Position numbers and translations under genes: made by a program. A DNA stretch of 64,000 nt. It comes from Alphaproteobacteria bacterium (GTDB lineage Bacteria; Pseudomonadota; Alphaproteobacteria; CAAHEQ01; UBA3637). Positions 1-64,000 of this stretch are shown here, piece after piece. The stretch's first letter is position 1; each line of letters starts with the position of its first letter. The stretch is taken from NCBI GenBank assembly GCA_045638265.1, contig JAZUBA010000050.1, positions 41,983 to 105,982 on the forward strand, written 5' to 3'. The notes beneath the pieces were generated by a model. That model was not told the DNA's origin. It did not search any database and saw nothing but the letters and a program-made list of their open reading frames with translations.

Positions 1-352
1 TATTAGATTTGAAACGAACTTTTTTCCGAATCCAATCAGCACATTCACGAGCAATGGCTTTTTGTGTCAATTCATTTCTTAATTTTACTTCAAACTCTGT
101 TCCATACAATCCTTTTTCACGGCTTGTACGAGGAATATAAAACTCTCGTTTTTCTTTTGATGTTTTTTCTTTGATAAATGTAGGAGATGTAAATATAAAT
201 CTTAATTCTGATATATTTTCTAACTGTTTCTTTAAAACTTCATAAGCATATATTGAAAAATAGGCTGCAGCAATAGATAGTTTAGAATTCTTCTTAATTT
301 CAACCTCTAAATCATCTTTTAGAATATTATTTACATTATCAAACATCTTCAT
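1..352 (-). CDS. Partial CDS (N-terminal 117 aa; continues beyond window start); possible PLD-like/helicase-associated N-terminal domain protein
   Basis: ATG at 350-352 on minus strand; translation MKMFDNVNNILKDDLEVEIKKNSKLSIAAAYFSIYAYEVLKKQLENISELRFIF...; the AAYFS..L..L...RFIF pattern resembles N-termini of PLD-like nuclease/helicase fusion proteins; no stop before the window edge. Confidence 0.4.
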   Translation of the reverse strand, partial: MKMFDNVNNILKDDLEVEIKKNSKLSIAAAYFSIYAYEVLKKQLENISELRFIFTSPTFIKEKTSKEKREFYIPRTSREKGLYGTEFEVKLRNELTQKAIARECADWIRKKVRFKSN

Positions 353-639
353 TTTTACATATCCATAGCACTAAACGGGACAAAATATGTCCATATTTTA
401 TGGAATAAAAAATATATAAATAATTATTCTGTATAGAATAATATAACATTTTGTTAAAAATACAATATTTTGTTAAAAAACAGGAGAATTCAAAGAAAAA
501 TTAATTAAAACAAACAAGGTCCTTGCAAAATACAAATATATGTTATAATATGGTAAAAATAAGGGACATTTTATTTCCTATACCCATTTATCCAGTAAAC
601 TATTGTTTTCTTAATAAATAAAAATAAAAGGATTACAAC

Positions 640-1236
640 ATGATTTACGGATATATTCGCGTCTCCACTGATAAGCAAACCACAGAAAACCAAAAATTCG
701 AAATTGAACAATTTTGTCTTCAAAACAAGATTGTTATTGACAAATGGATAACTGAAACCATCAGTGCTACAAAAGAATTAAATAAACGAAAACTTGGAAA
801 ACTGCTCAAACAAATCAAAAATGATGATATTGTAATTGCTACTGAACTGTCTCGCTTGGGTAGAAATTTGTTGCAAGTGATGAGTATTCTACACCATTGT
901 ATGAGTATCGGGTGTCAAGTTTGGACGATTAAAGACAATTATCGTCTTGGAAAGACCATAGAAAGCAAGGTCTTAGCATTTGCCTTTGGTTTGTCTGCTG
1001 AGATTGAAAGAGATCTCATTTCTCAAAGAACAACCGAAGCCTTAAAACGTCTTCAAAATGAAGGAAAAGTCTTAGGTAGACCAAAAGGCAAGAAAAACCC
1101 AAAACGCAAATTAGATGGTAAAATCTTTCAAATTAAAGAACTTTTAGAAAAGAAAGTCTCAAAGAATAAGATTGCTAAAATCCTTAAAGTGGATATTAAA
1201 ACCTTAAATAAGTTCATTTGTGAATGTTTGACTTAA
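640..1236 (+). CDS. Serine recombinase (resolvase/invertase family, Hin/Gin/TnpR-like)
   Basis: N-terminal YIRVSTDKQ catalytic serine motif, ~198 aa size, C-terminal HTH (KIAKILKVDIKTLNKF). Confidence 0.85.
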   Translation: MIYGYIRVSTDKQTTENQKFEIEQFCLQNKIVIDKWITETISATKELNKRKLGKLLKQIKNDDIVIATELSRLGRNLLQVMSILHHCMSIGCQVWTIKDNYRLGKTIESKVLAFAFGLSAEIERDLISQRTTEALKRLQNEGKVLGRPKGKKNPKRKLDGKIFQIKELLEKKVSKNKIAKILKVDIKTLNKFICECLT

Positions 1237-1244
1237 TCTACACT

Positions 1245-1322
1245 CCCAAAGCACAAATTGCCAGATTACTTGGAGTGGATAAACTGACCTTGTATAGATT
1301 CTTAAAGCATTTGGAAAGTTAA
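1245..1322 (+). pseudogene. Orphan resolvase C-terminal HTH fragment
   Basis: Frame translation YTPKAQIARLLGVDKLTLYRFLKHLES* matches the canonical resolvase C-terminal DNA-binding helix; no upstream catalytic domain in frame, and it lies immediately after the stop of the intact recombinase. Confidence 0.45.
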
Positions 1323-1374
1323 GAATAATGTTCTGATTTGTTCAAAAGTGTTTGATGGGGTTAGTTTTCTCCGA

Positions 1375-1470
1375 ACTTTTTTGATTTTTCTCCTTACTTA
1401 AAAAAGTTTTCTCCGAACTTTACTCCGAACTTTTTATAGTTTTCTGTGAACTTTTTAAAATTTTCAGGGA
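1375..1470. repeat. Iteron-like direct repeats (ttttctccgaactttt x4-5)
   Basis: Visible repeated units agttttctccgaactttttt / gttttctccgaacttt / actccgaacttttta / gttttctgtgaacttttta; a palindrome ttttgaacttttttttgttcaaa recurs at ~2000-2030. Confidence 0.6.
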
Positions 1471-2082
1471 ACCTTTTCTGGGTAGCAACATTTCAATTTT
1501 CCCCAAAGCAACCACCCACCAAAACCAGTTGCCACCCCCGAGCAGTTGGTTTTCCCCATTTATATTTGATCAGACTAATGGCCTTTGGCAGTTGGGATTA
1601 ATTGCTTTTTAGACCTAATTACTTTTCCATATAATCCATCCCATTACTTTGGGTTTAGTTATTTAATCCAATGACTATCCACACATGACTCCCATTACAT
1701 TCCTTTGCTGGTTTAATCCAAAGAAAAAAGAGGTCTAATGTCTTTATTTTGACTTATTATAATCTCTTTCTTTTTTATTTCTATTATAAGTACTATTATA
1801 GGCAACAAAAACACCCCTAAACACCAATGAATACAAGGGGTTTAGAGAAATGACCCGAACATAACAGTATCCAATTCCGAAAGTATCTTTCTCCATTACC
1901 GACAATATGCCTTTTTGCCCGAGACACAAAGATCCTCGATTTTAAATTCCTGACAATAAAAGTGTTTTTTACCCGAAATACCGAACACATAAATATTTTT
2001 GAACTTTTTTTTGTTCAAACGAAAATTTGGATATTTACCCGAATAAATAATTGTGCATTACGAGAAAATATAAGGAGTAAAA

Positions 2083-2664
2083 ATGAGTAGTAGTAAAGCA
2101 CAATTATCTATCACAAAACGAGTATTATTAGACTTTGTTAAGTTTAAAACAAACAATAACTTTAAGTTCTTCGGGGGTAATGAATACATCGCCAGTGTGT
2201 TGGATTTAACCAAGAACACTGCAAAGACTTTTGTCAACGACCTTATTCGTGAAGGATATTTATATAAGGAAACAGATAAAAAAGGCAGACGGTTGCTTTC
2301 TTTAACCGGAAAAGAATATAAACCTTTATTTGAGGATTTAACCAATTTAGATAAAAAGGCATTAAGGGAAGAAAACAATGACCTGAAACAAGATAATAAG
2401 TATTTGGAACAAGAACTGGAAACACATAAACACCATGCAAATATGTTGTTATCAGAGAAAACTGACTTAGTTATATCTAATACAGAGTTAAATATCAAAA
2501 TACAAGAACTTGAAGAAAGAATTGCCAAATTAGAAAACAGAACAACAAAGTTGGAGAATATCTTTTATAAGAATGGAATATCTAAAACACAATTAGATGA
2601 GATGATAGAAAAGAATGAGAACATAAAATCCAATACAACCCAAAACGGCATTCAACGGAAATGA
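2083..2664 (+). CDS. Winged-HTH plus coiled-coil protein (Rep-like initiator or regulator)
   Basis: N-terminal wHTH-like segment (KTFVNDLIREGYLYKETDKKGRRLLSLT) followed by heptad-rich coiled-coil; located downstream of iteron-like repeats. Confidence 0.4.
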   Translation: MSSSKAQLSITKRVLLDFVKFKTNNNFKFFGGNEYIASVLDLTKNTAKTFVNDLIREGYLYKETDKKGRRLLSLTGKEYKPLFEDLTNLDKKALREENNDLKQDNKYLEQELETHKHHANMLLSEKTDLVISNTELNIKIQELEERIAKLENRTTKLENIFYKNGISKTQLDEMIEKNENIKSNTTQNGIQRK

Positions 2665-2772
2665 TAGGGTTTTATAGGTATTGATAGGCAAGATATCTTT
2701 ATTTTTCAATGGTTTTTGTATATATCAGAGATATGTTTAAAAATTGTAACATAATTAACAAAAGGAGAAAAT

Positions 2773-4068
2773 ATGTTAGAAAATCAATTTTATGACGATT
2801 ATCAATCCCCGTTAGGATACAGAGCATTAAAGAATGGATATGATACTTATGGGGTTGATCATTCTCAATTTACAACAAGAGAAGAAGTAGAATATCAAGA
2901 CAAACGCATTAAACGAGAAGAAGAACTCATGAAACAACAACGCAATATGGGTATCACAGGCAACTATATACAATACGGTACGAACTTTTGGAATAAATCA
3001 CCCGAAAATAACTATGGTTTCGGTGGTAGTGAAGTATCCAAGAATTCATATACAAATTCGTTGGAAGAAAAACAAAATGCAATCCCACCATTAAATCAAT
3101 ATACAACAGATATGCCTCCAAATTCGGAATTAAGCAATATAATAACACAAAATCAATCTGATTGGGACAAAACATATTTACAGTGCAACAATCAATTTGT
3201 TCAAAAGAATCCACTTCAAAAAGAATACATTAATGCTTATTATTCAAATAATTTAGCCCATCCATACAAAAGTAATCAATTTAACACAAATCCAAACTCT
3301 TTGTATCAAAGTAGCAATTCTTTAGATTATTTAAAACAATCATTTGGTATAAATGATACATATAAACAAACAACATTTAATAGAAATCAACTAAATAATC
3401 TAACAGAAGAAGAATTACGTAATGAATTTGAAAAGGCTTTTCCAATTCTTCAAAGAATTGAAGGATATGTGGGGCATCCTTATTTAGATACTGCTTGTAA
3501 AGATACTTCTGGAACTGGACATTTAATGGATATGAAGAATTTGCAAAACGAAAAGTCCATTGATTTTTCAAATGAAGAAAATCGTATTGCCTATACAAAT
3601 CTTTCAAACAAAATGAAAAAAAATTTTTGTAAAATTGATCCTGATGGAAATTTAACAACAAATGTAAAAGTGCAAAGGCAAACAGAAGTTTATCCAGAGT
3701 TGGCAAGATTTGTTGTTGATGAAGCAACAGATAAAGAAGTTGCTTATAAGCATTTTAAAGAGCGTTTTAAACAATTACGAGAAGCAATGAATGCACAAAA
3801 TCCTCCAATTATTTGGAAAGACTTGAATGATGATTTGAAATATCCTTTTTGGGATGTTTTATATAATCCCGGAAGAAACACACCTGTTTGGAATTGGAAG
3901 ACAAAGAAAACCGGATGGCCAAATTTAATGGAATCCTATTCAAAAAAAGATTATGAATGGGCTAAAAATGAAGTTAAAAGGAAAGATTTAAACGCAAGAA
4001 CATCCGACCTTCAAAAGAAAATAGATGCAGGTGTTAATGCTTTAATAATCAATCAACAAAATTATTAA
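2773..4068 (+). CDS. Hypothetical N/Q/Y-rich protein
   Basis: 431-aa ORF with RBS aaaggagaaaat ATG; low-complexity N/Q-rich N-terminal half. Confidence 0.5.
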   Translation: MLENQFYDDYQSPLGYRALKNGYDTYGVDHSQFTTREEVEYQDKRIKREEELMKQQRNMGITGNYIQYGTNFWNKSPENNYGFGGSEVSKNSYTNSLEEKQNAIPPLNQYTTDMPPNSELSNIITQNQSDWDKTYLQCNNQFVQKNPLQKEYINAYYSNNLAHPYKSNQFNTNPNSLYQSSNSLDYLKQSFGINDTYKQTTFNRNQLNNLTEEELRNEFEKAFPILQRIEGYVGHPYLDTACKDTSGTGHLMDMKNLQNEKSIDFSNEENRIAYTNLSNKMKKNFCKIDPDGNLTTNVKVQRQTEVYPELARFVVDEATDKEVAYKHFKERFKQLREAMNAQNPPIIWKDLNDDLKYPFWDVLYNPGRNTPVWNWKTKKTGWPNLMESYSKKDYEWAKNEVKRKDLNARTSDLQKKIDAGVNALIINQQNY

Positions 4069-5066
4069 CTATTCTTCGTATAACGATCCTCTTCATCATT
4101 TTGATGAAGAGGATGTTTATCTATATCACGCAAATTATAGCAAAACGGAGCTAATGAAAAATAAGGTTTATGGCTTACATGCTGACCAGTTTTAAAATTA
4201 TTAATATTGTTTGTCCATAATACATTTAAATAACAAGGTCCCGTTCCCCGTGGTTCTATTTTTGTATATATTGGGTTTCCATCAACATCCCAACTTTTTA
4301 TGATCGTTTCATCTGGTAAATTTATCAAAACAATATGAGCAGAAGTTGTTAAAGAGTCTTTATCTTTCAAAGCAATACTCATTTCTTCATTTTGAAAATA
4401 TAATGAACAAAGAGGCCAATATTCTCCTTCACACATCAGATAATTCATTGCGGGTTGTCTGAAACGAAATGATGTATCCGAGAATGTTTTTTGTCTTAAT
4501 TCCTTTTCTTTTTCCCTAATAGTTTTGCGTTCAAACTTTTTATCAATTTCAATATGCATTGAACAACCCTCTTTGAGTCGTCTTAATGTTTGTGTATACC
4601 CAGTTTTATCTTTATCATATGGATTTTCCGTATGAACTTTTAATCGACAATTTGTATCATAACTAATATCTTTATATACAAGATGGGGAAGATACCACGT
4701 TTCTTGAAATACTGTTTTAAATTCTTCATCTTTCAACAATTTTATTTCAAAAGATGTTATTTCATTTAAATTGTCTGTTTGAAAAATAAAATAATAATTA
4801 TTTGTAAAAATATAACAAATAGCCTCTGTTGAAGAACAAAAATCTGTTTCGCAAACCAAATGATTTAAATTTTCCTGCTTAAATTTAAAGGATGTATCAA
4901 AGTTATAACGTTTGCTTAATTGATTATGCATATCTTGATATAAAGTATCAGCTTCTTTCTGGTCTTTAAAAACACCTATTGTAGATTTTTGTTCACAATC
5001 TCCCCAGACAGATGTATTCATTCCTAAAAAACAACTAAAAATGATACTTAATATTTTTTTTCGCAT
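4065..5066 (-). CDS. Secreted hypothetical protein with internal two-fold repeat
   Basis: Signal peptide MRKKILSIIFSCFLGMNTSVWG; internal duplication F[DS]TSF[KR]F[KR]Q...N[HY]L[VM]CE... Confidence 0.5.
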   Translation of the reverse strand: MRKKILSIIFSCFLGMNTSVWGDCEQKSTIGVFKDQKEADTLYQDMHNQLSKRYNFDTSFKFKQENLNHLVCETDFCSSTEAICYIFTNNYYFIFQTDNLNEITSFEIKLLKDEEFKTVFQETWYLPHLVYKDISYDTNCRLKVHTENPYDKDKTGYTQTLRRLKEGCSMHIEIDKKFERKTIREKEKELRQKTFSDTSFRFRQPAMNYLMCEGEYWPLCSLYFQNEEMSIALKDKDSLTTSAHIVLINLPDETIIKSWDVDGNPIYTKIEPRGTGPCYLNVLWTNNINNFKTGQHVSHKPYFSLAPFCYNLRDIDKHPLHQNDEEDRYTKNS

Positions 5067-5137
5067 TATCTACCTTTTGGTTTCTTATTGTATTCTATAA
5101 AAAAATATCAAAATCATATATTATTGTCAAGAGATGT

Positions 5138-5425
5138 TTAACAATACAAAGTAACATTGGTAAAATAATTCAACACTCTTGCCCATTGGTTGGGGTTTCG
5201 GATGGCATAATCAAAAGCAGTTAATCCAAACTTGTCTTTTTGAAACGGATTAGCCCCTTGTTCAAGCAAGTATTCAATCGGTTCGGTATTAGAACTCATA
5301 ATACAACACAGATGTAGTAAGGTTGCTTGATTACCATTAACAGGAGCATTGATGTCTATCATTTCAGACAGAATTTCCTTTAAATCTTCAACATCATCTA
5401 TAAAATAGTTATCTTTATTCATCAT
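5138..5425 (-). CDS. Ankyrin-repeat protein (small)
   Basis: ATLLHLCCIMSSNTEPIEYLLEQGANPFQKDKFGLTAFDYAIRN matches ankyrin repeat consensus. Confidence 0.65.
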   Translation of the reverse strand: MMNKDNYFIDDVEDLKEILSEMIDINAPVNGNQATLLHLCCIMSSNTEPIEYLLEQGANPFQKDKFGLTAFDYAIRNPNQWARVLNYFTNVTLYC

Positions 5426-5443
5426 TTTATCATTCCTTTATAG

Positions 5444-6037
5444 TTGTATTTTTATAAGAATACTTATACATTACTTGATACGGAACGATTGATAAATGAA
5501 CATATTACGGCACAAGGCAAAACGCTAGAAGAAACGAATATGGTATTAAACCACAAAAAAGCATTGGATTTTATGTTGAAATCACCTCAATATTATCAAA
5601 ATTTAAGTGTTTCAAAAATTGAAGAAATACATAAACTGTTAGTTGGCGATTTAAATGTAACAACAGGAATACGAGAAAGTATGGTTGGTATTGTTGGAAC
5701 AAATTACAGACCATTAGATAATTCTCATCAAATAAAAGAAGCGTTAGAAAAACTGATACAACTTATTAACCAGACCCAAAATCCCATTGAGAAAGCTTTA
5801 ATTGCCGTATTGATGATTGCTTACATTCAACCATTTGAAGACGGAAACAAACGAACCTCTCGTATTTTAGGAAATGCGATACTCTTGGCAAATAATTATT
5901 GCCCATTATCATATAGAAGTGTTTATGAAGTTGAATATAAGAAAGGTATCATTCTTTTTTATGAACAAAACAATGCTTCCTATTTTAAGCAATTGTTTCT
6001 TGAACAATTTAAACAAGTAGTTCAAAAATATTTTTAA
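5444..6037 (+). CDS. Fic-domain protein with degenerate active-site motif (QPFEDGNKRTSR)
   Basis: Motif IQPFEDGNKRTSRILGNAILL aligns to Fic HPFx[DE]GNGRxxR, but His->Gln and GNGR->GNKR. Confidence 0.6.
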   Translation: MYFYKNTYTLLDTERLINEHITAQGKTLEETNMVLNHKKALDFMLKSPQYYQNLSVSKIEEIHKLLVGDLNVTTGIRESMVGIVGTNYRPLDNSHQIKEALEKLIQLINQTQNPIEKALIAVLMIAYIQPFEDGNKRTSRILGNAILLANNYCPLSYRSVYEVEYKKGIILFYEQNNASYFKQLFLEQFKQVVQKYF

Positions 6038-6225
6038 AAACCTTTAATTTTTTAGATACACAGATTTATTTCTTTTTCAAATATAAAATAAAAATAATAT
6101 TTTTATTGCAAAATATAAAAATATATTATAATCTTTGCTTTGGAATACAAAAAAGATACTATATATTTCTTGTACTATTCTAAATAATTTTTTTGATTTT
6201 TATAAATGTATGAAAGGAATAAAAC

Positions 6226-6873
6226 ATGTCTAATGAAAAAGAACCTAACACAGCAGATGAAAAAGAACCTAGCACAGCAGAATCTATATTTGGATTTATT
6301 ATGTTTTGTGCTCTGATAATATATTGTGTAGGACAAGTAAGATCTTGTACCGAGAAAACAAACTCATCTGATAACAAAGAAACACCAAGCATATCAAGCA
6401 ATGAGCCAACATCTAGCTTGAATGAATGGAAGGAAGACAGAAAAAAAGAGAATATATTGATAAATAATAACTGCAAGCTATTTTTCAACGCCCTTTCAGA
6501 TGCTTTTGCAACAAATTCATATGGAAAAAAATCAGAAAAACCAATACTAAAAGCCATTTCATATGAAATAAAAGATGATTATTCTAATTTTACTCAACCA
6601 TGTGTTATAACTGTTCAAAACATCCATTCCTTTGCTTCAATTTCATCACTATATGGTCGTGCAAAAGCAAAAGACACAGATAACATAACCCACTCTTTAC
6701 TGGTTCATGAGAAGTTATCTTTAGATCCTCAGGATAAAGGTTATATAAAAATTTATAGAACTGAATTAATCAAAGCACCATATACAGAAATGAAAATTTA
6801 TCCTAATGATTATGATAAAACCTTTATAGGTTTAGAATATTATGGTCAGGTTCCTACTGAATATAGCAGATAA
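6226..6873 (+). CDS. Hypothetical membrane-anchored protein
   Basis: 215-aa ORF; acidic N-term then TM segment IFGFIMFCALIIYCVG. Confidence 0.4.
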   Translation: MSNEKEPNTADEKEPSTAESIFGFIMFCALIIYCVGQVRSCTEKTNSSDNKETPSISSNEPTSSLNEWKEDRKKENILINNNCKLFFNALSDAFATNSYGKKSEKPILKAISYEIKDDYSNFTQPCVITVQNIHSFASISSLYGRAKAKDTDNITHSLLVHEKLSLDPQDKGYIKIYRTELIKAPYTEMKIYPNDYDKTFIGLEYYGQVPTEYSR

Positions 6874-6907
6874 TTTTAATTTTTAAACAAGTTAAAAGGA
6901 TTTAATT

Positions 6908-7285
6908 ATGAGTAAAAAATTTATTTTTTATATTTTCATCCAAGTTTTTTCTTTGATGTTATTAAAATCAACCCCTGCAATTGCATCTGTTGAAGAAGAA
7001 ATAAAAGTAATGAAAACAAATGCACAAAACCTAGCGGTTTCATTAGAACCAAGTGTAGCCAAATGCTTTATATCTTTTGTTGAAAAAGCAGTTGAAGATC
7101 AAGAATTTAAAAGAAGACTAAAGATTTGTGTTGAAACAGAAAAAGTACTATCAAACAAAGCTATAAACATGTCAAGAGCCGCTGATTTAGCAAAATGCCA
7201 TTCTTTAAGAATTAAAGTTATAAATGATGGCCTTGAGGCAGGTAAAAAATGTGAAACACGCTACGAATCCAAAATAGATTGGTAA
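6908..7285 (+). CDS. Small secreted hypothetical protein
   Basis: Signal-peptide-like N-term FIFYIFIQVFSLMLLKSTPAIASV; hairpin terminator follows at ~7318-7345. Confidence 0.45.
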   Translation: MSKKFIFYIFIQVFSLMLLKSTPAIASVEEEIKVMKTNAQNLAVSLEPSVAKCFISFVEKAVEDQEFKRRLKICVETEKVLSNKAINMSRAADLAKCHSLRIKVINDGLEAGKKCETRYESKIDW

Positions 7286-7416
7286 TAAAATACTATTTAT
7301 AAATTAAAATAAATTATTAAAACTCTGTCATCCGACAGAGTTTTTTTATATTCATTCCATTATTTAATCATTCTCTAAATAAATACCTGTATAAATTATA
7401 CCAAAGGAATGAATAT

Positions 7417-7839
7417 ATGACAACAGCAATAGAAAAATTAGATGAATTATTGGCAATAATCAGAAACAGAATGATTGAAGTAAAAGGTTTGCAAGAAAAA
7501 GAAGTTGATGAAACAGATGAAGATGAAATTGAACAATCAGAACAAGATGAACTCCCACAACACCCTGATACAGATTATTTAGTCAAGGTATTTAAGTATT
7601 TAAAAGAATTGGGATATATTAACTCTCAATATGAGTTTTCTGAACAGTTTTTAAACAAAAACAAGTATTATTATGGCATGATATTATCAGAACACAGACA
7701 CCCATCCATAGATGCATTACATTATTTAATCAAATCAATCAGCGAACTAAGTGAAACAGAAACCAACAGCCAAAGACTTGATGATTTATATGAAGAAGGA
7801 CACAGTTTGATTACAAAACGATTGTTGAAGAACTATTAG
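7417..7839 (+). CDS. Acidic hypothetical protein
   Basis: 140-aa ORF, D/E-rich. Confidence 0.4.
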   Translation: MTTAIEKLDELLAIIRNRMIEVKGLQEKEVDETDEDEIEQSEQDELPQHPDTDYLVKVFKYLKELGYINSQYEFSEQFLNKNKYYYGMILSEHRHPSIDALHYLIKSISELSETETNSQRLDDLYEEGHSLITKRLLKNY

Positions 7840-7857
7840 AAACCAAAAATTTTGAAA

Positions 7858-8032
7858 ATCCGTTAAATGTCTTAAAGTTCGAGGTTATTCGAAAAATCCA
7901 ATCGGGTAAAAATCATCAATATCCGACAAATCCGTTCGGGAAAAATGGTACTAAAATCTTAAAATATAGGTGTGTCTAAAAGTCTTTATCGGACAAAGTG
8001 ACGTGTAACTGTGACGGGAAGCAGAAAATCAG
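7858..8032. repeat. ~175-bp repeat immediately 3' of tRNA-Thr (copy 1; inverted copy at 51712-51890 3' of tRNA-Asn)
   Basis: gtctttatcggacaaagtgacgtgtaactgtgacgggaag here matches the reverse complement of cttcccgtcacacttgtacgtcactttacccgatatagac at 51718-51757; the similarity extends over ~175 bp. Confidence 0.7.
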
Positions 8033-8082
8033 GAAAATCAAGCAATAAAAAATCCCTTAAAGACAATGCTTTAAGGGAAAAG

Positions 8083-8157
8083 TGGTGCCGCTGGTGAGAA
8101 TCGGACTCACGACCCCTCCCTTACCAAGGGAGTGCGCTACCACTACGCTACAGCGGC
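8083..8157 (-). tRNA. tRNA-Thr (anticodon GGT)
   Basis: Minus-strand read GCCGCTGTAGCGTAGTGGTAGCGCACTCCCTTGGTAAGGGAGGGGTCGTGAGTCCGATTCTCACCAGCGGCACCA; cloverleaf with anticodon loop TTGGTAA. Confidence 0.85.
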
Positions 8158-8345
8158 TTTTGATTTTTTGTTTATATACAATTATCATCTCTTTGTCAAG
8201 TGATTTTTTTCTTGCTGGCTAAATCTTTTTTGCTACATTCATTCAACTTTAATTGTTTTTCGGTTGACTTTATTTTTAATTTGATTAATATTATTTTATC
8301 ATTTAACTTTCTGTATTTCATTTTACCTGATTACCGAGTGAAACA

Positions 8346-9176
8346 ATGCAACCTCAAACGCCTCTTGTATCTATCATTATTCCTTGTTATAATCAAGCTC
8401 ATTATCTAAAAGAATGTTTGGATTCTGTTTTCGCTCAATCTTACCAAAATTTTGAAGTTATCATTGTTAATGACGGTTCTACAAATCCTGATACAACGGA
8501 TATTTTAAATAAATTGACTTATCCGAAATTAACAATTATTCATCAAGAAAATCAAGGCGCTTCCGGCGCTAGAAATACTGCCATAAAAACAGCAAAAGGA
8601 AAATATATTTTACCGTTAGATGCTGATGATAAAATAGCCTCTGCTTTTTTAGAAAAAGCAATCCCTATACTTGAAAACAATGAAAACATCGGTATTGTTG
8701 GCGGATTAACTGAATTTTTTGGAATAAAAACAGGATTATTTCAATTACCGCCTTTTCAGTTTCCAGCTATTTTAAAAGAAAATATGCTTGTTTGCAGTTG
8801 TGTATTTCGTCGGTGTGATTGGGAAAAAGTGGGCGGATATAATACAAATATGATATATGGTTTAGAAGATTGGGATTTTTGGCTCGCATTAATTGAATTG
8901 AAACGGGAAGTTTATCAATTAAATGAAGTATGTTTGTATTACCGCAAAAAAAATGTATCCCGTACAACAGAACTTGAAAAAAACAAAAGTTTGATGGTTA
9001 AACAAATTATTCAAAATCACCCTGCTCTTTATAATGCTTACCCGATATATAAAAAAAAGTTATTGCATAACAATACAAAATTATATAAATTGAAGCGTTT
9101 AATAATCAAACTTGTTTGTTTGATAACGCCTGTACAATCTTGGCGAAAAAAATTGCGTTCTTATTACAAGGGATGA
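8346..9176 (+). CDS. Family 2 glycosyltransferase
   Basis: N-term VSIIIPCYNQAHYLKECLDSVFAQSY, DxD (LDADD), ED motif. Confidence 0.8.
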   Translation: MQPQTPLVSIIIPCYNQAHYLKECLDSVFAQSYQNFEVIIVNDGSTNPDTTDILNKLTYPKLTIIHQENQGASGARNTAIKTAKGKYILPLDADDKIASAFLEKAIPILENNENIGIVGGLTEFFGIKTGLFQLPPFQFPAILKENMLVCSCVFRRCDWEKVGGYNTNMIYGLEDWDFWLALIELKREVYQLNEVCLYYRKKNVSRTTELEKNKSLMVKQIIQNHPALYNAYPIYKKKLLHNNTKLYKLKRLIIKLVCLITPVQSWRKKLRSYYKG

Positions 9177-9179
9177 AAT

Positions 9180-10034
9180 ATGACAACACCTCTCATTTCT
9201 GTTTTAATGCCGGTATACAATACTGATGAAATTTATTTAAGAGAAGCCATTGAGTCAGTTTTAAACCAAACATATACGAATTTTGAGTTTATTATTTGCG
9301 ATGATAAATCAACAAATAATGCCTTATCCGTGATTCAATCTTATCATGACAAACGTATACGACTCATTCAAAATGAAAAAAATTCAGGTATCAGTGTAAC
9401 GCGTAACAAATTGTGCAAAATGGCAAAAGGTAAATATATTGCCCTTGCAGATAGTGACGATATTTCTTTACCAACCCGTTTTGAAAAACAAATTGCTTTT
9501 TTAGAATCTCATGCCGATATATCTCTTGTCGGAGCGTGGTATGAACGTTTTCCTCAAAAATTTATACCGCAACTCCCTGAAAAAGTATCACTTGTAGATA
9601 TGTTAAAATGGTGTGCTGTTGCTCAACCGGTTGTTATGTATCGTAAAACTGATTTTGAAGACAAAAATTTAATCTACGATACAAATTTATCTTGTGCCGT
9701 TGATTACGATATGTGGTGTCGGGCATTAATGAGTGGATTAAAAATGGCTAATATCCCAGAGGTTTTATTAAAATACAGATGGCATGAAAAGAATATTTCA
9801 CATACCAAACAAGATTTACAAATTGAAACAACAAAAAATATAAAAAAAAGAATTGCTCAATATTTAACACAAGATAAAGATTTACAAGACAAATTATTGC
9901 AATTAAATGACAGCACTCCTTCCAAAAAAATATATTTATTTGGAAAAATACCGTTTTTGAAAATCAAATCAAAAAATGAGTTGCAGAAATGGTACTTGTT
10001 CGGATGTTTGCCGATTTTAAAAATAAAGAAATAA
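9180..10034 (+). CDS. Family 2 glycosyltransferase
   Basis: ISVLMPVYNTDEIYLREAIESVLNQTY, DSDD. Confidence 0.8.
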   Translation: MTTPLISVLMPVYNTDEIYLREAIESVLNQTYTNFEFIICDDKSTNNALSVIQSYHDKRIRLIQNEKNSGISVTRNKLCKMAKGKYIALADSDDISLPTRFEKQIAFLESHADISLVGAWYERFPQKFIPQLPEKVSLVDMLKWCAVAQPVVMYRKTDFEDKNLIYDTNLSCAVDYDMWCRALMSGLKMANIPEVLLKYRWHEKNISHTKQDLQIETTKNIKKRIAQYLTQDKDLQDKLLQLNDSTPSKKIYLFGKIPFLKIKSKNELQKWYLFGCLPILKIKK

Positions 10035-10043
10035 AACAAATGG

Positions 10044-11819
10044 TTAAATAATTTCTTTATCGTTGTATAATACTGTCGGAAAGTTTAAATAAACAGGCGG
10101 ATAATTCTCTATATAACGCACAATCAAACTTTCTTCAATAGATAAAAATCCTTTTTCGGAAAACATACCCAATTTGCGACACAAACTCCGATGATGTACA
10201 AATGTATTTAAATGAATATCACAATGATTAGCAATGTCTTGACAATCACATTTATCGCCGATTAAAAAGCCGAATTTTTCTGATTTTAAACGACCGTAAT
10301 AAGTTTTTTTGTCTTTTTCAAGTGCCAACGCATAGCTTTCCAAAAAGTATGGATATAATTCATTTTCAGTATCTAAATAAGCAATCCAATTATTTTTAGC
10401 TTGTTTTAGAGCAAAATTCAAACTTTTGCACCGGCCTGATTTTTTTCTGTAAAAATAGCGGATTTTTCCCGATTTTAATTCGCTTGTATATCGCAAACGT
10501 ATATATTCTTCCGTTTCATCAACAGAACCGTCATCAACAATAATCAACTCAAAGTTTTGATATGTTTGTTGTAAACAGGAAACAATGGCTTTATCCATTA
10601 ATTCTTTGTGATTAAACGTATATAAAATAATAGAAAAGTTTGCATCCGGACTGATTTGCGGTTTTTCAGGAATAAAAGGAAGCATATCTTGATGATTTTC
10701 CTGAATATAGTGATATGTCTTTTCAACCCCTTCAAAATTAAGCCCTTGATTTTGAAGTGAATTCAAAGGAATAATCGGACATCTGTGTGATAACATTGTT
10801 ATTGGTAATGTCATCATATCCGTTACCATATTAAACGGATAAAGATATGATTTATCCTGATGGGCAATATAACCGCCATATGAAAAACCATGATTTTTTA
10901 AAACACGAAACAATCCGGCTTCATATTTAAAAAAGTCATCCCGTTCGTCCATTTCCCGTTCAATAGATAAAATAAAATCTGAAAAAACAGTTGATTGAAA
11001 CACTTTTGGACGCACTGTCAATAAGTAATGTTGTGCATAAGCTGTTTGTTTAGATTGTAATGTTGTCAGACCCCAATAATCTATACCTCGTCCGGACATT
11101 TCATCAAACATTTCTTTCAGAGGAAAAAACGGTCCAATACCTCTGTCATTGCAAAAAACAAGTGAACGAGTAGATGAAAGTAATCCTTTGTCTTTAACAT
11201 ATAAATACCCCAATTTATATGAACCAAATAATCCACCTCTATGCCGTTGACATAAACAATAATTGACAATGTCTTTTATCTTTTCGGCTTCTTGTGGAAA
11301 AATGGGACAATCGGCAATAAAAACAATGTTACCGACGACTTTTTTTAATTCTGTTAAGTAATGAACAACCGAATCCGAAATACGTCCATCTGTCATAAAA
11401 GCCGAGAAAATTGCCGTTCGATCAGTCGGAATGAGCGGTAAAAAACGCCGTTCTACTGATTTTGTTTTTTTAGGAAAATGAACGGTATCAAATTTAGGAA
11501 ATCTTTTCTTACGGGTCCGAATTAATAAATCCGCCAAAGGACAAACACCTTTATTCAAAACCTCCGGATACAATTCAAAATATTGTTTTGTATCAAATAT
11601 ACGACTGGGGTTTTTCCCTTCTTTCCAACCATATTTAAAATAATGACGAGCGACATCAACCGTGTCATCAATATTCGGATTTTGCGATAAATACCACTCT
11701 TCTTCAAAGAATGAAGACCCGCGTATTCGTTCAATTGATAAACGTTCTTTAAATTCTTTATCATCCATTAAGCGGAAAAAACGTTTTAATTTAAGCATTT
11801 TTATCGGCATTGAGTACAA
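10044..11819 (-). CDS. Large two-domain glycosyltransferase (C-terminal GT2 domain plus N-terminal polysaccharide-synthesis domain)
   Basis: C-terminal half FSIILYTFNHKELMDKAIVSCLQQTYQNFELIIVDDGSVDETEEY is GT2-like; 591 aa. Confidence 0.6.
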   Translation of the reverse strand: MYSMPIKMLKLKRFFRLMDDKEFKERLSIERIRGSSFFEEEWYLSQNPNIDDTVDVARHYFKYGWKEGKNPSRIFDTKQYFELYPEVLNKGVCPLADLLIRTRKKRFPKFDTVHFPKKTKSVERRFLPLIPTDRTAIFSAFMTDGRISDSVVHYLTELKKVVGNIVFIADCPIFPQEAEKIKDIVNYCLCQRHRGGLFGSYKLGYLYVKDKGLLSSTRSLVFCNDRGIGPFFPLKEMFDEMSGRGIDYWGLTTLQSKQTAYAQHYLLTVRPKVFQSTVFSDFILSIEREMDERDDFFKYEAGLFRVLKNHGFSYGGYIAHQDKSYLYPFNMVTDMMTLPITMLSHRCPIIPLNSLQNQGLNFEGVEKTYHYIQENHQDMLPFIPEKPQISPDANFSIILYTFNHKELMDKAIVSCLQQTYQNFELIIVDDGSVDETEEYIRLRYTSELKSGKIRYFYRKKSGRCKSLNFALKQAKNNWIAYLDTENELYPYFLESYALALEKDKKTYYGRLKSEKFGFLIGDKCDCQDIANHCDIHLNTFVHHRSLCRKLGMFSEKGFLSIEESLIVRYIENYPPVYLNFPTVLYNDKEII

Positions 11820-11828
11820 CCTTTATCA

Positions 11829-12854
11829 TTATTTGTCTGTATTTAATTTTTTCAAATACCATTCTACAGTTTTTTTGATGCCACTGTCAAATGTTTCTTG
11901 TGCTTTCCACCCTAATTTTGTTTCTAACTTTGTTGAATCAATCGCATAACGAAAATCATGACCTGCCCTATCTTGCACAAATGTAATCAATTCATCATAC
12001 TTGCGTCCGTTTGAACGGGGTACATACATATCCAATAATGCACAAATTGTTTTAACAATAGATATATTGTTTTTCTCATTATGACCGCCGACATTGTAGG
12101 TTTCACCGGCTATACCTTTGTGAAAAATCAAGTCAATTGCATGACAATGATCTGCCACATATAACCAATCCCTTACGTTTAAGCCTTGTCCGTATATTGG
12201 CAATGGTTCGCCTTTTAAAGCTTTTGAAATAATACAGGGAATCAATTTTTCAGCATGTTGTTTCGGTCCGTAATTATTAGAACAATTTGATGTTGTTACA
12301 TTAAGTCCGTATGTATGAAAATAAGCTCTTACCAAAAAGTCAGAACCGGCCTTGGTTGCCGAATAAGGACTGTTTGGGGCATACGGTGTTGTTTCACAAA
12401 ACAAACCCTCTTCACCTAATGTACCATAAACTTCATCTGTTGAAATATGATGAAAACGACAATGTTCATAACCAACCTTTGGTTGGTTCGGTGCATTCAT
12501 CCAGTGTTTGCGAGCTGTTTCCAGCAAATGAAACGTACCGATTAAGTTCGTATTGATAAATGCTTTTGGATTTTTGATGGAATTATCTACATGACTTTCA
12601 GCGGCAAAATGAATAACGCCTTGAATATCATATTTTTCAAATATCGTTTCAACTAATGTTTCATCACAAATGTCACCCTGTATAAAACAATAATTATCCA
12701 TTGTTTCACATTCACTTAAATTATCCGTTGAACCGGCATAAGTCAGCTTATCTAAATTAACAATTTGATATTGCGGATATTTTTCACAAAAATACGGTAT
12801 AAAATTTGAACCGATAAAACCGGCACCTCCCGTAACTAAAATTGTTTGAGACAT
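11829..12854 (-). CDS. rfbB: dTDP-glucose 4,6-dehydratase
   Basis: MSQTILVTGGAGFIGSNF Rossmann motif, YxxxK SDR catalytic; start trimmed to ATG at 12854. Confidence 0.85.
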   Translation of the reverse strand: MSQTILVTGGAGFIGSNFIPYFCEKYPQYQIVNLDKLTYAGSTDNLSECETMDNYCFIQGDICDETLVETIFEKYDIQGVIHFAAESHVDNSIKNPKAFINTNLIGTFHLLETARKHWMNAPNQPKVGYEHCRFHHISTDEVYGTLGEEGLFCETTPYAPNSPYSATKAGSDFLVRAYFHTYGLNVTTSNCSNNYGPKQHAEKLIPCIISKALKGEPLPIYGQGLNVRDWLYVADHCHAIDLIFHKGIAGETYNVGGHNEKNNISIVKTICALLDMYVPRSNGRKYDELITFVQDRAGHDFRYAIDSTKLETKLGWKAQETFDSGIKKTVEWYLKKLNTDK

Positions 12855-13666
12855 TGAACTAAACTCTCCTTCCAATGCGGAATGGTTAAATGAAATGTGT
12901 TTTTGATTTTCGTCTTATCCAATACACTATAAAATGGGCGAATGGCTTTTGTCGGGTATTCTGATGACAAAATAGGATAAATCTGACAATTCAAATGAGA
13001 TAAGACCATAATCGCTGTTGCAAAATCATACCATGAACAAACACCTTCGTTCGTGTAATGATAAATCCCCTTGTTTTCAACAGTCATTTGAGGTAAAATA
13101 TCAACAATGGCTTGAGCTAAATCACCGGCAAAAGTCGGTGTTCCGATTTGATCGCAAACAACATTTAATCTTGTCCGTTCACATCCTAAACGACGCATTG
13201 TTTTCACAAAATTCTGACCGTTTGCCGAATATAGCCAAGCGGTCCGTATAATAACGGCATTTTGAGCATATTTAAGAACTGCTTGTTCGCCCTGCTCTTT
13301 TGTTATACCATAAACAGACAGCGGATTGGGTTTGTCATCAGGCGTGTATGGTCTATACATATGTCCGTCAAAAACATAATCAGTTGAAATATGAATCAGT
13401 TTACAGCCTGTTTTTGCTAAATTTTCAGGACCGACAACATTAACGGCATAAGCAGTTTCTTTATCATCCTCTGCTTTATCAACTGCCGTATAAGCTGCAC
13501 AATTAATAATGGTTGTTATCTGATATTTATGAATAAAAGACTCAACATCTTCATAATTTGTAATATCCAAAGTATCCGTATCGGTCAAAATAGCTTGCGG
13601 TAATAATTTTGTCAGTTCAAGCCCTAATTGTCCTTTTGCACCCGTAATTAATATTTTTTCCTGCAT
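12836..13666 (-). CDS. rfbD: dTDP-4-dehydrorhamnose reductase
   Basis: MQEKILITGAKGQLG; RmlD-like length; start trimmed to 13666. Confidence 0.8.
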   Translation of the reverse strand: MQEKILITGAKGQLGLELTKLLPQAILTDTDTLDITNYEDVESFIHKYQITTIINCAAYTAVDKAEDDKETAYAVNVVGPENLAKTGCKLIHISTDYVFDGHMYRPYTPDDKPNPLSVYGITKEQGEQAVLKYAQNAVIIRTAWLYSANGQNFVKTMRRLGCERTRLNVVCDQIGTPTFAGDLAQAIVDILPQMTVENKGIYHYTNEGVCSWYDFATAIMVLSHLNCQIYPILSSEYPTKAIRPFYSVLDKTKIKNTFHLTIPHWKESLVQCLKQF

Positions 13667-13677
13667 TTCATTTTCCG

Positions 13678-14238
13678 TCACTTGAAACAATTTGTTCTTT
13701 CTTGATAATCTTTCAATGTTCCTGACAAACAATCTTTTTCTGAAACAATAATTTTATCCTGAGGAATCTGCCAATCTACTCCGATGGTTTCATCATCATA
13801 ACGTATCCCTAATTCTGCTGATTTACAATACAAATTATCACATTTATAAGCAAAAACCGCTTTTTCACTTAACACTGAAAATCCATGTAAAAAACCACGA
13901 GGAATAAAAAGTTGGCGTTTATTTTCATCTGACAATTCAACCGCAACATAACGACCGAATGTTTGTGAATTCGGACGAATATCTACGGCAACATCTAACA
14001 CACGTCCCTGTAAAACACGCACAAGTTTTGCCTGTGCAAATTCACCTGTTTGACAATGCAAACCTCTGATAACACCATAAGAAGACTCAGATTGATTATC
14101 TTGCACAAATTTTGCCGTTATACCGTTTTTTATAAATTCGGCTTCATTGTAACTTTCAAAAAAATATCCCCGAGAATCGTGAAATACTTTCGGTTCAACA
14201 ATTATCACACCCGCAATATCCGTTTTAATAAAATTCAT
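13678..14238 (-). CDS. rfbC: dTDP-4-dehydrorhamnose 3,5-epimerase
   Basis: GVIIVEPKVFHDSRGYFFESY...RGLHCQ cupin motifs typical of RmlC. Confidence 0.85.
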   Translation of the reverse strand: MNFIKTDIAGVIIVEPKVFHDSRGYFFESYNEAEFIKNGITAKFVQDNQSESSYGVIRGLHCQTGEFAQAKLVRVLQGRVLDVAVDIRPNSQTFGRYVAVELSDENKRQLFIPRGFLHGFSVLSEKAVFAYKCDNLYCKSAELGIRYDDETIGVDWQIPQDKIIVSEKDCLSGTLKDYQERTNCFK

Positions 14239-15112
14239 GATGCTCCTCATAGACTTTTTGAAGATATTTTTTATAATCATTATCCGTTAATTCGTGAATT
14301 AAGGCTAACAGTTGATTATCATCTATAAAGTGTTGACGATAGGCAATTTCTTCAATACAGGCAATTTTTAAACCCTGTCTTTTTTCAATAATCTGAACAA
14401 AAGAACTTGCCTCAATTAAACTGTCCGGTGTACCGGCATCTAACCAAGCGTTTCCTCTTTGCATGGGGACAACAGTCATTTTATTTTCTTGTAAATATAA
14501 ATTATTTAAATCCGTTATTTCATATTCACCTCGTTCAGAAGGTTGTAAAGAACGGGCTTTTGCCACAACATCAGACGGGTAAAAATATAACCCAACCGAT
14601 ACATAATTTGATTTAGGATGTTTTGGTTTTTCTTCAATGGATTTAACGTTGCGTTTTTCATCAAACTCTACCACGCCAAAACGTTGCGGATCTGCAACGT
14701 GATATGCAAATATTGTTGCTCTTTGACCTTGATTTTGAGCAACTTCATTTTGAAAGGAAGCAAATTGATTGCCCATATAAAAAATATTATCGCCTAAAAT
14801 CAAACACACGTCATCTTGTCCGATAAAATCAGCCCCGATGGTAAATGCCTGTGCAATACCCTTCGGTTCTGACTGAACGGCATAAGAGAGCGATAAGCCC
14901 AACTGTGAACCATCACCAAACAGTTTTTGAATATTAGGCGTATCATGCGGTGTTGAAATAATTAAAATTTCCCGTATACCAAACAGCATTAACGTTGAAA
15001 GCGGATAATAAATCATCGGTTTATCATAAACCGGCAACAACTGCTTGGAAATTGTTTTTGTCAACGGATATAATCTTGTCCCGCTTCCCCCTGCCAAGAT
15101 AATGCCTTTCAT
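14225..15112 (-). CDS. rfbA: Glucose-1-phosphate thymidylyltransferase
   Basis: MKGIILAGGSGTRLYPLT...; RmlA signature. Confidence 0.9.
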   Translation of the reverse strand: MKGIILAGGSGTRLYPLTKTISKQLLPVYDKPMIYYPLSTLMLFGIREILIISTPHDTPNIQKLFGDGSQLGLSLSYAVQSEPKGIAQAFTIGADFIGQDDVCLILGDNIFYMGNQFASFQNEVAQNQGQRATIFAYHVADPQRFGVVEFDEKRNVKSIEEKPKHPKSNYVSVGLYFYPSDVVAKARSLQPSERGEYEITDLNNLYLQENKMTVVPMQRGNAWLDAGTPDSLIEASSFVQIIEKRQGLKIACIEEIAYRQHFIDDNQLLALIHELTDNDYKKYLQKVYEEHHEFY

Positions 15113-15960
15113 TTAACCTCCAACTTCATTTTTATTTTAATAAAAGGTATATATTTTAAGTATTTCGGTTTGCAAGAGCCGACTTGTTTCATTTTAAAAA
15201 CAGGAATACAACCAAACAATTTTCCCCGAATAATATAATTATTATTCAAATGAACTTTATTCCACAATTCAGATTGGTCTTGTTTCAAAAACTGATGAAT
15301 TTTATCTACTGACTCCAAACGTTTATTATCTTGCAATTTAGATGTATTTGTTTCATGCCAACGATATTTCATTAACACTTTTTGAATATTATAAAATTTT
15401 GTTTTTCCGATTAAACGTGCCCAAAGAGCATAATCTTCAGCAGGGGTAAATTCTTTTTCATACCTGATATTATGCTTTTTTAACACATCAGCACGTATCA
15501 TGGCACTGGGGTGAAATACAGCACAACCGGATATTAAATAGTCTTCTATATCATTGTTGTATTCCGGTAATTTTGAAGCTTTTTTTATTTTCGGGAAACG
15601 AATATATAGACCACCTATCACGCCGATTTCAGGGGTTTCATCCAAAATTTTTACTTGCATTTCAAACCGATTGGATACAGCTATATCATCATGATCCATA
15701 ACCGCTAAGTACTCACCTTGTGCTAAATCAATCAATTTATTTCGTGATGGGGTAATGCCTAAATTTGCCTCATTTTTGAAATATTTTATTCGTTTGTCGT
15801 GATAAGATAAAACAACATCTTCCCGTGTCTCTTCGGGACAATCATCTAAAATCAGAAATTCAAAATCCGTATAAGTTTGCGATAAAATACTTTCTATGGC
15901 TTCTTTTAAATATGTTTCATTTGTTTTATAAATAGGCATTAAAACCGAAATTTTAGGCAT
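15109..15960 (-). CDS. Family 2 glycosyltransferase
   Basis: ISVLMPIYKTNETYLKEAIESILSQTY, DHDD; C-terminus paralogous to the 9180-10034 C-terminus. Confidence 0.8.
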   Translation of the reverse strand: MPKISVLMPIYKTNETYLKEAIESILSQTYTDFEFLILDDCPEETREDVVLSYHDKRIKYFKNEANLGITPSRNKLIDLAQGEYLAVMDHDDIAVSNRFEMQVKILDETPEIGVIGGLYIRFPKIKKASKLPEYNNDIEDYLISGCAVFHPSAMIRADVLKKHNIRYEKEFTPAEDYALWARLIGKTKFYNIQKVLMKYRWHETNTSKLQDNKRLESVDKIHQFLKQDQSELWNKVHLNNNYIIRGKLFGCIPVFKMKQVGSCKPKYLKYIPFIKIKMKLEVK

Positions 15961-16045
15961 TGATGTTCCTTTTTCATAATTAAAAACAATATGAATTAAA
16001 AGTACAAATTCTCATGACAAAAGTCAAGCACTTTTTAAAAACATT

Positions 16046-16654
16046 TTATGCTTTAATACTTTTGTTTGAATGAATATAAATAAGAGGTAAAATAACTAAC
16101 GAAAGGATATATTTTAAAATGATGTTAAACATAAAAATCTGAAACACAACAGCTTGTGAATACACAAAACTAAATGCCCCGTAACAGAAGATAAAATTAT
16201 CAATCGGCACACTGACACCATTACTGGCAAGCACTCTGCCCCATTTATGTTTATTGCCGAATTTTAATGTATACCGATGATAAATATGTGTATCAATTAA
16301 TTCACTGACTAATTGTGCCAATAATGAAAAAACAACAATACGCCATACAGGAGATAAAACCGTATCAAAATAGTGTGATGTAATAACCGATTTATCAGCC
16401 GGAAAAATACCGATAAAACAAAAATATAACGCCATAAATAAATTGATTAAAACAGCAGTCCAAATACAAACATATGTTGTTTTTTTATCAGTTGCCTGAT
16501 GGATTACATCTCTCAATGTAAAAGTTAAAGGATATAAAAAAACACCCATATCAACGGCATAATTAAAAACAAAACCAACCTTAATACTGGCGATATTAGA
16601 TAAAAGTTGAAATGAAACATACACAATAATACACACAAGTGCATAAATCGGCAT
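16046..16654 (-). CDS. Polytopic membrane protein, YhhQ/DUF165-like (possible queuosine-precursor transporter)
   Basis: ~6 TM, 202 aa; FLYPLTFTLRDVIHQ region resembles the YhhQ family. Confidence 0.45.
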   Translation of the reverse strand: MPIYALVCIIVYVSFQLLSNIASIKVGFVFNYAVDMGVFLYPLTFTLRDVIHQATDKKTTYVCIWTAVLINLFMALYFCFIGIFPADKSVITSHYFDTVLSPVWRIVVFSLLAQLVSELIDTHIYHRYTLKFGNKHKWGRVLASNGVSVPIDNFIFCYGAFSFVYSQAVVFQIFMFNIILKYILSLVILPLIYIHSNKSIKA

Positions 16655-16692
16655 ATTTTATTTCTCCTTCAACTATAATTGAGTGATATTAA

Positions 16693-17175
16693 TTAACGGG
16701 CATTTCCTTTTAATGCCATGGCAGAATTGACTTTTGGCCGTGTATAACCTTCCCTATCGGCAAAAGCAACTCTTGCCTCTTTAACACTTGCCAAATCCAT
16801 ACCTTCATATTTGGCAAAATCTTCACCATATTTCCATGTAACAGATAATAATTGTGTAGCAACCGTATATGTAATCGGATCAATATTAAAACCGATTTTA
16901 GCATCTTCACGGGCTTTATCATGTATTTTTGCTGTCAAACCTTGATTTTGAGCTTTCATTTCTGCTTGCATTAAGCAACCCCAACGATTTGTAAAATCTA
17001 AAATGTGTCCATAATCTTTTTCCAACTGTTTTTTGGCACTACCATATTCCGTTGTATGACCGCTTACATCCAATGTTTCGCCTGCAATTTTCATATCAAC
17101 CAAAGTTTTAACCTTGTTTGTTTCTATTTTTTTTCTGATATCGGCATTTGAATCAATGTTTATATTATTAGTCAT
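16693..17175 (-). CDS. Hypothetical protein
   Basis: ATG at 17175 preceded by AAGGAG RBS; no recognisable motif. Confidence 0.45.
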   Translation of the reverse strand: MTNNINIDSNADIRKKIETNKVKTLVDMKIAGETLDVSGHTTEYGSAKKQLEKDYGHILDFTNRWGCLMQAEMKAQNQGLTAKIHDKAREDAKIGFNIDPITYTVATQLLSVTWKYGEDFAKYEGMDLASVKEARVAFADREGYTRPKVNSAMALKGNAR

Positions 17176-17369
17176 AAAAAAGCTCCTTATATTGTAATGT
17201 ATGTTAATTATATACAAAAAAAAGCATACTGTCAATATATTTTTACTTTTCGTTTACATCTATCAATAATTTAATGCATTCAAAAAACAGCACCAACATT
17301 AAAAGCACAAAAAATTAAAAAAAAACATCCCTTAAAAGATAAGAGATGTTTTAATTGATAATGTATTGA

Positions 17370-17684
17370 TTAGATATTTTCTTTAATCCAAGCAGTCATA
17401 TCCGATTTTGATTGGGCGCCTAATTTTTTATCAACCATGGCACCGTTTTTAAACATAATCATTGTCGGAATACTTTGAATATTAAATAATTCCGGTGTTT
17501 GAGGTGCTTCATCAACATCCATTTTAACAATTTTAATTTTACCGGCAAATTCTGTTTCCATTTCTTCCATTAAGGGCAACATTTGACGGCAAGGACCACA
17601 CCATGTCGCAAAAAAATCTACAATAACCGGTATATTTGATTCTAATACTTCGGTTTTAAAAGCTTCATCTGTAATTTGTTGCAT
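17370..17684 (-). CDS. trxA: Thioredoxin
   Basis: WCGPCR active site; start MQQITDEAF with RBS caaaggag. Confidence 0.9.
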   Translation of the reverse strand: MQQITDEAFKTEVLESNIPVIVDFFATWCGPCRQMLPLMEEMETEFAGKIKIVKMDVDEAPQTPELFNIQSIPTMIMFKNGAMVDKKLGAQSKSDMTAWIKENI

Positions 17685-17735
17685 GTTATCTCCTTTGTTA
17701 CATTTATTCAATTTATATGGGTGAATATAGTATGT

Positions 17736-18896
17736 TTAACGTGTGTTGTCAAGACTATAAGTCGGTTTATTTTGTTTTAAAGCATTTTTAAATGTATCAA
17801 TTGTCATTTGACCGGATGACATTTGAATAACCGCCTGTTTGGTAAATTGTTTAATTTCGTCTTCACTCTCTTGTGTATCGTATGTTTTTAAAAATGAATT
17901 CATATGCTCAAATACAGAGCGGTAAAATTCTAATCCTTCATTTTTATTATTTTGAATTTTTTGAGATAAATACCGTTTATATTGATAAAGCGTACCTTCT
18001 CCGCCTTGTTGTATTTCTTTTGACATATACTCATTTAGATAGTCAAAAACACCGATTTTTATGTCTTCATTCGGATGAAACGGAATACCGCTGATTAAAC
18101 TGTTTTTGGCAATTAATATTCCGTTTTTTTCATCAATAAGCCATTCAATCGGTGATACCTCCAACCAACAAACTTTATGTGATTCTAATGTTGAACCATC
18201 GGATAACATAGATGGAAAGTCATTTGTCTGAAAAATATTATCCCGACAAACAAGACGCACATAACGCGCCTGATTAAGTTTATATACCGGCAAATTTTCT
18301 GCTTCAAAAAAAGAAAAATTTTGACTTATTTTTGTCGTAAAATTTTGTTTTGATGCTTTTAATGTTCCGGCCTGAAATTCGTTTTCTAATGTTTTACTGA
18401 TATCTTTCGGTGCTAAATTTTGAGGAAAAAAGCCATATTTTACTGTTTTGATTTTAATTTCTTTCCAATCAACTGAACTTGATTGTATTTCTTCGGGAAT
18501 ACCATTAAAACGCCACTGCGTAAAACTCTCCAATCGGGAACGATAGTCTTTAACATACTGAACTTCATAATTAAAAATCATACTTCTTGGCACATCAAAT
18601 ATCTTAATAACGGGCCTAATTCCCCGTGAATATGAAAAATCAAATTCTTCTTCTCGTTCGGAATAAAAAGTACCGTTTGTATGAATATAATGTCCACCTT
18701 CTTCTGTACGTTTATCAATCCAATAATCCATGGCAATAACGCCTTCTTTTGTTTTTTCATACTCACAAAAATTCGGCATTGTATTTATCCGACCTCCGCA
18801 TAATACGGCAAAATCAGTAGAACCGCCGGATTTGCCATATTCATTCAGAACATCACTTCGTTTAAATTCGTCATATGTTAACAAACGCAAAGACAT
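17736..18896 (-). CDS. Hypothetical protein
   Basis: 386-aa ORF, no recognisable motif. Confidence 0.45.
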   Translation of the reverse strand: MSLRLLTYDEFKRSDVLNEYGKSGGSTDFAVLCGGRINTMPNFCEYEKTKEGVIAMDYWIDKRTEEGGHYIHTNGTFYSEREEEFDFSYSRGIRPVIKIFDVPRSMIFNYEVQYVKDYRSRLESFTQWRFNGIPEEIQSSSVDWKEIKIKTVKYGFFPQNLAPKDISKTLENEFQAGTLKASKQNFTTKISQNFSFFEAENLPVYKLNQARYVRLVCRDNIFQTNDFPSMLSDGSTLESHKVCWLEVSPIEWLIDEKNGILIAKNSLISGIPFHPNEDIKIGVFDYLNEYMSKEIQQGGEGTLYQYKRYLSQKIQNNKNEGLEFYRSVFEHMNSFLKTYDTQESEDEIKQFTKQAVIQMSSGQMTIDTFKNALKQNKPTYSLDNTR

Positions 18897-18906
18897 TTTT
18901 ATATCC

Positions 18907-19938
18907 TTAAAGTGTATCTAACGGCCAACGGGGACGAGCTTTAAATTCTAACGAATCAGATAATCCGATTAAATGGCGTTCCATACCTGCCCAAGCAATC
19001 ATAACCCCATTATCTGTACATAATTTAATCGGCGGAGCAGAAAAGATTAAGTCATTGATTTTGGCTTTTTCTTCTAACATACTCCGAACGGCAACATTGG
19101 CAGCAACACCTCCGGCAACAACTAAATATTTCCCTTGCGGATAATCTCGTTTAAAAATCTCAATAGCATGATTTAATCTGTCTGACATTTGAGCAATAAC
19201 AGCTGATTGAAATGAAGCACATATATCGTTTTTATGTGTCTCCGTTAATTCAGATAAACGCTCAATGGTTGTGCGAACAGAGGTTTTTAACCCTGAAAAC
19301 GAAAAATCACACCCTTCACGACCTTTCATCGGCACGGGGAAATGAAATGATTTTGGATTCCCCTCTTTTGCCCGCTTTTCAACATTTGGTCCGCCTGGAT
19401 AACCGACATCTAACATTTTGGCAACTTTATCAAAGGCTTCACCGGCCGAATCGTCAATTGTTCCGCCCAGTTTGCGATATTTACCGACTCCCTCAACAAC
19501 CAACACCTGACAATGTCCGCCCGAGGTCAACAATAACAAATACGGAAATGTTACCGGAGCCGATAAACGTGCCGTTAATGCATGACCTTCTAAATGATTA
19601 ACAGCAATAAACGGTAACTGATGCGCCAACGCAATCGCTTTTGCCGTCATAACACCAACCAAAACACCGCCGATAAGACCAGGACCACCGGCAACGGCAA
19701 CGGCTGACAAATCAGAAAACGATTTGCCTGATTTTTCCATAACTTCTTTAATTAAAACATCACATTTTTCCAAATGAGCCCTTGCCGCAATTTCAGGAAC
19801 AACACCACCAAACGAACGATGTTCATCATATTGCGACCACACAACCGATGCCAAAATTTCTTTTTTATCATTCACGACAGCACAAGCCGTTTCATCACAA
19901 CTGCTTTCAATACCCAATACCAATTTTTCGTTGCTCAT
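18907..19938 (-). CDS. tsaD: tRNA N6-adenosine threonylcarbamoyltransferase
   Basis: MSNEKLVLGIESSCDETACAVV...; Kae1/YgjD HxxH metal site. Confidence 0.9.
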   Translation of the reverse strand: MSNEKLVLGIESSCDETACAVVNDKKEILASVVWSQYDEHRSFGGVVPEIAARAHLEKCDVLIKEVMEKSGKSFSDLSAVAVAGGPGLIGGVLVGVMTAKAIALAHQLPFIAVNHLEGHALTARLSAPVTFPYLLLLTSGGHCQVLVVEGVGKYRKLGGTIDDSAGEAFDKVAKMLDVGYPGGPNVEKRAKEGNPKSFHFPVPMKGREGCDFSFSGLKTSVRTTIERLSELTETHKNDICASFQSAVIAQMSDRLNHAIEIFKRDYPQGKYLVVAGGVAANVAVRSMLEEKAKINDLIFSAPPIKLCTDNGVMIAWAGMERHLIGLSDSLEFKARPRWPLDTL

Positions 19939-20332
19939 TTTTTTTCTTCTTTCGTTTTAAAGTGATACGAATGACACCACCGTCATTCAACCAATGTGTT
20001 TCCCGAATATTATCTTTAAAAACAGGTGTTTCCAACCAATGCATAATTTCATTTTTGATTTTACCCGTTCCTTTCAGCCCTTTTCCTGTAATAATGGTAA
20101 TTTGACGGGATTCGTTTTGACAATGCAAAGCAAAAAAACGCTTAACCATCTGATACGCTTCTTCTACCGTTGCTCCATGTAAATCTAATTCATATAACAA
20201 CGTTTTAGGCGGAGCCTTACGGACAATTAAACGAGGCGGAACAGAGTCAACATAACGATCTGCCTTTCCCTTCAACGGCTTAATTGTTTGGACAAAACGT
20301 TCCCAGTCATCCTTATCGGTTTGTGTGGTCAT
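19907..20332 (-). CDS. Smr-domain protein
   Basis: LDLHGATVEEAYQMVKRFF...ITGKGL motif. Confidence 0.7.
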   Translation of the reverse strand: MTTQTDKDDWERFVQTIKPLKGKADRYVDSVPPRLIVRKAPPKTLLYELDLHGATVEEAYQMVKRFFALHCQNESRQITIITGKGLKGTGKIKNEIMHWLETPVFKDNIRETHWLNDGGVIRITLKRKKKKNEQRKIGIGY

Positions 20333-20335
20333 ATT

Positions 20336-21364
20336 TTAACTCTTTGGCAACAATAAATAATATGACCCTTTGCTTTTCATACGACCCGCTTTATTAAAAG
20401 CCTTTTCACCGTGTCCCCAAAAATAATCTGCCCGAATACCGCCTTGAATGGCTTTACCGATATCTTGTGCAACAACCAGTTTTTGAATATACACACCATC
20501 CGGATCTTTCACATTGAGATACAAAGGTGTATGCATCGGGATATAGTTTTTATCAACAGCAACCGAACGTTCAGGGGTTAGAACCACACCGGCTGACCCA
20601 TAAGGCGACTCGCCCTGAATTTCACGGAAGAAAATATAACGTGGATTTTCTGCCATTATTTCCCGTCCCTTTTTAGGATTGTTTCGCAACCATTGACGCA
20701 TATTTTGCATAGAATGTAAATTTGTAATACCGTGCGATGCAAAAATAGAACCCAAACCTCTGAATTTACGATTGTTATTTCCCGCATAACCGAGCTTTAT
20801 TTCTCCATCCGGTGTAATCATCCGACCTGACCCCTGAATATGCAAAACAAACAAATCCGCAGGATCATTTGCCCATGCAATAATCGGAGCATCAATACCG
20901 TCTTCTTCAATATCTTCCCGAGTCGGATACGTTTTACCATTCACATATCCACGTGGCAATCCATAAACCGGCACTTGCGAAGATGATGTTCTATACCGTG
21001 TTCCGTGAATTTCCGCTTCATAATAACCGGTAATCGTCCCCGTTGTTTCCCCATAAGATACAACCAAATACGGTGTTAATTCGCTTTCAATATAACGTTT
21101 TATCTGATACGAATCGGAATAACGGTATTTTTGCAATCCGATACAAAAATTAACCCATTGTTGATTCGGATTCTGACAAGAACGTAACATAGCAGGCAAA
21201 GCTTCCTGAAAATTATCATAATTCCAAGAAGGCAACGCCGTAAAAGGCACTTCTTTTAAGCGAAAAGCCCGACTTTGTGTTAATTGGTGACTTGACGAAC
21301 AGGCCGTTAAAGCCAATCCAAGCAATCCAATCATAACACCGGAAAATAATTTATTTTTATTCAT
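20336..21364 (-). CDS. mltA: Membrane-bound lytic murein transglycosylase A (lipoprotein)
   Basis: Lipobox LTAC signal, 3D/MltA domain; start trimmed to MNKNKLF at 21364. Confidence 0.8.
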   Translation of the reverse strand: MNKNKLFSGVMIGLLGLALTACSSSHQLTQSRAFRLKEVPFTALPSWNYDNFQEALPAMLRSCQNPNQQWVNFCIGLQKYRYSDSYQIKRYIESELTPYLVVSYGETTGTITGYYEAEIHGTRYRTSSSQVPVYGLPRGYVNGKTYPTREDIEEDGIDAPIIAWANDPADLFVLHIQGSGRMITPDGEIKLGYAGNNNRKFRGLGSIFASHGITNLHSMQNMRQWLRNNPKKGREIMAENPRYIFFREIQGESPYGSAGVVLTPERSVAVDKNYIPMHTPLYLNVKDPDGVYIQKLVVAQDIGKAIQGGIRADYFWGHGEKAFNKAGRMKSKGSYYLLLPKS

Positions 21365-21950
21365 AAACAGCCTCGCTTTGAGTGGCACAAACAACCCATT
21401 TGTTTTTTCCTTTTTTAGAAAATGTCCATAAATCTTTGACTTTGGCAATACTCATCGGATCACCTTCGGCAACTTCATCATCTTGATTTTTCAACAAATT
21501 AATCTGTTCCGTTTCAAAAGCAACAGTTACTTTGTCATTTTCGGGAGAGACATTTGTAATTTCGGCAGAATTAAAGCAAATCAATGAAAATTCCATTTTT
21601 TGCTCTTGTTCATTTCTTGTTTTAACGGCATCTGAAAATGCAGAAAACACATCATCTGCCGTATATGTTTTCAAATTATTTAAATCACCGTTGGCAAACG
21701 ACTCGACAACTTCTTTATAAATTATTTTGGCACGCAATAAAAATTCTTCTTGTGCAAATTTTGCCAAATCAAATGTTTCAGGCGGTTCTTTCATTAAACG
21801 CATTTCAACGATTTGACCGGTCTTTTCCGAAAAAAATCTTAATTTTTCAGGTAATTGTTTTTCCGTATTTTGTTTTTGTCCCAAAGCTTTATACAAGACA
21901 AAAACCAAAAACAAAATTAATCCGAACAATATTAAATTTTCAATAAACAT
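21357..21950 (-). CDS. Tim44-like domain protein
   Basis: N-terminal TM, conserved alphaproteobacterial neighbour of secB/mltA. Confidence 0.6.
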   Translation of the reverse strand: MFIENLILFGLILFLVFVLYKALGQKQNTEKQLPEKLRFFSEKTGQIVEMRLMKEPPETFDLAKFAQEEFLLRAKIIYKEVVESFANGDLNNLKTYTADDVFSAFSDAVKTRNEQEQKMEFSLICFNSAEITNVSPENDKVTVAFETEQINLLKNQDDEVAEGDPMSIAKVKDLWTFSKKGKNKWVVCATQSEAVYE

Positions 21951-22052
21951 TCACTTTTTTCCTTTTTTTTCTTTACAATTACAAAAAACAATAATATACA
22001 TATATTGTATTTAACCCGAAAATTAAATTTTTTTCAAGAGGATTTTTTAAAA

Positions 22053-22520
22053 ATGACAGAAAATCAAAATCAAAATGTTCCAAGCATTCAGGTAAATGCT
22101 CAATATATCAAAGATCTTTCTTTTGAAGCTCCTGCATTACCGCAAATTTTAACAGAAATCAATTCCGCTCCCGCTATTGGAGTCAATGTTGATATTCAGG
22201 TCAACAAAACAGACAGAGATAATATGTTTACGGTTGAATTAAACGTTAAAGCTTCTGCACAAACAGCTGATACAAAAAAACCGATTTTCATCTGTGAATT
22301 AACATATGGTGCATTGGTTACATTAGATGTTCCTCAAGAACACGTTGAACCTATTTTATTAGTTGAAATTCCACAATTATTGTTCCCTTATGCTCGTTCA
22401 ATCGTTGCTAATACAACACGTGAAGCCGGTTTACCGCCGTTACAAATTAACCCGATTGACTTTGCAACATTATATCGTGAAAAAGTTGCACAAGCACAAG
22501 CTCAGGCTGAACAAAAATAA
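22053..22520 (+). CDS. secB: Protein-export chaperone SecB
   Basis: MTENQNQNVPSIQVNAQYIKDLSFEAP... SecB signature; start at internal ATG 22053. Confidence 0.85.
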   Translation: MTENQNQNVPSIQVNAQYIKDLSFEAPALPQILTEINSAPAIGVNVDIQVNKTDRDNMFTVELNVKASAQTADTKKPIFICELTYGALVTLDVPQEHVEPILLVEIPQLLFPYARSIVANTTREAGLPPLQINPIDFATLYREKVAQAQAQAEQK

Positions 22521-22620
22521 CTGTAACAAAAAAAATACCGATAAAAGGACAAAAAAGATTGCTTTTTTGTCTTTTTTCGTTATAAGCTGATTTTATCTGT
22601 TTTTTTTAAGTGAGGGAAAA

Positions 22621-23031
22621 ATGAAGTTTATTTCACATAACGAATCCGAAACGGCTCAAATTGCCTATCATTTTGCACAAACATTAAAAATGGGTGATGT
22701 TGTTGCTTTATACGGCACGCTCGGTGTCGGTAAAACGGCTTTTTGCAGGGGCTTTATCCAATCTTTAACATCAAATGAAACAGATGTTCCCAGTCCGACA
22801 TTTACGTTACTTCAAACATACGACACACCGTTATATCCGGTTTATCACTTTGATATGTATCGTTTAAAAACGCCGGAGGAAGCTTATGAAATCGGTATTG
22901 AAGATGCGTTTTATGATGGCGTCAGTTTGATTGAATGGCCTGAAAAATTAGGCTATTTACTGCCTCAACATCATAAAAAAGTCACCATTGAGATTTTACC
23001 GGATAACACAAGGGAAATTACAATAGAATAA
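22621..23031 (+). CDS. tsaE: tRNA threonylcarbamoyladenosine biosynthesis protein TsaE
   Basis: Walker A GTLGVGKTAF. Confidence 0.85.
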   Translation: MKFISHNESETAQIAYHFAQTLKMGDVVALYGTLGVGKTAFCRGFIQSLTSNETDVPSPTFTLLQTYDTPLYPVYHFDMYRLKTPEEAYEIGIEDAFYDGVSLIEWPEKLGYLLPQHHKKVTIEILPDNTREITIE

Positions 23032-23042
23032 GAGGTGTAAAT

Positions 23043-24032
23043 ATGGAAAGAGAAAATCAACTAAAATCCTTTTTATCACAAAACGGTTGGGGAGAAGCAC
23101 AACAATCGTTATTGGCACATGATGCGTCTTTTCGTTGGTATGACAGATTAACATTGGACAATCAATCACGGGTATTAATGAATGCACCAATTCCGAAAGA
23201 GAATCCGGCTCAATTTGTTTTTGTTGATAAAATATTAGAAAATATCGGTGTTAAAGTACCGCATATTTATGCCCAAGATTTAGAAAACGGTTTTTTACTT
23301 TTGGAAGATTTGGGAGACGATACGTTTACCCGTCTGATTGCCAAAGGTGAAAATGAAGATATTTTGTATAAAAAAGCTGTTGATGTTTTAATCAATGTTC
23401 AAAAAGAAATTCACACGAATGTCGGATTAAAAGAATATGATTTTGATTTAATGTTTTTTGAAGCTTCCTTGTTACCGTTATGGTATATCAAACACGTTTT
23501 AAATACGGATATTGATGAAAAAGGTATGCAGGAATTTGAACAAATTTGGCGTAAATTATATGAAATTATATCATCTGTTCCCAATACACTGGTTTTATTG
23601 GATTACCATGTAGATAATCTGATGATAACAAAAAATAACGAATGTGCCGTTTTGGATTTCCAAGACGCCCGTTTCGGACCTGTAACATACGATTTGGCAT
23701 CTTTGTTGGAAGATGCTCGTCGTCCCGTTGCCAAAGAATTGCAAGAAAAAATGAAAGCTTATTATTTTGAAAATATGCCTGAACATCATACAAACGCATT
23801 TAACACATCTTATCCCGTTATGGCAGTGCAACGTCATACCAAAGTTATCGGGATTTTTGTCCGTTTATTTGTTCGGGACGGAAAAGACCGCTATTTAAAA
23901 CATATTCCGTTTGTCTGGCAACTGCTTGAAAAACATTTAGATAATCCGATTTTCAGTGATTATAAAAAATGGTTGGATAAATACATTCCTTCCGAAGTCA
24001 GACACCAAGTACCATTTCAAAAAAAAGGATAA
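23043..24032 (+). CDS. Aminoglycoside-phosphotransferase-family kinase (AmgK-like MurNAc/GlcNAc anomeric kinase)
   Basis: APH motifs LDYHVDNLMI...LDFQDARFGP; conserved tsaE–amgK–murU–addB context. Confidence 0.7.
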   Translation: MERENQLKSFLSQNGWGEAQQSLLAHDASFRWYDRLTLDNQSRVLMNAPIPKENPAQFVFVDKILENIGVKVPHIYAQDLENGFLLLEDLGDDTFTRLIAKGENEDILYKKAVDVLINVQKEIHTNVGLKEYDFDLMFFEASLLPLWYIKHVLNTDIDEKGMQEFEQIWRKLYEIISSVPNTLVLLDYHVDNLMITKNNECAVLDFQDARFGPVTYDLASLLEDARRPVAKELQEKMKAYYFENMPEHHTNAFNTSYPVMAVQRHTKVIGIFVRLFVRDGKDRYLKHIPFVWQLLEKHLDNPIFSDYKKWLDKYIPSEVRHQVPFQKKG

Positions 24033-24745
24033 TGATGCATAAAATTAAAACAGGGATGATTTTAGCTGCCGGTCGGGGTGTTCGTATGCGTGAATTAACC
24101 GATACAAAACCAAAACCGTTAATGGAAATTCATCAAAAACCAATTATTGATTATATTGCCGAAGGAATGATAAAACATGGGATAAACAATATTGTTGTCA
24201 ATACATGTTATAAGGGCGAAATGATTAAAGACGATTTGTCTAAATATGAAAATATTTGCTTTTCCGATGAAGAAACAGCTCTTGAAACAGGCGGAGGTGT
24301 TAAAAAAGCCCTACCCTTGTTAAATGCGGATATGTTTTTTGTCAGTAATGCCGATCCGGTTTGGTTGGATAAAACAACAACGGTATTTGAACAACTGGAA
24401 ACAGCTTGGGATTCGGATAAAATGGATATTTTACTTGCTTTAATTCCGACTACAAATGCCAAAGGTGATGTTAAAGACGGTAATTATTTCATTGAAAACG
24501 GCAAACCCAGACGACAACGTCCTGATGAAAAAAATATTCCGTATCTGTTTATGGGTGTTCAAATTTTACACCGCAGAATTTTTGAAAACACACCCAATGG
24601 CGCTTTTAGTTTACGAGACCTGTATGATATTGCCGAAAAACAAAATCGGTTGGGCTATATTGTTTTTGACGGTATTTGGTATCATGTCGGTACACCGGAA
24701 GCATTAACGGAAACAAACCTTGCATTTGATGAATTGTATAAGTAG
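24032..24745 (+). CDS. Sugar-1-phosphate nucleotidyltransferase (MurU-like)
   Basis: MILAAGRGVRMRELTDTKPKPL signature. Confidence 0.7.
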   Translation: MMHKIKTGMILAAGRGVRMRELTDTKPKPLMEIHQKPIIDYIAEGMIKHGINNIVVNTCYKGEMIKDDLSKYENICFSDEETALETGGGVKKALPLLNADMFFVSNADPVWLDKTTTVFEQLETAWDSDKMDILLALIPTTNAKGDVKDGNYFIENGKPRRQRPDEKNIPYLFMGVQILHRRIFENTPNGAFSLRDLYDIAEKQNRLGYIVFDGIWYHVGTPEALTETNLAFDELYK

Positions 24746-24752
24746 GATATAA

Positions 24753-27566
24753 ATGATTTACACGTTGAATCTTTCTGATAATTTTGCGGATAAACTGGTT
24801 GAAATTGTTTTAAACAGGCAAAGCAATCCCTTACAAACGGCACAGACACAAATTATTTTACCAACCAAACGAGCTTGTCGAACAGTACGGGAGGCATTTA
24901 TTCGTTTATGTGGGGAAAAACCGATTTTAATGCCTCAAATACGAGCCTTGTTTGAAACAGATGATTTAATGCTGGATATACCCCCTGCTTTATCAAGGTT
25001 GGAAAGATTGTTTTTATTGGCACGCTTATGTCAAGCTAAATCAAATATTGATACATTAGACAAAGCGTTTAAAATCGCAACGGCACTCGGTGAAATATTA
25101 GATGAATTTTACACATATGAAGTATCGTTGGACAAATTGGAAAATTTAATCCCTAACGAAGATTTGGCTCAACATTGGAAAGAAAGTCTTGTCTTTTTAG
25201 ATGTTTTACGTTCTGTTTGGCCTCAGGTTTTAGCAGAAAAAGGCAAAATTGATTCAGCAGACAGAACCATTCGCCTTATTAACTGCTTAACAAAAAAAAT
25301 AGAAAATCCGCATTTTAGCACACCCGTTATTTTGGCTGGTTTTGATGGTGAAGTGCCAGCAATCAGACGTTTAATTAAAGCTTTAAATAATAAAAATAAT
25401 TCATTGATTTTATTGAGCGGATTAAATACAGAAATTGATGTTGACGATATGAAAAACATAACCGCTCAACATTATCAGTTTCATTTACATAAATTACTTA
25501 AACACTTAAAAACGGAACCGCAAAACATCTCTCTTTTATCACAAAACAGTGTACCGCAGGAAGCACTTATTCATGAAGCTTTTAAACCGGCCGAACAAGC
25601 AGATGAATGGCGACATTCAAATATATCAGCTGATGTTTTACAAAACGTAACCCGTATTGATTGCGATACAATAACGGAAGAAGCTTTAACCATAGCTCTC
25701 CTTCTTAGAGAAGTTTTGGAAACACCCGAAAAAACGGCCGCATTAGTTACATCCGACAGAAATCTATCCCGTCATGTAATTGCTCAAATGAAACGATGGG
25801 GTATTGAATTGGATGATTCGGCGGGAACACCGCTTCACCACACACCAACCGGTGTATTCCTATCGTTAATTGCTGATTATGGTTTAAATAACGGCAGTGG
25901 CTCATCAACATTGGCTTTGTTAAAACATCCGTTGTGTGCTGATGGTTCTTTACCCGCTGATTTACGCAAAAAAGCAAAACAGGCTGAATATAATGCCCGA
26001 AGCAAACATACAAAACTGGATTTTATTTTTCAAACGGATATGTCCGATTTTTTGCGAATTTTTGAACAAAACGATCCTGTTTCGTTTAAAAGAATATTAA
26101 CTTTGCATTTAGAAATTGCTGAAAAATTGGCAAACAGTTTCGACAGAACCGGTATGCGACGCCTTTGGGAAACAGATGACGGAGAAGAAGCTTATCGTTT
26201 CTTTACGGAATTAAAAGAACACGCTGAAAATATCGGGTCCGTTTTACCGAGTTTATACGGCGAAACACTTACCTATTTAATGTCCAGCATATCCGTTCGT
26301 CCTAAATACGGTATGCATCCGCGTTTGGATATTTTAGGACCGATTGAATCCCGATTAATTCATCCGGATGTCTGTATTATCGGCGGATTAAATGAAGGCA
26401 CGTTTCCCCAATTACCTGATACAGGACCTTGGCTTAGTCGACCGATGCGTCAAAAAATCGGATTGCCGTTACCTGAAAGCTCAATAGCTATGCAAAGTAT
26501 GGATTTTGCTTACGCTTGTTGCGCCAAAGAAGTTTATTTAACACGTTCTTTAAAAGCAGACGGTTCACAAACAATCCCGTCTCGCTTTTTATCCCGTATG
26601 GAAGCTGTATTAGAAGGGGCAGACATTAAATGGCAAATACAAAAACCATTATGGACACACAAATTGGATATGCCGGATAAAATTGAAAAAACTGAACGCC
26701 CTGCTCCGATACCTCCGTTAGAATTAAGACCAACACAATTATCTGTTACCAATATTGAACGCTTGATGTGCAATCCTTACGGTGTTTATGCACGCTATAT
26801 TTTAAAATTGTATCCGTTAGATGAACTTGAAAATATGCAAGATAGATTGCTTTATGGTTCGGCACTTCATAAAGCTTTGGAAAATATGGTAAAAAACAAC
26901 GTTTATGACGTACAGACATTGGTTGATGATATGATGAATGAATTACGGCGTTTAAATATGCCAGAATCATCTATGGCATTATATCGCCCCAAAGTGGAAA
27001 AAGTCGCACAATTTATCAGCAAAACACAAGAAGAACGGATAAATAACATTCAAACATCTTTTGCAGAAATTGAAGGTGAATGGACTTTCAAATTAGATGA
27101 TAAATCTGATTTCACCATTACGGCAAAGGCCGACCGAATTGATTATATGCAAGACGGCAGTATTGAAATCATTGATTATAAAACAGGAACACCACCAAGC
27201 AATACACAAGTTTGTCAAGGTTACAAGCCTCAATTACCTCTGGAAGGATTAATTGTTAAAAATGCAGGATTTAACGATGTTCCCAAAACAGAAAATGTTA
27301 CTTTTTCATTTTGGAAATTAAGCGGTCAAGGACAAGGCGGAGAAGTCAAACCGGTTAACAAAATAAAAAAACAAAGTATTTCAGCAGAAGAAATTATGGA
27401 TTTTGCCGATAATGGCGTCAGACGTGTATTAAACGCCTATCGTGATGAAACAACACCCTATATACCTTACTTAAAACCGACACTGATTAAATATGATGAT
27501 TACGAATATTTGGCTCGTGTCAAAGAGTGGCTGAGTGATGACGATGAAAATAACGCAGGAGAATAA
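24753..27566 (+). CDS. addB: Double-strand break repair protein AddB (alphaproteobacterial type)
   Basis: 937 aa, C-terminal RecB-like nuclease motif DRIDYMQDGSIEIIDYKTG; precedes addA. Confidence 0.8.
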   Translation: MIYTLNLSDNFADKLVEIVLNRQSNPLQTAQTQIILPTKRACRTVREAFIRLCGEKPILMPQIRALFETDDLMLDIPPALSRLERLFLLARLCQAKSNIDTLDKAFKIATALGEILDEFYTYEVSLDKLENLIPNEDLAQHWKESLVFLDVLRSVWPQVLAEKGKIDSADRTIRLINCLTKKIENPHFSTPVILAGFDGEVPAIRRLIKALNNKNNSLILLSGLNTEIDVDDMKNITAQHYQFHLHKLLKHLKTEPQNISLLSQNSVPQEALIHEAFKPAEQADEWRHSNISADVLQNVTRIDCDTITEEALTIALLLREVLETPEKTAALVTSDRNLSRHVIAQMKRWGIELDDSAGTPLHHTPTGVFLSLIADYGLNNGSGSSTLALLKHPLCADGSLPADLRKKAKQAEYNARSKHTKLDFIFQTDMSDFLRIFEQNDPVSFKRILTLHLEIAEKLANSFDRTGMRRLWETDDGEEAYRFFTELKEHAENIGSVLPSLYGETLTYLMSSISVRPKYGMHPRLDILGPIESRLIHPDVCIIGGLNEGTFPQLPDTGPWLSRPMRQKIGLPLPESSIAMQSMDFAYACCAKEVYLTRSLKADGSQTIPSRFLSRMEAVLEGADIKWQIQKPLWTHKLDMPDKIEKTERPAPIPPLELRPTQLSVTNIERLMCNPYGVYARYILKLYPLDELENMQDRLLYGSALHKALENMVKNNVYDVQTLVDDMMNELRRLNMPESSMALYRPKVEKVAQFISKTQEERINNIQTSFAEIEGEWTFKLDDKSDFTITAKADRIDYMQDGSIEIIDYKTGTPPSNTQVCQGYKPQLPLEGLIVKNAGFNDVPKTENVTFSFWKLSGQGQGGEVKPVNKIKKQSISAEEIMDFADNGVRRVLNAYRDETTPYIPYLKPTLIKYDDYEYLARVKEWLSDDDENNAGE

Positions 27567-27568
27567 CA

Positions 27569-30500
27569 ATGATAATTGATCAATCCATTATAGATGCACA
27601 ACGTTCTGCCTGTAATCCGCTTCATTCTGTTTGGGTATCTGCTTCGGCAGGTTCCGGTAAAACAAAAGTGTTAACGGATAGAGTGTTAAACTTATTGTTA
27701 TCAGACACGCGTCCGAATAAAATTTTATGCTTAACCTTTACAAAAGCAGCCGCCGCCGAAATGTCCAATCGGATTACAAAAAAATTAAAAGAATGGACAA
27801 TTGCCTCAACACAAACATTAATAGATGAATTAAAAGCATTAAGAGGATTGCCTCCGACTGAAGAAATGATATTAAAAGCCCGTCAACTCTTTGTTGATGT
27901 ATTAGAAACACCGGGCAGTATGAAAATTATGACTATCCATGCTTTTTGTCAGTCCGTGTTAAACCGTTTCCCGATTGAAGCACATATATCACCTCAATTT
28001 AACGTTATAGACGATACACGCTCCTCTTTGTTAATGAAAGAGGCCGTCAATGCAACATTTTTGAATCCTGATTTTCAAGATGACATTGATATGTTGAGTG
28101 ATTACTTTCAGGAAAAAGACATTCAAACCATTTTTAACAACATTTTAAAAAGTGAAGCAAAATTCAGGCAGTTTTTTCAAGCCCATCCATACTTTGAGGG
28201 GATTAAAAATAGTTTAAAGCAAAAATTTAAGTTATCTAAATATCACTCTGAAAATGATATATTAATTGATATATATAATCCATTAAAATTTACAAATTAC
28301 ACTCCTGATGATGTTCTGCCGATAAAAGCCGTTTTTGAAGAACATAAAAAAACATATTTAACAAACGAAGGGGAAATTCGCAAGGCTAAAAAATTTCAGG
28401 TTCAGGAAGCTTATGATGTTTTTGAGGCATTTGAAAAAATAAAAATGCTTAAAATTATTGACCTGACTGTTTGCGTTTTGCGTTTAATTCATCAAATCAT
28501 TATCCGATACGAAATCCTGAAAAACGAACACGCTTATATGGATTATGGCGACTTGATTGAAAAAACAAAGCAACTGTTGACCAAAAACGGTATGTCTCAA
28601 TGGGTGTTATATAAAATGGATGAAGGTATTGATCATATTTTAGTTGATGAAGCCCAAGATACCAATCCAGACCAATGGGAAATTATCCGATTATTCAGTG
28701 AAGAATTTTTTGCCGGATTAGGCAGAGAATCAACCGTTGTTCGCACTATTTTTGTTGTGGGGGATAAAAAACAATCCATTTACAGCTTTCAAGGCGCTGA
28801 TCCTGCCGAATTCGGACGAATGCAAGCTTATTTTAAAAAGAAAGTAACCGATTCACAACATATATTCAAAATCGTTCCGATGAATGCGTCTTTCCGCTCA
28901 ACTCAGACTGTTTTGGATTTGGTTAATCACGTTTTGCACTTTCCAAAAGCATCAAAAGGTGTTTTGGAACAAACCGAAACCGCCGATCACGTTGCCGTAC
29001 GTAAAAATGAACCCGGTTTGATTGAAATCTGGCCTTTGGTTCAGGTTGATAAAAAAGAAGACAATGAAATATGGCCGTTACCGATTAAAGATATACAAGA
29101 AAGTGCCATGGTTGTTTTAGCCAATCAAATTGCTACTAAAATCAAATCTTTTATAGATAACAAAGAAGAACTGAAATCCGAAGGCAGACCGATTGAGCCA
29201 AAGGATATTATGATTTTAGTCAGTCGCCGAACCGGTATTGTCAACGAATTAGTACGGGCTTTAAAAGACAGAAATATCCCCGTTGCAGGTATTGACCGTT
29301 TAGATTTATCGGTTCACATTGCCGTACAGGATTTACTCGCCATTGCCAAGTTTGCATTATTACCCGAAGATGAATTGAATTTAGCGGGTGTTTTAAAAAG
29401 TCCACTGATTGGTATGACGGAAAAACAACTGATGGATGTATGCATTAACAGAGAAACTAAAAACTTATGGACACACATTCAACAAGCAAAATCTGAAACG
29501 GCAAAAAAATTAAATCAAATTCTGAATTTGGCAGATAAAATGCCTGTTTATGAATTTTTTGCAACCATATTAGGGGCATTCGGCGGAAGAAAATCTCTTG
29601 TACAACGATTAGGCACAGATGCAAATGAAGCCATTGATGAATTTTTAGCCTTAACACTTTCTTTTGAACAAGATTATACACCCTCTTTACAAAATTTTAT
29701 CAACTGGTTTCAAAATCGTAACAATACCATTAAACGAGATATGGAACAAGGCGAACAAAATACCGTTAAAATTATGACTGTTCATGGTTCAAAAGGACTA
29801 CAAAGCAATATTGTTTTTATGCCCGATGCACAACGTGTTCCCAGTAAAGGTGAAACATTTTTCTGGGCTGATGAATTTCCGATTTGGATTGCTCGCAAAG
29901 ATTTGAAAAATAATGCTTTAACAAGCATCTATGACGAAAAAGACATTTTAAGAGAAGAAGAATATCATCGTCTGCTTTACGTTGCCTTAACACGCGCCCG
30001 AGACAGACTTTATATTTGCGGTTGGAGTAATACCAAAAAGAAAGAAGAAAATACGCCACCGACAAATTCAAAAGAAAAAGAAAAGACAATGAGTTGGCAC
30101 GAATTAGTCTGTCAGGCACTTCCGCAACACATACAGCCTAATCAAAACAAAATTATTCACATTGAATCAAACACAGATTTTATGCCAACGCAAAAAGAAA
30201 AGAAAGAATCATATACGCAACCGGATTTACCGTTACCTGAGTGGGTGTTTCAACAAGCTCCCGATGAAACACCACTCTCTAAACCGTTAATGCCCTCCCG
30301 TATTACACCCAATGAACCGCAAACGGAATCAATTATCGGGACAACACAGGAAACAGCACTGAAACGAGGCATATTTTTGCATAAACTGATTCAATATCTA
30401 CCCCAAGTCCCTGCCCTAAACAGAAAAGAGGTTGCATTCAAATTGAAGCCGGATGATATAGAAATTCCTGAAAACTTTTTTGATATATTTGACAACCAAG

Positions 30501-30838
30501 ATTTTCAAACATTATTTGGCAACAATTCAGTTGCCGAAGTTCCGATTGCCGGTATTGTCGGAAAACGGGTTGTATCAGGACAAATTGACAGGTTAATTGT
30601 TACAGATAATGACGTGTGGATTGTTGACTTTAAAACAAACCGACAAGTCCCTGAAACCCCGTCAACAGTCCATAAAAGCTACAAAACGCAATTATTCGCA
30701 TATAAAAGCTTGATTAAAAATATTTTCTCTGATAAGATAGTCAGAACATTTTTACTGTGGACTGAAACAATGACACTCATGGAAATGACAGAAGAAATCA
30801 ATTTAAACAGTACGGTTATAGAAAAGGAACTGATATGA
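27569..30838 (+). CDS. addA: Double-strand break repair helicase-nuclease AddA
   Basis: UvrD-like Walker A SASAGSGKTKVL, DEAQDTN, C-terminal nuclease GQIDRLIV...VDFKTN. Confidence 0.9.
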   Translation: MIIDQSIIDAQRSACNPLHSVWVSASAGSGKTKVLTDRVLNLLLSDTRPNKILCLTFTKAAAAEMSNRITKKLKEWTIASTQTLIDELKALRGLPPTEEMILKARQLFVDVLETPGSMKIMTIHAFCQSVLNRFPIEAHISPQFNVIDDTRSSLLMKEAVNATFLNPDFQDDIDMLSDYFQEKDIQTIFNNILKSEAKFRQFFQAHPYFEGIKNSLKQKFKLSKYHSENDILIDIYNPLKFTNYTPDDVLPIKAVFEEHKKTYLTNEGEIRKAKKFQVQEAYDVFEAFEKIKMLKIIDLTVCVLRLIHQIIIRYEILKNEHAYMDYGDLIEKTKQLLTKNGMSQWVLYKMDEGIDHILVDEAQDTNPDQWEIIRLFSEEFFAGLGRESTVVRTIFVVGDKKQSIYSFQGADPAEFGRMQAYFKKKVTDSQHIFKIVPMNASFRSTQTVLDLVNHVLHFPKASKGVLEQTETADHVAVRKNEPGLIEIWPLVQVDKKEDNEIWPLPIKDIQESAMVVLANQIATKIKSFIDNKEELKSEGRPIEPKDIMILVSRRTGIVNELVRALKDRNIPVAGIDRLDLSVHIAVQDLLAIAKFALLPEDELNLAGVLKSPLIGMTEKQLMDVCINRETKNLWTHIQQAKSETAKKLNQILNLADKMPVYEFFATILGAFGGRKSLVQRLGTDANEAIDEFLALTLSFEQDYTPSLQNFINWFQNRNNTIKRDMEQGEQNTVKIMTVHGSKGLQSNIVFMPDAQRVPSKGETFFWADEFPIWIARKDLKNNALTSIYDEKDILREEEYHRLLYVALTRARDRLYICGWSNTKKKEENTPPTNSKEKEKTMSWHELVCQALPQHIQPNQNKIIHIESNTDFMPTQKEKKESYTQPDLPLPEWVFQQAPDETPLSKPLMPSRITPNEPQTESIIGTTQETALKRGIFLHKLIQYLPQVPALNRKEVAFKLKPDDIEIPENFFDIFDNQDFQTLFGNNSVAEVPIAGIVGKRVVSGQIDRLIVTDNDVWIVDFKTNRQVPETPSTVHKSYKTQLFAYKSLIKNIFSDKIVRTFLLWTETMTLMEMTEEINLNSTVIEKELI

Positions 30839-40691: not shown

Positions 40692-41354
40692 ATGAATCAA
40701 ATGAAACCGGAAATGGCAAAAATTGTCAAAGATATGTATCAACTCCCGTTTAACAAAATTCAACCCTCTATTCAGGCAATCAAAAAATTATTAAAAGAAG
40801 GTCATGATATTGATGCACAAAATGAAAAAGGAGATACATTACTTCATGTGGCATTAAATTGTTTTGCATTACGAGGCGGAAATACAATTCAAGCCGGTTT
40901 GCCAAACGAACGTGAAACGGTTTTAGATGTTTTATATTTAACAACAAAGCATCATCCCAATCCGTTTATCAAGAACAATGATAATTTAACGCCATCTATG
41001 TTGGCGGCTCAAACACGATTAACAAACGAATGGCAAATACTTTCATCTTATGAGCGCTTATATCAAGCCGAAAAACAAGATTTACAGGCAAAAGAAACAG
41101 GAAAAGCTTTACTGGGAATGCTTTATTTTATGGCAAATCATTATTATGAACAATACGGGCTTTCAAACGAAAATATTCCAAACGGCATTGATAAAAACAC
41201 AATAGCGGGAGCTGAAATGATTTATGAAACAGCTCAAAAGTTGGGAGCAAATAAGAATATGCCAACAGCACAATTTATAGCAGAGCATATCAATAAAATA
41301 AAGCAAAAACATCATATTTGTAAGCATTTATTCGGAGAGAGAGAAAAATCGTAA
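40692..41354 (+). CDS. Ankyrin-repeat-like protein
   Basis: GDTLLHVALN... and NNDNLTPSMLAA repeat-like segments. Confidence 0.5.
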   Translation: MNQMKPEMAKIVKDMYQLPFNKIQPSIQAIKKLLKEGHDIDAQNEKGDTLLHVALNCFALRGGNTIQAGLPNERETVLDVLYLTTKHHPNPFIKNNDNLTPSMLAAQTRLTNEWQILSSYERLYQAEKQDLQAKETGKALLGMLYFMANHYYEQYGLSNENIPNGIDKNTIAGAEMIYETAQKLGANKNMPTAQFIAEHINKIKQKHHICKHLFGEREKS

Positions 41355-41415
41355 AAAAAAAGCAAAAAAGGTATTGACAAACGAAATAAAAGATGATATA
41401 TTACATATATCTTGA

Positions 41416-41492
41416 CGCGGGGTAGAGCAGTCCGGTAGCTTGTCAGGCTCATAACCTGAAGGTCGTGAGGTTCAAATCCCACCCCCGCAACC
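41416..41492 (+). tRNA. Initiator tRNA-fMet (CAT)
   Basis: CGCGGGGTAGAGCAGTCCGGTAGCTTGTCAGGCTCATAACCTGAAGGTCGTGAGGTTCAAATCCCACCCCCGCAACCA; C1xA72 mismatch; close to E. coli tRNA-fMet. Confidence 0.85.
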
Positions 41493-41496
41493 AATA

Positions 41497-41526
41497 AAGA
41501 AAGCACTCATTTGAGTGCTTTTTTTT
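41497..41526 (+). terminator. Rho-independent terminator after tRNA-fMet
   Basis: aaagcactcatttgagtgcttttttttt. Confidence 0.7.
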
Positions 41527-41562
41527 TGTTGGTTATGGGGAAACAAGTGGGAATTGAGGCGA

Positions 41563-41700
41563 ACGAGCTTCAAGGTCGTGAGGTTCAAGCGAAAGCCCGT
41601 GAGACGACATTTGAAAAATGGCGGACGAACGGATGCGTGCTGAAAGGGACCCATTGTATACAATGGGAATTACCAAATCCCACCCCCCCCCACAACCAAT
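41563..41700 (+). pseudogene. Partial duplicate of tRNA-fMet 3' half plus 12 bp downstream flank, interrupted by an 89-bp insertion in the T-loop
   Basis: cttcaaggtcgtgaggttcaa | 89 bp | aatcccaccccccccacaaccaataaagaaagca repeats 41462-41504. Confidence 0.7.
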
Positions 41701-41778
41701 AAAGAAAGCATCTTTTTATTTTAATATATCTTGAAGATAAAAACCTTATTTTTCAATTTGTTATGCGTTACAGATAAA

Positions 41779-41930
41779 CGTACGTTTATGTGCAACGATT
41801 TCGCCTATAAGCCCAAAAATGGGAGAACATAAGGAAATATCACAAACAAGCCAATGTTTTCAAATCACAAAAATTAAAAAAATAAAAAAAAATACATAAA
41901 AATAAAAAAAACATTGCAAACAAACACAGC
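41779..41930. repeat. IR-bounded element B (distal IR intact, proximal IR degenerate) upstream of gene B
   Basis: cgtacgtttatgtgcaac (41779-41796) then gatttcgcctataag... near-identical to element A interior; right arm cattgcaaacaaacacagc degenerate. Confidence 0.6.
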
Positions 41931-41997
41931 TTCTGCTATAATTAAATTTAAAGAATTTAATTTATTATATAATTTAAATAACAACATGAGAAGTTAA

Positions 41998-43188
41998 ATG
42001 CAACAAGATACAAACGAACGTGGCCGCTCATTAACAGAAATGTTGGGTGTTTTAGCTGTTATTGGCGTCCTTTCAATTGGTGGAATTCAAGGTTATCGTT
42101 ATGCTATGAATAAATACCGTGCCAATAATGTATTAAATGAAATCAATATGGCATCACATCAACTATCAACTATATTGTTGACATCAATGGAAGAACAAAA
42201 GGTTATTTCATTAGGTAATCCCTATGATAACGGAACAATCAGAACAGAAAATTATCCGTTTGATTATGGGTGTGGCAATTATGATAGTTTAGAACGGGCT
42301 TGTCAACAAGCTGAGGAAGGATATTGGATGACTATCGGTGGTATTGAACAAAATCTCTGTCAAAATATACTTTCAAATTCAGAACATTTACCTTATTTTG
42401 TTGAACAACGTCTTAATGAGGAAACAGTAACAGATGATTCAATTTGCGAAGAAGATAATGAAATTATGTTGTTATTCAACTCAAATGGTTCAGGTGAATT
42501 GGCTCCTGATGTTAGTAATAAAGAACTGACGGATGTTGATTGTCCAATCAATACATCAGTTGATGGTCTGGGTGGATATGCTGTAACAGAAATGGATAAA
42601 ATATCCGGAAAAATGATGGATTGCCATTGCACAAAAATGAATACAAAATACGATGGCGATGGTATATGTGTTGCATTACCTGAAAAATGTAAATCAAACA
42701 ATGATTGTAATAAAGGTGATTATTGTGATATTACAAGTTACGGTAGCTCCAATTGTATGACAAATACAACCAGTATCACTGGAATATGCCGAAATGCAAA
42801 AGCCGATATCAGACCCGCCCCATCTAACAACTCATCTCCATTTATTGTTTCTGAACACAAAATGATGTGGTGGGGTGCTAAAAACTTCTGTCAAGCATTG
42901 AAAAAAACATTAGTTGAAGTAAATGATTTTGAATGTGCCCATTCAATCTGCCGAAGCGGATGTACCGCCAAAAGCGGGTATTGTCATGAAGATACATCAA
43001 TAAGTGTATCAACCAAAAGTTCAACGAATATTTCTCCTGTTATGCAAGAATTAAAAAAGGCATTTAGTAGTACATACGGTTGGACAAATTCCAGTTATAC
43101 CAGTTGTAATCCGTACTTTGTTTATTTTTTTGAAGGATACATCTATACAAATGGACCAAATCGTACACATCCTGCCATATGCAAGTAG
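41998..43188 (+). CDS. Family member B: TadE/prepilin-like N-terminus plus cysteine-rich domain with C-type-lectin-like module
   Basis: ERGRSLTEMLGVLAVIGVLSIGGIQGYRYAMNKY; MMWWGAKNFCQALKKTLVEV; conserved N-domain shared with A and D. Confidence 0.8.
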   Translation: MQQDTNERGRSLTEMLGVLAVIGVLSIGGIQGYRYAMNKYRANNVLNEINMASHQLSTILLTSMEEQKVISLGNPYDNGTIRTENYPFDYGCGNYDSLERACQQAEEGYWMTIGGIEQNLCQNILSNSEHLPYFVEQRLNEETVTDDSICEEDNEIMLLFNSNGSGELAPDVSNKELTDVDCPINTSVDGLGGYAVTEMDKISGKMMDCHCTKMNTKYDGDGICVALPEKCKSNNDCNKGDYCDITSYGSSNCMTNTTSITGICRNAKADIRPAPSNNSSPFIVSEHKMMWWGAKNFCQALKKTLVEVNDFECAHSICRSGCTAKSGYCHEDTSISVSTKSSTNISPVMQELKKAFSSTYGWTNSSYTSCNPYFVYFFEGYIYTNGPNRTHPAICK

Positions 43189-43366
43189 TTTGATGAATAC
43201 GCAACGGTTAACAATTCTCCCCACCTCTCTTTTACAACCCCTATTCCTTACTTTGGCATTGGATTTTACAAATTTCATCATCCCCTACTCTTTTTTATCC
43301 ACATAAAAAAACACCCTCTTTCCAATCAGGAAAAAGGGCGTTTTTGTGTCTGTATCCAGTCGTGAA

Positions 43367-43897
43367 TTATTCAGCAACTGTTTCTTGAGCTTGTGCAGCA
43401 ACGGCTGCTTCAGCTTCTTTTTTAGCTTTTGTAACAGCACGTTTGGCTTCTTCAGCTGAACGAGCAATGTTAACACGAACTGTTTGTGCTACGTCTGGGT
43501 GTAAGGACAAACGAACATCAAAAATACCTAAATTTTTGAACGGTTGACCTAAATCAATTTGACGGCGTTCAATTTTAAAGCCTGCTTCACGAATAGAATC
43601 GCAAATATCACGCATTGTAACTGAACCGTATAATTGACCTGTTTCAGCAGCTTGACGAATGATTACAACTGATAAACCAGCCATTTTTTGAGCCATATCT
43701 TCGGCTTCTGATTTTAATTTTAAGTTGTAAGCTTCATATTCTTTACGTTTTGATTCAAATAAAGCCAAATTGTCTTTTGTTTTACGCAAAGCTTTCTTTT
43801 GCGGTAACAAATAGTTGCGGGCATATCCGTTTTTAACGTTAACAACGTCACCCATTTGACCTAAACGTTCAATTCTTTCTAATAAAATTACTTCCAT
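43367..43897 (-). CDS. rplI: 50S ribosomal protein L9
   Basis: MEVILLERIERLGQMGDVVNVKNGYARNYLLPQ. Confidence 0.9.
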   Translation of the reverse strand: MEVILLERIERLGQMGDVVNVKNGYARNYLLPQKKALRKTKDNLALFESKRKEYEAYNLKLKSEAEDMAQKMAGLSVVIIRQAAETGQLYGSVTMRDICDSIREAGFKIERRQIDLGQPFKNLGIFDVRLSLHPDVAQTVRVNIARSAEEAKRAVTKAKKEAEAAVAAQAQETVAE

Positions 43898-43911
43898 TTA
43901 ATCCTCCATTA

Positions 43912-44142
43912 TTAATCAGCGACAAACGGCAGTAATGCTAAAAAGCGAGCACGTTTAACTGCTTTTGACAAAGCACGTTGGTGTTTTGCACAGTTGGCAG
44001 ATACACGAGCCGGTACCATTTTACCACGTTCTGAAAGAAAATGGCTCAATGTTTTGACGTCTTTGTAATCAATGTCTGAAACATTGTTTGCACAGAATTG
44101 GCATGTTTTTTTATGCCGATAAAAAGAACCTTTTTCAGCCAT
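43912..44142 (-). CDS. rpsR: 30S ribosomal protein S18
   Basis: [11 protein letters not shown]...[24 protein letters not shown]. Confidence 0.9.
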
Positions 44143-44519
44143 TACATATCTCCTTCAATTTCAACTTCGTATTTGTCTTCGGATTTAGCTTTGCGTGATT
44201 TCGGTTCCATCATAACAGACGGACCTTCTTCTAAAGCTTCAACTTTAACTGTTAAATAACGTAACAAATTTTCATCCAAACGCATTAAACGTTCCATTTC
44301 AACAACGGCAGCTGCCGGTGCATCAATGTTGATTAATGTGTAATAACCTTTACGGTTTTTGTTGATTTTGTAGGCTAATGTACGTAAGCCCCAGTTTTCA
44401 CGTTTTGAAACTTTACCACCGTTATTTTCAATAACAGAAACGTATTTGTCTGTTAATTCAGTAACTTTTGCAGGTGTCAAGTCTTGACGTGCAATAAATA
44501 CATTTTCATAAAAAGGCAT
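44142..44519 (-). CDS. rpsF: 30S ribosomal protein S6
   Basis: [19 protein letters not shown]... Confidence 0.9.
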
Positions 44520-44682
44520 AATATTTTCCTTCTGGTTTTCTCGCCTCTGTTAAAACACATATTCCCCATGAATATATGCCCGAGGTATAGCCCTTGTCCG
44601 ATTGCAAGAGCAAGGATTTAATCGGAACAGCGTTTATTATACACTTATTTTTTTAAAAATCAAGTATTTTTTTAAACAATCC

Positions 44683-46062
44683 TTATTTTTTCTTTTTGCT
44701 GTCCGTTGATTCGCTTTCAACAAACTCTTCACCCATTTGATATAATTTTTTACGTGTTTCTTCATCAAATGTATCAACTTCATCAGACAAATCAGAAACA
44801 TCAGAATTTTGAACTTCAACAGGCTCTTGTGCTTTATTCATTCTATCCAACATATCATCATGTGATGTATCGCATTCTTTTTTACCGACATATGGCAATG
44901 TAACATCAACCAATGACGGGGCGTAATAGTTAATGGTATCGCATTCTTGTGCATTAAACGTTAAATGATAAGGCAAAATACGGGGTTTATCCGGCATCAA
45001 ACGCTTTTTCATTTCATCAAACGTTAAATTTTGGGTGATATTATGCTCTTTACAAAAAGTAAGACACAGCGATGTTTTATATAAATTCAAAATAATACGA
45101 TCATTCGGAAATTTCAGAACAACACCGGCTTTATGTATCTCTGTTACCGTTCCCCGATTAGGCAGGTTATCCCCTTCGGTAACACTGTATGTCTCACCGG
45201 CCTTATCTTGCAAAACAGCACGCATACCGTCTACTTCCAACAACAAATAAGGTTTCTCAACAAATTTTGATTCCTCCTTTAATGCCGTACCACATTGACA
45301 GGATAATTCATCACTCGTATATGTTTTGACTGTTTCCAAAGATATTTTTTCACACGAATACATTTTTTGCTGCATCATATCTTTGGCTTCCTGAACACTG
45401 ATTTTTCCCTGTTTTGCCAAATGATACAATCCTAAATTTTCCTGTGCCGATTCACAACCAAGCAAAATAGCACGCCAAATGTGATTAAAAGCTTCTTTTG
45501 TATTTTCAACTTTACCGTCCGATGCCATATATAACAATATTCCGCTGATATGATTTGCCAACGCCGAGCGATTCTCACTGGCAGATTGCAGATAAGTTTT
45601 GTATTTTTCATCATTGTTTTTCAGATAATGAATAGCAAATGTTTCAGCAATCATTCCCTTTTCTTCCACACCTAAATCACCGGCTTCAATGGCTTGATTA
45701 ACAAGTTTAAAAGCTTGATTAATATCGCCCTTACGTGCTGTTTGAACGGCTTTATATACCAATGCAGGACCATATCCGGTTGCATAGGCTTTTTGACAAT
45801 ACATGTCATGATATAAATGATTCGGATAGCGTTTACAAATTTCATACAATGCCCGTTTTGATTTTTTTTGACTGGCATACGGCGCCCACCTGCTCCACGT
45901 TAATTTTTCATCATTAAATCCACATTCATCAAAAATGCGAATATCATCGGTTTTTCCCGAGTCGTAATCTAAAATGAGTTTCGTACACGTTTCGTAATCC
46001 GTTTCAGCAAAAACAATACCGGAAATACCTATAAATAAAAATGTTAATAAAAAATAACGCAT
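44683..46062 (-). CDS. Secreted Sel1/TPR-like repeat protein with acidic C-terminus
   Basis: Signal peptide MRYFLLTFLFIGISGIVFA; Sel1-like A/G/Y-rich repeats; start trimmed to 46062. Confidence 0.5.
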   Translation of the reverse strand: MRYFLLTFLFIGISGIVFAETDYETCTKLILDYDSGKTDDIRIFDECGFNDEKLTWSRWAPYASQKKSKRALYEICKRYPNHLYHDMYCQKAYATGYGPALVYKAVQTARKGDINQAFKLVNQAIEAGDLGVEEKGMIAETFAIHYLKNNDEKYKTYLQSASENRSALANHISGILLYMASDGKVENTKEAFNHIWRAILLGCESAQENLGLYHLAKQGKISVQEAKDMMQQKMYSCEKISLETVKTYTSDELSCQCGTALKEESKFVEKPYLLLEVDGMRAVLQDKAGETYSVTEGDNLPNRGTVTEIHKAGVVLKFPNDRIILNLYKTSLCLTFCKEHNITQNLTFDEMKKRLMPDKPRILPYHLTFNAQECDTINYYAPSLVDVTLPYVGKKECDTSHDDMLDRMNKAQEPVEVQNSDVSDLSDEVDTFDEETRKKLYQMGEEFVESESTDSKKKK

Positions 46063-46195
46063 TTTAAATCCTTTCATCTCTTTTTTTTCATACCAAAACA
46101 TTTATTAATTGGCAAGCAAAAAAATCACTCTTGACTTTTATTATAATATTCGTTATCTTTATAAATTATCAATATCAACTTAAAAGGAGGGCGTC

Positions 46196-46618
46196 ATGAC
46201 ATTTATTGTTTTACCACCAGACTACAAACCGTCTGTTGACGAAGAATATATGAATGAACAACAATTGGAGTATTTCCGTCGCAAATTGCAAGCTTGGAAA
46301 GACGAGTTACTGAAAGAATCGGAATGCACTTTACAGGACTTAAAAGAAACAAGTTTGCACGAAGCTGATCCCAATGATCGTGCCAGCAGTGAAACAGATC
46401 AATTTTTGGAGTTGCGTACGCGTGACAGAATGCGTAAGTTAATTAAAAAAATTGACAGTGCTTTAAAACGAATCGCCGACGGATCTTACGGTTATTGTGA
46501 AGAAACCGGCGAACCTATCGGTTTAGGTCGTTTAGAAGCTCGTCCGGTTACAACGTTGTGTATTGAAGCACAGGAAAGACACGAGAAAAACGAAAAAGTT
46601 TATGCAGATGACAAATAA
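46196..46618 (+). CDS. dksA: RNA polymerase-binding transcription factor DksA
   Basis: C4 zinc finger CEETGEPIGLGRLEARPVTTLCIEAQ; coiled-coil N-term. Confidence 0.85.
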   Translation: MTFIVLPPDYKPSVDEEYMNEQQLEYFRRKLQAWKDELLKESECTLQDLKETSLHEADPNDRASSETDQFLELRTRDRMRKLIKKIDSALKRIADGSYGYCEETGEPIGLGRLEARPVTTLCIEAQERHEKNEKVYADDK

Positions 46619-47198
46619 TTTTTGGCAACTTAAAGAAGGGTTTATTTTAGCCTCCGGTTCGCCACAACGTAAAGCGTTGTTAGAACAGGTACACTTATAT
46701 CCGGATATGATTGTTTCACCGGATATAAATGAAGATATGCTCAAAAATGAATTGCCTGCACAATACGTTAAACGAATTGCCGTTGAAAAGGCGAAAGCCG
46801 TTGCTCAACAACATCCGAACAGATGTATTTTAGCGGCAGATACAATTTTGGCGGTCGGACGAAGAATCATCCGAAAAGCCAAAACGGAAGATGAAGCACG
46901 AGCCCATTTAGATTTACTTTCCGGCAGACGTCATCGGGTTATTACCGGATTATGCGTCATTACTCCCAACGGAAAAATCATTGCTCGTGTTTCATCAACC
47001 ATTATTATAATGAAACATTTATCTGATGAAGATAAATCATTCATTTTAAAAGCAAACGAATGGCAAAACGTTGCTGGTTACAAAATTGAAGGCATCATTT
47101 CGGCATTTGTAAAAAAAATGATTGGCTCCTACGACAGCGTTGTCGGTTTACCGGTTTATGAAACGGTACATATTTTGCGTGGAATTTCCAATTTATGA
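46602..47198 (+). CDS. maf: Maf-like nucleotide pyrophosphatase
   Basis: ILASGSPQRKALL... Maf signature; start ATG 46602. Confidence 0.8.
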   Translation: MQMTNNFWQLKEGFILASGSPQRKALLEQVHLYPDMIVSPDINEDMLKNELPAQYVKRIAVEKAKAVAQQHPNRCILAADTILAVGRRIIRKAKTEDEARAHLDLLSGRRHRVITGLCVITPNGKIIARVSSTIIIMKHLSDEDKSFILKANEWQNVAGYKIEGIISAFVKKMIGSYDSVVGLPVYETVHILRGISNL

Positions 47199-48142
47199 AA
47201 TTAATAGAAAAAAACTACGATAACATTTATATTGCAGGTTTGTTTGACACTCATAACAAACCATTTTTATTCAAAATTCAACGTGTTAACGCCCTAAATT
47301 ACGGCGAAATTACAACAGGTAAAATCACACATAAAAATACTACGTTAGGTGGTTATTTTATTGAAACAGAAAAAAAGCAACCTATCTTTGTTCCAACACA
47401 TAAAAAATTTTCCATCGGAGAAACTGTAACCGTTCATGTTACAAAAGAAGCACGTTTAGGAAAAGATGCGACAGGAATTATAAGCGATAAATCTGATAAA
47501 TCAGCCACACTATCCGATATTCTTTTTCAGTTTGACACAATAGATAAATCAACCGAAAACGAAAACTTCGTATTAGTAGAAGCTATAGAAGAAGCACTGG
47601 AATGTAATATTACTTTTGCAGACGGTGCCAAAATACGGCTTGAAAGAACAAATGTTTGTTGGACATTTGATGTCGATTCGGCACAATCAACCCAGCCCTT
47701 AATGCAACTCAATGAAATGGCTTGTCCAATCATTGCCAATCATATCATGCTGAAAAATTTGTCTGGTTTAATTCTGATTGATTTTGCCGGATATAAAGCG
47801 CCCAAAGATGAAGAAAAATATCTTCTCATGCTACATCAATATTTATACAATGATCCGCGTACAAAAATTTTTGGTTTTACAAAAACAAAATTATGCGAAA
47901 TCAGACGAACACGCACAACTGCGTCTTTATTTGACATATTTTTAACACCGGAAGGCAAAAAGAATCCGACATTCTTGTGTATGGAAATTGAAGACAGATT
48001 AAACAATCGTTTTACTTCAATACCGGAATTACATATTCATCCAAGTGTGTTACCTCATTTAAGCCCCAAAATTAGAAATCAATGCATTATCAAAACAGAT
48101 GGCAATTTGCAAGAAGATGAATATATGTTAAAAGGAGAATAA
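47195..48142 (+). CDS. RNase E/G-family protein, shortened (Rng-like)
   Basis: Position after maf as in the mre–maf–rng order; degenerate S1-like N-term; only 315 aa. Confidence 0.45.
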   Translation: MKLIEKNYDNIYIAGLFDTHNKPFLFKIQRVNALNYGEITTGKITHKNTTLGGYFIETEKKQPIFVPTHKKFSIGETVTVHVTKEARLGKDATGIISDKSDKSATLSDILFQFDTIDKSTENENFVLVEAIEEALECNITFADGAKIRLERTNVCWTFDVDSAQSTQPLMQLNEMACPIIANHIMLKNLSGLILIDFAGYKAPKDEEKYLLMLHQYLYNDPRTKIFGFTKTKLCEIRRTRTTASLFDIFLTPEGKKNPTFLCMEIEDRLNNRFTSIPELHIHPSVLPHLSPKIRNQCIIKTDGNLQEDEYMLKGE

Positions 48143-48145
48143 ATT

Positions 48146-48328
48146 ATGACAAGAGAAAAAAAATGCCCTATTTGCGGTAAAGAAACAGACGAAGCATACA
48201 AACCGTTTTGCTCAAAAAAATGTGCCGACATTGATTTAGGACGTTGGTTAAAGGGGACATACGTCATTCATACCGATGAAAAGCCCGAAGATGAAAGCAT
48301 TTTAGCAAAAAATAATGAGGAAAACTAA
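48146..48328 (+). CDS. yacG: DNA gyrase inhibitor YacG (zinc-binding)
   Basis: CPICGKE...[15 protein letters not shown]. Confidence 0.8.
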
Positions 48329-48408
48329 ACACTTATAAAAAAGTTGTATTTTTTAGAAAAAAAAGCTTTACATTTTGATTTTTTTTCTGTATAAAGAATA
48401 CATCGGTT

Positions 48409-48484
48409 GCCTGGGTAGCTCAGTTGGTAGAGCAAGGGACTGAAAATCCCTGTGTCGGCGGTTCGATTCCGTCCCCAGGCACCA
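48409..48484 (+). tRNA. tRNA-Phe (GAA)
   Basis: GCCTGGGTAGCTCAGTTGGTAGAGCAAGGGACTGAAAATCCCTGTGTCGGCGGTTCGATTCCGTCCCCAGGCACCA. Confidence 0.9.
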
Positions 48485-48559
48485 TTTAAAACCTCCTATT
48501 TAGGAGGTTTTTTTTGTAAAACAACATTATCTTTTTTACAACAAAATCGGATACAAATT

Positions 48560-49072
48560 ATGGTAAAAAAATTATACTGCGGTGGGGCTTTTGATTTTGA
48601 CTATATGCAACCAGATTACACAATAAAAGCATCTCAAGATTATAGAGTTACAGCAATATTAAAAGATTTAAACACATTTTTGTACGGACGAAAAAATGTT
48701 TCATTAAGTCAAAATCTGGATTATATCGGTCCATTCTATTGCGAAACAGACACAATGCGTGGAGATGATATTGTCAATACAGAATTAAGGATGATTGAAG
48801 AAGCGACAGACTGTATCTTTGTATTAGACAGAGCCAATTGTCCTGGGACAATCTGTGAATGTATCTATGCTACAACTTTAAAGAAAAACTTACATATATT
48901 TTACTTGCAAAAAAATAATGATGAAGAAACAGAAAGCGATTTACACACATCCTGCTGGTTTCCTATTTTAAGTGCTTTAAACATCAATCCTAATAACACA
49001 CAGATACACGCTTTTACATTTAAAGAAGATTTGCATTTAAAAATTGAATCATTAATCGCAAAACTCAAATAA
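48560..49072 (+). CDS. Nucleoside 2-deoxyribosyltransferase-like (NDT-like) domain protein
   Basis: LYCGGAF...GPFY...ADCIFVLDRANCPGTICECIYATTLKKNLHIFY resembles the NDT-like fold pattern; start set to ATG 48560. Confidence 0.45.
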   Translation: MVKKLYCGGAFDFDYMQPDYTIKASQDYRVTAILKDLNTFLYGRKNVSLSQNLDYIGPFYCETDTMRGDDIVNTELRMIEEATDCIFVLDRANCPGTICECIYATTLKKNLHIFYLQKNNDEETESDLHTSCWFPILSALNINPNNTQIHAFTFKEDLHLKIESLIAKLK

Positions 49073-49161
49073 TTTTTTATCACAAAGTGGAATAATATAA
49101 ACAAATGAGTATTCGGTAAAAAATTCAGTTTAAACCAAAATAAAAAAAGGGAGTTTTTAAA

Positions 49162-49575
49162 ATGAAAGTATTTGTTTCGGGCTGTTTTGATTTATTACAT
49201 AGCGGACACGTTAAATTTTTAATGGAAGCTTCAAAATTAGGCGAGTTATATGTTTCCGTCGGTTCAGATAAAACGGTCTACGAATTAAAAAACCGTCCGA
49301 CCGTTTTTAACGAAAACGAACGTAAATTTATGGTGGAAGCCTTACGTTGCGTGCATCAAGCCTTTATCGGCTCCGGCAATGGCATTTTAGATTTTATTCC
49401 TGAACTGGAAAAAGTACAGCCCGATATTTTTGTCGTCAATACCGATGGCGATTCAGAGAAAAAAAGAGATTATATTGAAAGCAAAGGTATTCAATATATT
49501 GTTTTAAACAGAGAACCCGAAACCGGTCTCCCTGCCCGCTCCACAACGGCTTTACGGCAACAGTTGAAGAAATAA
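49162..49575 (+). CDS. Cytidylyltransferase-like nucleotidyltransferase
   Basis: GCFDLLHSGH (HxGH) motif. Confidence 0.7.
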   Translation: MKVFVSGCFDLLHSGHVKFLMEASKLGELYVSVGSDKTVYELKNRPTVFNENERKFMVEALRCVHQAFIGSGNGILDFIPELEKVQPDIFVVNTDGDSEKKRDYIESKGIQYIVLNREPETGLPARSTTALRQQLKK

Positions 49576-49631
49576 CAATCATTTTACTTATAAAAAAAAC
49601 CTGCCTTTAACAGACAGGTTTCATTTTTATT

Positions 49632-49991
49632 CTAATTTTTATTAATGATACGTTGTACCTCTTCTCGTACAATCCGTTCCACAATATCCGGTAGGTTTTT
49701 ATTCAACCAATCCTGTAAAAACGGACGCAAATCTTGTTCCACATGCTCTTGTGTACCTGAATGAACCGGTTTAAGAGCATTCAACTGTTCTAATGCCGCT
49801 TGTGTTTTCATTTCCGTTTGAGGTGTTACTAATCGTCCGGCTGATAATTGCATTTGAGGTGTTAATTCATACACATCTTCATGAACCGGTTGAATTGGCG
49901 TTGTATTGGCTGTGTTCAAAGTTGCCGCTTCTCGTGACAACACTTGACGGATAGATGATAAAATTTCGGCAACTGATTGTTCTTGTTGCAT
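49632..49991 (-). CDS. Hypothetical protein (conserved neighbour of tolC)
   Basis: Start MQQEQSV with AAGGAG RBS. Confidence 0.45.
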   Translation of the reverse strand: MQQEQSVAEILSSIRQVLSREAATLNTANTTPIQPVHEDVYELTPQMQLSAGRLVTPQTEMKTQAALEQLNALKPVHSGTQEHVEQDLRPFLQDWLNKNLPDIVERIVREEVQRIINKN

Positions 49992-50001
49992 AACACACTC
50001 C

Positions 50002-51366
50002 TTATTTGACATTATAACCAAACCATTTGTTTTTGACATCTTCATAATAGGCTTTTGGATTATACATCGGCACATCCAAATTCAAATCTTTCGGATTCAA
50101 CTGACCAACAGCTGACAACAAGGCATAAGCCGATACAATTTCATCCCGATGAACACGAACCAATGAAACTTGGTTATCCAAATGTTCCTGTTCGGCATCT
50201 AACACATCTAAAACCGTCCGAGAACCGACTCGTGCTTCACGAATCACCCCTTCCAATGCAATTTTAGAGGCTTTAATTTGAAATTGAATAGAATCAATCT
50301 GTGCTTTGTTAGCCGTATAATTTTCCCATGCGCTGATTGTTTGAGCCCGTACATCCTGTTTGATTTTAGCTAATAAAATCCGATATTGATTAGCCGTTTG
50401 TTTGGCTGCCCGAATATCGGCATATTCTGCACCTGATTGGTATAACGGCACACGAACGTTTGCCTTTACATCCCATGATTCAACCCGTTTAAATGAAGAT
50501 ACTTCATGTTGTTTACCGGCAGAAGCGGTTAAGTCTACTTGTGGAGCCAATACGCCCTTCTTGGCACTCAAACCATACTCTGCCGATTCTAATGCATATT
50601 CTGCCGCTTTAATCATCGGGTTAGACGTCATTGCCAAATTAATGGCTTCCTCCAATGTTTTAGGCAAACGAATCGCTTTATCATTGACATCATCCATTTG
50701 ATTGGACGGTTGCAAGCCGACAACACTGAAATAATTGGCATTGGAAACTTCCAAAGATCCTTCTGCTGCAATTCGATTCGCTGTTGCACCAGCCAAACGA
50801 GCTTCTGATTGAGCAACGTCCGTACGGGTTAATTCACCGGCTTTAAAGCGTTTTTGATAAGAATCTAAATGCTTACCCAATACTTTTTCATTGCTGATTT
50901 GCAAATCTAACACCGCTTTATCCCGAATCACATCCATATAGACGGCAACGGCATCCAACAAGGTTGACTGCTCGGTATTATATAAATCAGAACGAGCAGA
51001 TTTGACTTGACTTTTAGCAGATTTGACGGAGTTATATGTTGACAAACCTGAAAAAACGGGTTGAACCAAATTAATGCTGATTCCATCCGGATTTTGATAT
51101 TGATTTAAGGTTGTACCGCCAAATTGACGTTCATAGGCACTTTTGGAATGCGAGCGTCCGATACTGCCCTGCCCGATAATTGAGGGACGATAACCCGATT
51201 TTGCCTTGGCAACCGATTCGTCAATTGCTTTCAATCCGGTCCGTTGAGCGTTAACAGTTAAACTGTTTTCATAAGTATAGGACAAAACGTTGGATAAATT
51301 ATCTGCCAACGCCATGGTTGAAACAGTTGTCAAAATAAAGGCTAACCCTGTGATTTTCTTAAACAT
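50002..51366 (-). CDS. tolC: TolC-family outer membrane efflux protein
   Basis: Signal peptide, two-repeat OEP architecture. Confidence 0.75.
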   Translation of the reverse strand: MFKKITGLAFILTTVSTMALADNLSNVLSYTYENSLTVNAQRTGLKAIDESVAKAKSGYRPSIIGQGSIGRSHSKSAYERQFGGTTLNQYQNPDGISINLVQPVFSGLSTYNSVKSAKSQVKSARSDLYNTEQSTLLDAVAVYMDVIRDKAVLDLQISNEKVLGKHLDSYQKRFKAGELTRTDVAQSEARLAGATANRIAAEGSLEVSNANYFSVVGLQPSNQMDDVNDKAIRLPKTLEEAINLAMTSNPMIKAAEYALESAEYGLSAKKGVLAPQVDLTASAGKQHEVSSFKRVESWDVKANVRVPLYQSGAEYADIRAAKQTANQYRILLAKIKQDVRAQTISAWENYTANKAQIDSIQFQIKASKIALEGVIREARVGSRTVLDVLDAEQEHLDNQVSLVRVHRDEIVSAYALLSAVGQLNPKDLNLDVPMYNPKAYYEDVKNKWFGYNVK

Positions 51367-51487
51367 ATTACTCCTCTTTCATTTAATTTGATAATTGAGA
51401 ATATAACATTTTGAAAAAAAATTCAAGATTTTTATTTTTTTTCTTGACATATTTTATAAAATCAGATAAAAGAAGTTTATTCACAAA

Positions 51488-51562
51488 GGCCGGTTGGCAG
51501 AATGGCTTATGCAGAGGACTGCAAATCCTTTTATACTGGTTCGATTCCGGTACCGGCCTCCA
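51488..51562 (+). tRNA. tRNA-Cys (GCA)
   Basis: GGCCGGTTGGCAGAATGGCTTATGCAGAGGACTGCAAATCCTTTTATACTGGTTCGATTCCGGTACCGGCCTCCA. Confidence 0.85.
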
Positions 51563-51580
51563 AGAATAAACAAATCGTGT

Positions 51581-51655
51581 TCCAGCGTAGCTCAGTGGTA
51601 GAGCAATCGGCTGTTAACCGATCGGTCGTAGGTTCGAGCCCTACCGCTGGAGCCA
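51581..51655 (+). tRNA. tRNA-Asn (GTT)
   Basis: TCCAGCGTAGCTCAGTGGTAGAGCAATCGGCTGTTAACCGATCGGTCGTAGGTTCGAGCCCTACCGCTGGAGCCA. Confidence 0.85.
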
Positions 51656-51659
51656 TTTA

Positions 51660-51690
51660 AAAGCGTTCATTCAATGAACGCTTTTTTTGT
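51660..51690 (+). terminator. Rho-independent terminator after tRNA-Asn
   Basis: aaagcgttcattcaatgaacgcttttttt. Confidence 0.7.
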
Positions 51691-51711
51691 TGCCTTATTT
51701 TTCCTTAATTT

Positions 51712-51890
51712 TATCTTCCCGTCACACTTGTACGTCACTTTACCCGATATAGACATTTAGACACATCTATATTTTAAGATTTTAATACCACTTTTCCCGA
51801 ATGGATTTTTAAGATTTCAATGACTTCTACCCGATTAGATTTTTGGAATGATTGAACATGAATCATTTTTTTGACCGATTGCCCTTTATA
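51712..51890. repeat. ~175-bp repeat immediately 3' of tRNA-Asn (copy 2; inverted copy of 7858-8032)
   Basis: See copy 1; same orientation relative to the adjacent tRNA 3' end in both cases. Confidence 0.7.
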
Positions 51891-52054
51891 GACTTTTAAG
51901 ACTTCAGACATCATAAAACTTGATATCTTATCACCTTGGTTTTCAAAAATTATCATTGACAGACAAGATAACCAACAGGAGAATATGAACAACATCTTAA
52001 ATATATAGAGAATTTTATGAAAATTTATTGTCGTTAATTATTTTGAACTTAAAA

Positions 52055-52095
52055 ATAATACCCTTGTATTCACAGAGGGTATCATTTTATTATAT
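52055..52095. terminator. Bidirectional hairpin terminator downstream of gene C
   Basis: aaaataatacccttgtattcacagagggtatcatttt. Confidence 0.6.
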
Positions 52096-52152
52096 CACTG
52101 AACAATTTGAACACTTTAAAATTTTTCCAATTTAATAAGTGTATTTATACTG

Positions 52153-53313
52153 TTATTCACACACAGCTAATCCCAATGGACTGGTTTTATGATTGCGATA
52201 AACATATCCTGCATAATTCGCTCCAAGATCTAATACAAACGAATAACTACCATCAGAATTAGATACCCATATAGCATTTGAATCATTATCAAAACGTAAT
52301 CTTAAATCTGCTAATGTAGTAGATGTATCACATACTGCTGGTTCTGCTGCGCCTCCATCTAAACAATCAGACAAATGACATTGTGTTTTTTTTGCAGGAA
52401 GTTTAATTGCAACATCGTTAAAACTAGGAAGTTTTTTTCCAAGTGCATGACAAAAGTTCATAGCCGTGTACCAATCTGTACCTCTACCAGGCCTTGAATC
52501 TGTTTGTAATTTTCCTAAAACTTGTTGATCCGATGTCATTGCTTGACACTTTGCTGTACTATAATAGCAATAGTAACCGCTCTTGACACCACCACAATCT
52601 TTGTTTCCTGAATAATTATTTACATTGCAAGATTTACCATCCAATCTTTCAACACATTCACCATTTAAACACATGCCATTATCTTCGCCACCTTTATAAT
52701 TACATGTTTTAAATTCATAAGACGTTATATCACCTGTATCCGGATCACAACATTGCTCATTATGTCTTAAACAACAATTAGATTCTACACAACGATTTGT
52801 ACCCGAACACCATTTGTATGGTGTTTGATTACAACTTTCCTCTGTTTTATAGTCACTAGCGACATGTACTGTAGATAAATCATTATTAAAAGATAAAACA
52901 ACGGTTGTATTATCTTCACAAACAAGTGGCTCAAATCCCTTAACAATATCGCTTATCATATTTTGTAAGGCTTGACATACTTCTTTACTTACAGAGCCTA
53001 CTTTTAAGGAAAACTTTTTATCAATCTTTGTCCACTGGGCATCACCATACTCGTCATAAACAGTATTATCAAAAACAGAATCCCCAATTAAACGTTCAAA
53101 TTCACTTAACGATGGTTGGTTTTCGGACATAATTTGACTAGAAACAATATGTGCCCGTTGATTTAATTCTTCTAATATTTTATTTGCTTTATACTTATTC
53201 CAAGATAAAGTATAACCGGCAATTCCACCAAATGATAAAACGCCGATAATGGCTAAAACGCCTAATATTTCAACCATTGAACGACCAGCTTCATTTTGTA
53301 CTTTATTCATCAT
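52153..53313 (-). CDS. Family member C (divergent): TadE/prepilin-like N-terminus plus cysteine-rich domain with lectin-like module
   Basis: EAGRSMVEILGVLAIIGVLSFGGIAGY; WYTAMNFCHALGKKLPSF; start at MMNKVQ (RBS aaagggag). Confidence 0.75.
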   Translation of the reverse strand: MMNKVQNEAGRSMVEILGVLAIIGVLSFGGIAGYTLSWNKYKANKILEELNQRAHIVSSQIMSENQPSLSEFERLIGDSVFDNTVYDEYGDAQWTKIDKKFSLKVGSVSKEVCQALQNMISDIVKGFEPLVCEDNTTVVLSFNNDLSTVHVASDYKTEESCNQTPYKWCSGTNRCVESNCCLRHNEQCCDPDTGDITSYEFKTCNYKGGEDNGMCLNGECVERLDGKSCNVNNYSGNKDCGGVKSGYYCYYSTAKCQAMTSDQQVLGKLQTDSRPGRGTDWYTAMNFCHALGKKLPSFNDVAIKLPAKKTQCHLSDCLDGGAAEPAVCDTSTTLADLRLRFDNDSNAIWVSNSDGSYSFVLDLGANYAGYVYRNHKTSPLGLAVCE

Positions 53314-53373
53314 AATCTCCCTTTTTTTGTTAAAATTGTTCAATAAAATCAATTAATCTTGATTGTAACAAAA

Positions 53374-53511
53374 GGGTCGTTTATTTGCAACACTTTTTTT
53401 TATATTTTTGCAAATTTTTTTGATTTTGGCTTATTGGCGGATTATTGCGGGCTGGTGAGAAATGGTGGAATAAGGCGGTTTAGGTGCGAAATCGTTGCAA
53501 ATAAACGACCC
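53374..53511. repeat. IR-bounded element C upstream of gene C, internal segment inverted relative to A and D
   Basis: Perfect 18-bp IRs gggtcgtttatttgcaac / gttgcaaataaacgaccc; gcgaaatc lies at the gene-distal arm, whereas in A it is at the gene-proximal arm; flanking leader ttttgttacaat in the same orientation as A. Confidence 0.7.
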
Positions 53512-53806
53512 TTTATTTGCCTTCTTGTTTCATTGAAAAATAACAATTTTTTTATAGATATATGATTTATATCCCTCAACAACTCATATACCTTATCCGG
53601 CGATGCACATTCATATGCTATACCTATTTCATTCGTTATATCTTTACAAAAAATCAATACAACTGCTTCCATTGTTCTATCAGTATTTTTAATATACTAA
53701 ATAAAAAGATTAATAAAATCAAATAGAAATAAAATAAATCAAAAAAACCAAAAAAAATGCTTGCAATTTTTTTTGAAAGACTGTATAAATCATTCTGTTC
53801 TTTGAT

Positions 53807-53883
53807 GGATGTGTAGCTCAGGTGGTTAGAGTATTACGTTGACATCGTAAGGGTCGCAAGTTCGAGTCTTGCCACATCCACCA
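53807..53883 (+). tRNA. tRNA-Val (GAC)
   Basis: GGATGTGTAGCTCAGGTGGTTAGAGTATTACGTTGACATCGTAAGGGTCGCAAGTTCGAGTCTTGCCACATCCACCA. Confidence 0.85.
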
Positions 53884-53896
53884 TCTTTTGAAATAA

Positions 53897-53927
53897 TAGT
53901 TGGTTTTCGGTTTTCCGAAAACTTTTT
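53897..53927 (+). terminator. Rho-independent terminator after tRNA-Val
   Basis: ggttttcggttttccgaaaactttttttt. Confidence 0.7.
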
Positions 53928-54010
53928 TTTATACCTAAATAATCATTTTTTTATAATAAAAAATATACGCCCCAAAAGATGAGGCGTATTTATTTGCATA
54001 TTTTATAAAT

Positions 54011-55102
54011 CTATCGGGAATGAGAGTTAGTCAACCGCCGTTTTACCGAACGTTTTTTATTCCAACGAATTTCGCGTTCTTCCGCATTAGACAAGGTGTG
54101 TGGTAAGAAACGTAAACGAGCAACCGCTATTTTTAAAGACTTTTCCAGCTGTTTTAACATAAATAACCGATATGGCCTGTCATTTCCTTTAACAGAGTAA
54201 GTTTCCAATGTTTTGATATATTGTGCTCTGTCTTTCGGATCAATAATAATCGGCGGTAAATTATTTTGGATTAAAATGGTATTCATCAATAACCGTGATG
54301 CCCGACCGTTACCATCTGTAAACGGATGAATTCCGGCCATATCAAAGTGGAACTTTAATGCCCGTTCAATCGGATTGGATATTTTATTAACATTTTTGAC
54401 CATATCTGCCATTAATTCAGGCACTTTCATATAGTTGGGTAAAACAGTTTGTGTATCAGGAAAACGAACTTTAATTTGACGATAAACACCGGCACGTTCC
54501 GGTTCAGTTGCCAAAACAAAACGATGCAAATTTTTAATATCATCTTCCGTAATTGGTGCTTTATTGTCAGCAAAAGCCAATGTTAAAGCGTGTTCAAACG
54601 CTTTTGAGGTTGCATTCCGTTCAGCATTAAAAATTTTACGAATCTGGTCTTTTTCGGCCTCTGTTGTCGCCCGTTTTAACTTCATATTCATTTCCAAACT
54701 ATTGTAAGAATGAATAATTTCGTCACACATATATCTCCAAAACTGCCCTTGCTCAAAACAACAGTTCAACAATTCGTTATATATTGATTTTTTACGGGAA
54801 ATCCGTTTTTTTATTAATGCAATTTCAGGCGTATCCGTCATTAATTTCGGACTTGTTTTTTTCTTTTTGATTTGTGTCGCCGTAGCTGGAGTTTGTACAT
54901 TGAAAGATATATTTTTAAGTGCTGATTTTTGAGAAACAACCGATGTTTTATGTTTCATTAATTCAGCTTTAACATCCGGCATACTTAATAAAAGAGATCG
55001 CTTTTCTTCGGCAGGCAATGTTGTAAATTTGTCATATTTATCTGCAATATCAATACTGCTATCATTAAAAAAGGAAACTAATTCGCTATTTAATTCAGTC
55101 AT
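54011..55102 (-). CDS. Fic/Doc-family protein (canonical HPFTDGNGRASR motif) with N-terminal extension
   Basis: HPFTDGNGRASRLLMNTIL. Confidence 0.8.
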   Translation of the reverse strand: MTELNSELVSFFNDSSIDIADKYDKFTTLPAEEKRSLLLSMPDVKAELMKHKTSVVSQKSALKNISFNVQTPATATQIKKKKTSPKLMTDTPEIALIKKRISRKKSIYNELLNCCFEQGQFWRYMCDEIIHSYNSLEMNMKLKRATTEAEKDQIRKIFNAERNATSKAFEHALTLAFADNKAPITEDDIKNLHRFVLATEPERAGVYRQIKVRFPDTQTVLPNYMKVPELMADMVKNVNKISNPIERALKFHFDMAGIHPFTDGNGRASRLLMNTILIQNNLPPIIIDPKDRAQYIKTLETYSVKGNDRPYRLFMLKQLEKSLKIAVARLRFLPHTLSNAEEREIRWNKKRSVKRRLTNSHSR

Positions 55103-55242
55103 TTATAAAACCCTTAATCTTTGTTATCATTTTTGGCAACTATTTGTAATAATTATTATAACAGAATTTTTATAAAAATCAAGAAAAATCATCTTGAAAA
55201 CCAAAAAAACAAACCTTATGTCTAGAAAAAGGAGTAAAAAAA

Positions 55243-56046
55243 ATGAATGAATACAATGTTATATGCATAAAATGGGGTTCGGTCTATCAAGCAAGCGACG
55301 TAAATAAGCTTTATTCAATGATTAAAAACAATACATCTTATCAGATTCATTTTTATTGCTTTACAGATGACACATCAGGGTTAGATTCGCAAATTATCAC
55401 CAAACCGTTGCCACAATTTCAAAATATCAAACAAGGCGAGGAAGAATGGACAACAAAATACGCTTATAAAAAAGAAGCAGCATTATGTGATGATAATCTG
55501 GGCGGATTAACGGGTCAAAGAGTGTTCTTTTTTGATTTAGATTCGCTGATTGTCGGGAATTTAGATGAATTTTTTGAATATCCGCAAGGAGATAAATTTT
55601 ATATCATCAACGATTGGAATACAAAGGGCGATTCGGTCGGACAGGCAAGTTGTTATTCGTTTGTGGTTGGCACTTTGGGATATATTAAAACATATTTTGA
55701 ACAACATCCAAAAGAAATTGTGGAAAAATTCTATACGGCTTCACAGGAATATTTGTCTCACAAGGTTATTGAAAAAGAAGGGAAACTCAATTTTTGGCCG
55801 GATAATTGGTTTAAAAGTTTTCGTTTCCATTGTTTGCCAAAGTGGTATTTACGCTCTTTTGTAGCACCGCAACTCCCCCAAATTAAAGGTTTAAAAATGA
55901 TTGCTTTTCATGGGCTACCGGATATTAACGATGCTATTTTAGGAATATGGTGTTCAGATAAAAGCAATGGAAAATATCCACGAGGAATAAAAAAATTATA
56001 CAAGCATTTATTACCCTGCCCATGGATTAATGATTATTGGAAATAA
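55243..56046 (+). CDS. DxD-motif glycosyltransferase-like protein (effector-like)
   Basis: QRVFFFDLDSLIVGNLDEFF DxD region; no signal peptide. Confidence 0.4.
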   Translation: MNEYNVICIKWGSVYQASDVNKLYSMIKNNTSYQIHFYCFTDDTSGLDSQIITKPLPQFQNIKQGEEEWTTKYAYKKEAALCDDNLGGLTGQRVFFFDLDSLIVGNLDEFFEYPQGDKFYIINDWNTKGDSVGQASCYSFVVGTLGYIKTYFEQHPKEIVEKFYTASQEYLSHKVIEKEGKLNFWPDNWFKSFRFHCLPKWYLRSFVAPQLPQIKGLKMIAFHGLPDINDAILGIWCSDKSNGKYPRGIKKLYKHLLPCPWINDYWK

Positions 56047-56168
56047 AGAGATAAAAAAAATCCTCTCAAAGGTGAACTATTTGATTTATATCAGATAATT
56101 CGTTTCAGAGAGGATTTTATCAACAAGGAGTACAAAAATAAAAGCTCCGACAAGGAGCTGATAACAAG

Positions 56169-56246
56169 TGGGGCGGAAGATCGGACTCGAACCGACGACA
56201 TCTGGTACCACAAACCAGCGCTCTAACCAACTGAGCTACATCCGCC
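56169..56246 (-). tRNA. tRNA-His (GTG) with encoded G-1
   Basis: Minus-strand read GGCGGATGTAGCTCAGTTGGTTAGAGCGCTGGTTTGTGGTACCAGATGTCGTCGGTTCGAGTCCGATCTTCCGCCCCA. Confidence 0.8.
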
Positions 56247-56522
56247 AACGCAGAAACACTTTTAACAGATATTTTTTATATTGTCAAGCAAAAAAAATGA
56301 AAATTATTACTTTTTTTATTTTTAAACATAAAAAGCAATCGTTTAAAGGTTACAAAGGTATGAAGATTGTGTAAAACATAAGGCGATATATCAGACAAAC
56401 ATCAACTTGGGCTGTATATATGGTGGGATACTGCTGTACGTTAGAGATAAATTTATAGTATATATAAATCATATATCTATAAAAAAATTGTTATTTTTCA
56501 ATGAAACAAGAAGGCATATTAA

Positions 56523-56668
56523 GGTACGTTAAATTGCAACAACTTTTTTCACTTTTTTGCATTTTTTTTTGTTTTTTTCGATTTTTAATGGTTGGCGAAT
56601 TTGTCATAGTTCCCTTGATTTTGGGTGTTTTGGCACTTATATGCGAAATCGTTGCACATAAAGGTACC
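56523..56668. repeat. IR-bounded element D upstream of gene D (same relative orientation as A)
   Basis: ggtacgttaaattgcaac ... gcgaaatcgttgcacataaaggtacc; internal TTGATT-N16/17-T(T)ATAT(G) (56615-56643) reads toward gene D; leader ttacaatgg...ttattttcaa homologous to A. Confidence 0.65.
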
Positions 56669-56718
56669 TTTAATTACAATGGGGATAGTGTTATTTTCAA
56701 TAAAAGGGGACTAAAATA

Positions 56719-58350
56719 ATGAAAAATTCAAAAAACTTATGCTATAATCAACTCAAAATACAACAATTTGGTTCAAAAACAGTTCAATATCCGCTTTCAA
56801 ATGCCTGTTTTACTCGTCAAAATCGCTTAAAAACCGTATATCATTCTGCGTACGCAAATGAACACGGTCGATCAATGGTGGAAATGCTGGGTGTTTTAGC
56901 TGTTGTTGGTGTGCTTTCAATCGGTGGAATTCAAGGTTATACGTATGCCATGAATAAATATCGGACGAATCAGATTCTCAATGAACTTAATATTGCCTCA
57001 CATCAGTTGGCAACCGTATTGTTAAGAAATGAAAATGAAGAATTAGAGTTATCATTAGGTGAGCCATACGACAGCGGACGAATTGCATCAGCAGATTATG
57101 CGTTTAATTACGGATGTGGTAATGGATTGGCAGAAGAAGATTGTAGTATAGATGAAACAGGCTATTGGTTTGCACTAAATGGTGTACCTGAAACAATTTG
57201 TAAAAATATGATGACAATGGTAGACGGTATGCCTTATTTAGCTGAAAAAGAATTAAATGGGACGATTGTGGCAGATGGTACGGCTTGTGCTGATGAAAAT
57301 AACGAAATTACGTTTTTATTTAATTCGGATGGCTCGGGTGAGCTTTCAGAAAACACAGGCAATAATGACGGAACAAGCGGTGAAGAAAATGGTGGAAATG
57401 GTAAAAATGGAGATGATGAAACAGAAGAAACACCACCTGTTGACTGTGGTTCACATGGAACGTGGAATAAAAACTTGAACAAATGTGTTTGTCAAAGTGG
57501 TTGGGGCGGTAACACATGTGAAAAATCCATTGATGAAACATGTTCTGAAAATGGCTACTGGATGTCATCACGAGGATTATGTGTTTGCAAAGAGGGATTC
57601 GGTGGTTTAAATTGTGATCAAGATCCTCGTGAAGTTTGTAACAATAGAGGTACATGGGATGGCTGTGGCGGTGGTTGTTTATGTGAAAGCGGTTATGGTG
57701 GAACATACTGTCAAAACGAAATAAATGATAAATATTGTAATAATGGCGTATGGGTGAATAATACTTGGGGTACCGATGGTTATTGTAAATGTAATACAGG
57801 ATTTGGTGGTCAAAATTGCTCTATGACTCAAGAAGAAGCAAATGCACAATATTGTAATGATGGCGGTGGTATTTGGAAGAGTTCAATGGATGGTGGATTT
57901 TGCAAATGTACTAATGGTTTAGGAGGTAGGTATTGCACTGAAGAAGTTGATAAAACGTGCAGTGGAAAAGGAACATGGAAAGAGGCAACAGATACAAGAG
58001 AAGCACATTGTGATTGTTATATGAATAAAGGTTATGGTCCAGATTGTTCCTTAACGTACGCTGAAATGGAAAAAGGCGATACTTGTAGTAATAACGGTCG
58101 TTGGTATAACGGTCGTTGTGAGTGCGACGATGGATATACTGGCGATGATTGTTCCATAACATGTCAACATAGAATTGAATTTTCTGGAATTGATGGTTAT
58201 TGTACCTGTGATGCTGGTTGGGCTGGCGAAGGTTGTGATGTTTTAGAAAAAAACTATTGTATAAATGGGGTTTGGAATACGCAAGCCAAACATTGTCTTT
58301 GTGAAAACGGATGGATAGGTGAAAGTTGCGATATACCAGCTAACAACTAA
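56719..58350 (+). CDS. Family member D: TadE/prepilin-like N-terminus plus conserved N-domain plus eight EGF-like repeats
   Basis: EHGRSMVEMLGVLAVVGVLSIGGIQGYTYAMNKY; repeated CxCxxG[WFY]xGxxC units (CVCQSGWGGNTC, CVCKEGFGGLNC, CLCESGYGGTYC, CKCNTGFGGQNC, CKCTNGLGGRYC, CECDDGYTGDDC, CTCDAGWAGEGC, CLCENGWIGESC). Confidence 0.8.
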   Translation: MKNSKNLCYNQLKIQQFGSKTVQYPLSNACFTRQNRLKTVYHSAYANEHGRSMVEMLGVLAVVGVLSIGGIQGYTYAMNKYRTNQILNELNIASHQLATVLLRNENEELELSLGEPYDSGRIASADYAFNYGCGNGLAEEDCSIDETGYWFALNGVPETICKNMMTMVDGMPYLAEKELNGTIVADGTACADENNEITFLFNSDGSGELSENTGNNDGTSGEENGGNGKNGDDETEETPPVDCGSHGTWNKNLNKCVCQSGWGGNTCEKSIDETCSENGYWMSSRGLCVCKEGFGGLNCDQDPREVCNNRGTWDGCGGGCLCESGYGGTYCQNEINDKYCNNGVWVNNTWGTDGYCKCNTGFGGQNCSMTQEEANAQYCNDGGGIWKSSMDGGFCKCTNGLGGRYCTEEVDKTCSGKGTWKEATDTREAHCDCYMNKGYGPDCSLTYAEMEKGDTCSNNGRWYNGRCECDDGYTGDDCSITCQHRIEFSGIDGYCTCDAGWAGEGCDVLEKNYCINGVWNTQAKHCLCENGWIGESCDIPANN

Positions 58351-58475
58351 TCATTATACCCTACTCTTACACTCACAGAAAATCAATCATTATGAGTTGA
58401 TATGTCTTAAAAATGCCACGTTCAACGGTTGATATATTTCTCATTGCTTTATTTAAAACTAAAAAATTGATTTTC

Positions 58476-58540
58476 GCGGTATGAATAAAAACGTAAAGAC
58501 ACACCACAGCGTGTAGTTTTCTCTACACAATGCAGTGTGT
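58476..58540. other. Imperfect palindrome/hairpin between gene D and the lysis cassette
   Basis: aaagacacaccacagcgtgtag...ctacacaatgcagtgtgtcttt. Confidence 0.4.
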
Positions 58541-58570
58541 CTTTGGTGTCATATATCATATAAATTCAAT

Positions 58571-58692
58571 TTAATTCTCTAAAAAAGGAATTTCTAACCC
58601 AAAAGCAGCTAGTATTCCGCCAATTAATATTGTAACCAACGGTTTTTTATTTGCTCTGATGTATGTTATAAATCGTCCAAACATTGTCATTT
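58571..58692 (-). CDS. Small membrane protein translationally coupled to endolysin (spanin/lysis-accessory candidate)
   Basis: ATGA overlap with endolysin stop; GGAGGTG RBS; MTMFGRFITYIRANKKPLVTILIGGILAAFGLEIPFLEN with one TM. Confidence 0.4.
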
Positions 58693-59118
58693 CACCTCCT
58701 TTCCTTTTCGCATAAGTGTTGATAAAACGGTTGCACGTCGCCCAACCTGCTCTGCCCATCGGCTATTAAGCATTTCTTCCGATGCACCACCATAATCACG
58801 AATCATTAACGCTTTTATCATACGTTTAAACCCTAAAAATCCGTTTATTCCTAAATTAAACACCATCTCAATCACAACGCCTTGACGGATAAGATTGAGC
58901 GTTTCAAACCAAGAAAACGTATCTCGGCATAAGTTTTCGCAAGATTTTAAATCGTTTTCCAACAGATAAAATGCTTCATTTTGCGATAATCCAACATCGT
59001 CCAAATTGCGTCCGATACCAATTGTCAATTTACCTGCCGAACAACGATAAGGTTTTAAATGCAATCCTTCGTGTTTAAGGATGCGATTTTTAAGCGTAGA
59101 TGTAACAGCTGATTTCAT
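58687..59118 (-). CDS. Phage-type lysozyme (T4 lysozyme/GH24-like endolysin)
   Basis: ILKHEGLHLKPYRCSAGKLTIGIGRNL matches the T4 lysozyme catalytic region (EG...TIGIG). Confidence 0.75.
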   Translation of the reverse strand: MKSAVTSTLKNRILKHEGLHLKPYRCSAGKLTIGIGRNLDDVGLSQNEAFYLLENDLKSCENLCRDTFSWFETLNLIRQGVVIEMVFNLGINGFLGFKRMIKALMIRDYGGASEEMLNSRWAEQVGRRATVLSTLMRKGKEVK

Positions 59119-59342
59119 TGTTTTTTAATCTCCTGAATAATAAGTGTTTTTAATTCGTCTATTTTAGATTCAACCCGCACAATATCCGAACGCATAGCGT
59201 ATTGACCGGCATCTTGAGCAACCCGTAATTCAAAGAGAGAAACATCTTTTTTCACCTCATTGATTTGTCCCAACAGATACAGAACAATCGGGATAAGAAT
59301 ACCGGTTACCGTTTTGTGCAGGTGTTCATGAAATTTTTCCAT
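59115..59342 (-). CDS. Holin-like small membrane protein
   Basis: 75 aa, one TM (GILIPIVLYLLGQI), charged C-term, overlaps endolysin start. Confidence 0.5.
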   Translation of the reverse strand: MEKFHEHLHKTVTGILIPIVLYLLGQINEVKKDVSLFELRVAQDAGQYAMRSDIVRVESKIDELKTLIIQEIKKQ

Positions 59343-59423
59343 TGTCTATACCTCTTGTAACGATAATGATGTATAAAAAAAAGCCGTTAAAAACTTAACG
59401 GCTTAAAGTAATAATATTGTTTT

Positions 59424-60110
59424 TTATTTTAAATTTTTTTTCAAACGACTTGCATCTTGATTAATACGATGTCTTATTTTTTCTAATGCATCTTTTAAAT
59501 TGTTAGCTGCAACTTTTCGGTCAGCAGATAAATTATTATATCCCCACCACATTGCAACATAATCTTTATTATTTACATTTTCAACATAACGTCCGATAAC
59601 TTCTTTTTTGTTATTTACAATTTGAACTTCAACTTCCAACGTTTCAGCAACCTCTCTTTTAGGGAAACCAATTAGATTAAGTCCACCAAAAGACAGTAAA
59701 GAAGCCAGAGGATAAATAAATGAACCCTCTTCGCCTCTGTATCCTAATCTTAAAACGACAAAGCCTTTTTTAGCACCATATTGTTCCATAATATTTTCAC
59801 GTACTTCTTTGTTGAAAATATTGATAGTATCGTTCACACGAGCATCGTTATATTGTGTACCAGTTGTTTTCGTTGCCTGTACCCAATTAACCATATTTTG
59901 ATTGTGTGAATATGCTGTTCCGTAATTATTAACGCTTCCGATATAAGTTCCGACCGAATAAGTTGATTCTAAATTATGCAAATCAACAATTGTTTCTAAT
60001 GGCGGTAATAAATTTTGATTAGGTTGAATGGTTGGATTTAAATCTTGATACGATAGACTCTGACATCCAGACAATAATAATAAAGCAAATAACCATAATT
60101 TTTTCATCAA
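59424..60110 (-). CDS. Lipoprotein, hypothetical
   Basis: MMKKLWLFALLLLSGCQS lipobox. Confidence 0.5.
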   Translation of the reverse strand: MMKKLWLFALLLLSGCQSLSYQDLNPTIQPNQNLLPPLETIVDLHNLESTYSVGTYIGSVNNYGTAYSHNQNMVNWVQATKTTGTQYNDARVNDTINIFNKEVRENIMEQYGAKKGFVVLRLGYRGEEGSFIYPLASLLSFGGLNLIGFPKREVAETLEVEVQIVNNKKEVIGRYVENVNNKDYVAMWWGYNNLSADRKVAANNLKDALEKIRHRINQDASRLKKNLK

Positions 60111-60202
60111 ACAATCTCCTCAATGTTTTCACAATACATACAAGTGTATTTTACTTCAAAAAAATAAAATTGCAAGAAAAAATAAAACGAGCTGTTACAA
60201 CC

Positions 60203-60943
60203 CTACATCATGTCCCACAAACGAGAACCCTGTGATGTTGAATGAGTTGCATTTAACAAGCGTGCATATTGTTGTGCAGGTGTTAATTCCCCTGTATCTC
60301 CCATTAATAAGGAATTATAAGCTCTGTTTGGCTCCGATAAATTAATGGTCATATTCTCTAATGACACATCGTTTTGTGGCATTATTGGTTGTTGCATTCC
60401 CTGTTGCGAAAAGCCATTTATCTGCTGAGATACAGGTACATCTAAAACAGATGGCATATGATATACATCCGTTCTGTTCGGTGAAATATAACCAACACCG
60501 TTAATCGTGTTATCTGTCGGATAGGATGAAGTAACCTGAAACGGATTAGATGCAAACGTATTGACAGATGTATTATTCAACGGTTGAACGGGTGTCGGAG
60601 TTGCTACTGGAACTGAAACAGGGGTAAATGACGATTGATTCGGACGATATGCAACCATTTGTGTTGGCTGATAAGTTGTTGACTTAATGCCCAAATATGG
60701 TTCATATTGGCGATTAACACTCGGATTATCCAAATATTGATTGAGTATATCATTTTCACGTTTTTTAACACCTACCTGACTGCTCAACATATCATTGGAT
60801 AAAAACCCTTTTTTCAAATCCTGACCGGCTTTAAAACCACTCAATATTGCTTCGGGTAATTTTTCAACCGCAGACATATCCAATGCTTTCGGTGCTTGAT
60901 TGTTAATATTATAAATTTCGTTTGCATAATTGAATTTTGACAT
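60203..60943 (-). CDS. Hypothetical Q/N/P-rich protein (possibly phage-derived)
   Basis: 246-aa ORF near the lysis cassette. Confidence 0.4.
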   Translation of the reverse strand: MSKFNYANEIYNINNQAPKALDMSAVEKLPEAILSGFKAGQDLKKGFLSNDMLSSQVGVKKRENDILNQYLDNPSVNRQYEPYLGIKSTTYQPTQMVAYRPNQSSFTPVSVPVATPTPVQPLNNTSVNTFASNPFQVTSSYPTDNTINGVGYISPNRTDVYHMPSVLDVPVSQQINGFSQQGMQQPIMPQNDVSLENMTINLSEPNRAYNSLLMGDTGELTPAQQYARLLNATHSTSQGSRLWDMM

Positions 60944-60963
60944 TTCTTTTCTCCTTATTTCAT

Positions 60964-61641
60964 TTATATAAAAGCACCCATACCGGCAGCCCCAAGTTGC
61001 AAACCTGATTTTAAGACACTCATAGTATTATTAAAGCTTTGTTGTTTGGCGGCTGCCCGTTGAGCATTAACACCCTGCTGGACAGAATATTGATTTAATC
61101 GGTTTTCATATCCTGTCGGGGTGTTTTGTAATAGTGTATAAATTTGATTGACAGCATTAATCCGTGAATTGTTATTCAATTCTGCCGCACTTATACTGTT
61201 GTTTAAACTTTGTGTAAAGGCATCTTGTCCCGTTGTTACACTGTTATAGGCGGCTTGATTTAATGCATTGTTTTGCTGTTGTGTTAAATCGTTAACAGCT
61301 CGCTGATACGCTTCGGAACCAACACTCAAACCCTGATTTGCCAAACGGGTTTCTAAATCGGCCATTTGGGTTTGATATTGGGGTGTTAATTTATCTAAAT
61401 ATGATTGATACACTGCATTTTCAGCCCGTTGACGTGCTTCATCGGAACCATCAACCGAATAAATAAAATCGGGCATTGAGGATAACGATTGCGACAAACG
61501 ATAGGCTTCCTGTCCCATCAGATGAGAGGCATTATCCGAATACGAAGTATCGTAATTTTTTAAATAGTTTAAGTATGAATCCCCTGCACTTGTGTCCGCT
61601 TTAACATTTGTGCCAAGGACTGAACCAATAGCTTTACTCAT
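60964..61641 (-). CDS. Hypothetical Q/N-rich protein (possibly phage-derived)
   Basis: 225-aa ORF; C-terminal GLQLGAAGMGAFI. Confidence 0.4.
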   Translation of the reverse strand: MSKAIGSVLGTNVKADTSAGDSYLNYLKNYDTSYSDNASHLMGQEAYRLSQSLSSMPDFIYSVDGSDEARQRAENAVYQSYLDKLTPQYQTQMADLETRLANQGLSVGSEAYQRAVNDLTQQQNNALNQAAYNSVTTGQDAFTQSLNNSISAAELNNNSRINAVNQIYTLLQNTPTGYENRLNQYSVQQGVNAQRAAAKQQSFNNTMSVLKSGLQLGAAGMGAFI

Positions 61642-61759
61642 TTTATTTTCCTTTCTGTTAGAGTTATTAAGATAAAAAAAATCAACGGATGTATGTATTT
61701 CATCCGTTGAAGTGTAAAAATTGTTGTATGTTTTTTGAGTGAAGAGATATTGAGGGTAT

Positions 61760-62188
61760 CTAATGTATCACACTGTAAATATAAGCAATACACCCCCTAC
61801 AATCGCAATATTCGTTTCTTTGGCGTTTAGGTTGATGATGTCTTTCATTGCGTATTCTTACCTTTAATCCAAAATATTTAAATAATTCATCTTTTAGAGC
61901 CAACATAAAAATTATAGCGAGTATATGAAATAAAATCCACCACCGAAACAAACGACCGACAAAAGCAAACAATGTTACACCAAACGGATATTTTTGTTTT
62001 AAAGGGGCAAATATATCTTTTCGCCAAAACAGATGCATTGCCGGCAATAATCCATATACACACAAAACAACATTAAAATTTATTACAGATAATAAAAACA
62101 ACTGCGTTATTACTGTAAATATAAGCAGGACCGCCCACACAATGGCAATATTCGTTTCTTGGGCGTTTAGGTTGATAATGTCTTTCAT
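61760..62188 (-). CDS. Small polytopic membrane protein with conserved leader MKDIINLNAQETNIAIVWA
   Basis: 142-aa ORF; 3' end overlaps a second copy of the leader cassette (61806-61860) that encodes a 26-aa peptide MKDIINLNAKETNIAIVGGVLLIFTV in another frame. Confidence 0.5.
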   Translation of the reverse strand: MKDIINLNAQETNIAIVWAVLLIFTVITQLFLLSVINFNVVLCVYGLLPAMHLFWRKDIFAPLKQKYPFGVTLFAFVGRLFRWWILFHILAIIFMLALKDELFKYFGLKVRIRNERHHQPKRQRNEYCDCRGCIAYIYSVIH

Positions 62189-62250
62189 ATTGCATTCTTT
62201 CGTTCTATCATAACCATCTTTCGTTTATTATAGAACAAAAAGAATACAAG
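62110..62250. repeat. Promoter plus 5'-leader cassette repeat (copy 2 of 3; others 61772-61862 and 63882-64000)
   Basis: ccgcccacacaatggcaatattcgtttcttgggcgtttaggttgataatgtctttcat...ataaccatctttcgtttattatagaacaaaaagaata nearly identical to 63882-64000. Confidence 0.75.
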
Positions 62251-62282
62251 TCAAGGATTATTTTTGAAAAGGGGTACTTTTT

Positions 62283-63209
62283 TTATTCTTTTGGTTTAAG
62301 TGATTTTTTAGTCCATAACTCACCGGGTTTGTATACTCCTTTACCTTCTGTACAAGAAGAATCTAAACATTCCGGTGTATCATAATCATCTTCCGGTAAA
62401 ACATCTATTGTTTGAATTGTATAACTACCACTATCCTCATTACGACCATATACGCCTGTTTCACTAACGGCATAGACTAGCCCGTTATCCCAATATTTAT
62501 GTGTTATTTCATATGTAACATCTTCATAAATATATTCAACTTCTGAGTTACACAAACCTGATTCATCACACCACTGTTGTGTCCAACATTGCATTCTGAT
62601 TTTACCGATTTTATTTTCCAACAATTGACAATTTCCAACTATGATTTTGAAATTGTCACCATCATCATATCCAACAATAATTTCTTCCGGTGTTACTTTG
62701 TTTTGACTTGAATTTTGTTTCTGTATTCGATAAAATCGCTTATCTATAAATTCCTGTTGCTCCAAAAATTTTTTAGGATTAAATATTTCCTCGTCTTCTT
62801 GACAAAAAAAGTCTAAACATTCCGGTGTATCATAATTGTCTTCCGGTAAAACTTCTATTATTCTCGTTTTATCATAATTTTATTCTTTAACAACATACAC
62901 CATTTTTTTGTCTGCATACCGAACTTTATGCGTTATTTCAAATATCAAATTAACATCATAAATTTCATTAGGTTGTTGGCATTTCATATGAATTTTACCG
63001 ATATTATTTTCCAATAATTGACATTTATCTATTGTTTCAGAATGAGAATTTCGCGAATAACTAATTATTCCTTTTTCCGGTGTCAATTTTAAATCACCAA
63101 CGGCAGCAAAACTTTTCTGAATCCGATAAAATCGCTTATCTACAAATTCTTCTGCCCTTACCTGAAAACTCATCAATAACAGCGTCATAACTAATATCAC
63201 ATATCGCAT
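62283..63209 (-). pseudogene. Secreted two-repeat-domain protein split by an in-frame TAA (62880-62882)
   Basis: ORFs 62880-63209 (signal peptide plus domain 1) and 62283-62765 (domain 2) are in the same frame with no other stop; repeated motif F[VI]DKRFYRIQK...CQLLEN.IGKI.M.C...EITHK and VLPED.YDTPECLD. Confidence 0.65.
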
Positions 63210-63340
63210 ACTTAACTCCTTATCACTTCTTTGGCGTTTGTATTCTCTCTTACTTAAAAGTTGCTATTTTGTATACATCGCCCCTTAAAAAAAATCAAGA
63301 AAAAAGAAACCTTACCGAATTTCAATTGAAATGGCTCTCT

Positions 63341-63850
63341 TTATCCATATAAAAAATAGATGAATAACACGAGCAAAAAGCCGATAAACACACTCGTCAA
63401 TCTCTCTAATGGTGTTAAGCATTTATATCCGATTAAAACAACAGATGTATTCGTTTCTTTTGCTTTTTTTTGTTTGTAAAATACAATAAACAAACAACAC
63501 AAGAGCAAAGAAATAGAACAAATAACAAATATCGGCTGATAAATTAAATCAATCCATGTTTCAGTCCATACTTTACCGTCATAAAGAGCCGATAAAAAAC
63601 GAGCAAAAAACAAAAAGAATCCCAATAAAAACGTATATTTCATCCACACGCCCAAATAAGACAAGACTAAAACGACAAATGGAAATCGTTTTTTAACAGG
63701 TGCCAACCAATCACAAAACAAGAACAAATGAACAAACACCAGTAATCCGATACTTATTTTTACCCCTAACGCCTCCATATTCGGATGATACAAATAGAAT
63801 GCAGGAATAAACAACCATATCAGAAAATTATTTGTTTGCAACGGTGTCAT
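63341..63850 (-). CDS. Polytopic membrane protein paralogous to 61760-62188
   Basis: Shares APxK..PF.V.L segment; preceded by a leader cassette copy whose reading frame terminates early (MKDIINLNAKETNIAIVWALMFI*). Confidence 0.5.
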   Translation of the reverse strand: MTPLQTNNFLIWLFIPAFYLYHPNMEALGVKISIGLLVFVHLFLFCDWLAPVKKRFPFVVLVLSYLGVWMKYTFLLGFFLFFARFLSALYDGKVWTETWIDLIYQPIFVICSISLLLCCLFIVFYKQKKAKETNTSVVLIGYKCLTPLERLTSVFIGFLLVLFIYFLYG

Positions 63851-63881
63851 AATATATATCCTTTCAGGAATTAAATAAACA

Positions 63882-64000
63882 TCAACGCCCACACAATGGC
63901 AATATTCGTTTCTTTGGCGTTTAGGTTGATAATGTCTTTCATTGCGTATTCTTTCATTCTATAATAACCATCTTTCGTTTATTATAGAACAAAAAGAATA
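63882..64000. repeat. Promoter plus 5'-leader cassette repeat (copy 3)
   Basis: Near-identical to 62132-62250. Confidence 0.75.

What the first reader, a model, noticed from the sequence alone, without database searches (positions are those of the whole stretch)
7858..8032. The same ~175-bp element sits directly 3' of two different tRNA genes (tRNA-Thr and tRNA-Asn)
7858-8032 and 51712-51890 are reverse-complementary copies. Each begins ~50-60 bp past the 3' end of a tRNA gene (Thr at 8083, Asn at 51655), in the same orientation relative to that tRNA. Conserved sequence abutting tRNA 3' ends is typical of integrase arm-type or att regions at the boundary of tRNA-integrated genomic islands. 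On the island side of the Thr copy are a serine recombinase, Rep-like and iteron modules, Fic and ankyrin genes. On the island side of the Asn copy are gene C, tRNA-Val, Fic, a DxD glycosyltransferase, tRNA-His, gene D and a phage lysis cassette. No integrase gene lies in this window, so the islands may be decayed or mobilised in trans.
Basis: seen in the sequence. Interest (0 to 1): 0.65.

Follow-up and report, generated by a model that had tools for sequence, protein, structure and literature searches.

The report
Integrase docking arm of tRNA-inserted islands
The repeated ~166-bp sequence after tRNA-Thr and tRNA-Asn is most likely the leftover integrase-docking "arm" of a family of mobile genomic islands that insert at the ends of tRNA genes in gut Alphaproteobacteria; this is an ordinary kind of feature from an undescribed family, and both copies in this window have lost their integrase.

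Summary
Bases 7887-8052 and 51684-51849 are reverse-complementary copies (166 nt, 81-82% identity, E about 5e-40). Each starts 29-31 nt past a tRNA 3' end, directly after that tRNA's own terminator hairpin, in the same orientation.

The same element, with an invariant 28-mer, occurs once in each of 10 other gut alphaproteobacterial MAG species and in several metagenome contigs. Full copies always sit beside a tRNA gene (Thr, Asn, Ala, Asp, Leu, Ser) or a displaced tRNA 3' fragment.

In three related loci the order is tyrosine integrase (DUF6538 + Phage_integrase, 583 aa), then a DUF6626 gene, then the element, then the terminator, facing the tRNA. One of these loci is 98% identical to this window at the tRNA-Thr locus. 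The window keeps DUF6626 but lacks the integrase, from exactly its stop codon upstream.

The element holds two 34-bp repeats and two or three 13-bp-spaced TGACGGG repeats. More distant integrases of the family have the same layout with different repeat words.

It shows no RNA structure and matches no Rfam family, phage or plasmid.

Verdict: this is the arm of a tRNA-integrated island's att junction. The Thr copy is a decayed island and the Asn copy a solitary relic. It is a new member of a known kind, of modest interest.

The parts
8083..8157 (-). tRNA-Thr (anticodon GGT), the intact target gene
   Evidence: ARAGORN; Rfam tRNA, 68.5 bits
8053..8078 (-). Intrinsic terminator hairpin for tRNA-Thr (TCCCTTAAAG-loop-CTTTAAGGGA followed by a T run). 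It differs in sequence from the Asn terminator and is inferred to be supplied by the island.
   Evidence: Terminator scan. In related loci the terminator travels with the element beside displaced tRNA fragments.
7998..8052 (+). Thr copy, tRNA-proximal 'R part': two direct GTGACG(GG) repeats at 7998-8003 and 8011-8018 (13-nt spacing), then an A-rich spacer of about 30 nt. Candidate integrase arm-type sites.
   Evidence: Sequence and alignments. There are 3 TGACGGG repeats in L018. Equivalent 11-nt-spaced triplets occur in L021 (GGTGTTACA), L022 (TGTGTTACA) and L028 (TGTGTCCCA).
7887..7997 (+). Thr copy, distal 'L part': two tandem ~34-bp units (AAATCCAATCGGG at 7894-7906 and AAATCCGTTCGGG at 7928-7940, each followed by AAAATCTTA), plus the most conserved block, AAAATCTTAAAATATAGGTGTGTCTAAAAGTCTTTATC.
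   Evidence: Self-repeat analysis: 12 direct-repeat windows against a mean of 2.2 in 200 shuffles, a count the best shuffle equalled. Motif positions. The 28-mer is invariant in 10 other species, though it was itself the search pattern.
7417..7839 (+). DUF6626 gene (140 aa), a conserved partner of the element and the integrase; possibly a DNA-binding accessory factor.
   Evidence: Pfam PF20331, E 1e-9. Found whole or as a fragment upstream of the element in L001, L004, L006, L008, L009, L011, L012, L023, L024 and L026. The AF2 model is all-helical; the best Foldseek hits are Xre-type HTH proteins, but none is significant.
7286..7306 (.). Breakpoint. Similarity to the integrase-bearing sister contig L011 starts at 7306, which is the stop codon of the L011 integrase. 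Upstream of it the window has unrelated genes instead of int.
   Evidence: blastn of L011 against the window: 98.2% over L011 1138-11670 = window 7306-17844. tblastn with the integrase finds nothing in the window.
640..7285 (.). Remaining Thr-side island cargo: resolvase/invertase 640-1236, iteron-like repeats 1365-1472, HTH_36/Rep-like 2083-2664, ankyrin 5138-5425, Fic 5444-6037, and others. The left end of the island is not identified.
   Evidence: Pfam and PHROGs. The HTH_36 protein is 57-60% identical to genes 2-3.5 kb upstream of int in L021 and L022. Fic is 85% identical to the Fic gene upstream of int in L019.
51581..51655 (+). tRNA-Asn (anticodon GTT), preceded by tRNA-Cys at 51488-51562
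   Evidence: ARAGORN; Rfam, 71.6 bits
51659..51685 (+). Intrinsic terminator hairpin for tRNA-Asn
   Evidence: Terminator scan
51686..51849 (-). Asn copy of the element: R part 51686-51738 (GTGACG at 51738-51733, GTGACGGG at 51725-51718) and L part 51746-51849. A solitary arm with no DUF6626 or integrase nearby.
   Evidence: tblastn for int and DUF6626 is negative here. The upstream flank 51850-51898 resembles L005 and L025.

Best explanation
The element is the integrase-proximal arm of the att junction of a family of genomic islands that integrate site-specifically into the extreme 3' end of tRNA genes in uncultured, AT-rich gut Alphaproteobacteria.

In an intact member the order is: island cargo, a 583-aa tyrosine integrase (DUF6538 N-terminal domain plus Phage_integrase catalytic domain), a DUF6626 gene, the L part (two 34-bp repeats), the R part (2-3 TGACGGG repeats at 13-bp spacing), an A/T-rich spacer, a terminator, and then the tRNA 3' end.

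The following mechanism is inferred from the lambda / P4 / Islander paradigm. The island's attP carries a short copy of the tRNA 3' end, so that integration regenerates the tRNA, and the island also supplies a replacement terminator. The integrase binds the repeated arm words with one domain and the core at the tRNA end with another, possibly helped by DUF6626 acting on the L-part repeats.

The arm is conserved while the core and terminator segment differs between islands aimed at Thr, Asn, Ala, Asp, Leu or Ser tRNAs.

In this window both copies are relics. The Thr island kept DUF6626 and some cargo but lost int. At tRNA-Asn only the arm remains. They can move only if a related integrase acts in trans.

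Shown here: sequence conservation, tRNA adjacency, linkage to int and DUF6626, displaced tRNA fragments, and the repeat architecture.
Inferred: protein binding, the exact crossover position, and any current activity.
For: - Repeat confirmed: 166 nt, 81-82% identity, E 4.7e-40.
- All full copies lie after a tRNA terminator in one orientation: Thr and Asn; Ala, Asp and Leu; Ser; Leu and Asp.
- Int (PF20172 + PF00589), then DUF6626, then the element, facing the tRNA, in L006, L008 and L011. L011 is the same species and locus as the window at 98.2% identity, with the break exactly at the int stop codon.
- The element, its terminator and a 6-17-nt tRNA 3' remnant are displaced from the tRNA by secondary insertions in L003, L005, L009, L018 and L027. 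In L009 and L018 the inserted islet is flanked by GTACCAAAA direct repeats. This places the crossover at the tRNA end, upstream of the terminator and element.
- Family-wide architecture with lineage-specific repeat words. Integrases 53-57% identical have three 9-bp repeats at 11-nt spacing about 40 nt before the terminator and tRNA: L021 GGTGTTACA, L022 TGTGTTACA, L028 TGTGTCCCA. A 33%-identical integrase (L029) has two TGTGACACA repeats between tRNA-Gln and int.
- Internal 34-bp direct repeats exceed the shuffled mean.
- The window's Thr-side cargo is homologous to cargo of int-bearing islands.
- The predicted Int N-terminus is a three-stranded sheet plus helix, the topology expected of an arm-binding domain.
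Against: - No integrase in the window, and no direct repeat of the tRNA-Thr or tRNA-Asn 3' end of 11 nt or more within the window. Neither island's far end is defined, and no empty site or circular junction was recovered.
- The DUF6538 domain could not be tied to known arm-binding domains by sequence or fold search.
- Diverged copies of the L part alone lie inside islands in divergent promoter regions (L012 8342-8444 and 11528-11628, L013, L027, L010). Part of the element may therefore also, or instead, be a regulatory operator.
- L018 shows int and DUF6626 next to an arm with the motifs in the opposite orientation, upstream of a tRNA fragment. The geometry is therefore not uniform.
- Protein binding was not tested.
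Confidence: 0.8

Rival explanations
1. The element is mainly a transcriptional operator or promoter region bound by an island regulator such as DUF6626. It is reused upstream of island genes and only incidentally lies next to tRNAs, so it is not a recombination arm.
For: Diverged L-part copies sit in divergent intergenic regions upstream of island genes. One example is L012 11528-11628, followed by a TTGACA-17-TATACT promoter and a 165-aa gene; others are L012 8342-8444, L013 and L027. The best, non-significant, fold matches of DUF6626 are Xre-type repressors.
Against: Full copies (L plus R) are found only at tRNA ends or tRNA remnants, between convergent genes where there is nothing downstream to transcribe. 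The R-part tandem repeats and their position relative to the tRNA recur with different words in distant integrase lineages that lack DUF6626. The two roles are not mutually exclusive.
Confidence: 0.12
2. The element encodes a small structured RNA, an sRNA gene placed after tRNA genes.
For: It is intergenic, conserved and about 166 nt long, flanked by a hairpin with A and T runs on either side that could terminate transcription in both directions at some loci.
Against: No Rfam family matches, even at E up to 10. Folding z-scores are -1.66 (with the terminator included) and +0.31. The consensus fold is weak (-5.6 and -11.1 kcal/mol), with 1 and 0 compensatory pairs respectively. No sigma-70-like promoter lies inside it. 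A 110-140-nt indel between the L and R parts is tolerated.
Confidence: 0.03
3. It is a dispersed REP/MITE-like repeat, or host chromosomal sequence that happens to follow tRNA genes and is unrelated to mobile islands.
For: Short, AT-rich, repeated and intergenic.
Against: There are only 2 copies in 64 kb and one exact core per species genome. It has no terminal inverted repeats or palindromic structure. Five other tRNAs in the window lack it. It is physically linked to int and DUF6626. The same tRNA-Asp carries it behind two different terminators in different species.
Confidence: 0.03
4. It is the end of a Tn7-like or other transposon that homes downstream of tRNA genes, and the repeats are transposase-binding sites.
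For: Multiple direct repeats lie in a roughly 150-bp end placed just after a gene's terminator, which resembles Tn7 ends at attTn7 (recalled from general knowledge, not tested).
Against: No transposase, TnsB/TnsC or TniQ genes were seen in any of the annotated flanks. The adjacent recombinase is a tyrosine integrase. The displaced junctions carry tRNA 3' fragments, typical of site-specific recombination within the tRNA rather than insertion beyond it.
Confidence: 0.02

Closest known systems
tRNA-integrated genomic islands and prophages with tyrosine integrases, as catalogued in Islander (PMC4383910); lambda-type attP with arm-type sites
   Same: Integration at a tRNA 3' end. Island sequence regenerates the tRNA. 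A displaced tRNA fragment marks a junction. The integrase gene lies next to the junction. Direct repeats in the arm are arranged like the P'1-P'3 sites of lambda (the lambda comparison is from general knowledge).
   Different: The integrase belongs to an uncharacterised DUF6538-bearing lineage of about 585 aa with no solved relative and only remote phage homologues (24.7-40.5% identity over part of the protein). The displaced identity blocks seen are very short (6-17 nt). The island brings its own terminator. The arm is conserved across islands aimed at six or more different tRNAs.
KplE1 (CPS-53) prophage attL with IntS and TorI (PMC2951348)
   Same: The integrase gene abuts the tRNA-side junction, and the arm region carries sites for the integrase and a small accessory DNA-binding protein.
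   Different: Here int and DUF6626 are transcribed towards the junction. The accessory gene is a DUF6626 protein with no detectable relation to TorI/Xis-type winged-helix RDFs. The taxon and the sequences are unrelated.
Decayed ('grounded') prophages and island remnants at tRNA loci (PMC6379469)
   Same: Loss of the integrase with retention of att-proximal sequence and some cargo, and tandem accretion of islands at one tRNA.
   Different: The relic here is recognisable only because intact relatives exist in other MAGs. The Asn copy is reduced to the bare arm.

Membership tests
att-junction arm of a tRNA-targeting tyrosine-integrase island | Lies directly at the 3' end of a tRNA gene in a fixed orientation | tested here: met
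   Both window copies, and every full copy in 20 or so related loci, lie next to a tRNA or a tRNA 3' remnant.
att-junction arm of a tRNA-targeting tyrosine-integrase island | Adjacent tyrosine integrase gene | tested here: not met
   There is none in the window (tblastn). It is met in relatives L006, L008 and L011 (PF00589 E 7.6e-11, 42.5 bits against a cutoff of 27.1), including the same locus of the same species. The window copies are therefore classed as relics, not active members.
att-junction arm of a tRNA-targeting tyrosine-integrase island | Displaced tRNA 3' fragment or direct repeat marking the other island end | tested here: inconclusive
   No repeat of 11 nt or more of the Thr or Asn tRNA end occurs in the window, and the Thr island may run off the window. 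Remnants of 6-17 nt are seen in L003, L005, L009, L018 and L027. GTACCAAAA repeats flank an inserted islet. Matches of 10 nt elsewhere are within chance.
att-junction arm of a tRNA-targeting tyrosine-integrase island | Repeated arm-type words at helical spacing that vary with the integrase lineage | tested here: met
   2-3 TGACGGG repeats at 13 nt and two 34-bp units. GGTGTTACA, TGTGTTACA and TGTGTCCCA triplets occur at 11 nt with integrases 53-57% identical, and TGTGACACA pairs with a 33%-identical integrase. Binding itself was not tested.
att-junction arm of a tRNA-targeting tyrosine-integrase island | Integrase has an arm-binding N-terminal domain | tested here: inconclusive
   DUF6538 covers residues 8-60. 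The AF2 model gives beta-beta-alpha-beta-alpha at pLDDT 83.
att-junction arm of a tRNA-targeting tyrosine-integrase island | Presence/absence or content polymorphism between strains; excision products | tested here: inconclusive
   Island content differs upstream of 7306 between the window and L011. No empty site or circular junction was retrieved. Excision cannot be tested with these tools.
Structured small RNA (Rfam family or new) | Significant fold, covariation, or a covariance-model match | tested here: not met
REP/MITE-type dispersed repeat | Many copies at unrelated intergenic sites; palindromic or terminal inverted-repeat structure | tested here: not met
   2 copies in the window and 1 exact core per species genome. 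No inverted self-repeats.

The most novel reading that the evidence does not exclude
This would be a self-contained 'retargetable' integration module: a DUF6538 integrase, DUF6626 acting as a new kind of accessory or directionality factor that binds the 34-bp repeats, and a conserved arm. The module would keep its arm and protein partners constant while swapping a short cassette made of the tRNA end and a terminator. That swap would let closely related islands colonise at least six different tRNA genes. Integrase-less relics and small islets, such as the two copies here and the DR-flanked islets in L009 and L018, would be mobilised in trans through the retained arm, in the manner of satellites.
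Probability: 0.2. Interest if true: 0.55.

Novelty: new member of a known kind. Interest (0 to 1): 0.33.

Why it matters
The finding marks two tRNA loci in this genome as island integration sites. It explains the foreign-looking cargo left of tRNA-Thr (Fic, ankyrin, Rep-like protein, resolvase).

It also defines a recognisable signature for an undescribed island family in uncultured gut Alphaproteobacteria: the conserved 28-mer, the arm repeats, DUF6626 and a DUF6538 integrase. That signature could be used to delimit islands and their defence or effector cargo in MAGs, where such regions usually break assemblies.

It offers a first functional hypothesis for two Pfam domains of unknown function. 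The biology itself, a tyrosine-integrase island at a tRNA gene, is textbook.

Tried and rejected
- **Rfam:** nothing at gathering thresholds or at E up to 10, apart from tRNAs.
- **RNA folding:** single-sequence and alignment folds of both strands show no significant structure or covariation, so the sRNA idea was dropped.
- **Distal direct repeats:** searches for repeats of the tRNA ends in the window and in loci gave only chance-level 10-12-mers.
- **Exact-protein look-ups:** the window's resolvase and DUF6626 are not on record, so the contig could not be extended beyond the window.
- **Empty-site search:** a metagenome scan with a species-specific flank of tRNA-Thr gave 0 hits.
- **Other collections:** a viral-contig scan with the 28-mer gave 0 hits. 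blastn of DUF6626 plus the element against plasmids and phages gave no match.
- **Gene C as a degenerate integrase:** rejected. It is a prepilin-like, Cys-rich paralogue.
- **Asn-side region as an island of this family:** no shared cargo.
- **DUF6626 fold search:** only non-significant Xre-HTH-like hits; PDB profile search weak.
- **DUF6538 as an arm-binding domain:** the PDB profile search, hhalign against the lambda Int N-terminus and Foldseek were all inconclusive.
- **Literature:** searches for DUF6626 and DUF6538 returned 0 papers.
- **Tn7-like end:** considered from memory and rejected, because there are no transposition genes and a tyrosine integrase is present.

Full report
**Observation.**
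ARAGORN and Rfam place tRNA-Thr(GGT) at 8083-8157 on the minus strand and tRNA-Asn(GTT) at 51581-51655 on the plus strand. The repeat finder reports an inverted repeat with arms 7887-8052 and 51684-51849, 166 nt long and 81% complementary. blastn gives 82% identity with E 4.7e-40.

In the pairwise alignment the similarity stops at each tRNA's own terminator hairpin. Those hairpins lie at 8078-8053 (minus strand) and 51659-51685 (plus strand) and are unrelated in sequence. The orientation relative to the tRNA is the same in both. A profile search finds no third copy in the window.

**What it is not.**
- No Rfam family matches, even at E up to 10.
- Folding either strand gives z-scores of -1.66 (terminator included) and +0.31.
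- Consensus folds of eight copies are weak, with 1 and 0 compensatory pairs on the two strands.
- No sigma-70-like promoter lies inside it.
- It is not a high-copy dispersed repeat.

**Distribution.**
A 28-nt core (AAAATCTTAAAATATAGNTGTGTCTAAA) matches exactly once in each of ten species-representative genomes. All ten are gut-derived 'Alphaproteobacteria bacterium' MAGs. It also matches five metagenome contigs and no viral contig.

In these loci the full element again follows a tRNA terminator in the same orientation: tRNA-Ala(GGC), Asp(GTC) and Leu(CAA). In a further locus it follows tRNA-Ser(TGA). The terminators are specific to each tRNA and lineage, while the element is 80-90% conserved.

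**Link to an integrase.**
The 140-aa ORF that ends just before the Thr copy (7417-7839) is a DUF6626 protein. It has 181 homologues, many on short contigs. It, or a fragment of it, precedes the element in ten other loci.

In L006 and L008 (tRNA-Leu) and in L011 (tRNA-Thr), the gene immediately upstream of DUF6626 is a tyrosine recombinase, 583 aa in L006 and L008 (cut short by the contig end in L011). Its DUF6538 domain covers residues 8-60 and its Phage_integrase domain covers 384-540 (E 7.6e-11, above Pfam's cutoff).

L011 comes from the same species as the window: 98.2% identity over 10.5 kb, covering DUF6626, the element, tRNA-Thr and the glycosyltransferase genes beyond. The similarity begins at window position 7306, which corresponds to the integrase stop codon in L011. 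The window has no integrase homologue anywhere. The Thr island here is thus a derivative that has lost int.

Its remaining cargo is nevertheless of the same island family. The HTH_36/Rep-like protein (2083-2664) is 57-60% identical to genes 2-3.5 kb upstream of int in L021 and L022. The Fic protein (5444-6037) is 85% identical to the Fic gene upstream of int in L019. The small ankyrin protein also recurs.

**Evidence for recombination at the tRNA end.**
In five loci the unit made of element, terminator and a short tRNA 3' fragment has been separated from the tRNA.
- **L009:** the unit ends in ...TGGTAC, the last 6 nt of tRNA-Leu. Then come 3.5 kb encoding WYL, UDG-like and DnaB-C proteins, then the intact tRNA-Leu with a different terminator. 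GTACCAAAAAT is repeated at both junctions.
- **L018:** the same far junction appears, with a 1.3-kb HNH islet flanked by GTACCAAAA. On the other side is a tRNA-Leu 3' fragment preceded by int, DUF6626 and an arm carrying the same motifs in reverse orientation, which suggests a tandem array of islands.
- **L003, L005, L027:** these retain 6-nt (Ala), about 15-nt (Asp) and 17-nt (Asp) remnants.

This is the signature described for tRNA-targeting islands, in which island sequence restores the gene and a displaced fragment marks a junction (Islander, PMC4383910). It places the crossover upstream of the terminator and the element. Both are therefore island DNA.

**Anatomy.**
Reading from DUF6626 towards the tRNA, the element has these parts:
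- Two tandem ~34-bp units, AAATCC(A/G)(A/T)TCGGGnAAAA...AAAATCTTA, at 7894 and 7928. There are 12 direct-repeat windows against a mean of 2.2 in shuffles, a count that only the best of 200 shuffles reached.
- The highly conserved AT-rich block ending GTCTTTATC at 7990.
- Two GTGACG(GG) words 13 nt apart, at 7998 and 8011. L018 has three TGACGGG words.
- An A-rich spacer of about 30 nt, and then the terminator.

The layout recurs in more distant members of the integrase family with different words.
- **L021** (int 54% identical; tRNA-Leu-TAA): three GGTGTTACA repeats at 11-nt spacing.
- **L022** (57%; tRNA-Ala-CGC): three TGTGTTACA repeats at 11-nt spacing, plus two TCGTCCA repeats 35 nt apart.
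- **L028** (53%; tRNA-Thr-GGT): three TGTGTCCCA repeats at 11-nt spacing.
- In all three the triplets lie about 40 nt before the terminator.
- **L029** (33% identical): two TGTGACACA repeats between tRNA-Gln and int.

Repeat words that change with the integrase while their position stays fixed are what arm-type sites would show. The lambda P' arm is the textbook comparison (from general knowledge). Binding was not tested.

**Proteins.**
- **Integrase.** It has no close solved relative and only remote phage homologues. An AF2 model of its first 70 residues (pLDDT 83) is a three-stranded sheet with helices. That fits an arm-binding domain, but searches by sequence and fold were inconclusive.
- **DUF6626.** It models as an acidic, disordered N-terminal region plus a confident five-helix C-terminal domain. 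The top Foldseek hits are Xre-type HTH proteins (HigA, C-proteins, SinR), all with E above 1. This is only a hint that it binds DNA. DUF6626 accompanies integrases that are at least 68% identical to the L008 enzyme, and these are the loci with this arm or (in L018) its motifs. It is absent from the 53-57% group.

**The Asn copy.**
No int, DUF6626 or shared cargo lies beside it. The next gene, 'gene C' at 52153-53352, has a prepilin-type N-terminus and a Cys-rich C-terminus. It has three paralogues elsewhere in the window and its own terminator. tRNA-Val and tRNA-His follow.

**Open points.**
- Diverged copies of the L part alone occur inside islands, upstream of genes (L012, L013, L027, L010). 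The 34-bp repeats may therefore double as operators.
- A homologous 110-140-nt insert with a terminator-like hairpin lies exactly between the L and R parts in L002, L004, L010, L024 and L027.
- The far ends of both window islands, an empty site and excision products were not found.

**Verdict.**
The element is the conserved arm of the tRNA-side att junction of a previously undescribed family of tyrosine-integrase islands, and it is present here as two integrase-less relics. It is a new member of a well-known kind of system, of modest interest. That interest rests mainly on the conserved arm with exchangeable tRNA-specific cores, and on the functional leads it gives for DUF6538 and DUF6626.

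Noticed in passing
window 33487-33538 / 33638-33689; 53349-53396 / 53489-53536; also 41771-41819 and 56628-56707: Pairs of ~50-nt inverted repeats (core TTGCAACGATTT...AAACGTACGTTTA) enclose about 95 nt immediately upstream of, or overlapping, the starts of the prepilin-like Cys-rich paralogues (31658-33469 -, 41998-43188 +, 52153-53352 -, 56719-58350 +). The layout looks like invertible promoters (phase variation). A resolvase/invertase gene lies at 640-1236.
   Followed up: no
window 31658-33469, 41998-43188, 52153-53352, 56719-58350: A paralogous family of secreted proteins with a type IV prepilin-like N-terminus (…MVEILGVLAIIGVLS…) and variable Cys-rich C-terminal regions. The 5' ends and upstream regions are conserved (repeats D2, D3, I2, I3).
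   Followed up: partly
window 1365-1472 and 2083-4068: Iteron-like direct repeats (TTTTCTCCGAAC) lie upstream of an HTH_36/Rep-like gene and a 431-aa ORF with no family match. This is a plasmid-like replication module inside the Thr-side island. The HTH_36 protein recurs in integrase-bearing islands L021 and L022.
   Followed up: partly
L009 3776-7320; L018 3030-4375: Small islets without an integrase (3.5 kb with WYL, UDG-like and DnaB-C genes; 1.3 kb with HNH) are inserted at the tRNA-Leu 3' end. They are flanked by GTACCAAAA(A) direct repeats and begin with their own terminator plus a different repeat-rich arm (GGTTCGATTTTGTAAGGCTCAATTTT...TTTATCGAACT). They are candidates for elements mobilised in trans.
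   Followed up: partly
L002 2168-2268, L004 173-283, L010 4302-4402, L024 1128-1179, L027 4951-5051: A homologous 110-140-nt insert containing a terminator-like hairpin (GAAAAACAGTT-TGGGG-AACTGTTTTTC) lies exactly between the L and R parts of the element, replacing GGGCAAA. It is unclear whether the long form is ancestral or an insertion.
   Followed up: partly
L012 8342-8444 and 11528-11628; L013 11528-11630; L027 2737-2824; L010 806-860; L005 4825-4931: Diverged copies of the L part only (with the middle variant AATCTTATAGAyAGAsTAGGGGTTAAATGTC) lie inside islands in divergent promoter regions. One is followed by a TTGACA-17-TATACT promoter.
   Followed up: partly
window 61760-64000: A tandem family of small minus-strand ORFs (109-183 aa) with repeated segments (62121-62246 against 63875-64000 at 91%; 62326-62412 against 62776-62862). 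Not examined.
   Followed up: no
L021 14-6967; L022 1-5798: Cargo of the related integrase-bearing islands is rich in defence genes: type I R-M HsdM/HsdS, GmrSD, a Y-family polymerase, an AAA_14/DUF4143 ATPase, and a resolvase at the far side.
   Followed up: no

Follow-up and report, generated by a model that had tools for sequence, protein, structure and literature searches.

Elements that integrate into tRNA genes leave direct repeats of the tRNA 3′ end (attL/attR), and their decayed arrays include CIMEs and tycheposon islands. The T-loop was reportedly described by Williams in 2002 as a place where tRNA-targeting integrases cross over. Folded single strands also act as recombination sites, as in integron attC and the attP(+) of CTX phage. 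The Roth laboratory is said to have attributed tandem inversion duplications in Salmonella to snap-back at quasi-palindromes, and Ponchon and Dardel are said to have engineered tRNA scaffolds for recombinant RNA expression.

In the 64,000-nucleotide stretch of DNA analysed here (the window), a tRNA-fMet gene is followed by a feature that calls several of these systems to mind. We found that the feature is real and non-random and that it is a member of a large undescribed family: positions 41530–41710 are one copy of a conserved modular non-coding unit that lies downstream of many tRNA genes. The family brings a widespread, strongly covarying non-coding fold, together with at least two further insert types, to light in little-studied gut bacteria with reduced genomes. 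In it the tRNA tail is reused, inverted and direct, to frame a structured element at 16 to more than 20 tRNA species, an architecture that is apparently undescribed; our searches of the full-text literature and of Rfam 15 returned no description of comparable elements.

The tRNA-fMet locus and its repeated tail

The locus is made up of the following features.

41416..41493, + strand: tRNA-fMet (CAT), intact, the source of the unit's flanking sequences (ARAGORN; Rfam tRNA, 58.5 bits)
41496..41525, + strand: intrinsic terminator of the tRNA (13 pairs, T-run)
41530..41555, + strand: left arm, the tRNA 3′ end in inverted and diverged form (I2, I8, MFE fold, layout of other units)
41556..41588, + strand: inner hairpin Pa (direct repeat D3, 17/17; inverted repeat I1)
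41589..41675, + strand: insert, type 1 (match to model R1 at 41581–41676, 97.1 bits; covariation; no Rfam family)
41676..41698, + strand: right arm, a direct copy of the tRNA tail (direct repeat D1; sequence)
41699..41710, + strand: repeated 12-nt 3′ flank of the tRNA, ATAAAGAAAGCA (sequence; direct repeats)

An earlier note on this DNA had described an intact tRNA-fMet with its terminator, followed by a repeat of the tRNA 3′ part, and ARAGORN, Rfam and the direct repeats all confirm this. The Rfam alignment places a C1.A72 mismatch in this tRNA-Met(CAT), which we take to be the mark of an initiator tRNA. The L9, S18 and S6 genes near the locus are those of a bacterial organism.

Two direct repeats define the copied tail. 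Positions 41572–41588 repeat 41459–41475 without a mismatch (17/17), covering the variable loop, the T-stem 5′ strand and TTCAA, while 41674–41711 repeat 41473–41510 with 74% ungapped identity and span the 3′ part of the T-loop, the 3′ strands of the T-stem and acceptor stem, CCA and 12 nt of flank. The proposal that an insert splits the copied tail inside the T-loop is thus upheld by D1 and D3. The acceptor tail is altered, as had also been noticed: the right arm carries T-loop nucleotides 59–60, the T-stem 3′ strand, the acceptor 3′ strand and ACCA, with four extra C and one G-to-A change. Two measurements needed adjustment. The insert, put at 89 bp in the earlier note, is there but comprises 86–87 nt (41589 to ~41675), its ends being ambiguous by 1–2 A; the coordinates given for the repeat are right to within about two bases, the CCA copy ending at 41698 and the repeated flank occupying 41699–41710. 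Beyond that flank the remainder of the terminator is degenerate.

The earlier note did not record that 41530–41572 is an inverted, diverged copy of the tRNA-fMet 3′ half. Its outer part, the left arm (41530..41555), opens with TGGTT, the complement of AACCA-3′, and has the right arm as its partner. The inner hairpin Pa consists of a 5′ part antisense to the T-stem 5′ strand and T-loop, then a loop, and of a 3′ part that is a sense copy of the variable loop, the T-stem 5′ strand and T-loop nucleotides 54–58 (AAGGTCGTGAGGTTCAA). The inverted repeats that result are I1 (26 nt, 77% complementary) and I2 and I3 (20 nt, 80–85%); I2–I4 further allow the T-run of the terminator and its A-rich lead-in to pair with the unit's outer arms. 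Because of the inverted copy, 41530–41700 forms one long branched hairpin (−57.8 kcal/mol, z −3.41), which only 1 of 200 shuffled sequences equalled. The repeat starts lie 201 bp apart, with no credible ORF inside.

We rejected a second tRNA gene or pseudogene, as ARAGORN and Rfam call nothing in 41530–41700 and the segment has neither D-arm nor anticodon arm. The tRNA introns (group I, archaeal BHB) were rejected as well: the host copy has no tRNA 5′ half, the insert is an 87-nt sequence in the T-loop, and the organism is bacterial.

A covarying insert in a tRNA-derived frame

Our starting search compared the window region with 41 related genomes and, in seven of them that belong to the same genus, picked out the insert itself at several places. 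Blocks that never vary run through 14 aligned copies, and from a plain MAFFT alignment of these RNAalifold derived 22 pairs, 10 of which show compensatory changes. The covariance model R1 then collected 58 copies from 51 loci, giving 53 distinct rows. Over these rows standard pairs fill 94.5% of 952 cells, against 69.3% in shuffles and 32–40% with slid partners; over the 58 copies both sides have changed at 21 of 23 pairs, in an alignment that was fitted to R1 and so favours structure, and the plain MAFFT alignment of 14 copies agrees with it. Chance is excluded, because the insert recurs at the same T-loop position in relatives with compensatory changes.

The window insert consists of an irregular long stem P1/P2, the linker GAAAGGG, the hairpin P3 (CCCATTGTATACAATGGG) and the tail AATTACCA. 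Across the family, P1/P2 is a long irregular stem with the conserved internal loops GAUAG and UUGCG, the GAAAGGG linker between P1/P2 and P3 is invariant, P3 is closed by CCCA and UGGG and is very variable in length, and the tail follows the consensus AAUWWNC. The 5′ stem is modular, and in some genera it has shrunk to GCC-GNA-GGC, which gives a 51-nt form. The segment gcgaaagc, read earlier as a GNRA loop, does not form one in the family: its consensus is GCGAUAGCC, and it lies within the long irregular stem. A k-turn reading of the GAUA/GU internal loop was rejected too, there being no tandem G.A on the second strand. Loops and hairpins vary in length while their closing pairs are kept, and the loops are GNRA, GNA or CUUG on the tRNA-sense strand; with these G-N-(N)-A or CUUG loops, the tRNA-sense strand is therefore the one that folds.

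Covariance-model scanning, which the earlier note had suggested as a check, matched the insert to no known family. At the gathering threshold of Rfam 15 only tRNAs pass in the window, and with E up to 10 over 41350–42000 the best-scoring family that overlaps the insert is STnc300, on the minus strand, whose 18.4 bits (E 9.1) fall short of its gathering threshold of 80. The unit matches no known riboswitch or ribozyme: none of the self-cleaving families (hammerhead, twister, pistol, hatchet, HDV-like) appears at E up to 10. The inner hairpin resembles a hammerhead in its GAUGA-stem-GA, a resemblance that we rejected: C3-U4 and A14, core positions that we take as the standard of comparison, are missing, and Rfam gives no match. 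We rejected a 63-codon ORF that crosses the unit (41511–41702) in view of the covarying stems and of loops that differ in length. Judged from sequence, the insert is a conserved fold of a previously undescribed family. The earlier suggestion of a small structured RNA is therefore right about the fold, which is conserved and covarying, and the insert may be regarded as a candidate RNA.

The frame around the insert is equally regular. In the printed units the order is tRNA, terminator, left arm, short hairpin, GA, insert, right arm and terminator-like site. In the left arm the tRNA tail recurs as its inverted complement, frequently with TGG as the first bases. The short hairpin, GAACC-loop-GGUUC in 44 of 57 related units, ties up T-loop nucleotides 54–56, the insert sits at T-loop position 58/59, and the right arm is the tail of the neighbouring tRNA through NCCA. 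In well-kept units (Arg-TCT, for example) the outer helix reproduces the acceptor stem and is followed by unpaired NCCA. The point at which the copy turns round varies with the tRNA and lies in the T-stem, the variable loop or the anticodon loop or stem. In the tRNA-Thr group the outer helix is largely decayed and the inner hairpin and insert are kept, so the core, not tRNA mimicry, seems to be the selected part.

Units accompany many different tRNA genes. A same-strand tRNA lies upstream of 39 of the 58 type-1 copies, at 45–98 nt and farther within arrays; for the remaining 19 there is no tRNA inside the fetched locus. A pattern for the 3′ module occurs in 103 stretches of species-representative genomes, and 57 of the 80 loci fetched for it have a same-strand tRNA within 350 nt upstream, of 16 anticodon types in all. 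The right arm is identical to the last 16 nt of the neighbouring tRNA (16/16) in 36 of 56 units. Of the 46 tRNA genes in the window genome, 3 are followed by a direct repeat of their own last 16 nt; a fourth, tRNA-Glu(CTC), is accompanied by a type-1 unit with a decayed right arm. Behind 55 of 77 units there is a terminator-like site, as against 5 of 77 shuffled segments.

This arrangement also bears on whether the window unit could be a cis-regulatory leader of the downstream gene for a pilin-like protein (41998–43188), which begins ~300 nt away on the same strand and for which the GAAAGGG linker might resemble a ribosome-binding site. Such a role is highly improbable in our view: the downstream genes vary from locus to locus and the constant neighbour is the upstream tRNA, most units are followed by a terminator-like site, as just described, and there is a separate promoter-like site at 41914–41942.

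The type-1 element was found in 13 of 21 genomes of the genus and in 26 of 80 genomes (8 of 16 genera) of the order, which consists of a single family. By record title, nearly all of the 103 pattern stretches come from uncultured animal-gut Alphaproteobacteria, many of them Candidatus Enterousia, a member of the uncultured order Rs-D84 with reduced genomes according to PMC12306168. More widely, in a sample of 301 genomes from across the class, 12 carry the frame motif GAYGAGAACC-loop-GGTTCGR, 16 times in all, compared with 2 occurrences of a reversed-pattern control; of 10 places inspected, 8 show the layout of a unit and belong to other families whose genomes are small.

Inspection also revealed at least two more types of insert, which stand at this same place in the T-loop and within the same kind of frame. 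One is common at the tRNA-fMet loci of the genus and also follows tRNA-Ser(TGA) in the window genome; another stands twice after tRNA-Val(TAC) in that genome. Some loci hold several different inserts in the same scaffold. Units also form tandem arrays: four units of ~194 bp follow tRNA-fMet in one genome, and two or three units stand together at other loci. The window genome itself has two type-1 copies, the second scoring 33.8 bits against 97.1 for the window copy.

A tree of 47 copies groups them by tRNA (Thr, fMet, Lys, elongator Met, Glu) across genomes and even genera, with 21 label changes against 31.1 in shuffles, none of 200 shuffles being as low. Copies in the same genome differ at ~25% of positions, and those that share a tRNA resemble each other from species to species. 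This divergence within genomes, together with the clustering by tRNA locus, shows that the units are old and that each has been inherited with its tRNA. There are also signs that selection has shaped the scaffold. Where the left arm faces G57 A58, TC would be expected, but 37 of 57 units have GA (10 are unchanged and 10 have other bases), a change that would place two G.A oppositions at the branch point of the folded strand. Frames with an uninterrupted T-loop are nearly absent, with 2 candidates in 80 genomes, from a search that mostly re-found units whose insert begins with GCC. The unit is in addition an island of GC: the insert has 47% and the arms 50–68%, against 34% for the genome and 23% for the downstream spacer.

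The earlier note had offered, as its other interpretation, a footprint of tRNA-targeted integration and excision, which comparison with orthologous loci could reduce to a neutral scar if they lacked the duplicate and conserved no structure. The comparison came out the opposite way, with the unit or part of it in 13 of 16 related tRNA-fMet loci, copies that group by tRNA locus across species, and neither integrase nor cargo between the repeats. A remnant of a lost tRNA-fMet element, or a chance duplication with a random insertion, would account for the direct repetition of the tRNA tail and its altered acceptor end, for the degenerate terminator after the window copy and for the tRNA-Glu type-1 copy of the window genome that has no right arm. 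It is at odds with the compensatory changes over 58 copies, the 103 further stretches, the orthologous conservation and the GC island, and we give it almost no credence. DNA-level recombination is a possible origin of the layout, but the units are old and maintained and not a neutral footprint. For annotation, this means that broken tRNA tails should not be taken by default as integration scars.

RNA and DNA readings of the unit

Our preferred reading, which we judge to have about an even chance of being correct, is that the unit is a small structured RNA family in a tRNA-derived scaffold. It draws support from the bias of the loops towards one strand, from the GC island, from the conserved terminator-like sites and from vertical maintenance without a linked mobility gene. 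The unit would be transcribed in the direction of the tRNA, by read-through of the terminator or from a weak promoter overlapping it, and its RNA would fold into a four-helix, cloverleaf-like junction of the outer helix, Pa, P1 and P3, connected by conserved purine-rich linkers. Stability and tRNA-type ends would come from the outer helix, derived from the tRNA, and from the NCCA end, and the work itself would fall to the insert, whose single-stranded GAAAGGG and AAUWWNC and whose internal loops would bind a protein or RNA partner; GAAAGGG may pair with a CU-rich partner, and it presumably fits the usual 3′ end of 16S rRNA. Were the units RNAs, they would be natural counterparts of engineered tRNA scaffolds and might link tRNA genes to regulation or defence.

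In one metatranscriptome run, a contig among those assembled covers 41488–41687 at a depth of ~5, the same as the neighbouring gene, so that DNA carry-over is possible. Positions 41715–42247 have no cover among the assembled RNA-library contigs, which carries no evidential weight. A promoter consensus scan before the unit passed nothing, and a strong terminator separates the tRNA from the unit. In units of the Arg, Met and His groups the eye picks out a −10-like TTTAAT within the T-run, 6–8 nt ahead of the left arm. This hints at a promoter that overlaps the terminator, an idea that the consensus scan in the window does not bear out.

The pairing itself is ambivalent between RNA and DNA. The stems of the insert contain 16 G-U and 14 A-C oppositions among 884 Watson–Crick cells, and the arm stems 9 G-U, 6 A-C and 24 other mismatches; without an excess of wobble pairs, the fold fits single-stranded DNA as well as RNA. 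C(GNA)G mini-hairpins, typical of very stable DNA hairpins, are present in units. A 230-nt contig of a DNA run closes on itself, 41673 being joined to 41473 with a period of 201, and could be a tandem copy or a circle. The copy number of units varies between strains. This variation and the tandem arrays fit a recombining DNA element and count against the RNA reading, as does the decay of the outer helix in the tRNA-Thr group, by which mimicry of tRNA ends may not be essential.

These observations lead to the DNA-level alternative, which we regard as rather unlikely but as one to be taken seriously: a miniature, non-autonomous integrative or recombining cassette aimed at the 3′ ends of tRNA genes. 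Its arms would fold, as single strands, into a duplex imitating the tRNA attachment site; the insert would be a branched variable part or a platform for a recombinase acting in trans, and arrays would grow by repeated integration or unequal exchange. The bracketing of the unit by direct repeats of the tRNA tail, as in attL/attR, speaks for it, as do the break in the T-loop, where tRNA-targeting integrases would cross over, the tandem arrays, the different inserts in one scaffold, the closed 201-nt cycle of the DNA run, and the C(GNA)G loops and parity of G-U with A-C described above. If the units are DNA elements, they represent a new miniature tRNA-targeted cassette with a folded attachment site.

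Several results run against such a cassette. With a divergence of ~25% within a genome, nothing points to recent movement other than local duplication. In the loci inspected, units had no linked recombinase; the window genome has 10 integrase-domain matches, all on contigs other than that of the unit, and this 100%-complete genome has no match to the Y1 transposase (PF01797). A full core with an uninterrupted T-loop is absent on the side of the unit, unlike in classical attL/attR pairs. GenBank phages (50,697 records) and PLSDB plasmids (72,556 records) gave no blastn match. Two pattern scans of viral contigs returned 0 and 1 match, and in the one match an array of two units occupies one end of a 22-kb fragment that contains no integrase, next to an endolysin-like gene (by sequence reading) and an HNH-type gene; most simply, this is the host flank of a prophage. 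Finally, the keeping of the structure across vertical descent argues for selection at the level of the host and so counts against the cassette.

Whatever the units are, their order invites a model of origin. Two template switches, at the terminator hairpin and at a hairpin of the T-arm, variable loop or anticodon stem, would produce a rearrangement of the tandem-inversion-duplication type, and such a double switch would therefore make each unit match its own tRNA. The insert would afterwards have been kept by selection. Template switching leaves the spread of homologous inserts to many tRNA loci unexplained.

The layout could instead go back to reverse transcription, a tRNA having been copied from its CCA end to give an inverted arm resembling a primer-binding site (TGG), with a stop at a modified base, snap-back self-copying to give the direct arm, recombination of the product beside the tRNA gene, and gain of the insert by template switching. 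The left arm is indeed complementary to the tRNA 3′ end, often including CCA, turn-round points that depend on the tRNA would fit blocks at modified bases, and the insert junction falls at 58/59, the position at which retroviral copying of primer tRNAs stops. Yet the CCA in the copy is not diagnostic, because the tRNA genes here encode CCA, and reverse transcriptase genes show no association with the element (found in 8 of 26 genomes containing the insert, and in 15 of 54 others). The insert stands in one arm only, the recurrent TC-to-GA change calls for selection and not copying, and a DNA-only double template switch gives the same layout. We consider this origin very unlikely.

A bolder version of a functional RNA, improbable in our estimation, would make the units programmable, tRNA-specific RNA devices, with the sense and antisense tRNA 3′ end placed around a sensor or effector fold. 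A device of this kind might alternate between a self-paired state and one paired to the tRNA, to its precursor or to its gene, and might control, protect or mark a single tRNA species, for instance as a decoy or guide directed at enzymes whose target is the acceptor end of tRNAs; copying the tail of a further tRNA would give rise to a new unit.

Comparison with known systems

Some known classes can be set aside. An element derived from IS200/IS605 (PATE) or a REP sequence is excluded by the lack of a PF01797 match in the window genome and by the presence of just two type-1 copies there (97.1 and 33.8 bits). A bacterial Y RNA (YrlA) is excluded in the same way: the complete (100%) window genome has no match to Ro/TROVE (PF05731), and the scan of the unit gave no Rfam match. 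The permuted tmRNA of this genome was found by ARAGORN on another contig, with none at this locus. The units do share with YrlA and tmRNA a tRNA-derived NCCA helix and a GGUUCGA T-loop joined to a structured domain that is not tRNA. They differ from both in that the helix copies the neighbouring tRNA (16 or more types) and has no fixed identity, and in that the extra domain sits in the T-loop and not at the position of the anticodon arm.

There is a close likeness to attL/attR remnants. The direct repeats expected of an element bounded by such sites are present (D1 and D3, and the 36 identical right arms among 56), and the units resemble these remnants in the partial tRNA 3′ copy downstream, the break in the T-loop and the tandem accretion at tRNA genes. 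The other marks of a bounded element are lacking: neither recombinase nor cargo lies between or beside the repeats, integrases being on other contigs, and presence is not patchy, with the unit or part of it in 13 of 16 printed tRNA-fMet loci. Unlike the remnants, the units place ~200 bp between repeats with no integrase or cargo, always include an inverted copy of the tail, and carry a covarying fold in the T-loop that is vertically conserved at the same tRNA.

With attC and attP(+) the units have in common inverted arms that imitate a duplex target, a variable or branched terminal structure, cassette arrays and the lack of a wobble excess. The differences are that no integron integrase or filamentous-phage genes are linked to the units, that the cassettes carry no genes, that it is a tRNA tail which is imitated, and that the branched part is the most conserved element.

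Tandem inversion duplications of the Roth type match the units in their direct-inverted-direct order and in junctions at short palindromes, here the hairpins of the terminator and of the T-arm or variable loop, a correspondence that concerns origin only and not function. Such duplications are large, unstable and selected for gene dosage, whereas the units are ~200 bp long, old and always equipped with an insert. Engineered tRNA scaffolds, like the units, hold a structured RNA within a tRNA-derived frame that supplies stable ends. The unit differs from them in being natural, in using the top half of the tRNA only, and in carrying its cargo in the T-loop instead of the anticodon stem.

Head-to-tail junction of the tRNA-fMet unit and its surroundings

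The unit 3' of the window's tRNA-fMet, a non-coding block of tRNA-tail arms that holds a structured insert of type 1, is represented in the DNA sequencing run X2 by an assembled contig of 230 nt, in which position 41673 is joined back to 41473, giving a period of 201 (window 41473-41673). The 230 nt correspond roughly to the unit length plus one assembler word. The depth of this contig is about that of the flanks, and the junction reflects a tandem copy carried by another strain or else a circular form.

The window repeat search also returned an 11-nt exact direct repeat, ATATATCTTGA, whose two copies (41405-41415 and 41724-41734, spaced 319 nt apart) flank the block of tRNA-fMet and unit, the first directly touching the 5' end of the tRNA. 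The pair could be a chance occurrence in AT-rich DNA, or it could be a trace left when the whole block was duplicated or inserted at an earlier time. Further downstream lies a gene:

41998-43188, + strand: ORF encoding a 396-aa protein

The N-terminus of this protein, GRSLTEMLGVLAVIGVLSIGG, resembles the leader of type IV pilins or pseudopilins, and its C-terminal part is rich in Cys; the protein has no Pfam match. A promoter-like site is located at 41914-41942, within a spacer of 23% GC.

Other units in the same genome

Elsewhere in the window's own genome (G000), units are found 3' of three further tRNA genes, as follows.

G000:C20:3919-4380: two tandem units 3' of tRNA-Val(TAC), other insert type
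G000:C77:70936-71300: one unit and a truncated second, 3' of tRNA-Ser(TGA), other insert type
G000:C11:6344-6428: second type-1 insert, 3' of tRNA-Glu(CTC) (locus L061)

The direct arm of the tRNA-Val(TAC) units begins as early as the anticodon stem. The type-1 insert at tRNA-Glu(CTC) has a variant 5' stem, and the right arm of its unit, the direct copy of the neighbouring tRNA's tail, has decayed such that no tail copy remains.

Related genomes, a viral contig and an interrupted reverse transcriptase

The tRNA-fMet locus of a related genome (L120, G010:C14) carries a unit with a type-2 insert at 230-500. On the opposite strand, some 0.8 kb downstream of the unit, is a 446-codon ORF (1286-2626) that overlaps a reverse-transcriptase-domain match; none of the other loci showed a neighbour of this kind. 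Locus L031 (G012:C8, 1483-3690) has two tRNA-Thr-type units at a distance of 1.9 kb, with two opposite-strand ORFs between them; a partial tRNA-Thr tail stands in front of the second unit. This stretch looks like a larger segment trapped between tail repeats.

Positions 1-400 of a viral contig (L123) contain two or more tandem units whose tRNA tail is His-like. They are at one end of a predicted viral fragment of 22 kb, immediately after an HNH-type gene and a gene that is endolysin-like by inspection of its sequence. There is no tRNA call, and the record carries no integrase.

Back in the window's own genome, G000:C76:11123-15309 encodes domains of a reverse transcriptase and of an integrase, the first broken by 5 and the second by 8 in-frame TGA codons. 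These codons suggest that the contig belongs to an element or organism in which TGA serves as a sense codon, or that the element has decayed.

What the first reader, a model, noticed from the sequence alone, without database searches (positions are those of the whole stretch)
53353..53540. Element C gives the clearest inversion signature (perfect 18-bp IRs, flipped interior, collinear flanks)
Element C has perfect IRs gggtcgtttatttgcaac / gttgcaaataaacgaccc. Compared with element A (gene on the same strand), the proximal IR plus leader (gttgcaaWtaaacgWcc|cttttgttacaat) is conserved and collinear. The motif adjacent to the IR interior is gatttcgc at the distal arm in C, whereas gcgaaatc sits at the proximal arm in A. 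The interior of C is also more GC-rich and diverged, so it may carry different regulatory content (the OFF face).
Basis: seen in the sequence. Interest (0 to 1): 0.7.

Follow-up and report, generated by a model that had tools for sequence, protein, structure and literature searches.

The report
Invertible promoter switch for pilin-lectin adhesin
This is a real flip-flop DNA switch: a ~130-bp segment in front of a pilus-adhesin gene of an uncultured gut alphaproteobacterium, caught in both orientations in independent samples, probably flipped by a Bacteroides-type "master invertase" encoded 52 kb away, and unusual because the promoter is built into the recombination site itself.

Summary
Element C has perfect inverted repeats, in fact 21 bp (53371-53391 / 53494-53514). 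Its interior aligns to paralogous elements A and D only when inverted.

An independent metagenome contig (L082) carries the same gene, leader and proximal repeat with the interior flipped. Inversion at this locus is therefore shown, not just inferred.

Each repeat sits in a hix-like 26-bp site (12-2-12) whose core resembles published Bacteroides Mpi sites. The window's only recombinase (640-1236) scores above cutoff as a "master DNA invertase Mpi family" serine recombinase.

All four pilin-like genes in the window have such an element. The element C product models as a type IV pilin fold plus a C-type-lectin-like domain.

The core promoter (TTGCAA-17-TGnTACAAT) spans the proximal crossover site. 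The -10 lies outside the invertible segment and the -35 in its inner arm. In at least 16 loci from related MAGs, inversion swaps a real -35 plus phased A-tracts for a non-promoter sequence. In this species both arms carry the -35, so only the A-tract module changes.

Element C in the window is in the predicted ON state, not the "OFF face". I class it as a new variant of a known kind.

The parts
53364..53389 (.). Element C, gene-proximal 26-bp recombination site. On the gene (-) strand it reads TGCAAATAAACG|AC|CCTTTTGTTACA. The predicted crossover dinucleotide is at 53376-53377.
   Evidence: Half-site PWM scan: seven full sites in the window, all in elements A-D, with 0-1 in shuffles. Anatomy.
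53496..53521 (.). Element C, distal 26-bp recombination site, TGCAAATAAACG|AC|CCTTTATTTGCC on the + strand. The central dinucleotide at 53508-53509 is the reverse complement of the proximal one when both are read on the gene strand (GT vs AC).
   Evidence: The perfect 21-bp inverted-repeat arms are 53371-53391 and 53494-53514.
53392..53493 (.). Invertible interior of element C (102 bp). The crossover centres are 132 bp apart.
   Evidence: Found flipped in independent contig L082. Same orientation as the window in L081. Inverted homology to A and D.
53394..53428 (-). Phased A-tract module, UP-element-like. On the gene strand it reads CAAAATCAAAAAAATTTGCAAAAATATAAAAAAAAGTG and lies immediately upstream of the -35 in the window's orientation.
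   Evidence: The same module is conserved next to the -35-bearing arm in SIG53, L083 and L078 loci. tRNA promoters in the window also have an A-tract just 5' of the -35.
53486..53493 (+). GCGAAATC motif at the other end of the interior. It is distal in the window and proximal in L082, A and D.
53362..53390 (-). Predicted sigma-70-type core promoter, TTGCAA-17 bp-TG-n-TACAAT. The -35 lies in the inner half-site (inside the invertible segment) and the -10 at the end of the outer half-site (outside it).
   Evidence: It is the only promoter-like hit on the gene strand in 53250-53900. The same arrangement occurs at A, B and D. The pattern TTGCA[AC]-N16-18-TAnAAT has only 6 hits on both strands of the window, 4 of them at these elements.
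52153..53313 (-). Controlled gene, 386 aa: a prepilin-like N-terminus (G|RSMVEILGVLAIIGVLS), a type IV pilin fold and a C-terminal C-type-lectin-like domain.
640..1236 (+). Candidate invertase: a 198-aa small serine recombinase of the Mpi (master DNA invertase) family, with the catalytic Ser in GYIRVST.
   Evidence: Pfam Resolvase 2e-32. NCBIfam NF009949 302 bits against a cutoff of 272, covering positions 1-194 of 203. The best solved relative is Gin DNA-invertase, 1e-12. It is the only recombinase motif hit in the six-frame ORFs.
33506..33670 (.). Element A (sites 33506-33531 and 33645-33670, central dinucleotide TA), with GCGAAATC proximal. It lies upstream of pilin-like gene 31658-33469 (-).
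   Evidence: Same state in independent sample L086.
41769..41942 (.). Element B: an intact distal site at 41769-41794 and a degenerate proximal site, so probably locked. The A-tract is proximal, with TTGCAA-17-TATAAT at 41914-41942. It lies upstream of pilin-like gene 41998-43188 (+).
   Evidence: Orthologous loci L087 and L088 also have a fixed A-tract + TTGCAA-17-TATAAT.
56513..56678 (.). Element D (sites 56513-56538 and 56653-56678, central dinucleotide TA), with GCGAAATC proximal. It lies upstream of the pilin-like / teneurin-EGF-repeat gene 56719-58350 (+) and shares its distal flank with C.
   Evidence: Same state in L081.

Best explanation
Element C is a phase-variation switch (inverton). 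Shown: a ~132-bp segment bounded by two inverted 26-bp hix-like sites (12-bp half-site, 2-bp crossover, 12-bp half-site) exists in both orientations in natural populations.

Inferred: the flip is catalysed by the Mpi-family serine invertase encoded at 640-1236. This enzyme would act in trans on at least three invertible elements in this window (A, C, D). B is a locked relic.

Inferred: the switch sets transcription of a type IV pilin / C-type-lectin-like adhesin gene through a promoter built into the proximal recombination site. The -10 (TGnTACAAT) is fixed in the outer half-site and flank. The -35 (TTGCAA) lies in the inner half-site. The invertible interior carries phased A-tracts (UP-element-like, curved DNA) at one end only.

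With the A-tract end next to the -35, as in the window, the promoter is complete and the gene is ON or high. With the GCGAAATC end next to it, as in L082 and in elements A and D, the gene is OFF or low. In related species the second state also removes the -35. In this species both arms carry TTGCAA, so only the upstream module differs.
For: Inversion at the locus:
- L082 nt 35-4292 match the window's minus strand (53391-49148) at 94.7%.
- L082 nt 2-55 match the window's plus strand (53461-53514) at 100%.
- L081 has the window's orientation.
- This junction is longer than the 21-bp repeat, so it needs real molecules.

Paralogue comparison:
- Interiors align only in the predicted relative orientations.

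Site anatomy:
- There are exactly seven 26-bp sites, all in the four elements.
- Central dinucleotides are reverse-complementary between the two sites of C (GT/AC).
- The core AAACGTACGT / GTACGTTTAA of A, B and D is 9/10 identical to the published Mpi-site consensus ARACGTTCGTN and to GTTCGTTTAA (PMC8375218).

Recombinase:
- It is an above-cutoff, full-length NF009949 Mpi family hit.
- It is at least 70% identical to proteins named 'master DNA invertase Mpi family' in many Alphaproteobacteria MAGs.

Promoter:
- TTGCAA-17-TGnTACAAT is the only gene-strand hit in the region and recurs at all four elements.
- In 16 loci from other MAGs the observed state has GGGAAA, ATTCCA or similar at the -35 position. 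In-silico inversion creates TTGCA[AT]/TTGACA-17-TAnAnT preceded by 6-8 A in 12 nt.
- L054 and L034 are already in that state.
- tRNA promoters of this genome have the same A-tract + TTGCAA/TTGACA layout.

Linkage:
- All 4 of 4 pilin-like genes in the window have an element.
Against: - No expression data exist, so the ON/OFF assignment rests on sequence logic and on homology to related species.
- In this species the core promoter (-35, 17-bp spacer, extended -10) is intact in both states. The OFF state may therefore be only a reduced level, or the A-tracts may mainly serve to bend the very short 132-140-bp segment for synapsis rather than to act as an UP element.
- The link between recombinase and sites is not tested. 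The gene lies 52 kb away, in a lower-GC region with iteron-like repeats, and the rest of the genome was not seen.
- C's core (AAACGACCCT) matches the published Mpi consensus less well, about 7/10.
- Only C has been caught in both states. A and D had the same state in the two assemblies available for each.
Confidence: 0.75

Rival explanations
1. The switch inverts as described, but the regulatory polarity or mechanism differs. Either the GCGAAATC-proximal state is the expressing one through an internal promoter, or in this species inversion has little effect on transcription because the -35/-10 core persists, and the A-tracts only provide the curvature needed to synapse sites about 135 bp apart.
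For: TTGCAA-17-TACAAT is present in both states in A, C and L081. The segments are only 132-140 bp between crossover centres, shorter than the DNA persistence length (established knowledge), so intrinsic bends would help. Element A's interior has a possible TTGCAA-16-TGnGATATT reading toward the gene (read from the sequence).
Against: The internal promoter candidate is not conserved in C or D. In related MAGs the A-tract end always travels with the -35-bearing arm and the other end lacks a -35. The A-tracts sit at one end of the interior, directly abutting the -35, as at the tRNA promoters, and not at the centre of the loop. The locked element B and its orthologues keep the A-tract + -35 + -10 arrangement.
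Confidence: 0.18
2. A tyrosine recombinase encoded elsewhere in the genome, not the Mpi-like serine invertase, flips the element. The sites would then be read as ~9-12-bp arms around a 6-bp overlap (CGTACG / CGACCC).
For: The sites can formally be written as arms plus a 6-bp spacer. Most of the genome is outside the window. Many promoter invertons in other bacteria use tyrosine recombinases (PMC4747536, PMC6083910).
Against: No tyrosine-recombinase motif was found in the window's six-frame ORFs (regex only). The window does encode a full-length Mpi-family invertase. The site cores match published Mpi sites 9/10. One relative, L078, has AAAAAACCAAGGTTTTTTT. From my own memory this resembles the hix/gix core, and I did not test it here.
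Confidence: 0.08
3. There is no inversion. A-D are static paralogous promoter regions that share palindromic operator-like repeats, and L082's junction is an assembly chimera.
For: The repeats are imperfect palindromes that could bind a dimeric regulator. L082 ends 34 nt inside the element.
Against: L082's flipped junction is a 54-nt exact match spanning the interior, the whole 21-bp repeat and the flank. That cannot arise from a repeat-mediated join of k-mers longer than the repeat. Paralogues within one genome occur in both states with reciprocal junctions exactly as predicted by crossover at the central dinucleotide (SIG53 L054/L034 against 13 others). An invertase gene is present.
Confidence: 0.03

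Closest known systems
Bacteroides fragilis / B. intestinalis Mpi-controlled invertible promoters (capsular polysaccharide loci)
   Same: Both have a small serine recombinase of the same NCBIfam equivalog family. One unlinked 'master' invertase faces multiple dispersed short invertons upstream of surface-structure genes in a gut bacterium. The inverted-repeat core is nearly identical: ARACGTTCGTN / GTTCGTTTAA against AAACGTACGT / GTACGTTTAA.
   Different: The host is an alphaproteobacterium with sigma-70-type -35/-10 promoters, not the Bacteroides -33/-7 type. The targets are pilin-lectin adhesin genes, not polysaccharide operons. The invertible segment is about 100 bp between repeats, against 168-193 bp. 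The -10 lies outside the invertible DNA and the core promoter coincides with the crossover site. In Bacteroides the promoter lies inside the segment, with the start mapped in the proximal repeat (PMC8375218).
Hin/hix (Salmonella flagellar phase variation) and the Gin/Cin/Pin DNA invertases
   Same: They belong to the same serine invertase superfamily, and Gin is the best solved relative. From my own knowledge, their sites are also 26 bp with two 12-bp imperfect inverted half-sites around a 2-bp crossover, and inversion moves promoter function relative to a fixed gene.
   Different: From my own knowledge, Hin is encoded inside its ~1-kb invertible segment, needs a Fis-bound enhancer, and carries the complete promoter inside the segment. 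Here the recombinase is distant, the segment is about 130 bp, no enhancer has been identified, and the promoter is split across the site.
E. coli fimS (FimB/FimE) and other pilus/fimbrial promoter invertons
   Same: A short invertible element (314 bp in fimS, from my own knowledge) sits directly upstream of a pilin gene and gives ON/OFF piliation.
   Different: fimS uses tyrosine recombinases encoded next to the switch, has 9-bp inverted repeats and needs IHF/Lrp. The whole promoter is inside the element.

Membership tests
Mpi-type (master serine invertase) invertons | A serine recombinase of the Mpi family is encoded in the genome | tested here: met
   Window 640-1236: NF009949 at 302 bits against a cutoff of 272, covering positions 1-194 of 203. 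Pfam Resolvase 2e-32. GYIRVST catalytic motif.
Mpi-type (master serine invertase) invertons | Inverted repeats contain the Mpi site consensus (ARACGTTCGTN; GTTCGTTTAA in B. intestinalis) | tested here: inconclusive
   A, B and D have AAACGTACGT / GTACGTTTAA, 9/10 identical. C has AAACGACCCT, about 7/10, with a different central dinucleotide. The sites are similar but not identical, and specificity was not tested.
Mpi-type (master serine invertase) invertons | The segment between the repeats actually inverts | tested here: met
   L082 against the window and L081 at the same locus. Reciprocal states occur among SIG53 paralogues.
Mpi-type (master serine invertase) invertons | One recombinase acts in trans on several dispersed elements | not testable with these tools
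   Four elements at 33.5, 41.8, 53.4 and 56.6 kb share half-site consensus TGCAAWTAAASG, and a single recombinase gene lies at 0.6 kb. Dependence would need genetics.
Mpi-type (master serine invertase) invertons | A complete promoter is carried inside the invertible segment | tested here: not met
   The best and only conserved promoter has its -10 outside the segment and its -35 in the inner arm. No conserved internal promoter was found in either orientation.
Hin/Gin-type DNA invertase systems | 26-bp sites of two 12-bp inverted half-sites around a 2-bp crossover, reverse-complementary between the two sites | tested here: met
   The 12-2-12 model fits all seven sites. C has GT against AC. The junctions of the two SIG53 states are exactly those predicted by exchange at the central dinucleotide. 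The cleavage position itself was not tested.
Hin/Gin-type DNA invertase systems | The recombinase gene lies within or adjacent to the invertible segment, with a Fis-dependent enhancer | tested here: not met
   The recombinase is 52 kb away and the interior is about 100 bp with no ORF. An enhancer was not searched for specifically.
Type IV pilins (product of the controlled gene) | Prepilin leader ending in Gly, Glu at +5, a hydrophobic N-terminal helix and a pilin alpha/beta fold | tested here: met

The most novel reading that the evidence does not exclude
The recombination site is itself the core promoter: the -35 sits in the inner half-site, the 2-bp crossover in the spacer, and the -10 at the end of the outer half-site. 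Inversion therefore assembles or dismantles a promoter at the crossover point. In this particular species both inner arms carry TTGCAA, so the flip exchanges only a phased A-tract, UP-element-like module. That would be a natural 'UP-element inverton' giving high/low rather than on/off control of a repertoire of pilin-lectin and pilin-EGF adhesins. It would be run by an Mpi-family invertase outside the Bacteroidota.
Probability: 0.4. Interest if true: 0.7.

Novelty: new variant of a known kind. Interest (0 to 1): 0.55.

Why it matters
Invertible promoters driven by a master serine invertase are a hallmark of gut Bacteroides. Here the same enzyme family and near-identical crossover cores occur in uncultured, AT-rich gut and rumen Alphaproteobacteria. 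Each genome there carries many switches in front of type IV pilin genes fused to eukaryote-like binding domains (C-type lectin, teneurin-type EGF).

This suggests convergent use, or transfer, of the Mpi strategy for surface variation in a poorly known gut lineage.

It also offers a compact promoter-in-the-crossover-site design of about 130 bp. In this design the fixed -10 and the mobile -35/UP module can be separated experimentally, which is useful for understanding UP-element contribution and for synthetic recombinase switches.

Finally, it explains why assemblies of these organisms break at these loci.

Tried and rejected
- Exact-protein look-ups for the window's C product, Fic, OEP, P0122 and P0123 found nothing. 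The window's own strain is not in that index. No L081 or L082 protein is identical to a window protein.
- A JGI metagenome scan with the C-specific proximal repeat + leader found 0 hits.
- Multi-contig family members P0018 and P0063 were collapsed by the tool. L084 and L085 are identical and belong to a different leader type. No extra polymorphism was gained.
- A and D showed no orientation polymorphism in the one extra assembly available for each.
- The lone repeat-like 17-mer at 52397-52413 lies in conserved coding sequence, has no partner and no full 26-bp site, so I rejected it as part of the system.
- A tyrosine-recombinase motif search of the six-frame ORFs found nothing.
- The element is not a known RNA: Rfam gave only the two tRNAs and sub-threshold noise.
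- The repeat is not a terminator. The hairpin has a loop of more than 100 nt, no U-tail and z = -2.4, and the scan found no terminator-like site.
- Pfam on 10-20 kb found sugar and housekeeping genes, not pilus machinery.
- The original Mpi paper (PMC193581) is not held. The consensus was taken from PMC8375218 instead.
- Literature searches for inversion + UP element, for 'split promoter' and for invertons in gut Alphaproteobacteria found no description of this design.

Full report
**1. Observation**

The perfect inverted repeat actually runs 21 bp, 53371-53391 / 53494-53514. About 0.001 perfect 18-bp inverted pairs within 250 bp are expected in 64 kb of this composition.

The arm motif GTTGCAAWTAAACGWMC occurs 10 times with up to 2 mismatches, against 0.19 expected. 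The copies define four elements:

| Element | Position | Downstream gene |
|---|---|---|
| A | ~33.5 kb | 31658-33469 (-) |
| B | ~41.8 kb | 41998-43188 (+) |
| C | ~53.4 kb | 52153-53313 (-) |
| D | ~56.6 kb | 56719-58350 (+) |

One further copy lies alone inside the C gene. It is in conserved coding sequence with no partner, so I treat it as incidental.

Read toward the gene, A and D have GCGAAATC next to the proximal arm and a T-rich end distal. B and C have the opposite arrangement. Formal alignment of the interiors gave these scores:

| Pair | Inverted | Same orientation | Best of 300 shuffles (better of both orientations) |
|---|---|---|---|
| C vs A | 47 | 5 | 43 |
| C vs D | 47 | 8 | 41 |
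| C vs B | 6 | 47 | 38 |
| A vs D | 8 | 87 | 55 |

A against B is 100/118 identical when inverted. C and D also share about 45 bp of distal flank. C's interior is more GC-rich, 0.37 against 0.23-0.30. The difference lies in the non-A-tract half.

**2. Direct evidence for inversion at element C**

The closest relative of the C gene product (P0001, 98% identity) lies on two contigs from two different ENA samples.

- **L081** is syntenic across D, the Fic gene, C and the OEP gene. It has C in the window's orientation.
- **L082** starts 112 bp upstream of the gene. It has the identical proximal repeat, leader and gene, but the sequence entering the repeat is ...GGTGGAATAAGGCGGTTTAGGTGCGAAATC. In the window that sequence abuts the distal arm on the other strand.

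BLAST states this cleanly. L082 nt 35-4292 match window 53391-49148 on the minus strand at 94.7%. L082 nt 2-55 match window 53461-53514 on the plus strand at 100%. The 54-nt junction is longer than the 21-bp repeat, so it must come from real molecules. The contig ends inside the element, as expected if the population is mixed.

A and D were in the same state in the one additional assembly available for each (L086; L081).

**3. Anatomy of the sites**

Each arm is part of an imperfectly palindromic 26-bp site that fits a 12-2-12 layout. On the gene strand, C reads:

- distal: GGCAAATAAAGG|GT|CGTTTATTTGCA
- proximal: TGCAAATAAACG|AC|CCTTTTGTTACA

A, B and D have TA at the centre. A PWM built from the 14 half-sites (consensus TGCAAWTAAASG) finds exactly seven full sites in the window, all in the four elements. 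Shuffles give 0-1. This scan is partly circular, but it shows there are no further sites.

B has only its distal site. Its proximal site is degenerate with a non-matching centre, so B is probably locked. Its orthologues L087 and L088 also carry a fixed A-tract + TTGCAA-17-TATAAT.

The crossover centres are 132 bp (C), 139 bp (A) and 140 bp (D) apart.

The related MAG SIG53 has both states among paralogues. Their junctions are exactly those predicted by exchange at the central dinucleotide:

- state 1: TGTAAAAAAAGG|GA|CGTATAAATGCA ... GGGAAAAAAAGG|TC|CCTTTTATTACA
- state 2: ...AAAAAGG|GA|CCTTTTTTTCCC ... TGCATTTATACG|TC|CCTTTTATTACA

**4. The recombinase**

A regex screen of all six-frame ORFs found one recombinase signature, GYIRVS, in ORF 640-1236.

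- Pfam: Resolvase, 2e-32.
- NCBIfam NF009949, "master DNA invertase Mpi family serine-type recombinase": 302 bits against a curated cutoff of 272, covering positions 1-194 of 203.
- Best solved relative: Gin DNA invertase.
- Homologues at 70% identity or more are abundant in Alphaproteobacteria MAGs, where NCBI already gives them that name.

The published Mpi site consensus is ARACGTTCGTN in B. fragilis and GTTCGTTTAA in B. intestinalis (PMC8375218). Elements A, B and D have AAACGTACGT / GTACGTTTAA, 9/10 identical. C has AAACGACCCT.

That this enzyme flips these elements is an inference. The gene lies 52 kb from C and the rest of the genome was not seen.

**5. Organism and controlled genes**

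Relatives of the N-terminal region occur almost only in uncultured Alphaproteobacteria MAGs from animal and human gut and rumen, with many paralogues per genome. The window is about 33% GC.

All four downstream proteins share a prepilin-like N-terminus, G|RSM(V/T)E(M/I)LGVLAV..., followed by variable Cys-rich regions. They are the only four such genes in the window, and each has an element.

Foldseek alone was not significant. D carries teneurin-type EGF repeats.

**6. How the switch probably works**

The only sigma-70-like promoter on the gene strand near C is TTGCAA-17-TGnTACAAT at 53390-53362. The same arrangement sits at A, B and D. These account for 4 of the 6 hits to TTGCA[AC]-N16-18-TAnAAT on both strands of the window.

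It coincides with the proximal recombination site. The -35 overlaps the inner half-site (TGCAA). The -10 overlaps the end of the outer half-site (TTACA|AT). The 17-bp spacer follows from the 26-bp site length. The -10 is therefore fixed, and the -35 and everything upstream travel with the invertible segment.

I inverted the loci from other MAGs in silico.

- In 16 loci (SIG53, RGIG7750, the MAG of L078, and L083) the observed state has GGGAAA, TAGGGA, ATTCCA or TTCAAA at the -35 position.
- In those loci the flipped state gives TTGCA[AT] or TTGACA, 17 bp, then TAnAnT, preceded by 6-8 A in the 12 nt upstream.
- L054 and L034 are already in that state.
- A different MAG (L002-L004) has 38-bp palindromic repeats and a conventional internal promoter in both orientations among paralogues.

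The family trait is thus a split promoter. The -35 plus a phased A-tract module (...AAAAATGCAAAAA-GTG-AAAAAAAGTG|TTGCAA) is delivered to a fixed -10.

In the window's species both inner arms read TTGCAA, TTGCAC or TTGCAT. The core promoter therefore survives in both states, and only the upstream 12 nt change: 8 A against 3-4 A.

tRNA promoters in the window have the same A-tract + TTGCAA/TTGACA layout, for example CCAAAAAAAATGC|TTGCAA-17-TATAAA before tRNA-Val. This supports an UP-element-like role. On this reading C (window, L081) and B are ON. A, D and L082's C are OFF or low.

This polarity and the size of the effect are inferred, not shown. The A-tracts might instead, or also, supply the bend needed to synapse sites only about 135 bp apart.

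**7. Exclusions**

- No Rfam family overlaps the element.
- The repeat hairpin has a loop of more than 100 nt, no U-tail and z = -2.4, and no terminator-like site was found.
- No tyrosine-recombinase motif is present in the window.
- Neighbouring gene clusters are ordinary chromosomal genes.

**8. Comparison and novelty**

The system works like, and largely qualifies as, an Mpi-type master-invertase inverton system. It also shares the hix-like site geometry of Hin/Gin systems. It differs in several respects:

- the host lineage
- the target genes, which are pilin-lectin and pilin-EGF adhesins
- the very short segment
- the promoter, which is split across the crossover site, with the -10 outside

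In this species the flip exchanges only the upstream A-tract module.

The held literature contains no description of inversion combined with UP elements, of natural split-promoter invertons, or of invertons in these gut Alphaproteobacteria beyond bulk surveys. NCBI's automatic naming of the recombinase shows the enzyme family is already recognised there.

I class the finding as a new variant of a known kind, with interest about 0.55.

Noticed in passing
window 52431-52437 (minus-strand gene 52153-53313); L081 ~5866; L082 ~978: A homopolymer in the C gene is A7 in the window and A8 in both independent contigs L081 and L082. The extra base frameshifts the gene into 296 + 98 aa pieces. This could be slipped-strand phase variation layered on the inverton, or a lineage pseudogene.
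   Followed up: partly
window 1236-1325 and 1361-1477: Directly after the recombinase stop codon there is a second HTH-like coding remnant (...KAQIARLLGVDKLTLYRFLKHLES). It is followed by 4-5 direct ~21-nt repeats (GTTTTCTCCGAACTTTTT) that look like iterons. The first ~8 kb of the window is also lower in GC, 0.28-0.31.
   Followed up: no
homologues of window 640-1236: Many contigs carrying near-identical Mpi-family genes are only 700-1000 bp long for a 597-bp gene. This suggests assembly breaks (repeats or variable DNA) on both sides of the recombinase gene in many samples.
   Followed up: no
window 41530-41700: Upstream of element B there are degenerate partial duplicates of the 3' end of tRNA-Met (41416-41493) and of its downstream sequence (ggtcgtgaggttcaag ... 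caaccaataaagaaagca). These look like an integration scar. In L087 and L088 this position instead holds another pilin-like gene.
   Followed up: partly
L086 2300-2480 vs window 33506-33670 and 56513-56678: In another sample, element A has an identical interior but inner arms (CGTTAAATTGCAAC / GTTGCACATAAAGG) identical to those of the window's element D. This suggests arm exchange or gene conversion between elements.
   Followed up: no
L084/L085 1380-1480; L032 upstream region: Some family members lack the inverton. They have instead a GC-rich leader ending in a terminator-like hairpin (CATCCGCCCACTTTATTAGTGGGTTTTTTT), which suggests a different, attenuation-type control of other pilin-like genes.
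   Followed up: no
L002-L004 (MAG JAZLAQ01): A related MAG uses 38-bp perfectly palindromic repeats (TATATTAAATCTAGACG-GT/AC-CGTCTAGATTTAATATA) with a conventional internal TTGACT-17-TAAGTT promoter. Paralogues occur in both orientations.
   Followed up: partly
loci L005, L012, L019, L029, L056, L058, L062 and others: Many MAG contigs begin or end within tens of bases of the pilin-like N-terminal coding region or the switch. These loci are systematic assembly breakpoints, caused by the repeat family and/or orientation heterogeneity.
   Followed up: no
window 33825-34907, 40692-41354, 56719-58350, 16693-17235: Eukaryote-like or unusual genes lie around the switches: a serpin, an ankyrin-repeat protein, and teneurin-type EGF repeats on a pilin-like protein. 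One ORF has a Pfam hit to the Thoeris inhibitor Tad4, 1e-8.
   Followed up: no
window 53845-54009 (-): A sub-threshold Rfam match to the antisense RNA family HPnc0260 (42 bits against a gathering score of 59, E 0.016) overlaps the region between tRNA-Val and the Fic gene. It is probably noise.
   Followed up: no

What the first reader, a model, noticed from the sequence alone, without database searches (positions are those of the whole stretch)
57440..58350. Eight tandem EGF-like repeats in a bacterial protein
Gene D encodes eight consecutive units fitting C-x-C-x(2)-G-[WFY]-x-G-x(2)-C with the inter-Cys spacing typical of eukaryotic EGF domains (as in tenascin or teneurin). This suggests mimicry of a host extracellular matrix or receptor ligand, or a horizontally acquired eukaryotic module.
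Basis: seen in the sequence. Interest (0 to 1): 0.65.

Follow-up and report, generated by a model that had tools for sequence, protein, structure and literature searches.

The report
Phase-variable pilin carrying EGF-like repeats
A gut alphaproteobacterium encodes a pilus-subunit-like protein whose outer half is a rod of nine tenascin-like EGF repeats. A flippable DNA switch sits in front of the gene, so this looks like one member of a large, switchable set of surface adhesins rather than a stray eukaryotic gene.

Summary
Gene D (56719-58350, +, 543 aa) carries nine tandem EGF-like units, not eight: seven match the strict motif and two are degenerate. Pfam EGF_TEN and EGF_Teneurin score above their curated cut-offs, and the AlphaFold model matches Notch, Delta and Jagged EGF structures.

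The units are a four-cysteine variant. EGF C1 is absent and C3 is replaced by Trp.

The N-terminal 205 aa are a type IV pilin-like module: invariant Gly-1 and Glu+5, a 55-residue helix plus sheet, and best structural matches to the type IVb pilins CofA, TcpA and PilS. The module is joined to the EGF array by a disordered acidic linker.

This module heads a family with at least 567 loci in uncultured gut Alphaproteobacteria. Four copies lie in this window, with interchangeable C-termini.

Family genes are preceded by inverted repeats around a ~110-nt segment. At gene D's own locus, a near-identical strain has the 138-bp stretch 56527-56664 inverted (250/256 identity after in-silico inversion, 184/256 as is).

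Best reading: a phase-variable modular pilin adhesin. Host mimicry or eukaryote-to-bacterium transfer is possible but not shown. Nothing indicates recent transfer.

The parts
56719..58350 (+). Gene D, 543 aa: leader, pilin-like module, linker and nine EGF-like units
   Evidence: ORF list. The RBS AAGGGG at 56704-56709 lies 9 nt before the ATG. Orthologues at 89%, 71% and 58% identity.
56719..56868 (+). 50-aa hydrophilic leader ending in Gly50 (predicted prepilin-peptidase site G|RSMVE)
   Evidence: No other in-frame start codon. Gly and Arg are invariant in the 51-sequence alignment. The leader is 94% and 72% conserved in P0002 and P0001.
56869..57333 (+). Type IV pilin-like module (aa 51-205): hydrophobic alpha-1 helix with Glu+5, then a beta-sheet head with conserved Cys161/Cys190
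   Evidence: AlphaFold pLDDT 82.6, helix 7-61 plus four strands. Foldseek top hits are the type IVb pilins CofA, TcpA and PilS, probability 0.93-1.0. Invariant G, R and E.
57334..57435 (+). Gly/Asn/Asp/Glu-rich disordered linker (aa 206-239)
   Evidence: pLDDT below 50 in the model. This is the recombination breakpoint between modules.
57445..57519 (+). EGF-like unit 1 (aa 243-267)
57541..57615 (+). EGF-like unit 2 (aa 275-299)
57637..57711 (+). EGF-like unit 3 (aa 307-331; carries an extra Cys316)
57736..57819 (+). EGF-like unit 4 (aa 340-367)
57853..57936 (+). EGF-like unit 5 (aa 379-406; degenerate, Leu at the aromatic position)
57958..58047 (+). EGF-like unit 6 (aa 414-443; degenerate, 9-residue C5-C6 loop)
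58084..58152 (+). EGF-like unit 7 (aa 456-478; the most tenascin-like unit)
58162..58236 (+). EGF-like unit 8 (aa 482-506; Phe instead of Trp at the C3 position)
58258..58329 (+). EGF-like unit 9 (aa 514-537; with unit 3, the best conserved among orthologues)
56521..56545 (.). Left inverted-repeat arm of the upstream switch (contains the TA crossover core at 56525-56526)
   Evidence: the repeat finder; junction analysis
56527..56664 (.). 138-bp invertible segment. In this window it is in orientation A, with the T-tract end away from the gene.
   Evidence: Inverting it in silico raises identity to the orthologous upstream region of L201 from 184/256 to 250/256.
56646..56670 (.). Right inverted-repeat arm (TA core at 56665-56666)
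56652..56680 (+). Promoter-like core: TTGCAC, 17 nt, TACAAT. The -35 lies in the right arm; the -10 lies in fixed DNA.
   Evidence: Promoter scan. Conserved upstream of all four paralogues and the L001 orthologue.
41998..43188 (+). Paralogue with the same pilin-like module and a Cys-rich WWxAxNFC-type C-terminus. Its switch arms are at 41766-41796 and 41914-41942, and its segment is in the opposite orientation (B).
31658..33469 (-). Paralogue (603 aa, Thr-rich linker, two WWxAxNFC-type modules). Switch arms at 33487-33538 and 33638-33689, orientation A.
52153..53352 (-). Paralogue (399 aa). Switch arms at 53350-53396 and 53489-53535, orientation B.
640..1236 (+). 198-aa small serine recombinase, the candidate invertase for the switches. 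The link is inferred, not shown.
   Evidence: Pfam Resolvase 112.7 bits. Best solved relative is Gin DNA-invertase over the full length, E 1e-12. A 51%-identical homologue lies about 5 kb from a family gene in L025.

Best explanation
Gene D encodes a modular type IV pilin-like surface protein.

Inferred biogenesis. The protein inserts into the inner membrane by its N-terminal hydrophobic helix. A prepilin peptidase removes the 50-aa leader after Gly50. The periplasmic part is oxidised to form about 20 disulfides.

Inferred presentation. The pilin module (aa 51-205) is then taken up by a type IV filament machinery. The filament presents the C-terminal module at its tip or on its surface.

Shown anatomy. 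[quoted passage not shown] No other domain follows the EGF array, so the array itself is the functional, ligand-binding part. It most likely acts as an adhesin for host, mucus or other cell-surface ligands (inferred).

Shown family context. The gene is one of many paralogues that share the pilin module and exchange C-terminal modules by recombination at the linker.

Shown switch. A 138-bp DNA segment, flanked by about 25-bp inverted repeats with a TA crossover core, sits directly upstream of a fixed -10 element and is found inverted in a sister strain.

Inferred regulation. Inversion places either an A-tract (UP-element-like) or a G+C-richer sequence next to the -35, which would make expression phase-variable. 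A small serine invertase probably catalyses the inversion. In this window gene D is in the majority orientation, which is presumably low or OFF.
For: EGF array:
- Pfam EGF_TEN 88.6 bits against a cut-off of 65; EGF_Teneurin 69.7 against 24.3.
- Sequence matches in the PDB to DLL1, DLL4, WIF-1 and teneurin.
- AlphaFold pLDDT 79 with paired beta-hairpins in each unit.
- Foldseek matches Notch1, DLL1, Jagged1, SCARF1 and integrin EGF domains at E down to 4e-9.
- Unit alignment shows C2, C4, C5 and C6 kept, with Trp at the C3 position.

Pilin module:
- Gly-1, Arg+1 and Glu+5 are invariant in 51 relatives.
- The model has a 55-residue helix plus a four-strand sheet.
- The best PDB folds are type IVb pilins.
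- Pilin-only family members of about 125-190 mature residues with 8-aa leaders exist in related MAGs.
- A Peptidase_A24 gene is present in a MAG that also has EGF-bearing members.

Modularity:
- P0002 is 99% identical in the pilin module but 55% in the EGF part.
- P0007 is 95% identical in the pilin module with an unrelated C-terminus.
- Four paralogues lie in the window, and at least 567 family loci occur in gut alphaproteobacterial MAGs.

Switch:
- Inverted-repeat arms were found.
- In the window, arm pairs occur only upstream of family genes, with none in shuffles.
- 48 of 112 family genes share the architecture: 43 in one orientation and 5 in the other.
- One switch sits between two divergent pilin genes in L002; coordinates suggest the same arrangement in L016.
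- The same locus is inverted in L201: 250/256 identity after in-silico inversion against 184/256 as is.
Against: - No Pfam N_methyl signature in gene D or in any of 51 relatives.
- Arg at +1 and leaders of 40-70 aa are atypical for pilins.
- No assembly ATPase was found within 1.25 Mb of flanks around about 80 family loci. Prepilin peptidase was found only once, in another MAG. The rest of this genome could not be examined.
- Fold matches to pilins are modest (E about 1e-3, TM 0.41-0.46).
- Disulfide connectivity could not be checked because no model coordinates were available.
- The effect of the switch on transcription is inferred from sequence only. The -35/-10 core survives in both orientations.
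- The ligand is unknown.
Confidence: 0.6

Rival explanations
1. Host mimicry by a eukaryote-derived module. The EGF array was acquired from an animal or protist. It acts as a mimic of tenascin, Notch-ligand or EGF-family ligands and engages host receptors such as EGFR, integrins or Notch. This could coexist with pilus display.
For: - After family members, the best hits among 1.84 billion proteins are vertebrate tenascins (lamprey, E 3e-45) and a cnidarian Notch-like protein.
- Unit 7 is nearly a tenascin consensus apart from Trp at the C3 position.
- The repeat period of 32 aa compares with 31 aa in tenascin.
- The bacteria live in mammalian guts.
- Other eukaryote-like genes lie nearby: a serpin and a weak ankyrin match in the window, and ankyrin and sialyltransferase-like genes beside an orthologue.
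Against: - All family members use the 4-Cys form, whereas eukaryotic hits use 6 Cys.
- The 4-Cys form also occurs in Polyangiaceae and other non-gut bacterial proteins, sometimes mixed with 6-Cys units.
- Per-unit scores do not separate tenascin from bacterial or protist units. The high tenascin ranks partly reflect summing over many repeats.
- GC3 is native.
- Family EGF arrays are as little as 28% identical to each other, so any transfer is ancient.
- No receptor-binding determinants were tested.
Confidence: 0.15
2. The protein is not a filament subunit. The N-terminal helix is only a signal-anchor, or a type II-secretion-like targeting signal. The protein then stays tethered in the inner membrane or periplasm, or is released, with the EGF rod acting as an envelope spacer or a secreted factor.
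For: - No pilin signature was detected.
- The leader is unusually long and carries an invariant Arg at +1.
- No machinery genes lie next to any of about 80 family loci.
- Dozens of paralogues per genome is unusual for minor pilins.
Against: - Gly-1 and Glu+5 are invariant, which is hard to explain for a plain anchor.
- The head domain folds like type IVb pilins.
- Pilin-sized members exist with short basic leaders.
- Phase variation by DNA inversion is typical of exposed surface structures (PMC4747536).
- A prepilin peptidase is present in a sister MAG.
Confidence: 0.2
3. Artefact: eukaryotic contamination, or a chimeric assembly that joins a bacterial gene to host DNA.
For: Only the eukaryote-like look of the repeats.
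Against: - There is a single uninterrupted ORF with native codon composition.
- It lies in a bacterial chromosomal context with tRNAs, ribosomal protein L9, AddAB and TsaD.
- The same fusion appears in independent assemblies from different studies and hosts.
Confidence: 0.01

Closest known systems
Modular type IV pilins, e.g. Streptococcus sanguinis PilB (vWA module), PilC (lectin module) and ETEC CofB (PMC8179133)
   Same: An N-terminal pilin module is joined by a linker to a grafted binding module. The proposed role is filament-displayed adhesion. The head domain's best fold matches are type IVb pilins from the CofA/TcpA systems.
   Different: - The grafted module is an array of nine EGF-like units. 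No EGF terms appear in that paper's supplementary files.
- This family fails the IPR012902/N_methyl signature on which that survey relied.
- It has Arg at +1 and leaders up to about 70 aa.
- It is expanded to many paralogues per genome.
- It is preceded by a DNA-inversion switch.
Tenascin/teneurin-type EGF-like repeats of animals (Pfam EGF_TEN, EGF_Teneurin)
   Same: The C4-x-C5-x8-C6 core with G-aromatic-x-G, a repeat period of about 31-32 residues, scores above the curated Pfam cut-offs, and an EGF-like predicted fold.
   Different: - Only four cysteines per unit; the C1-C3 disulfide is replaced by a conserved Trp.
- No FN3, fibrinogen or YD-barrel partners.
- Variable insertions of up to 8 residues in the C2-C4 loop.
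- In teneurin EGF-2 and EGF-5, a single Cys is replaced by Tyr or Phe to leave a free partner for dimerisation (PMC6297184). Here both partners are gone.
Bacteroides fragilis invertible promoters under the global serine recombinase Mpi (PMC4747536, PMC10403206)
   Same: Many dispersed surface-structure loci in a gut commensal are each preceded by a short segment flanked by a shared inverted repeat. A small serine recombinase gene is present in the genome. Both orientations are seen in nature.
   Different: - The phylum differs (Alphaproteobacteria).
- The target genes are pilin-like proteins, not capsule operons.
- The segment is only about 110-140 bp.
- The -10, and after recombination the -35, stay in place. 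The switch seems to swap the upstream A-tract rather than carry the whole promoter (inferred).
- The recombinase-site link is untested.
- The resemblance of the arm core AAACGTACGT to the Mpi site consensus is from memory and could not be verified.
EGF_TEN-type repeat proteins of other bacteria, e.g. a Polyangiaceae DUF5123 protein (P0138, MCL2779095.1) and a CARDB-containing protein (P0213)
   Same: The same four-cysteine unit, C-x2-HG-x(5-8)-C-x-C-x2-G-[FY]-x-G-x2-C, in tandem arrays on predicted surface proteins.
   Different: Those proteins use Sec signal peptides, beta-helix or CARDB domains, and C-terminal anchors. None has a pilin-like N-terminus.

Membership tests
EGF-like domain superfamily (Pfam EGF_TEN PF25024 / EGF_Teneurin PF23106) | Score above the curated family threshold | tested here: met
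   EGF_TEN scores 88.6 bits against 65, and EGF_Teneurin 69.7 against 24.3. EGF_DL_JAG and JAG1-like_EGF2 are just above 27. The generic EGF (PF00008) gives no hit, and EGF_2 scores 19.4, below its 22.1 cut-off.
EGF-like domain superfamily | Six conserved cysteines (C1-C3, C2-C4, C5-C6) | tested here: not met
   There are four conserved Cys per unit. C1 is absent, and C3 is Trp in 8 of 9 units. Family members are mostly 4-Cys, whereas eukaryotic hits are 6-Cys.
EGF-like domain superfamily | EGF fold (two small beta-hairpins per unit) resembling solved EGF domains | tested here: met
   The AlphaFold model has pLDDT 79.3 with paired strands in every unit. Foldseek against the PDB gives 45 hits at E<=1e-3; those listed are EGF-containing proteins.
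EGF-like domain superfamily | Disulfide connectivity C2-C4 and C5-C6 in the structure | not testable with these tools
   Model coordinates are not exposed. The connectivity is inferred only from alignment to tenascin and WIF-1.
Calcium-binding EGF (EGF_CA) | D/N-x-D/N-E/Q-C1 and beta-hydroxylation consensus | tested here: not met
   No PF07645 hit at E<=10. C1 and its preceding motif are absent.
Type IV pilin / type IV filament subunit | Class III signal peptide: leader ending in Gly-1, about 20 hydrophobic residues, Glu at +5 | tested here: met
   The sequence reads HG|RSMVEMLGVLAVVGVLSIGGI. G, R and E are invariant in 51 relatives.
Type IV pilin / type IV filament subunit | Recognised by the N_methyl / prepilin cleavage-methylation signature (PF07963, IPR012902) | tested here: not met
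   No hit at E<=10 for gene D, and none in 51 relatives at E<=0.01. The only NCBIfam match is a weak one, PRK10506 at E 0.068.
Type IV pilin / type IV filament subunit | Long alpha-1 helix packed on an antiparallel sheet, similar to solved pilins | tested here: met
   The model has helix 7-61 plus four strands, pLDDT 82.6. The top PDB folds are CofA (9iuf), TcpA (8uhf) and PilS (3fhu), probability 0.93-1.0, TM 0.33-0.46.
Type IV pilin / type IV filament subunit | Cognate prepilin peptidase and assembly machinery (ATPase, platform, secretin) in the genome | tested here: inconclusive
   One Peptidase_A24 (54.7 bits) was found in sister MAG Lapin-005__bin43, which has EGF-bearing members. None was found in the window. 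No T2SSE-type Walker motif occurs in 1.25 Mb of flanks.
Modular pilins (sensu Raynaud et al. 2021, PMC8179133) | Pilin module, linker, and an extra non-pilus domain in one polypeptide | tested here: met
   The modules have discordant histories.
Modular pilins | Display of the module by the filament and a direct role in binding | not testable with these tools
   Requires microscopy or biochemistry.
Invertible promoter switch (inverton) driven by a site-specific recombinase | Short segment flanked by inverted repeats just upstream of the regulated gene | tested here: met
   The arms lie at 56521-56545 and 56646-56670. The same architecture occurs at 48 of 112 family genes. No pairs appear in shuffles.
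Invertible promoter switch (inverton) | Both orientations observed at one and the same locus | tested here: met
   Window against L201: 184/256 identity as is, 250/256 after inverting 56527-56664. The flanks and the pilin module are near-identical (592/615 nt).
Invertible promoter switch (inverton) | Orientation controls transcription of the downstream gene | not testable with these tools
   Only sequence inference is available. An A-tract abuts the -35 in the minority orientation.
Invertible promoter switch (inverton) | Dedicated or global invertase acting on the repeats | tested here: inconclusive
   A 198-aa serine recombinase lies at 640-1236, and its best match is Gin invertase. It is 55 kb away, and a homologue lies near a family gene in only one other locus.

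The most novel reading that the evidence does not exclude
Uncultured gut Alphaproteobacteria carry a previously unrecognised, signature-negative class of type IV pilin. It has been expanded into a repertoire of dozens of modular tip adhesins per genome. These bear eukaryote-like binding modules: tenascin-type four-cysteine EGF rods, lectin-like Cys-rich domains and mucin-like tracts. Each gene is individually switched by a shared mini-inverton that flips an UP-element-like A-tract next to a fixed core promoter, under a global serine invertase. This would be an alphaproteobacterial, pilus-based counterpart of the Bacteroides Mpi capsule system. The EGF arrays would bind host matrix or receptor molecules.
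Probability: 0.3. Interest if true: 0.85.

Novelty: new variant of a known kind. Interest (0 to 1): 0.68.

Why it matters
If the reading holds, a widespread but uncultured group of gut Alphaproteobacteria (found in human, ruminant and rabbit samples, among others) builds its host or environment interface from one pilin scaffold. That scaffold carries interchangeable, individually switchable binding modules.

This would matter in four ways:
- It extends the modular-pilin concept to EGF arrays.
- It shows that standard pilin signatures miss a family with hundreds of loci.
- It provides a new example of global DNA-inversion control outside Bacteroidales.
- It offers a natural four-cysteine EGF scaffold, with Trp in place of the C1-C3 disulfide, of interest for protein folding and engineering.

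It also gives concrete targets for asking how these bacteria attach in the gut: the invertible segment and the EGF rod.

Tried and rejected
Searches that led nowhere:
- The word-indexed homology search with the EGF region alone found only 3 hits. It was replaced by the exhaustive HMMER search.
- The search for related loci with the EGF alignment failed because no stretch was conserved enough.
- Exact-protein contig look-ups for gene D, P0003 and P0059 found nothing on record.
- The single metagenome scan, with the 14-mer GCGAAATCGTTGCA, was unspecific: 120 hits and none with a pilin gene.
- Regex searches for PilB/GspE/CpaF-type ATPases near family genes found only ClpX, UvrB-like and other unrelated P-loop proteins.
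- The Mpi repeat consensus recalled from memory could not be verified: no paper holds the string and PMC193581 is not held.

Negative results:
- There is no DNA-level tandem repeat in the gene.
- A PDB sequence search with the C-terminus of paralogue 41998-43188 gave nothing. Its 'C-type-lectin-like' label therefore rests only on a motif and on one relative's FGE-sulfatase hit.
- One 'short pilin' counted (L025) is a false positive of my regex, sitting inside a recombinase gene.

Ideas rejected:
- Eukaryotic contamination or assembly chimera.
- Recent transfer from the host, given native GC3 and the 4-Cys form shared with free-living bacteria.
Full report
**1. The observation**

The ORF at 56719-58350 (+) encodes 543 aa. 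It has a good ribosome-binding site, AAGGGG, 9 nt before the ATG.

Two further units are degenerate, at aa 395 (Leu at the aromatic position) and aa 431 (a one-residue-longer loop). That gives nine contiguous units from Cys243 to Cys537, nt 57445-58329.
- In 100,000 shuffles of the region, no shuffle had more than one match.
- Tandem Repeats Finder finds no DNA-level repeat in the coding region, so the units are old and diverged.

The count is nine rather than eight.

**2. Are the units EGF?**

- Pfam gives EGF_TEN at 88.6 bits (cut-off 65) and EGF_Teneurin at 69.7 bits (cut-off 24.3), with weaker Delta/Jagged, laminin and EGF_2 matches.
- A phmmer search of the PDB finds DLL1, DLL4, WIF-1, Notch1 and teneurins.
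- An AlphaFold model of aa 236-543, built on 24 sequences, has pLDDT 79.3 and pTM 0.66. It shows a pair of short strands, twice, in every unit.
- Foldseek against the PDB returns 45 hits at E<=1e-3; those listed are EGF-containing proteins: Notch1 EGF20-24, DLL1, Jagged1, SCARF1 and integrin-beta EGF domains.

The units are not canonical, however. Aligned with lamprey tenascin units, they keep C2, C4, C5 and C6. They lack C1 and have Trp (8 of 9 units; Phe in unit 8) exactly where C3 sits. The WIF-1 alignment shows the same correspondence. So the C1-C3 disulfide is replaced by an aromatic residue. I could not check disulfide geometry because model coordinates are not exposed.

**3. Where the EGF type comes from**

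An exhaustive HMMER search of the EGF region against 1.84 billion cluster representatives gives 412 hits at E<=1e-3.

- After members of the gene's own family, the best hits are vertebrate tenascins: lamprey at 3e-45, then lungfish, catfish, cichlid and newt tenascin-X. A Nematostella Notch-like protein also ranks high.
- Those eukaryotic proteins have six-Cys units, whereas the family members have mainly four-Cys units.
- Four-Cys units of the same kind also occur in other bacteria. Examples are a Polyangiaceae DUF5123 protein, a CARDB-domain protein, and two high-GC secreted proteins, one of which alternates 4-Cys and 6-Cys units.
- Per-unit global alignment does not separate the candidate sources. 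Mean best scores are 70 for tenascins, 64 for other bacteria, 65 for protist-like proteins and 82 for distant family members.
- GC3 of the EGF part is 0.227, which matches the genome range of 0.24-0.31.

'Tenascin-type EGF' is therefore an accurate description. Recent acquisition from a host is not supported, and an ancient transfer in either direction remains open.

**4. The rest of the protein**

- Residues 45-72 read NEHG|RSMVEMLGVLAVVGVLSIGGIQGY. That is a Gly, then a hydrophobic stretch with Glu at +5, which is the class III (prepilin) signal.
- In an alignment of 51 relatives, the Gly, the Arg after it and the Glu are invariant.
- An AlphaFold model of aa 43-235 has pLDDT 82.6. It shows a 55-residue N-terminal helix packed on a four-stranded sheet, followed by a disordered tail.
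- The best PDB folds are the type IVb pilins CofA (9iuf), TcpA (8uhf) and PilS (3fhu), at probability 0.93-1.0, E about 1e-3 and TM 0.33-0.46.
- The disordered tail is the Gly/Asn/Asp/Glu-rich linker, aa 206-239.
- The standard Pfam N_methyl signature does not detect gene D or any of the 51 relatives. Arg at +1 and a 50-aa leader are atypical.

The module works like a pilin, but it is a signature-negative variant.

**5. The family**

- The full-length search found 592 relatives. Most share only the first ~200 aa and carry different C-termini.
- The window itself holds four paralogues: 56719-58350 (+), 41998-43188 (+), 31658-33469 (-) and 52153-53352 (-).
- A scan of one genome per species found at least 567 loci. 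Nearly all lie in 'uncultured Alphaproteobacteria' MAGs from rabbit, ruminant and human guts, often more than ten per MAG. Eight of the 79 loci retrieved in that scan are aligned with gene D beyond the pilin module (to query residue 410 or further) and may be EGF-bearing.
- Among 114 complete family ORFs in the fetched loci, about 14 are pilin-only (125-190 mature residues, with short basic leaders such as MKKTQESG|RSMVEML). Nine have three or more EGF units. Thirty-two have a Cys-rich module with a WWxAxxFC motif.
- Other modules in the family include Mucin2_WxxW, FGE-sulfatase-like domains and Thr/Pro-rich tracts.
- The modules have discordant histories. P0002 is 99.4% identical to gene D in the pilin module but 55% in the EGF array. 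P0001 is 89.7% and 92.8% respectively. P0007 is 95.5% identical in the pilin module and has an unrelated C-terminus. This points to recombination at the linker.
- EGF unit number varies from 8 to 12 among relatives. Units 3 and 9 are the best conserved, and units 5 and 6 the least.
- This is the 'modular pilin' design described for S. sanguinis PilB and PilC (PMC8179133). That paper's supplementary files contain no EGF terms, and its search relied on the signature that this family lacks.

**6. Machinery**

- A Peptidase_A24 gene (54.7 bits) lies 6 kb from a family gene in MAG Lapin-005__bin43. Two other loci from that MAG (L004, L043) are aligned with gene D across nearly its full length.
- No homologue is present in the window or the other held loci.
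- No PilB/GspE/CpaF-type ATPase motif occurs in 1.25 Mb of flanks.

The family genes are therefore not clustered with assembly genes. Whether the genomes encode the machinery elsewhere could not be tested. This is the main weakness of the filament model.

**7. An invertible switch upstream**

- Aligning the upstream regions of the four paralogues and the L001 orthologue revealed a conserved element. The repeat finder confirmed inverted-repeat arms about 100 nt apart. For gene D they lie at 56521-56545 and 56646-56670. For the paralogue at 31658-33469 (-) they lie at 33487-33538 and 33638-33689. For the paralogue at 52153-53352 (-) they lie at 53350-53396 and 53489-53535.
- The arms end in ...TGCAAC on one side of the segment and begin GTTGCA... 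on the other.
- The right arm supplies a -35-like TTGCAx. Seventeen nt later, a fixed TACAAT follows, and then the RBS and start codon.
- In the window such arm pairs occur only upstream of family genes, and never in shuffles.
- The segments come in two orientations. The segment of the paralogue at 41998 is 86% identical to the reverse complement of the segment of the paralogue at 31658-33469 (44% in the direct orientation). Gene D's segment matches the latter directly (70%).
- Across MAGs, 48 of 112 family genes show the architecture: 43 in gene D's orientation and 5 flipped.
- In L002, one segment lies between two divergent pilin-only genes, so a flip would toggle between them. Coordinates suggest the same arrangement in L016, which I did not inspect.
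- The decisive result concerns contig L201, which encodes P0002. Its pilin module is 592/615 nt identical to gene D's. Its upstream region has identical flanks but the central part reversed. Inverting window 56527-56664 in silico raises identity from 184/256 to 250/256.
- The 138-bp stretch is bounded by TA dinucleotides at the centres of AAGG-TA-C sites. This central 2-bp position fits the staggered cuts made by serine recombinases (from my own knowledge).
- A 198-aa serine recombinase at 640-1236 has Gin DNA-invertase as its best solved relative, over its full length. Its link to these sites is only a proposal.
- In the minority orientation, an A-tract (GAAAAAAGT) abuts the -35, like a proximal UP element (from my own knowledge). 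In gene D's orientation the neighbouring sequence is GCGAAATC. I therefore infer that gene D is in the low or OFF state here. That inference is untested.
- The closest known system is Mpi-driven promoter inversion in Bacteroides fragilis (PMC4747536, PMC10403206).

**8. Surroundings**

The region is chromosomal. It holds ribosomal protein L9, TsaD, AddAB-like nucleases, MltA, seven tRNAs and an rhamnose/glycosyltransferase cluster.

- Upstream of gene D lie a Fic protein, a glycosyltransferase-like gene and tRNA-His.
- Downstream, on the minus strand, lie a phage-type lysozyme and a gene matching a PHROG virion structural protein.
- This arrangement is syntenic in L001.

**9. Verdict**

The finding is real, and more interesting than a lone EGF array. 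It is the binding module of a phase-variable, modular, type IV pilin-like protein from a large unannotated family in gut Alphaproteobacteria.

- Shown: the EGF-like identity and its four-Cys anatomy; the pilin-like signal and fold; the family and its module shuffling; and the inversion polymorphism at this locus.
- Inferred: leader cleavage, filament display, adhesin function, transcriptional effect of the switch, and the identity of the invertase.

Host mimicry and eukaryotic origin remain possible but unproven.

Noticed in passing
window 56521-56670; also 33487-33689, 53350-53535, 41766-41942: Inverted repeats flank a ~110-nt T/A-tract segment upstream of every pilin-like paralogue. The segment is in opposite orientations at different paralogues. 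At gene D's locus it is inverted in a sister strain (L201).
   Followed up: yes
window 640-1236 (+) and 1361-1477: A 198-aa small serine recombinase whose best solved relative is Gin DNA-invertase. It is followed by four iteron-like direct repeats of about 21 nt (GTTTTCTCCGAACTTT-like). It could be the switch invertase or part of a mobile element.
   Followed up: partly
window 33825-34907 (-): A bacterial serpin (Pfam Serpin, E 4e-50) lies about 135 nt upstream of the switch of the pilin-like paralogue at 31658-33469, on the same strand. It is another eukaryote-like protein.
   Followed up: no
window 41998-43188 (+), 31658-33469 (-), 52153-53352 (-): The three other paralogues end in Cys-rich modules with the motif CxxNxDCxxGxYC ... 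MxWWxAxNFCxALGKxLVS. From memory this resembles C-type-lectin/FGE-sulfatase-like folds, and one relative hits PF03781. Pfam and the PDB give nothing for the window copies.
   Followed up: partly
window 56169-56245 (-), 41416-41493 (+), 53807-53883 (+): tRNA-His, tRNA-Met and tRNA-Val genes each lie within about 500 nt upstream of a pilin-like paralogue. The window holds seven tRNAs in all. This could be coincidence, or tRNA-linked insertion or expression hot spots.
   Followed up: no
window 58687-59118 (-), 60964-61641 (-), and unknown ORFs to 63892: Directly downstream of gene D lie a phage-type lysozyme (GH24) and a gene matching PHROG 6121 (virion structural protein), among unannotated minus-strand ORFs. 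The arrangement is syntenic in L001. It may be a prophage remnant or a phage-derived apparatus.
   Followed up: partly
window 54011-55102 (-) and 55243-56046 (+): A Fic/DOC-domain protein and a glycosyltransferase-like protein (PHROG 1962) lie immediately upstream of gene D. Both are conserved at the same position in L001.
   Followed up: no
L002 ~15380-16620; the same arrangement is suggested by coordinates in L016 ~9360-9770: Two divergently transcribed ~145-aa pilin-only family genes (8-aa leader, MKKTQESG|RSMVEML) share a single invertible segment. This looks like a toggle between two alternative candidate major pilins.
   Followed up: partly
L017 2978-3682 (+): A 234-aa Peptidase_A24 (prepilin peptidase family) lies among housekeeping genes in a sister MAG, about 6 kb from a family gene. 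No second domain was hit, which suggests (untested) a short form lacking the N-terminal part of PilD-type enzymes.
   Followed up: partly
L202 / L203 1786-2739 and 5266-7461: The EGF-pilin orthologue P0004 is flanked by a polysialyltransferase/GT52-like gene and two ankyrin-repeat proteins. These are further host-like features in this lineage.
   Followed up: no
P0203 (2041 aa): A giant protein with a related pilin-like N-terminus (GRSMLEVMFVV...) has more than 20 four-Cys EGF units and additional Cys-rich modules. The same design principle is taken to an extreme.
   Followed up: no
window 40692-41354 (+): A weak ankyrin-repeat match (E 1e-4, below the Pfam cut-off) lies just upstream of tRNA-Met and the paralogue at 41998.
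   Followed up: no
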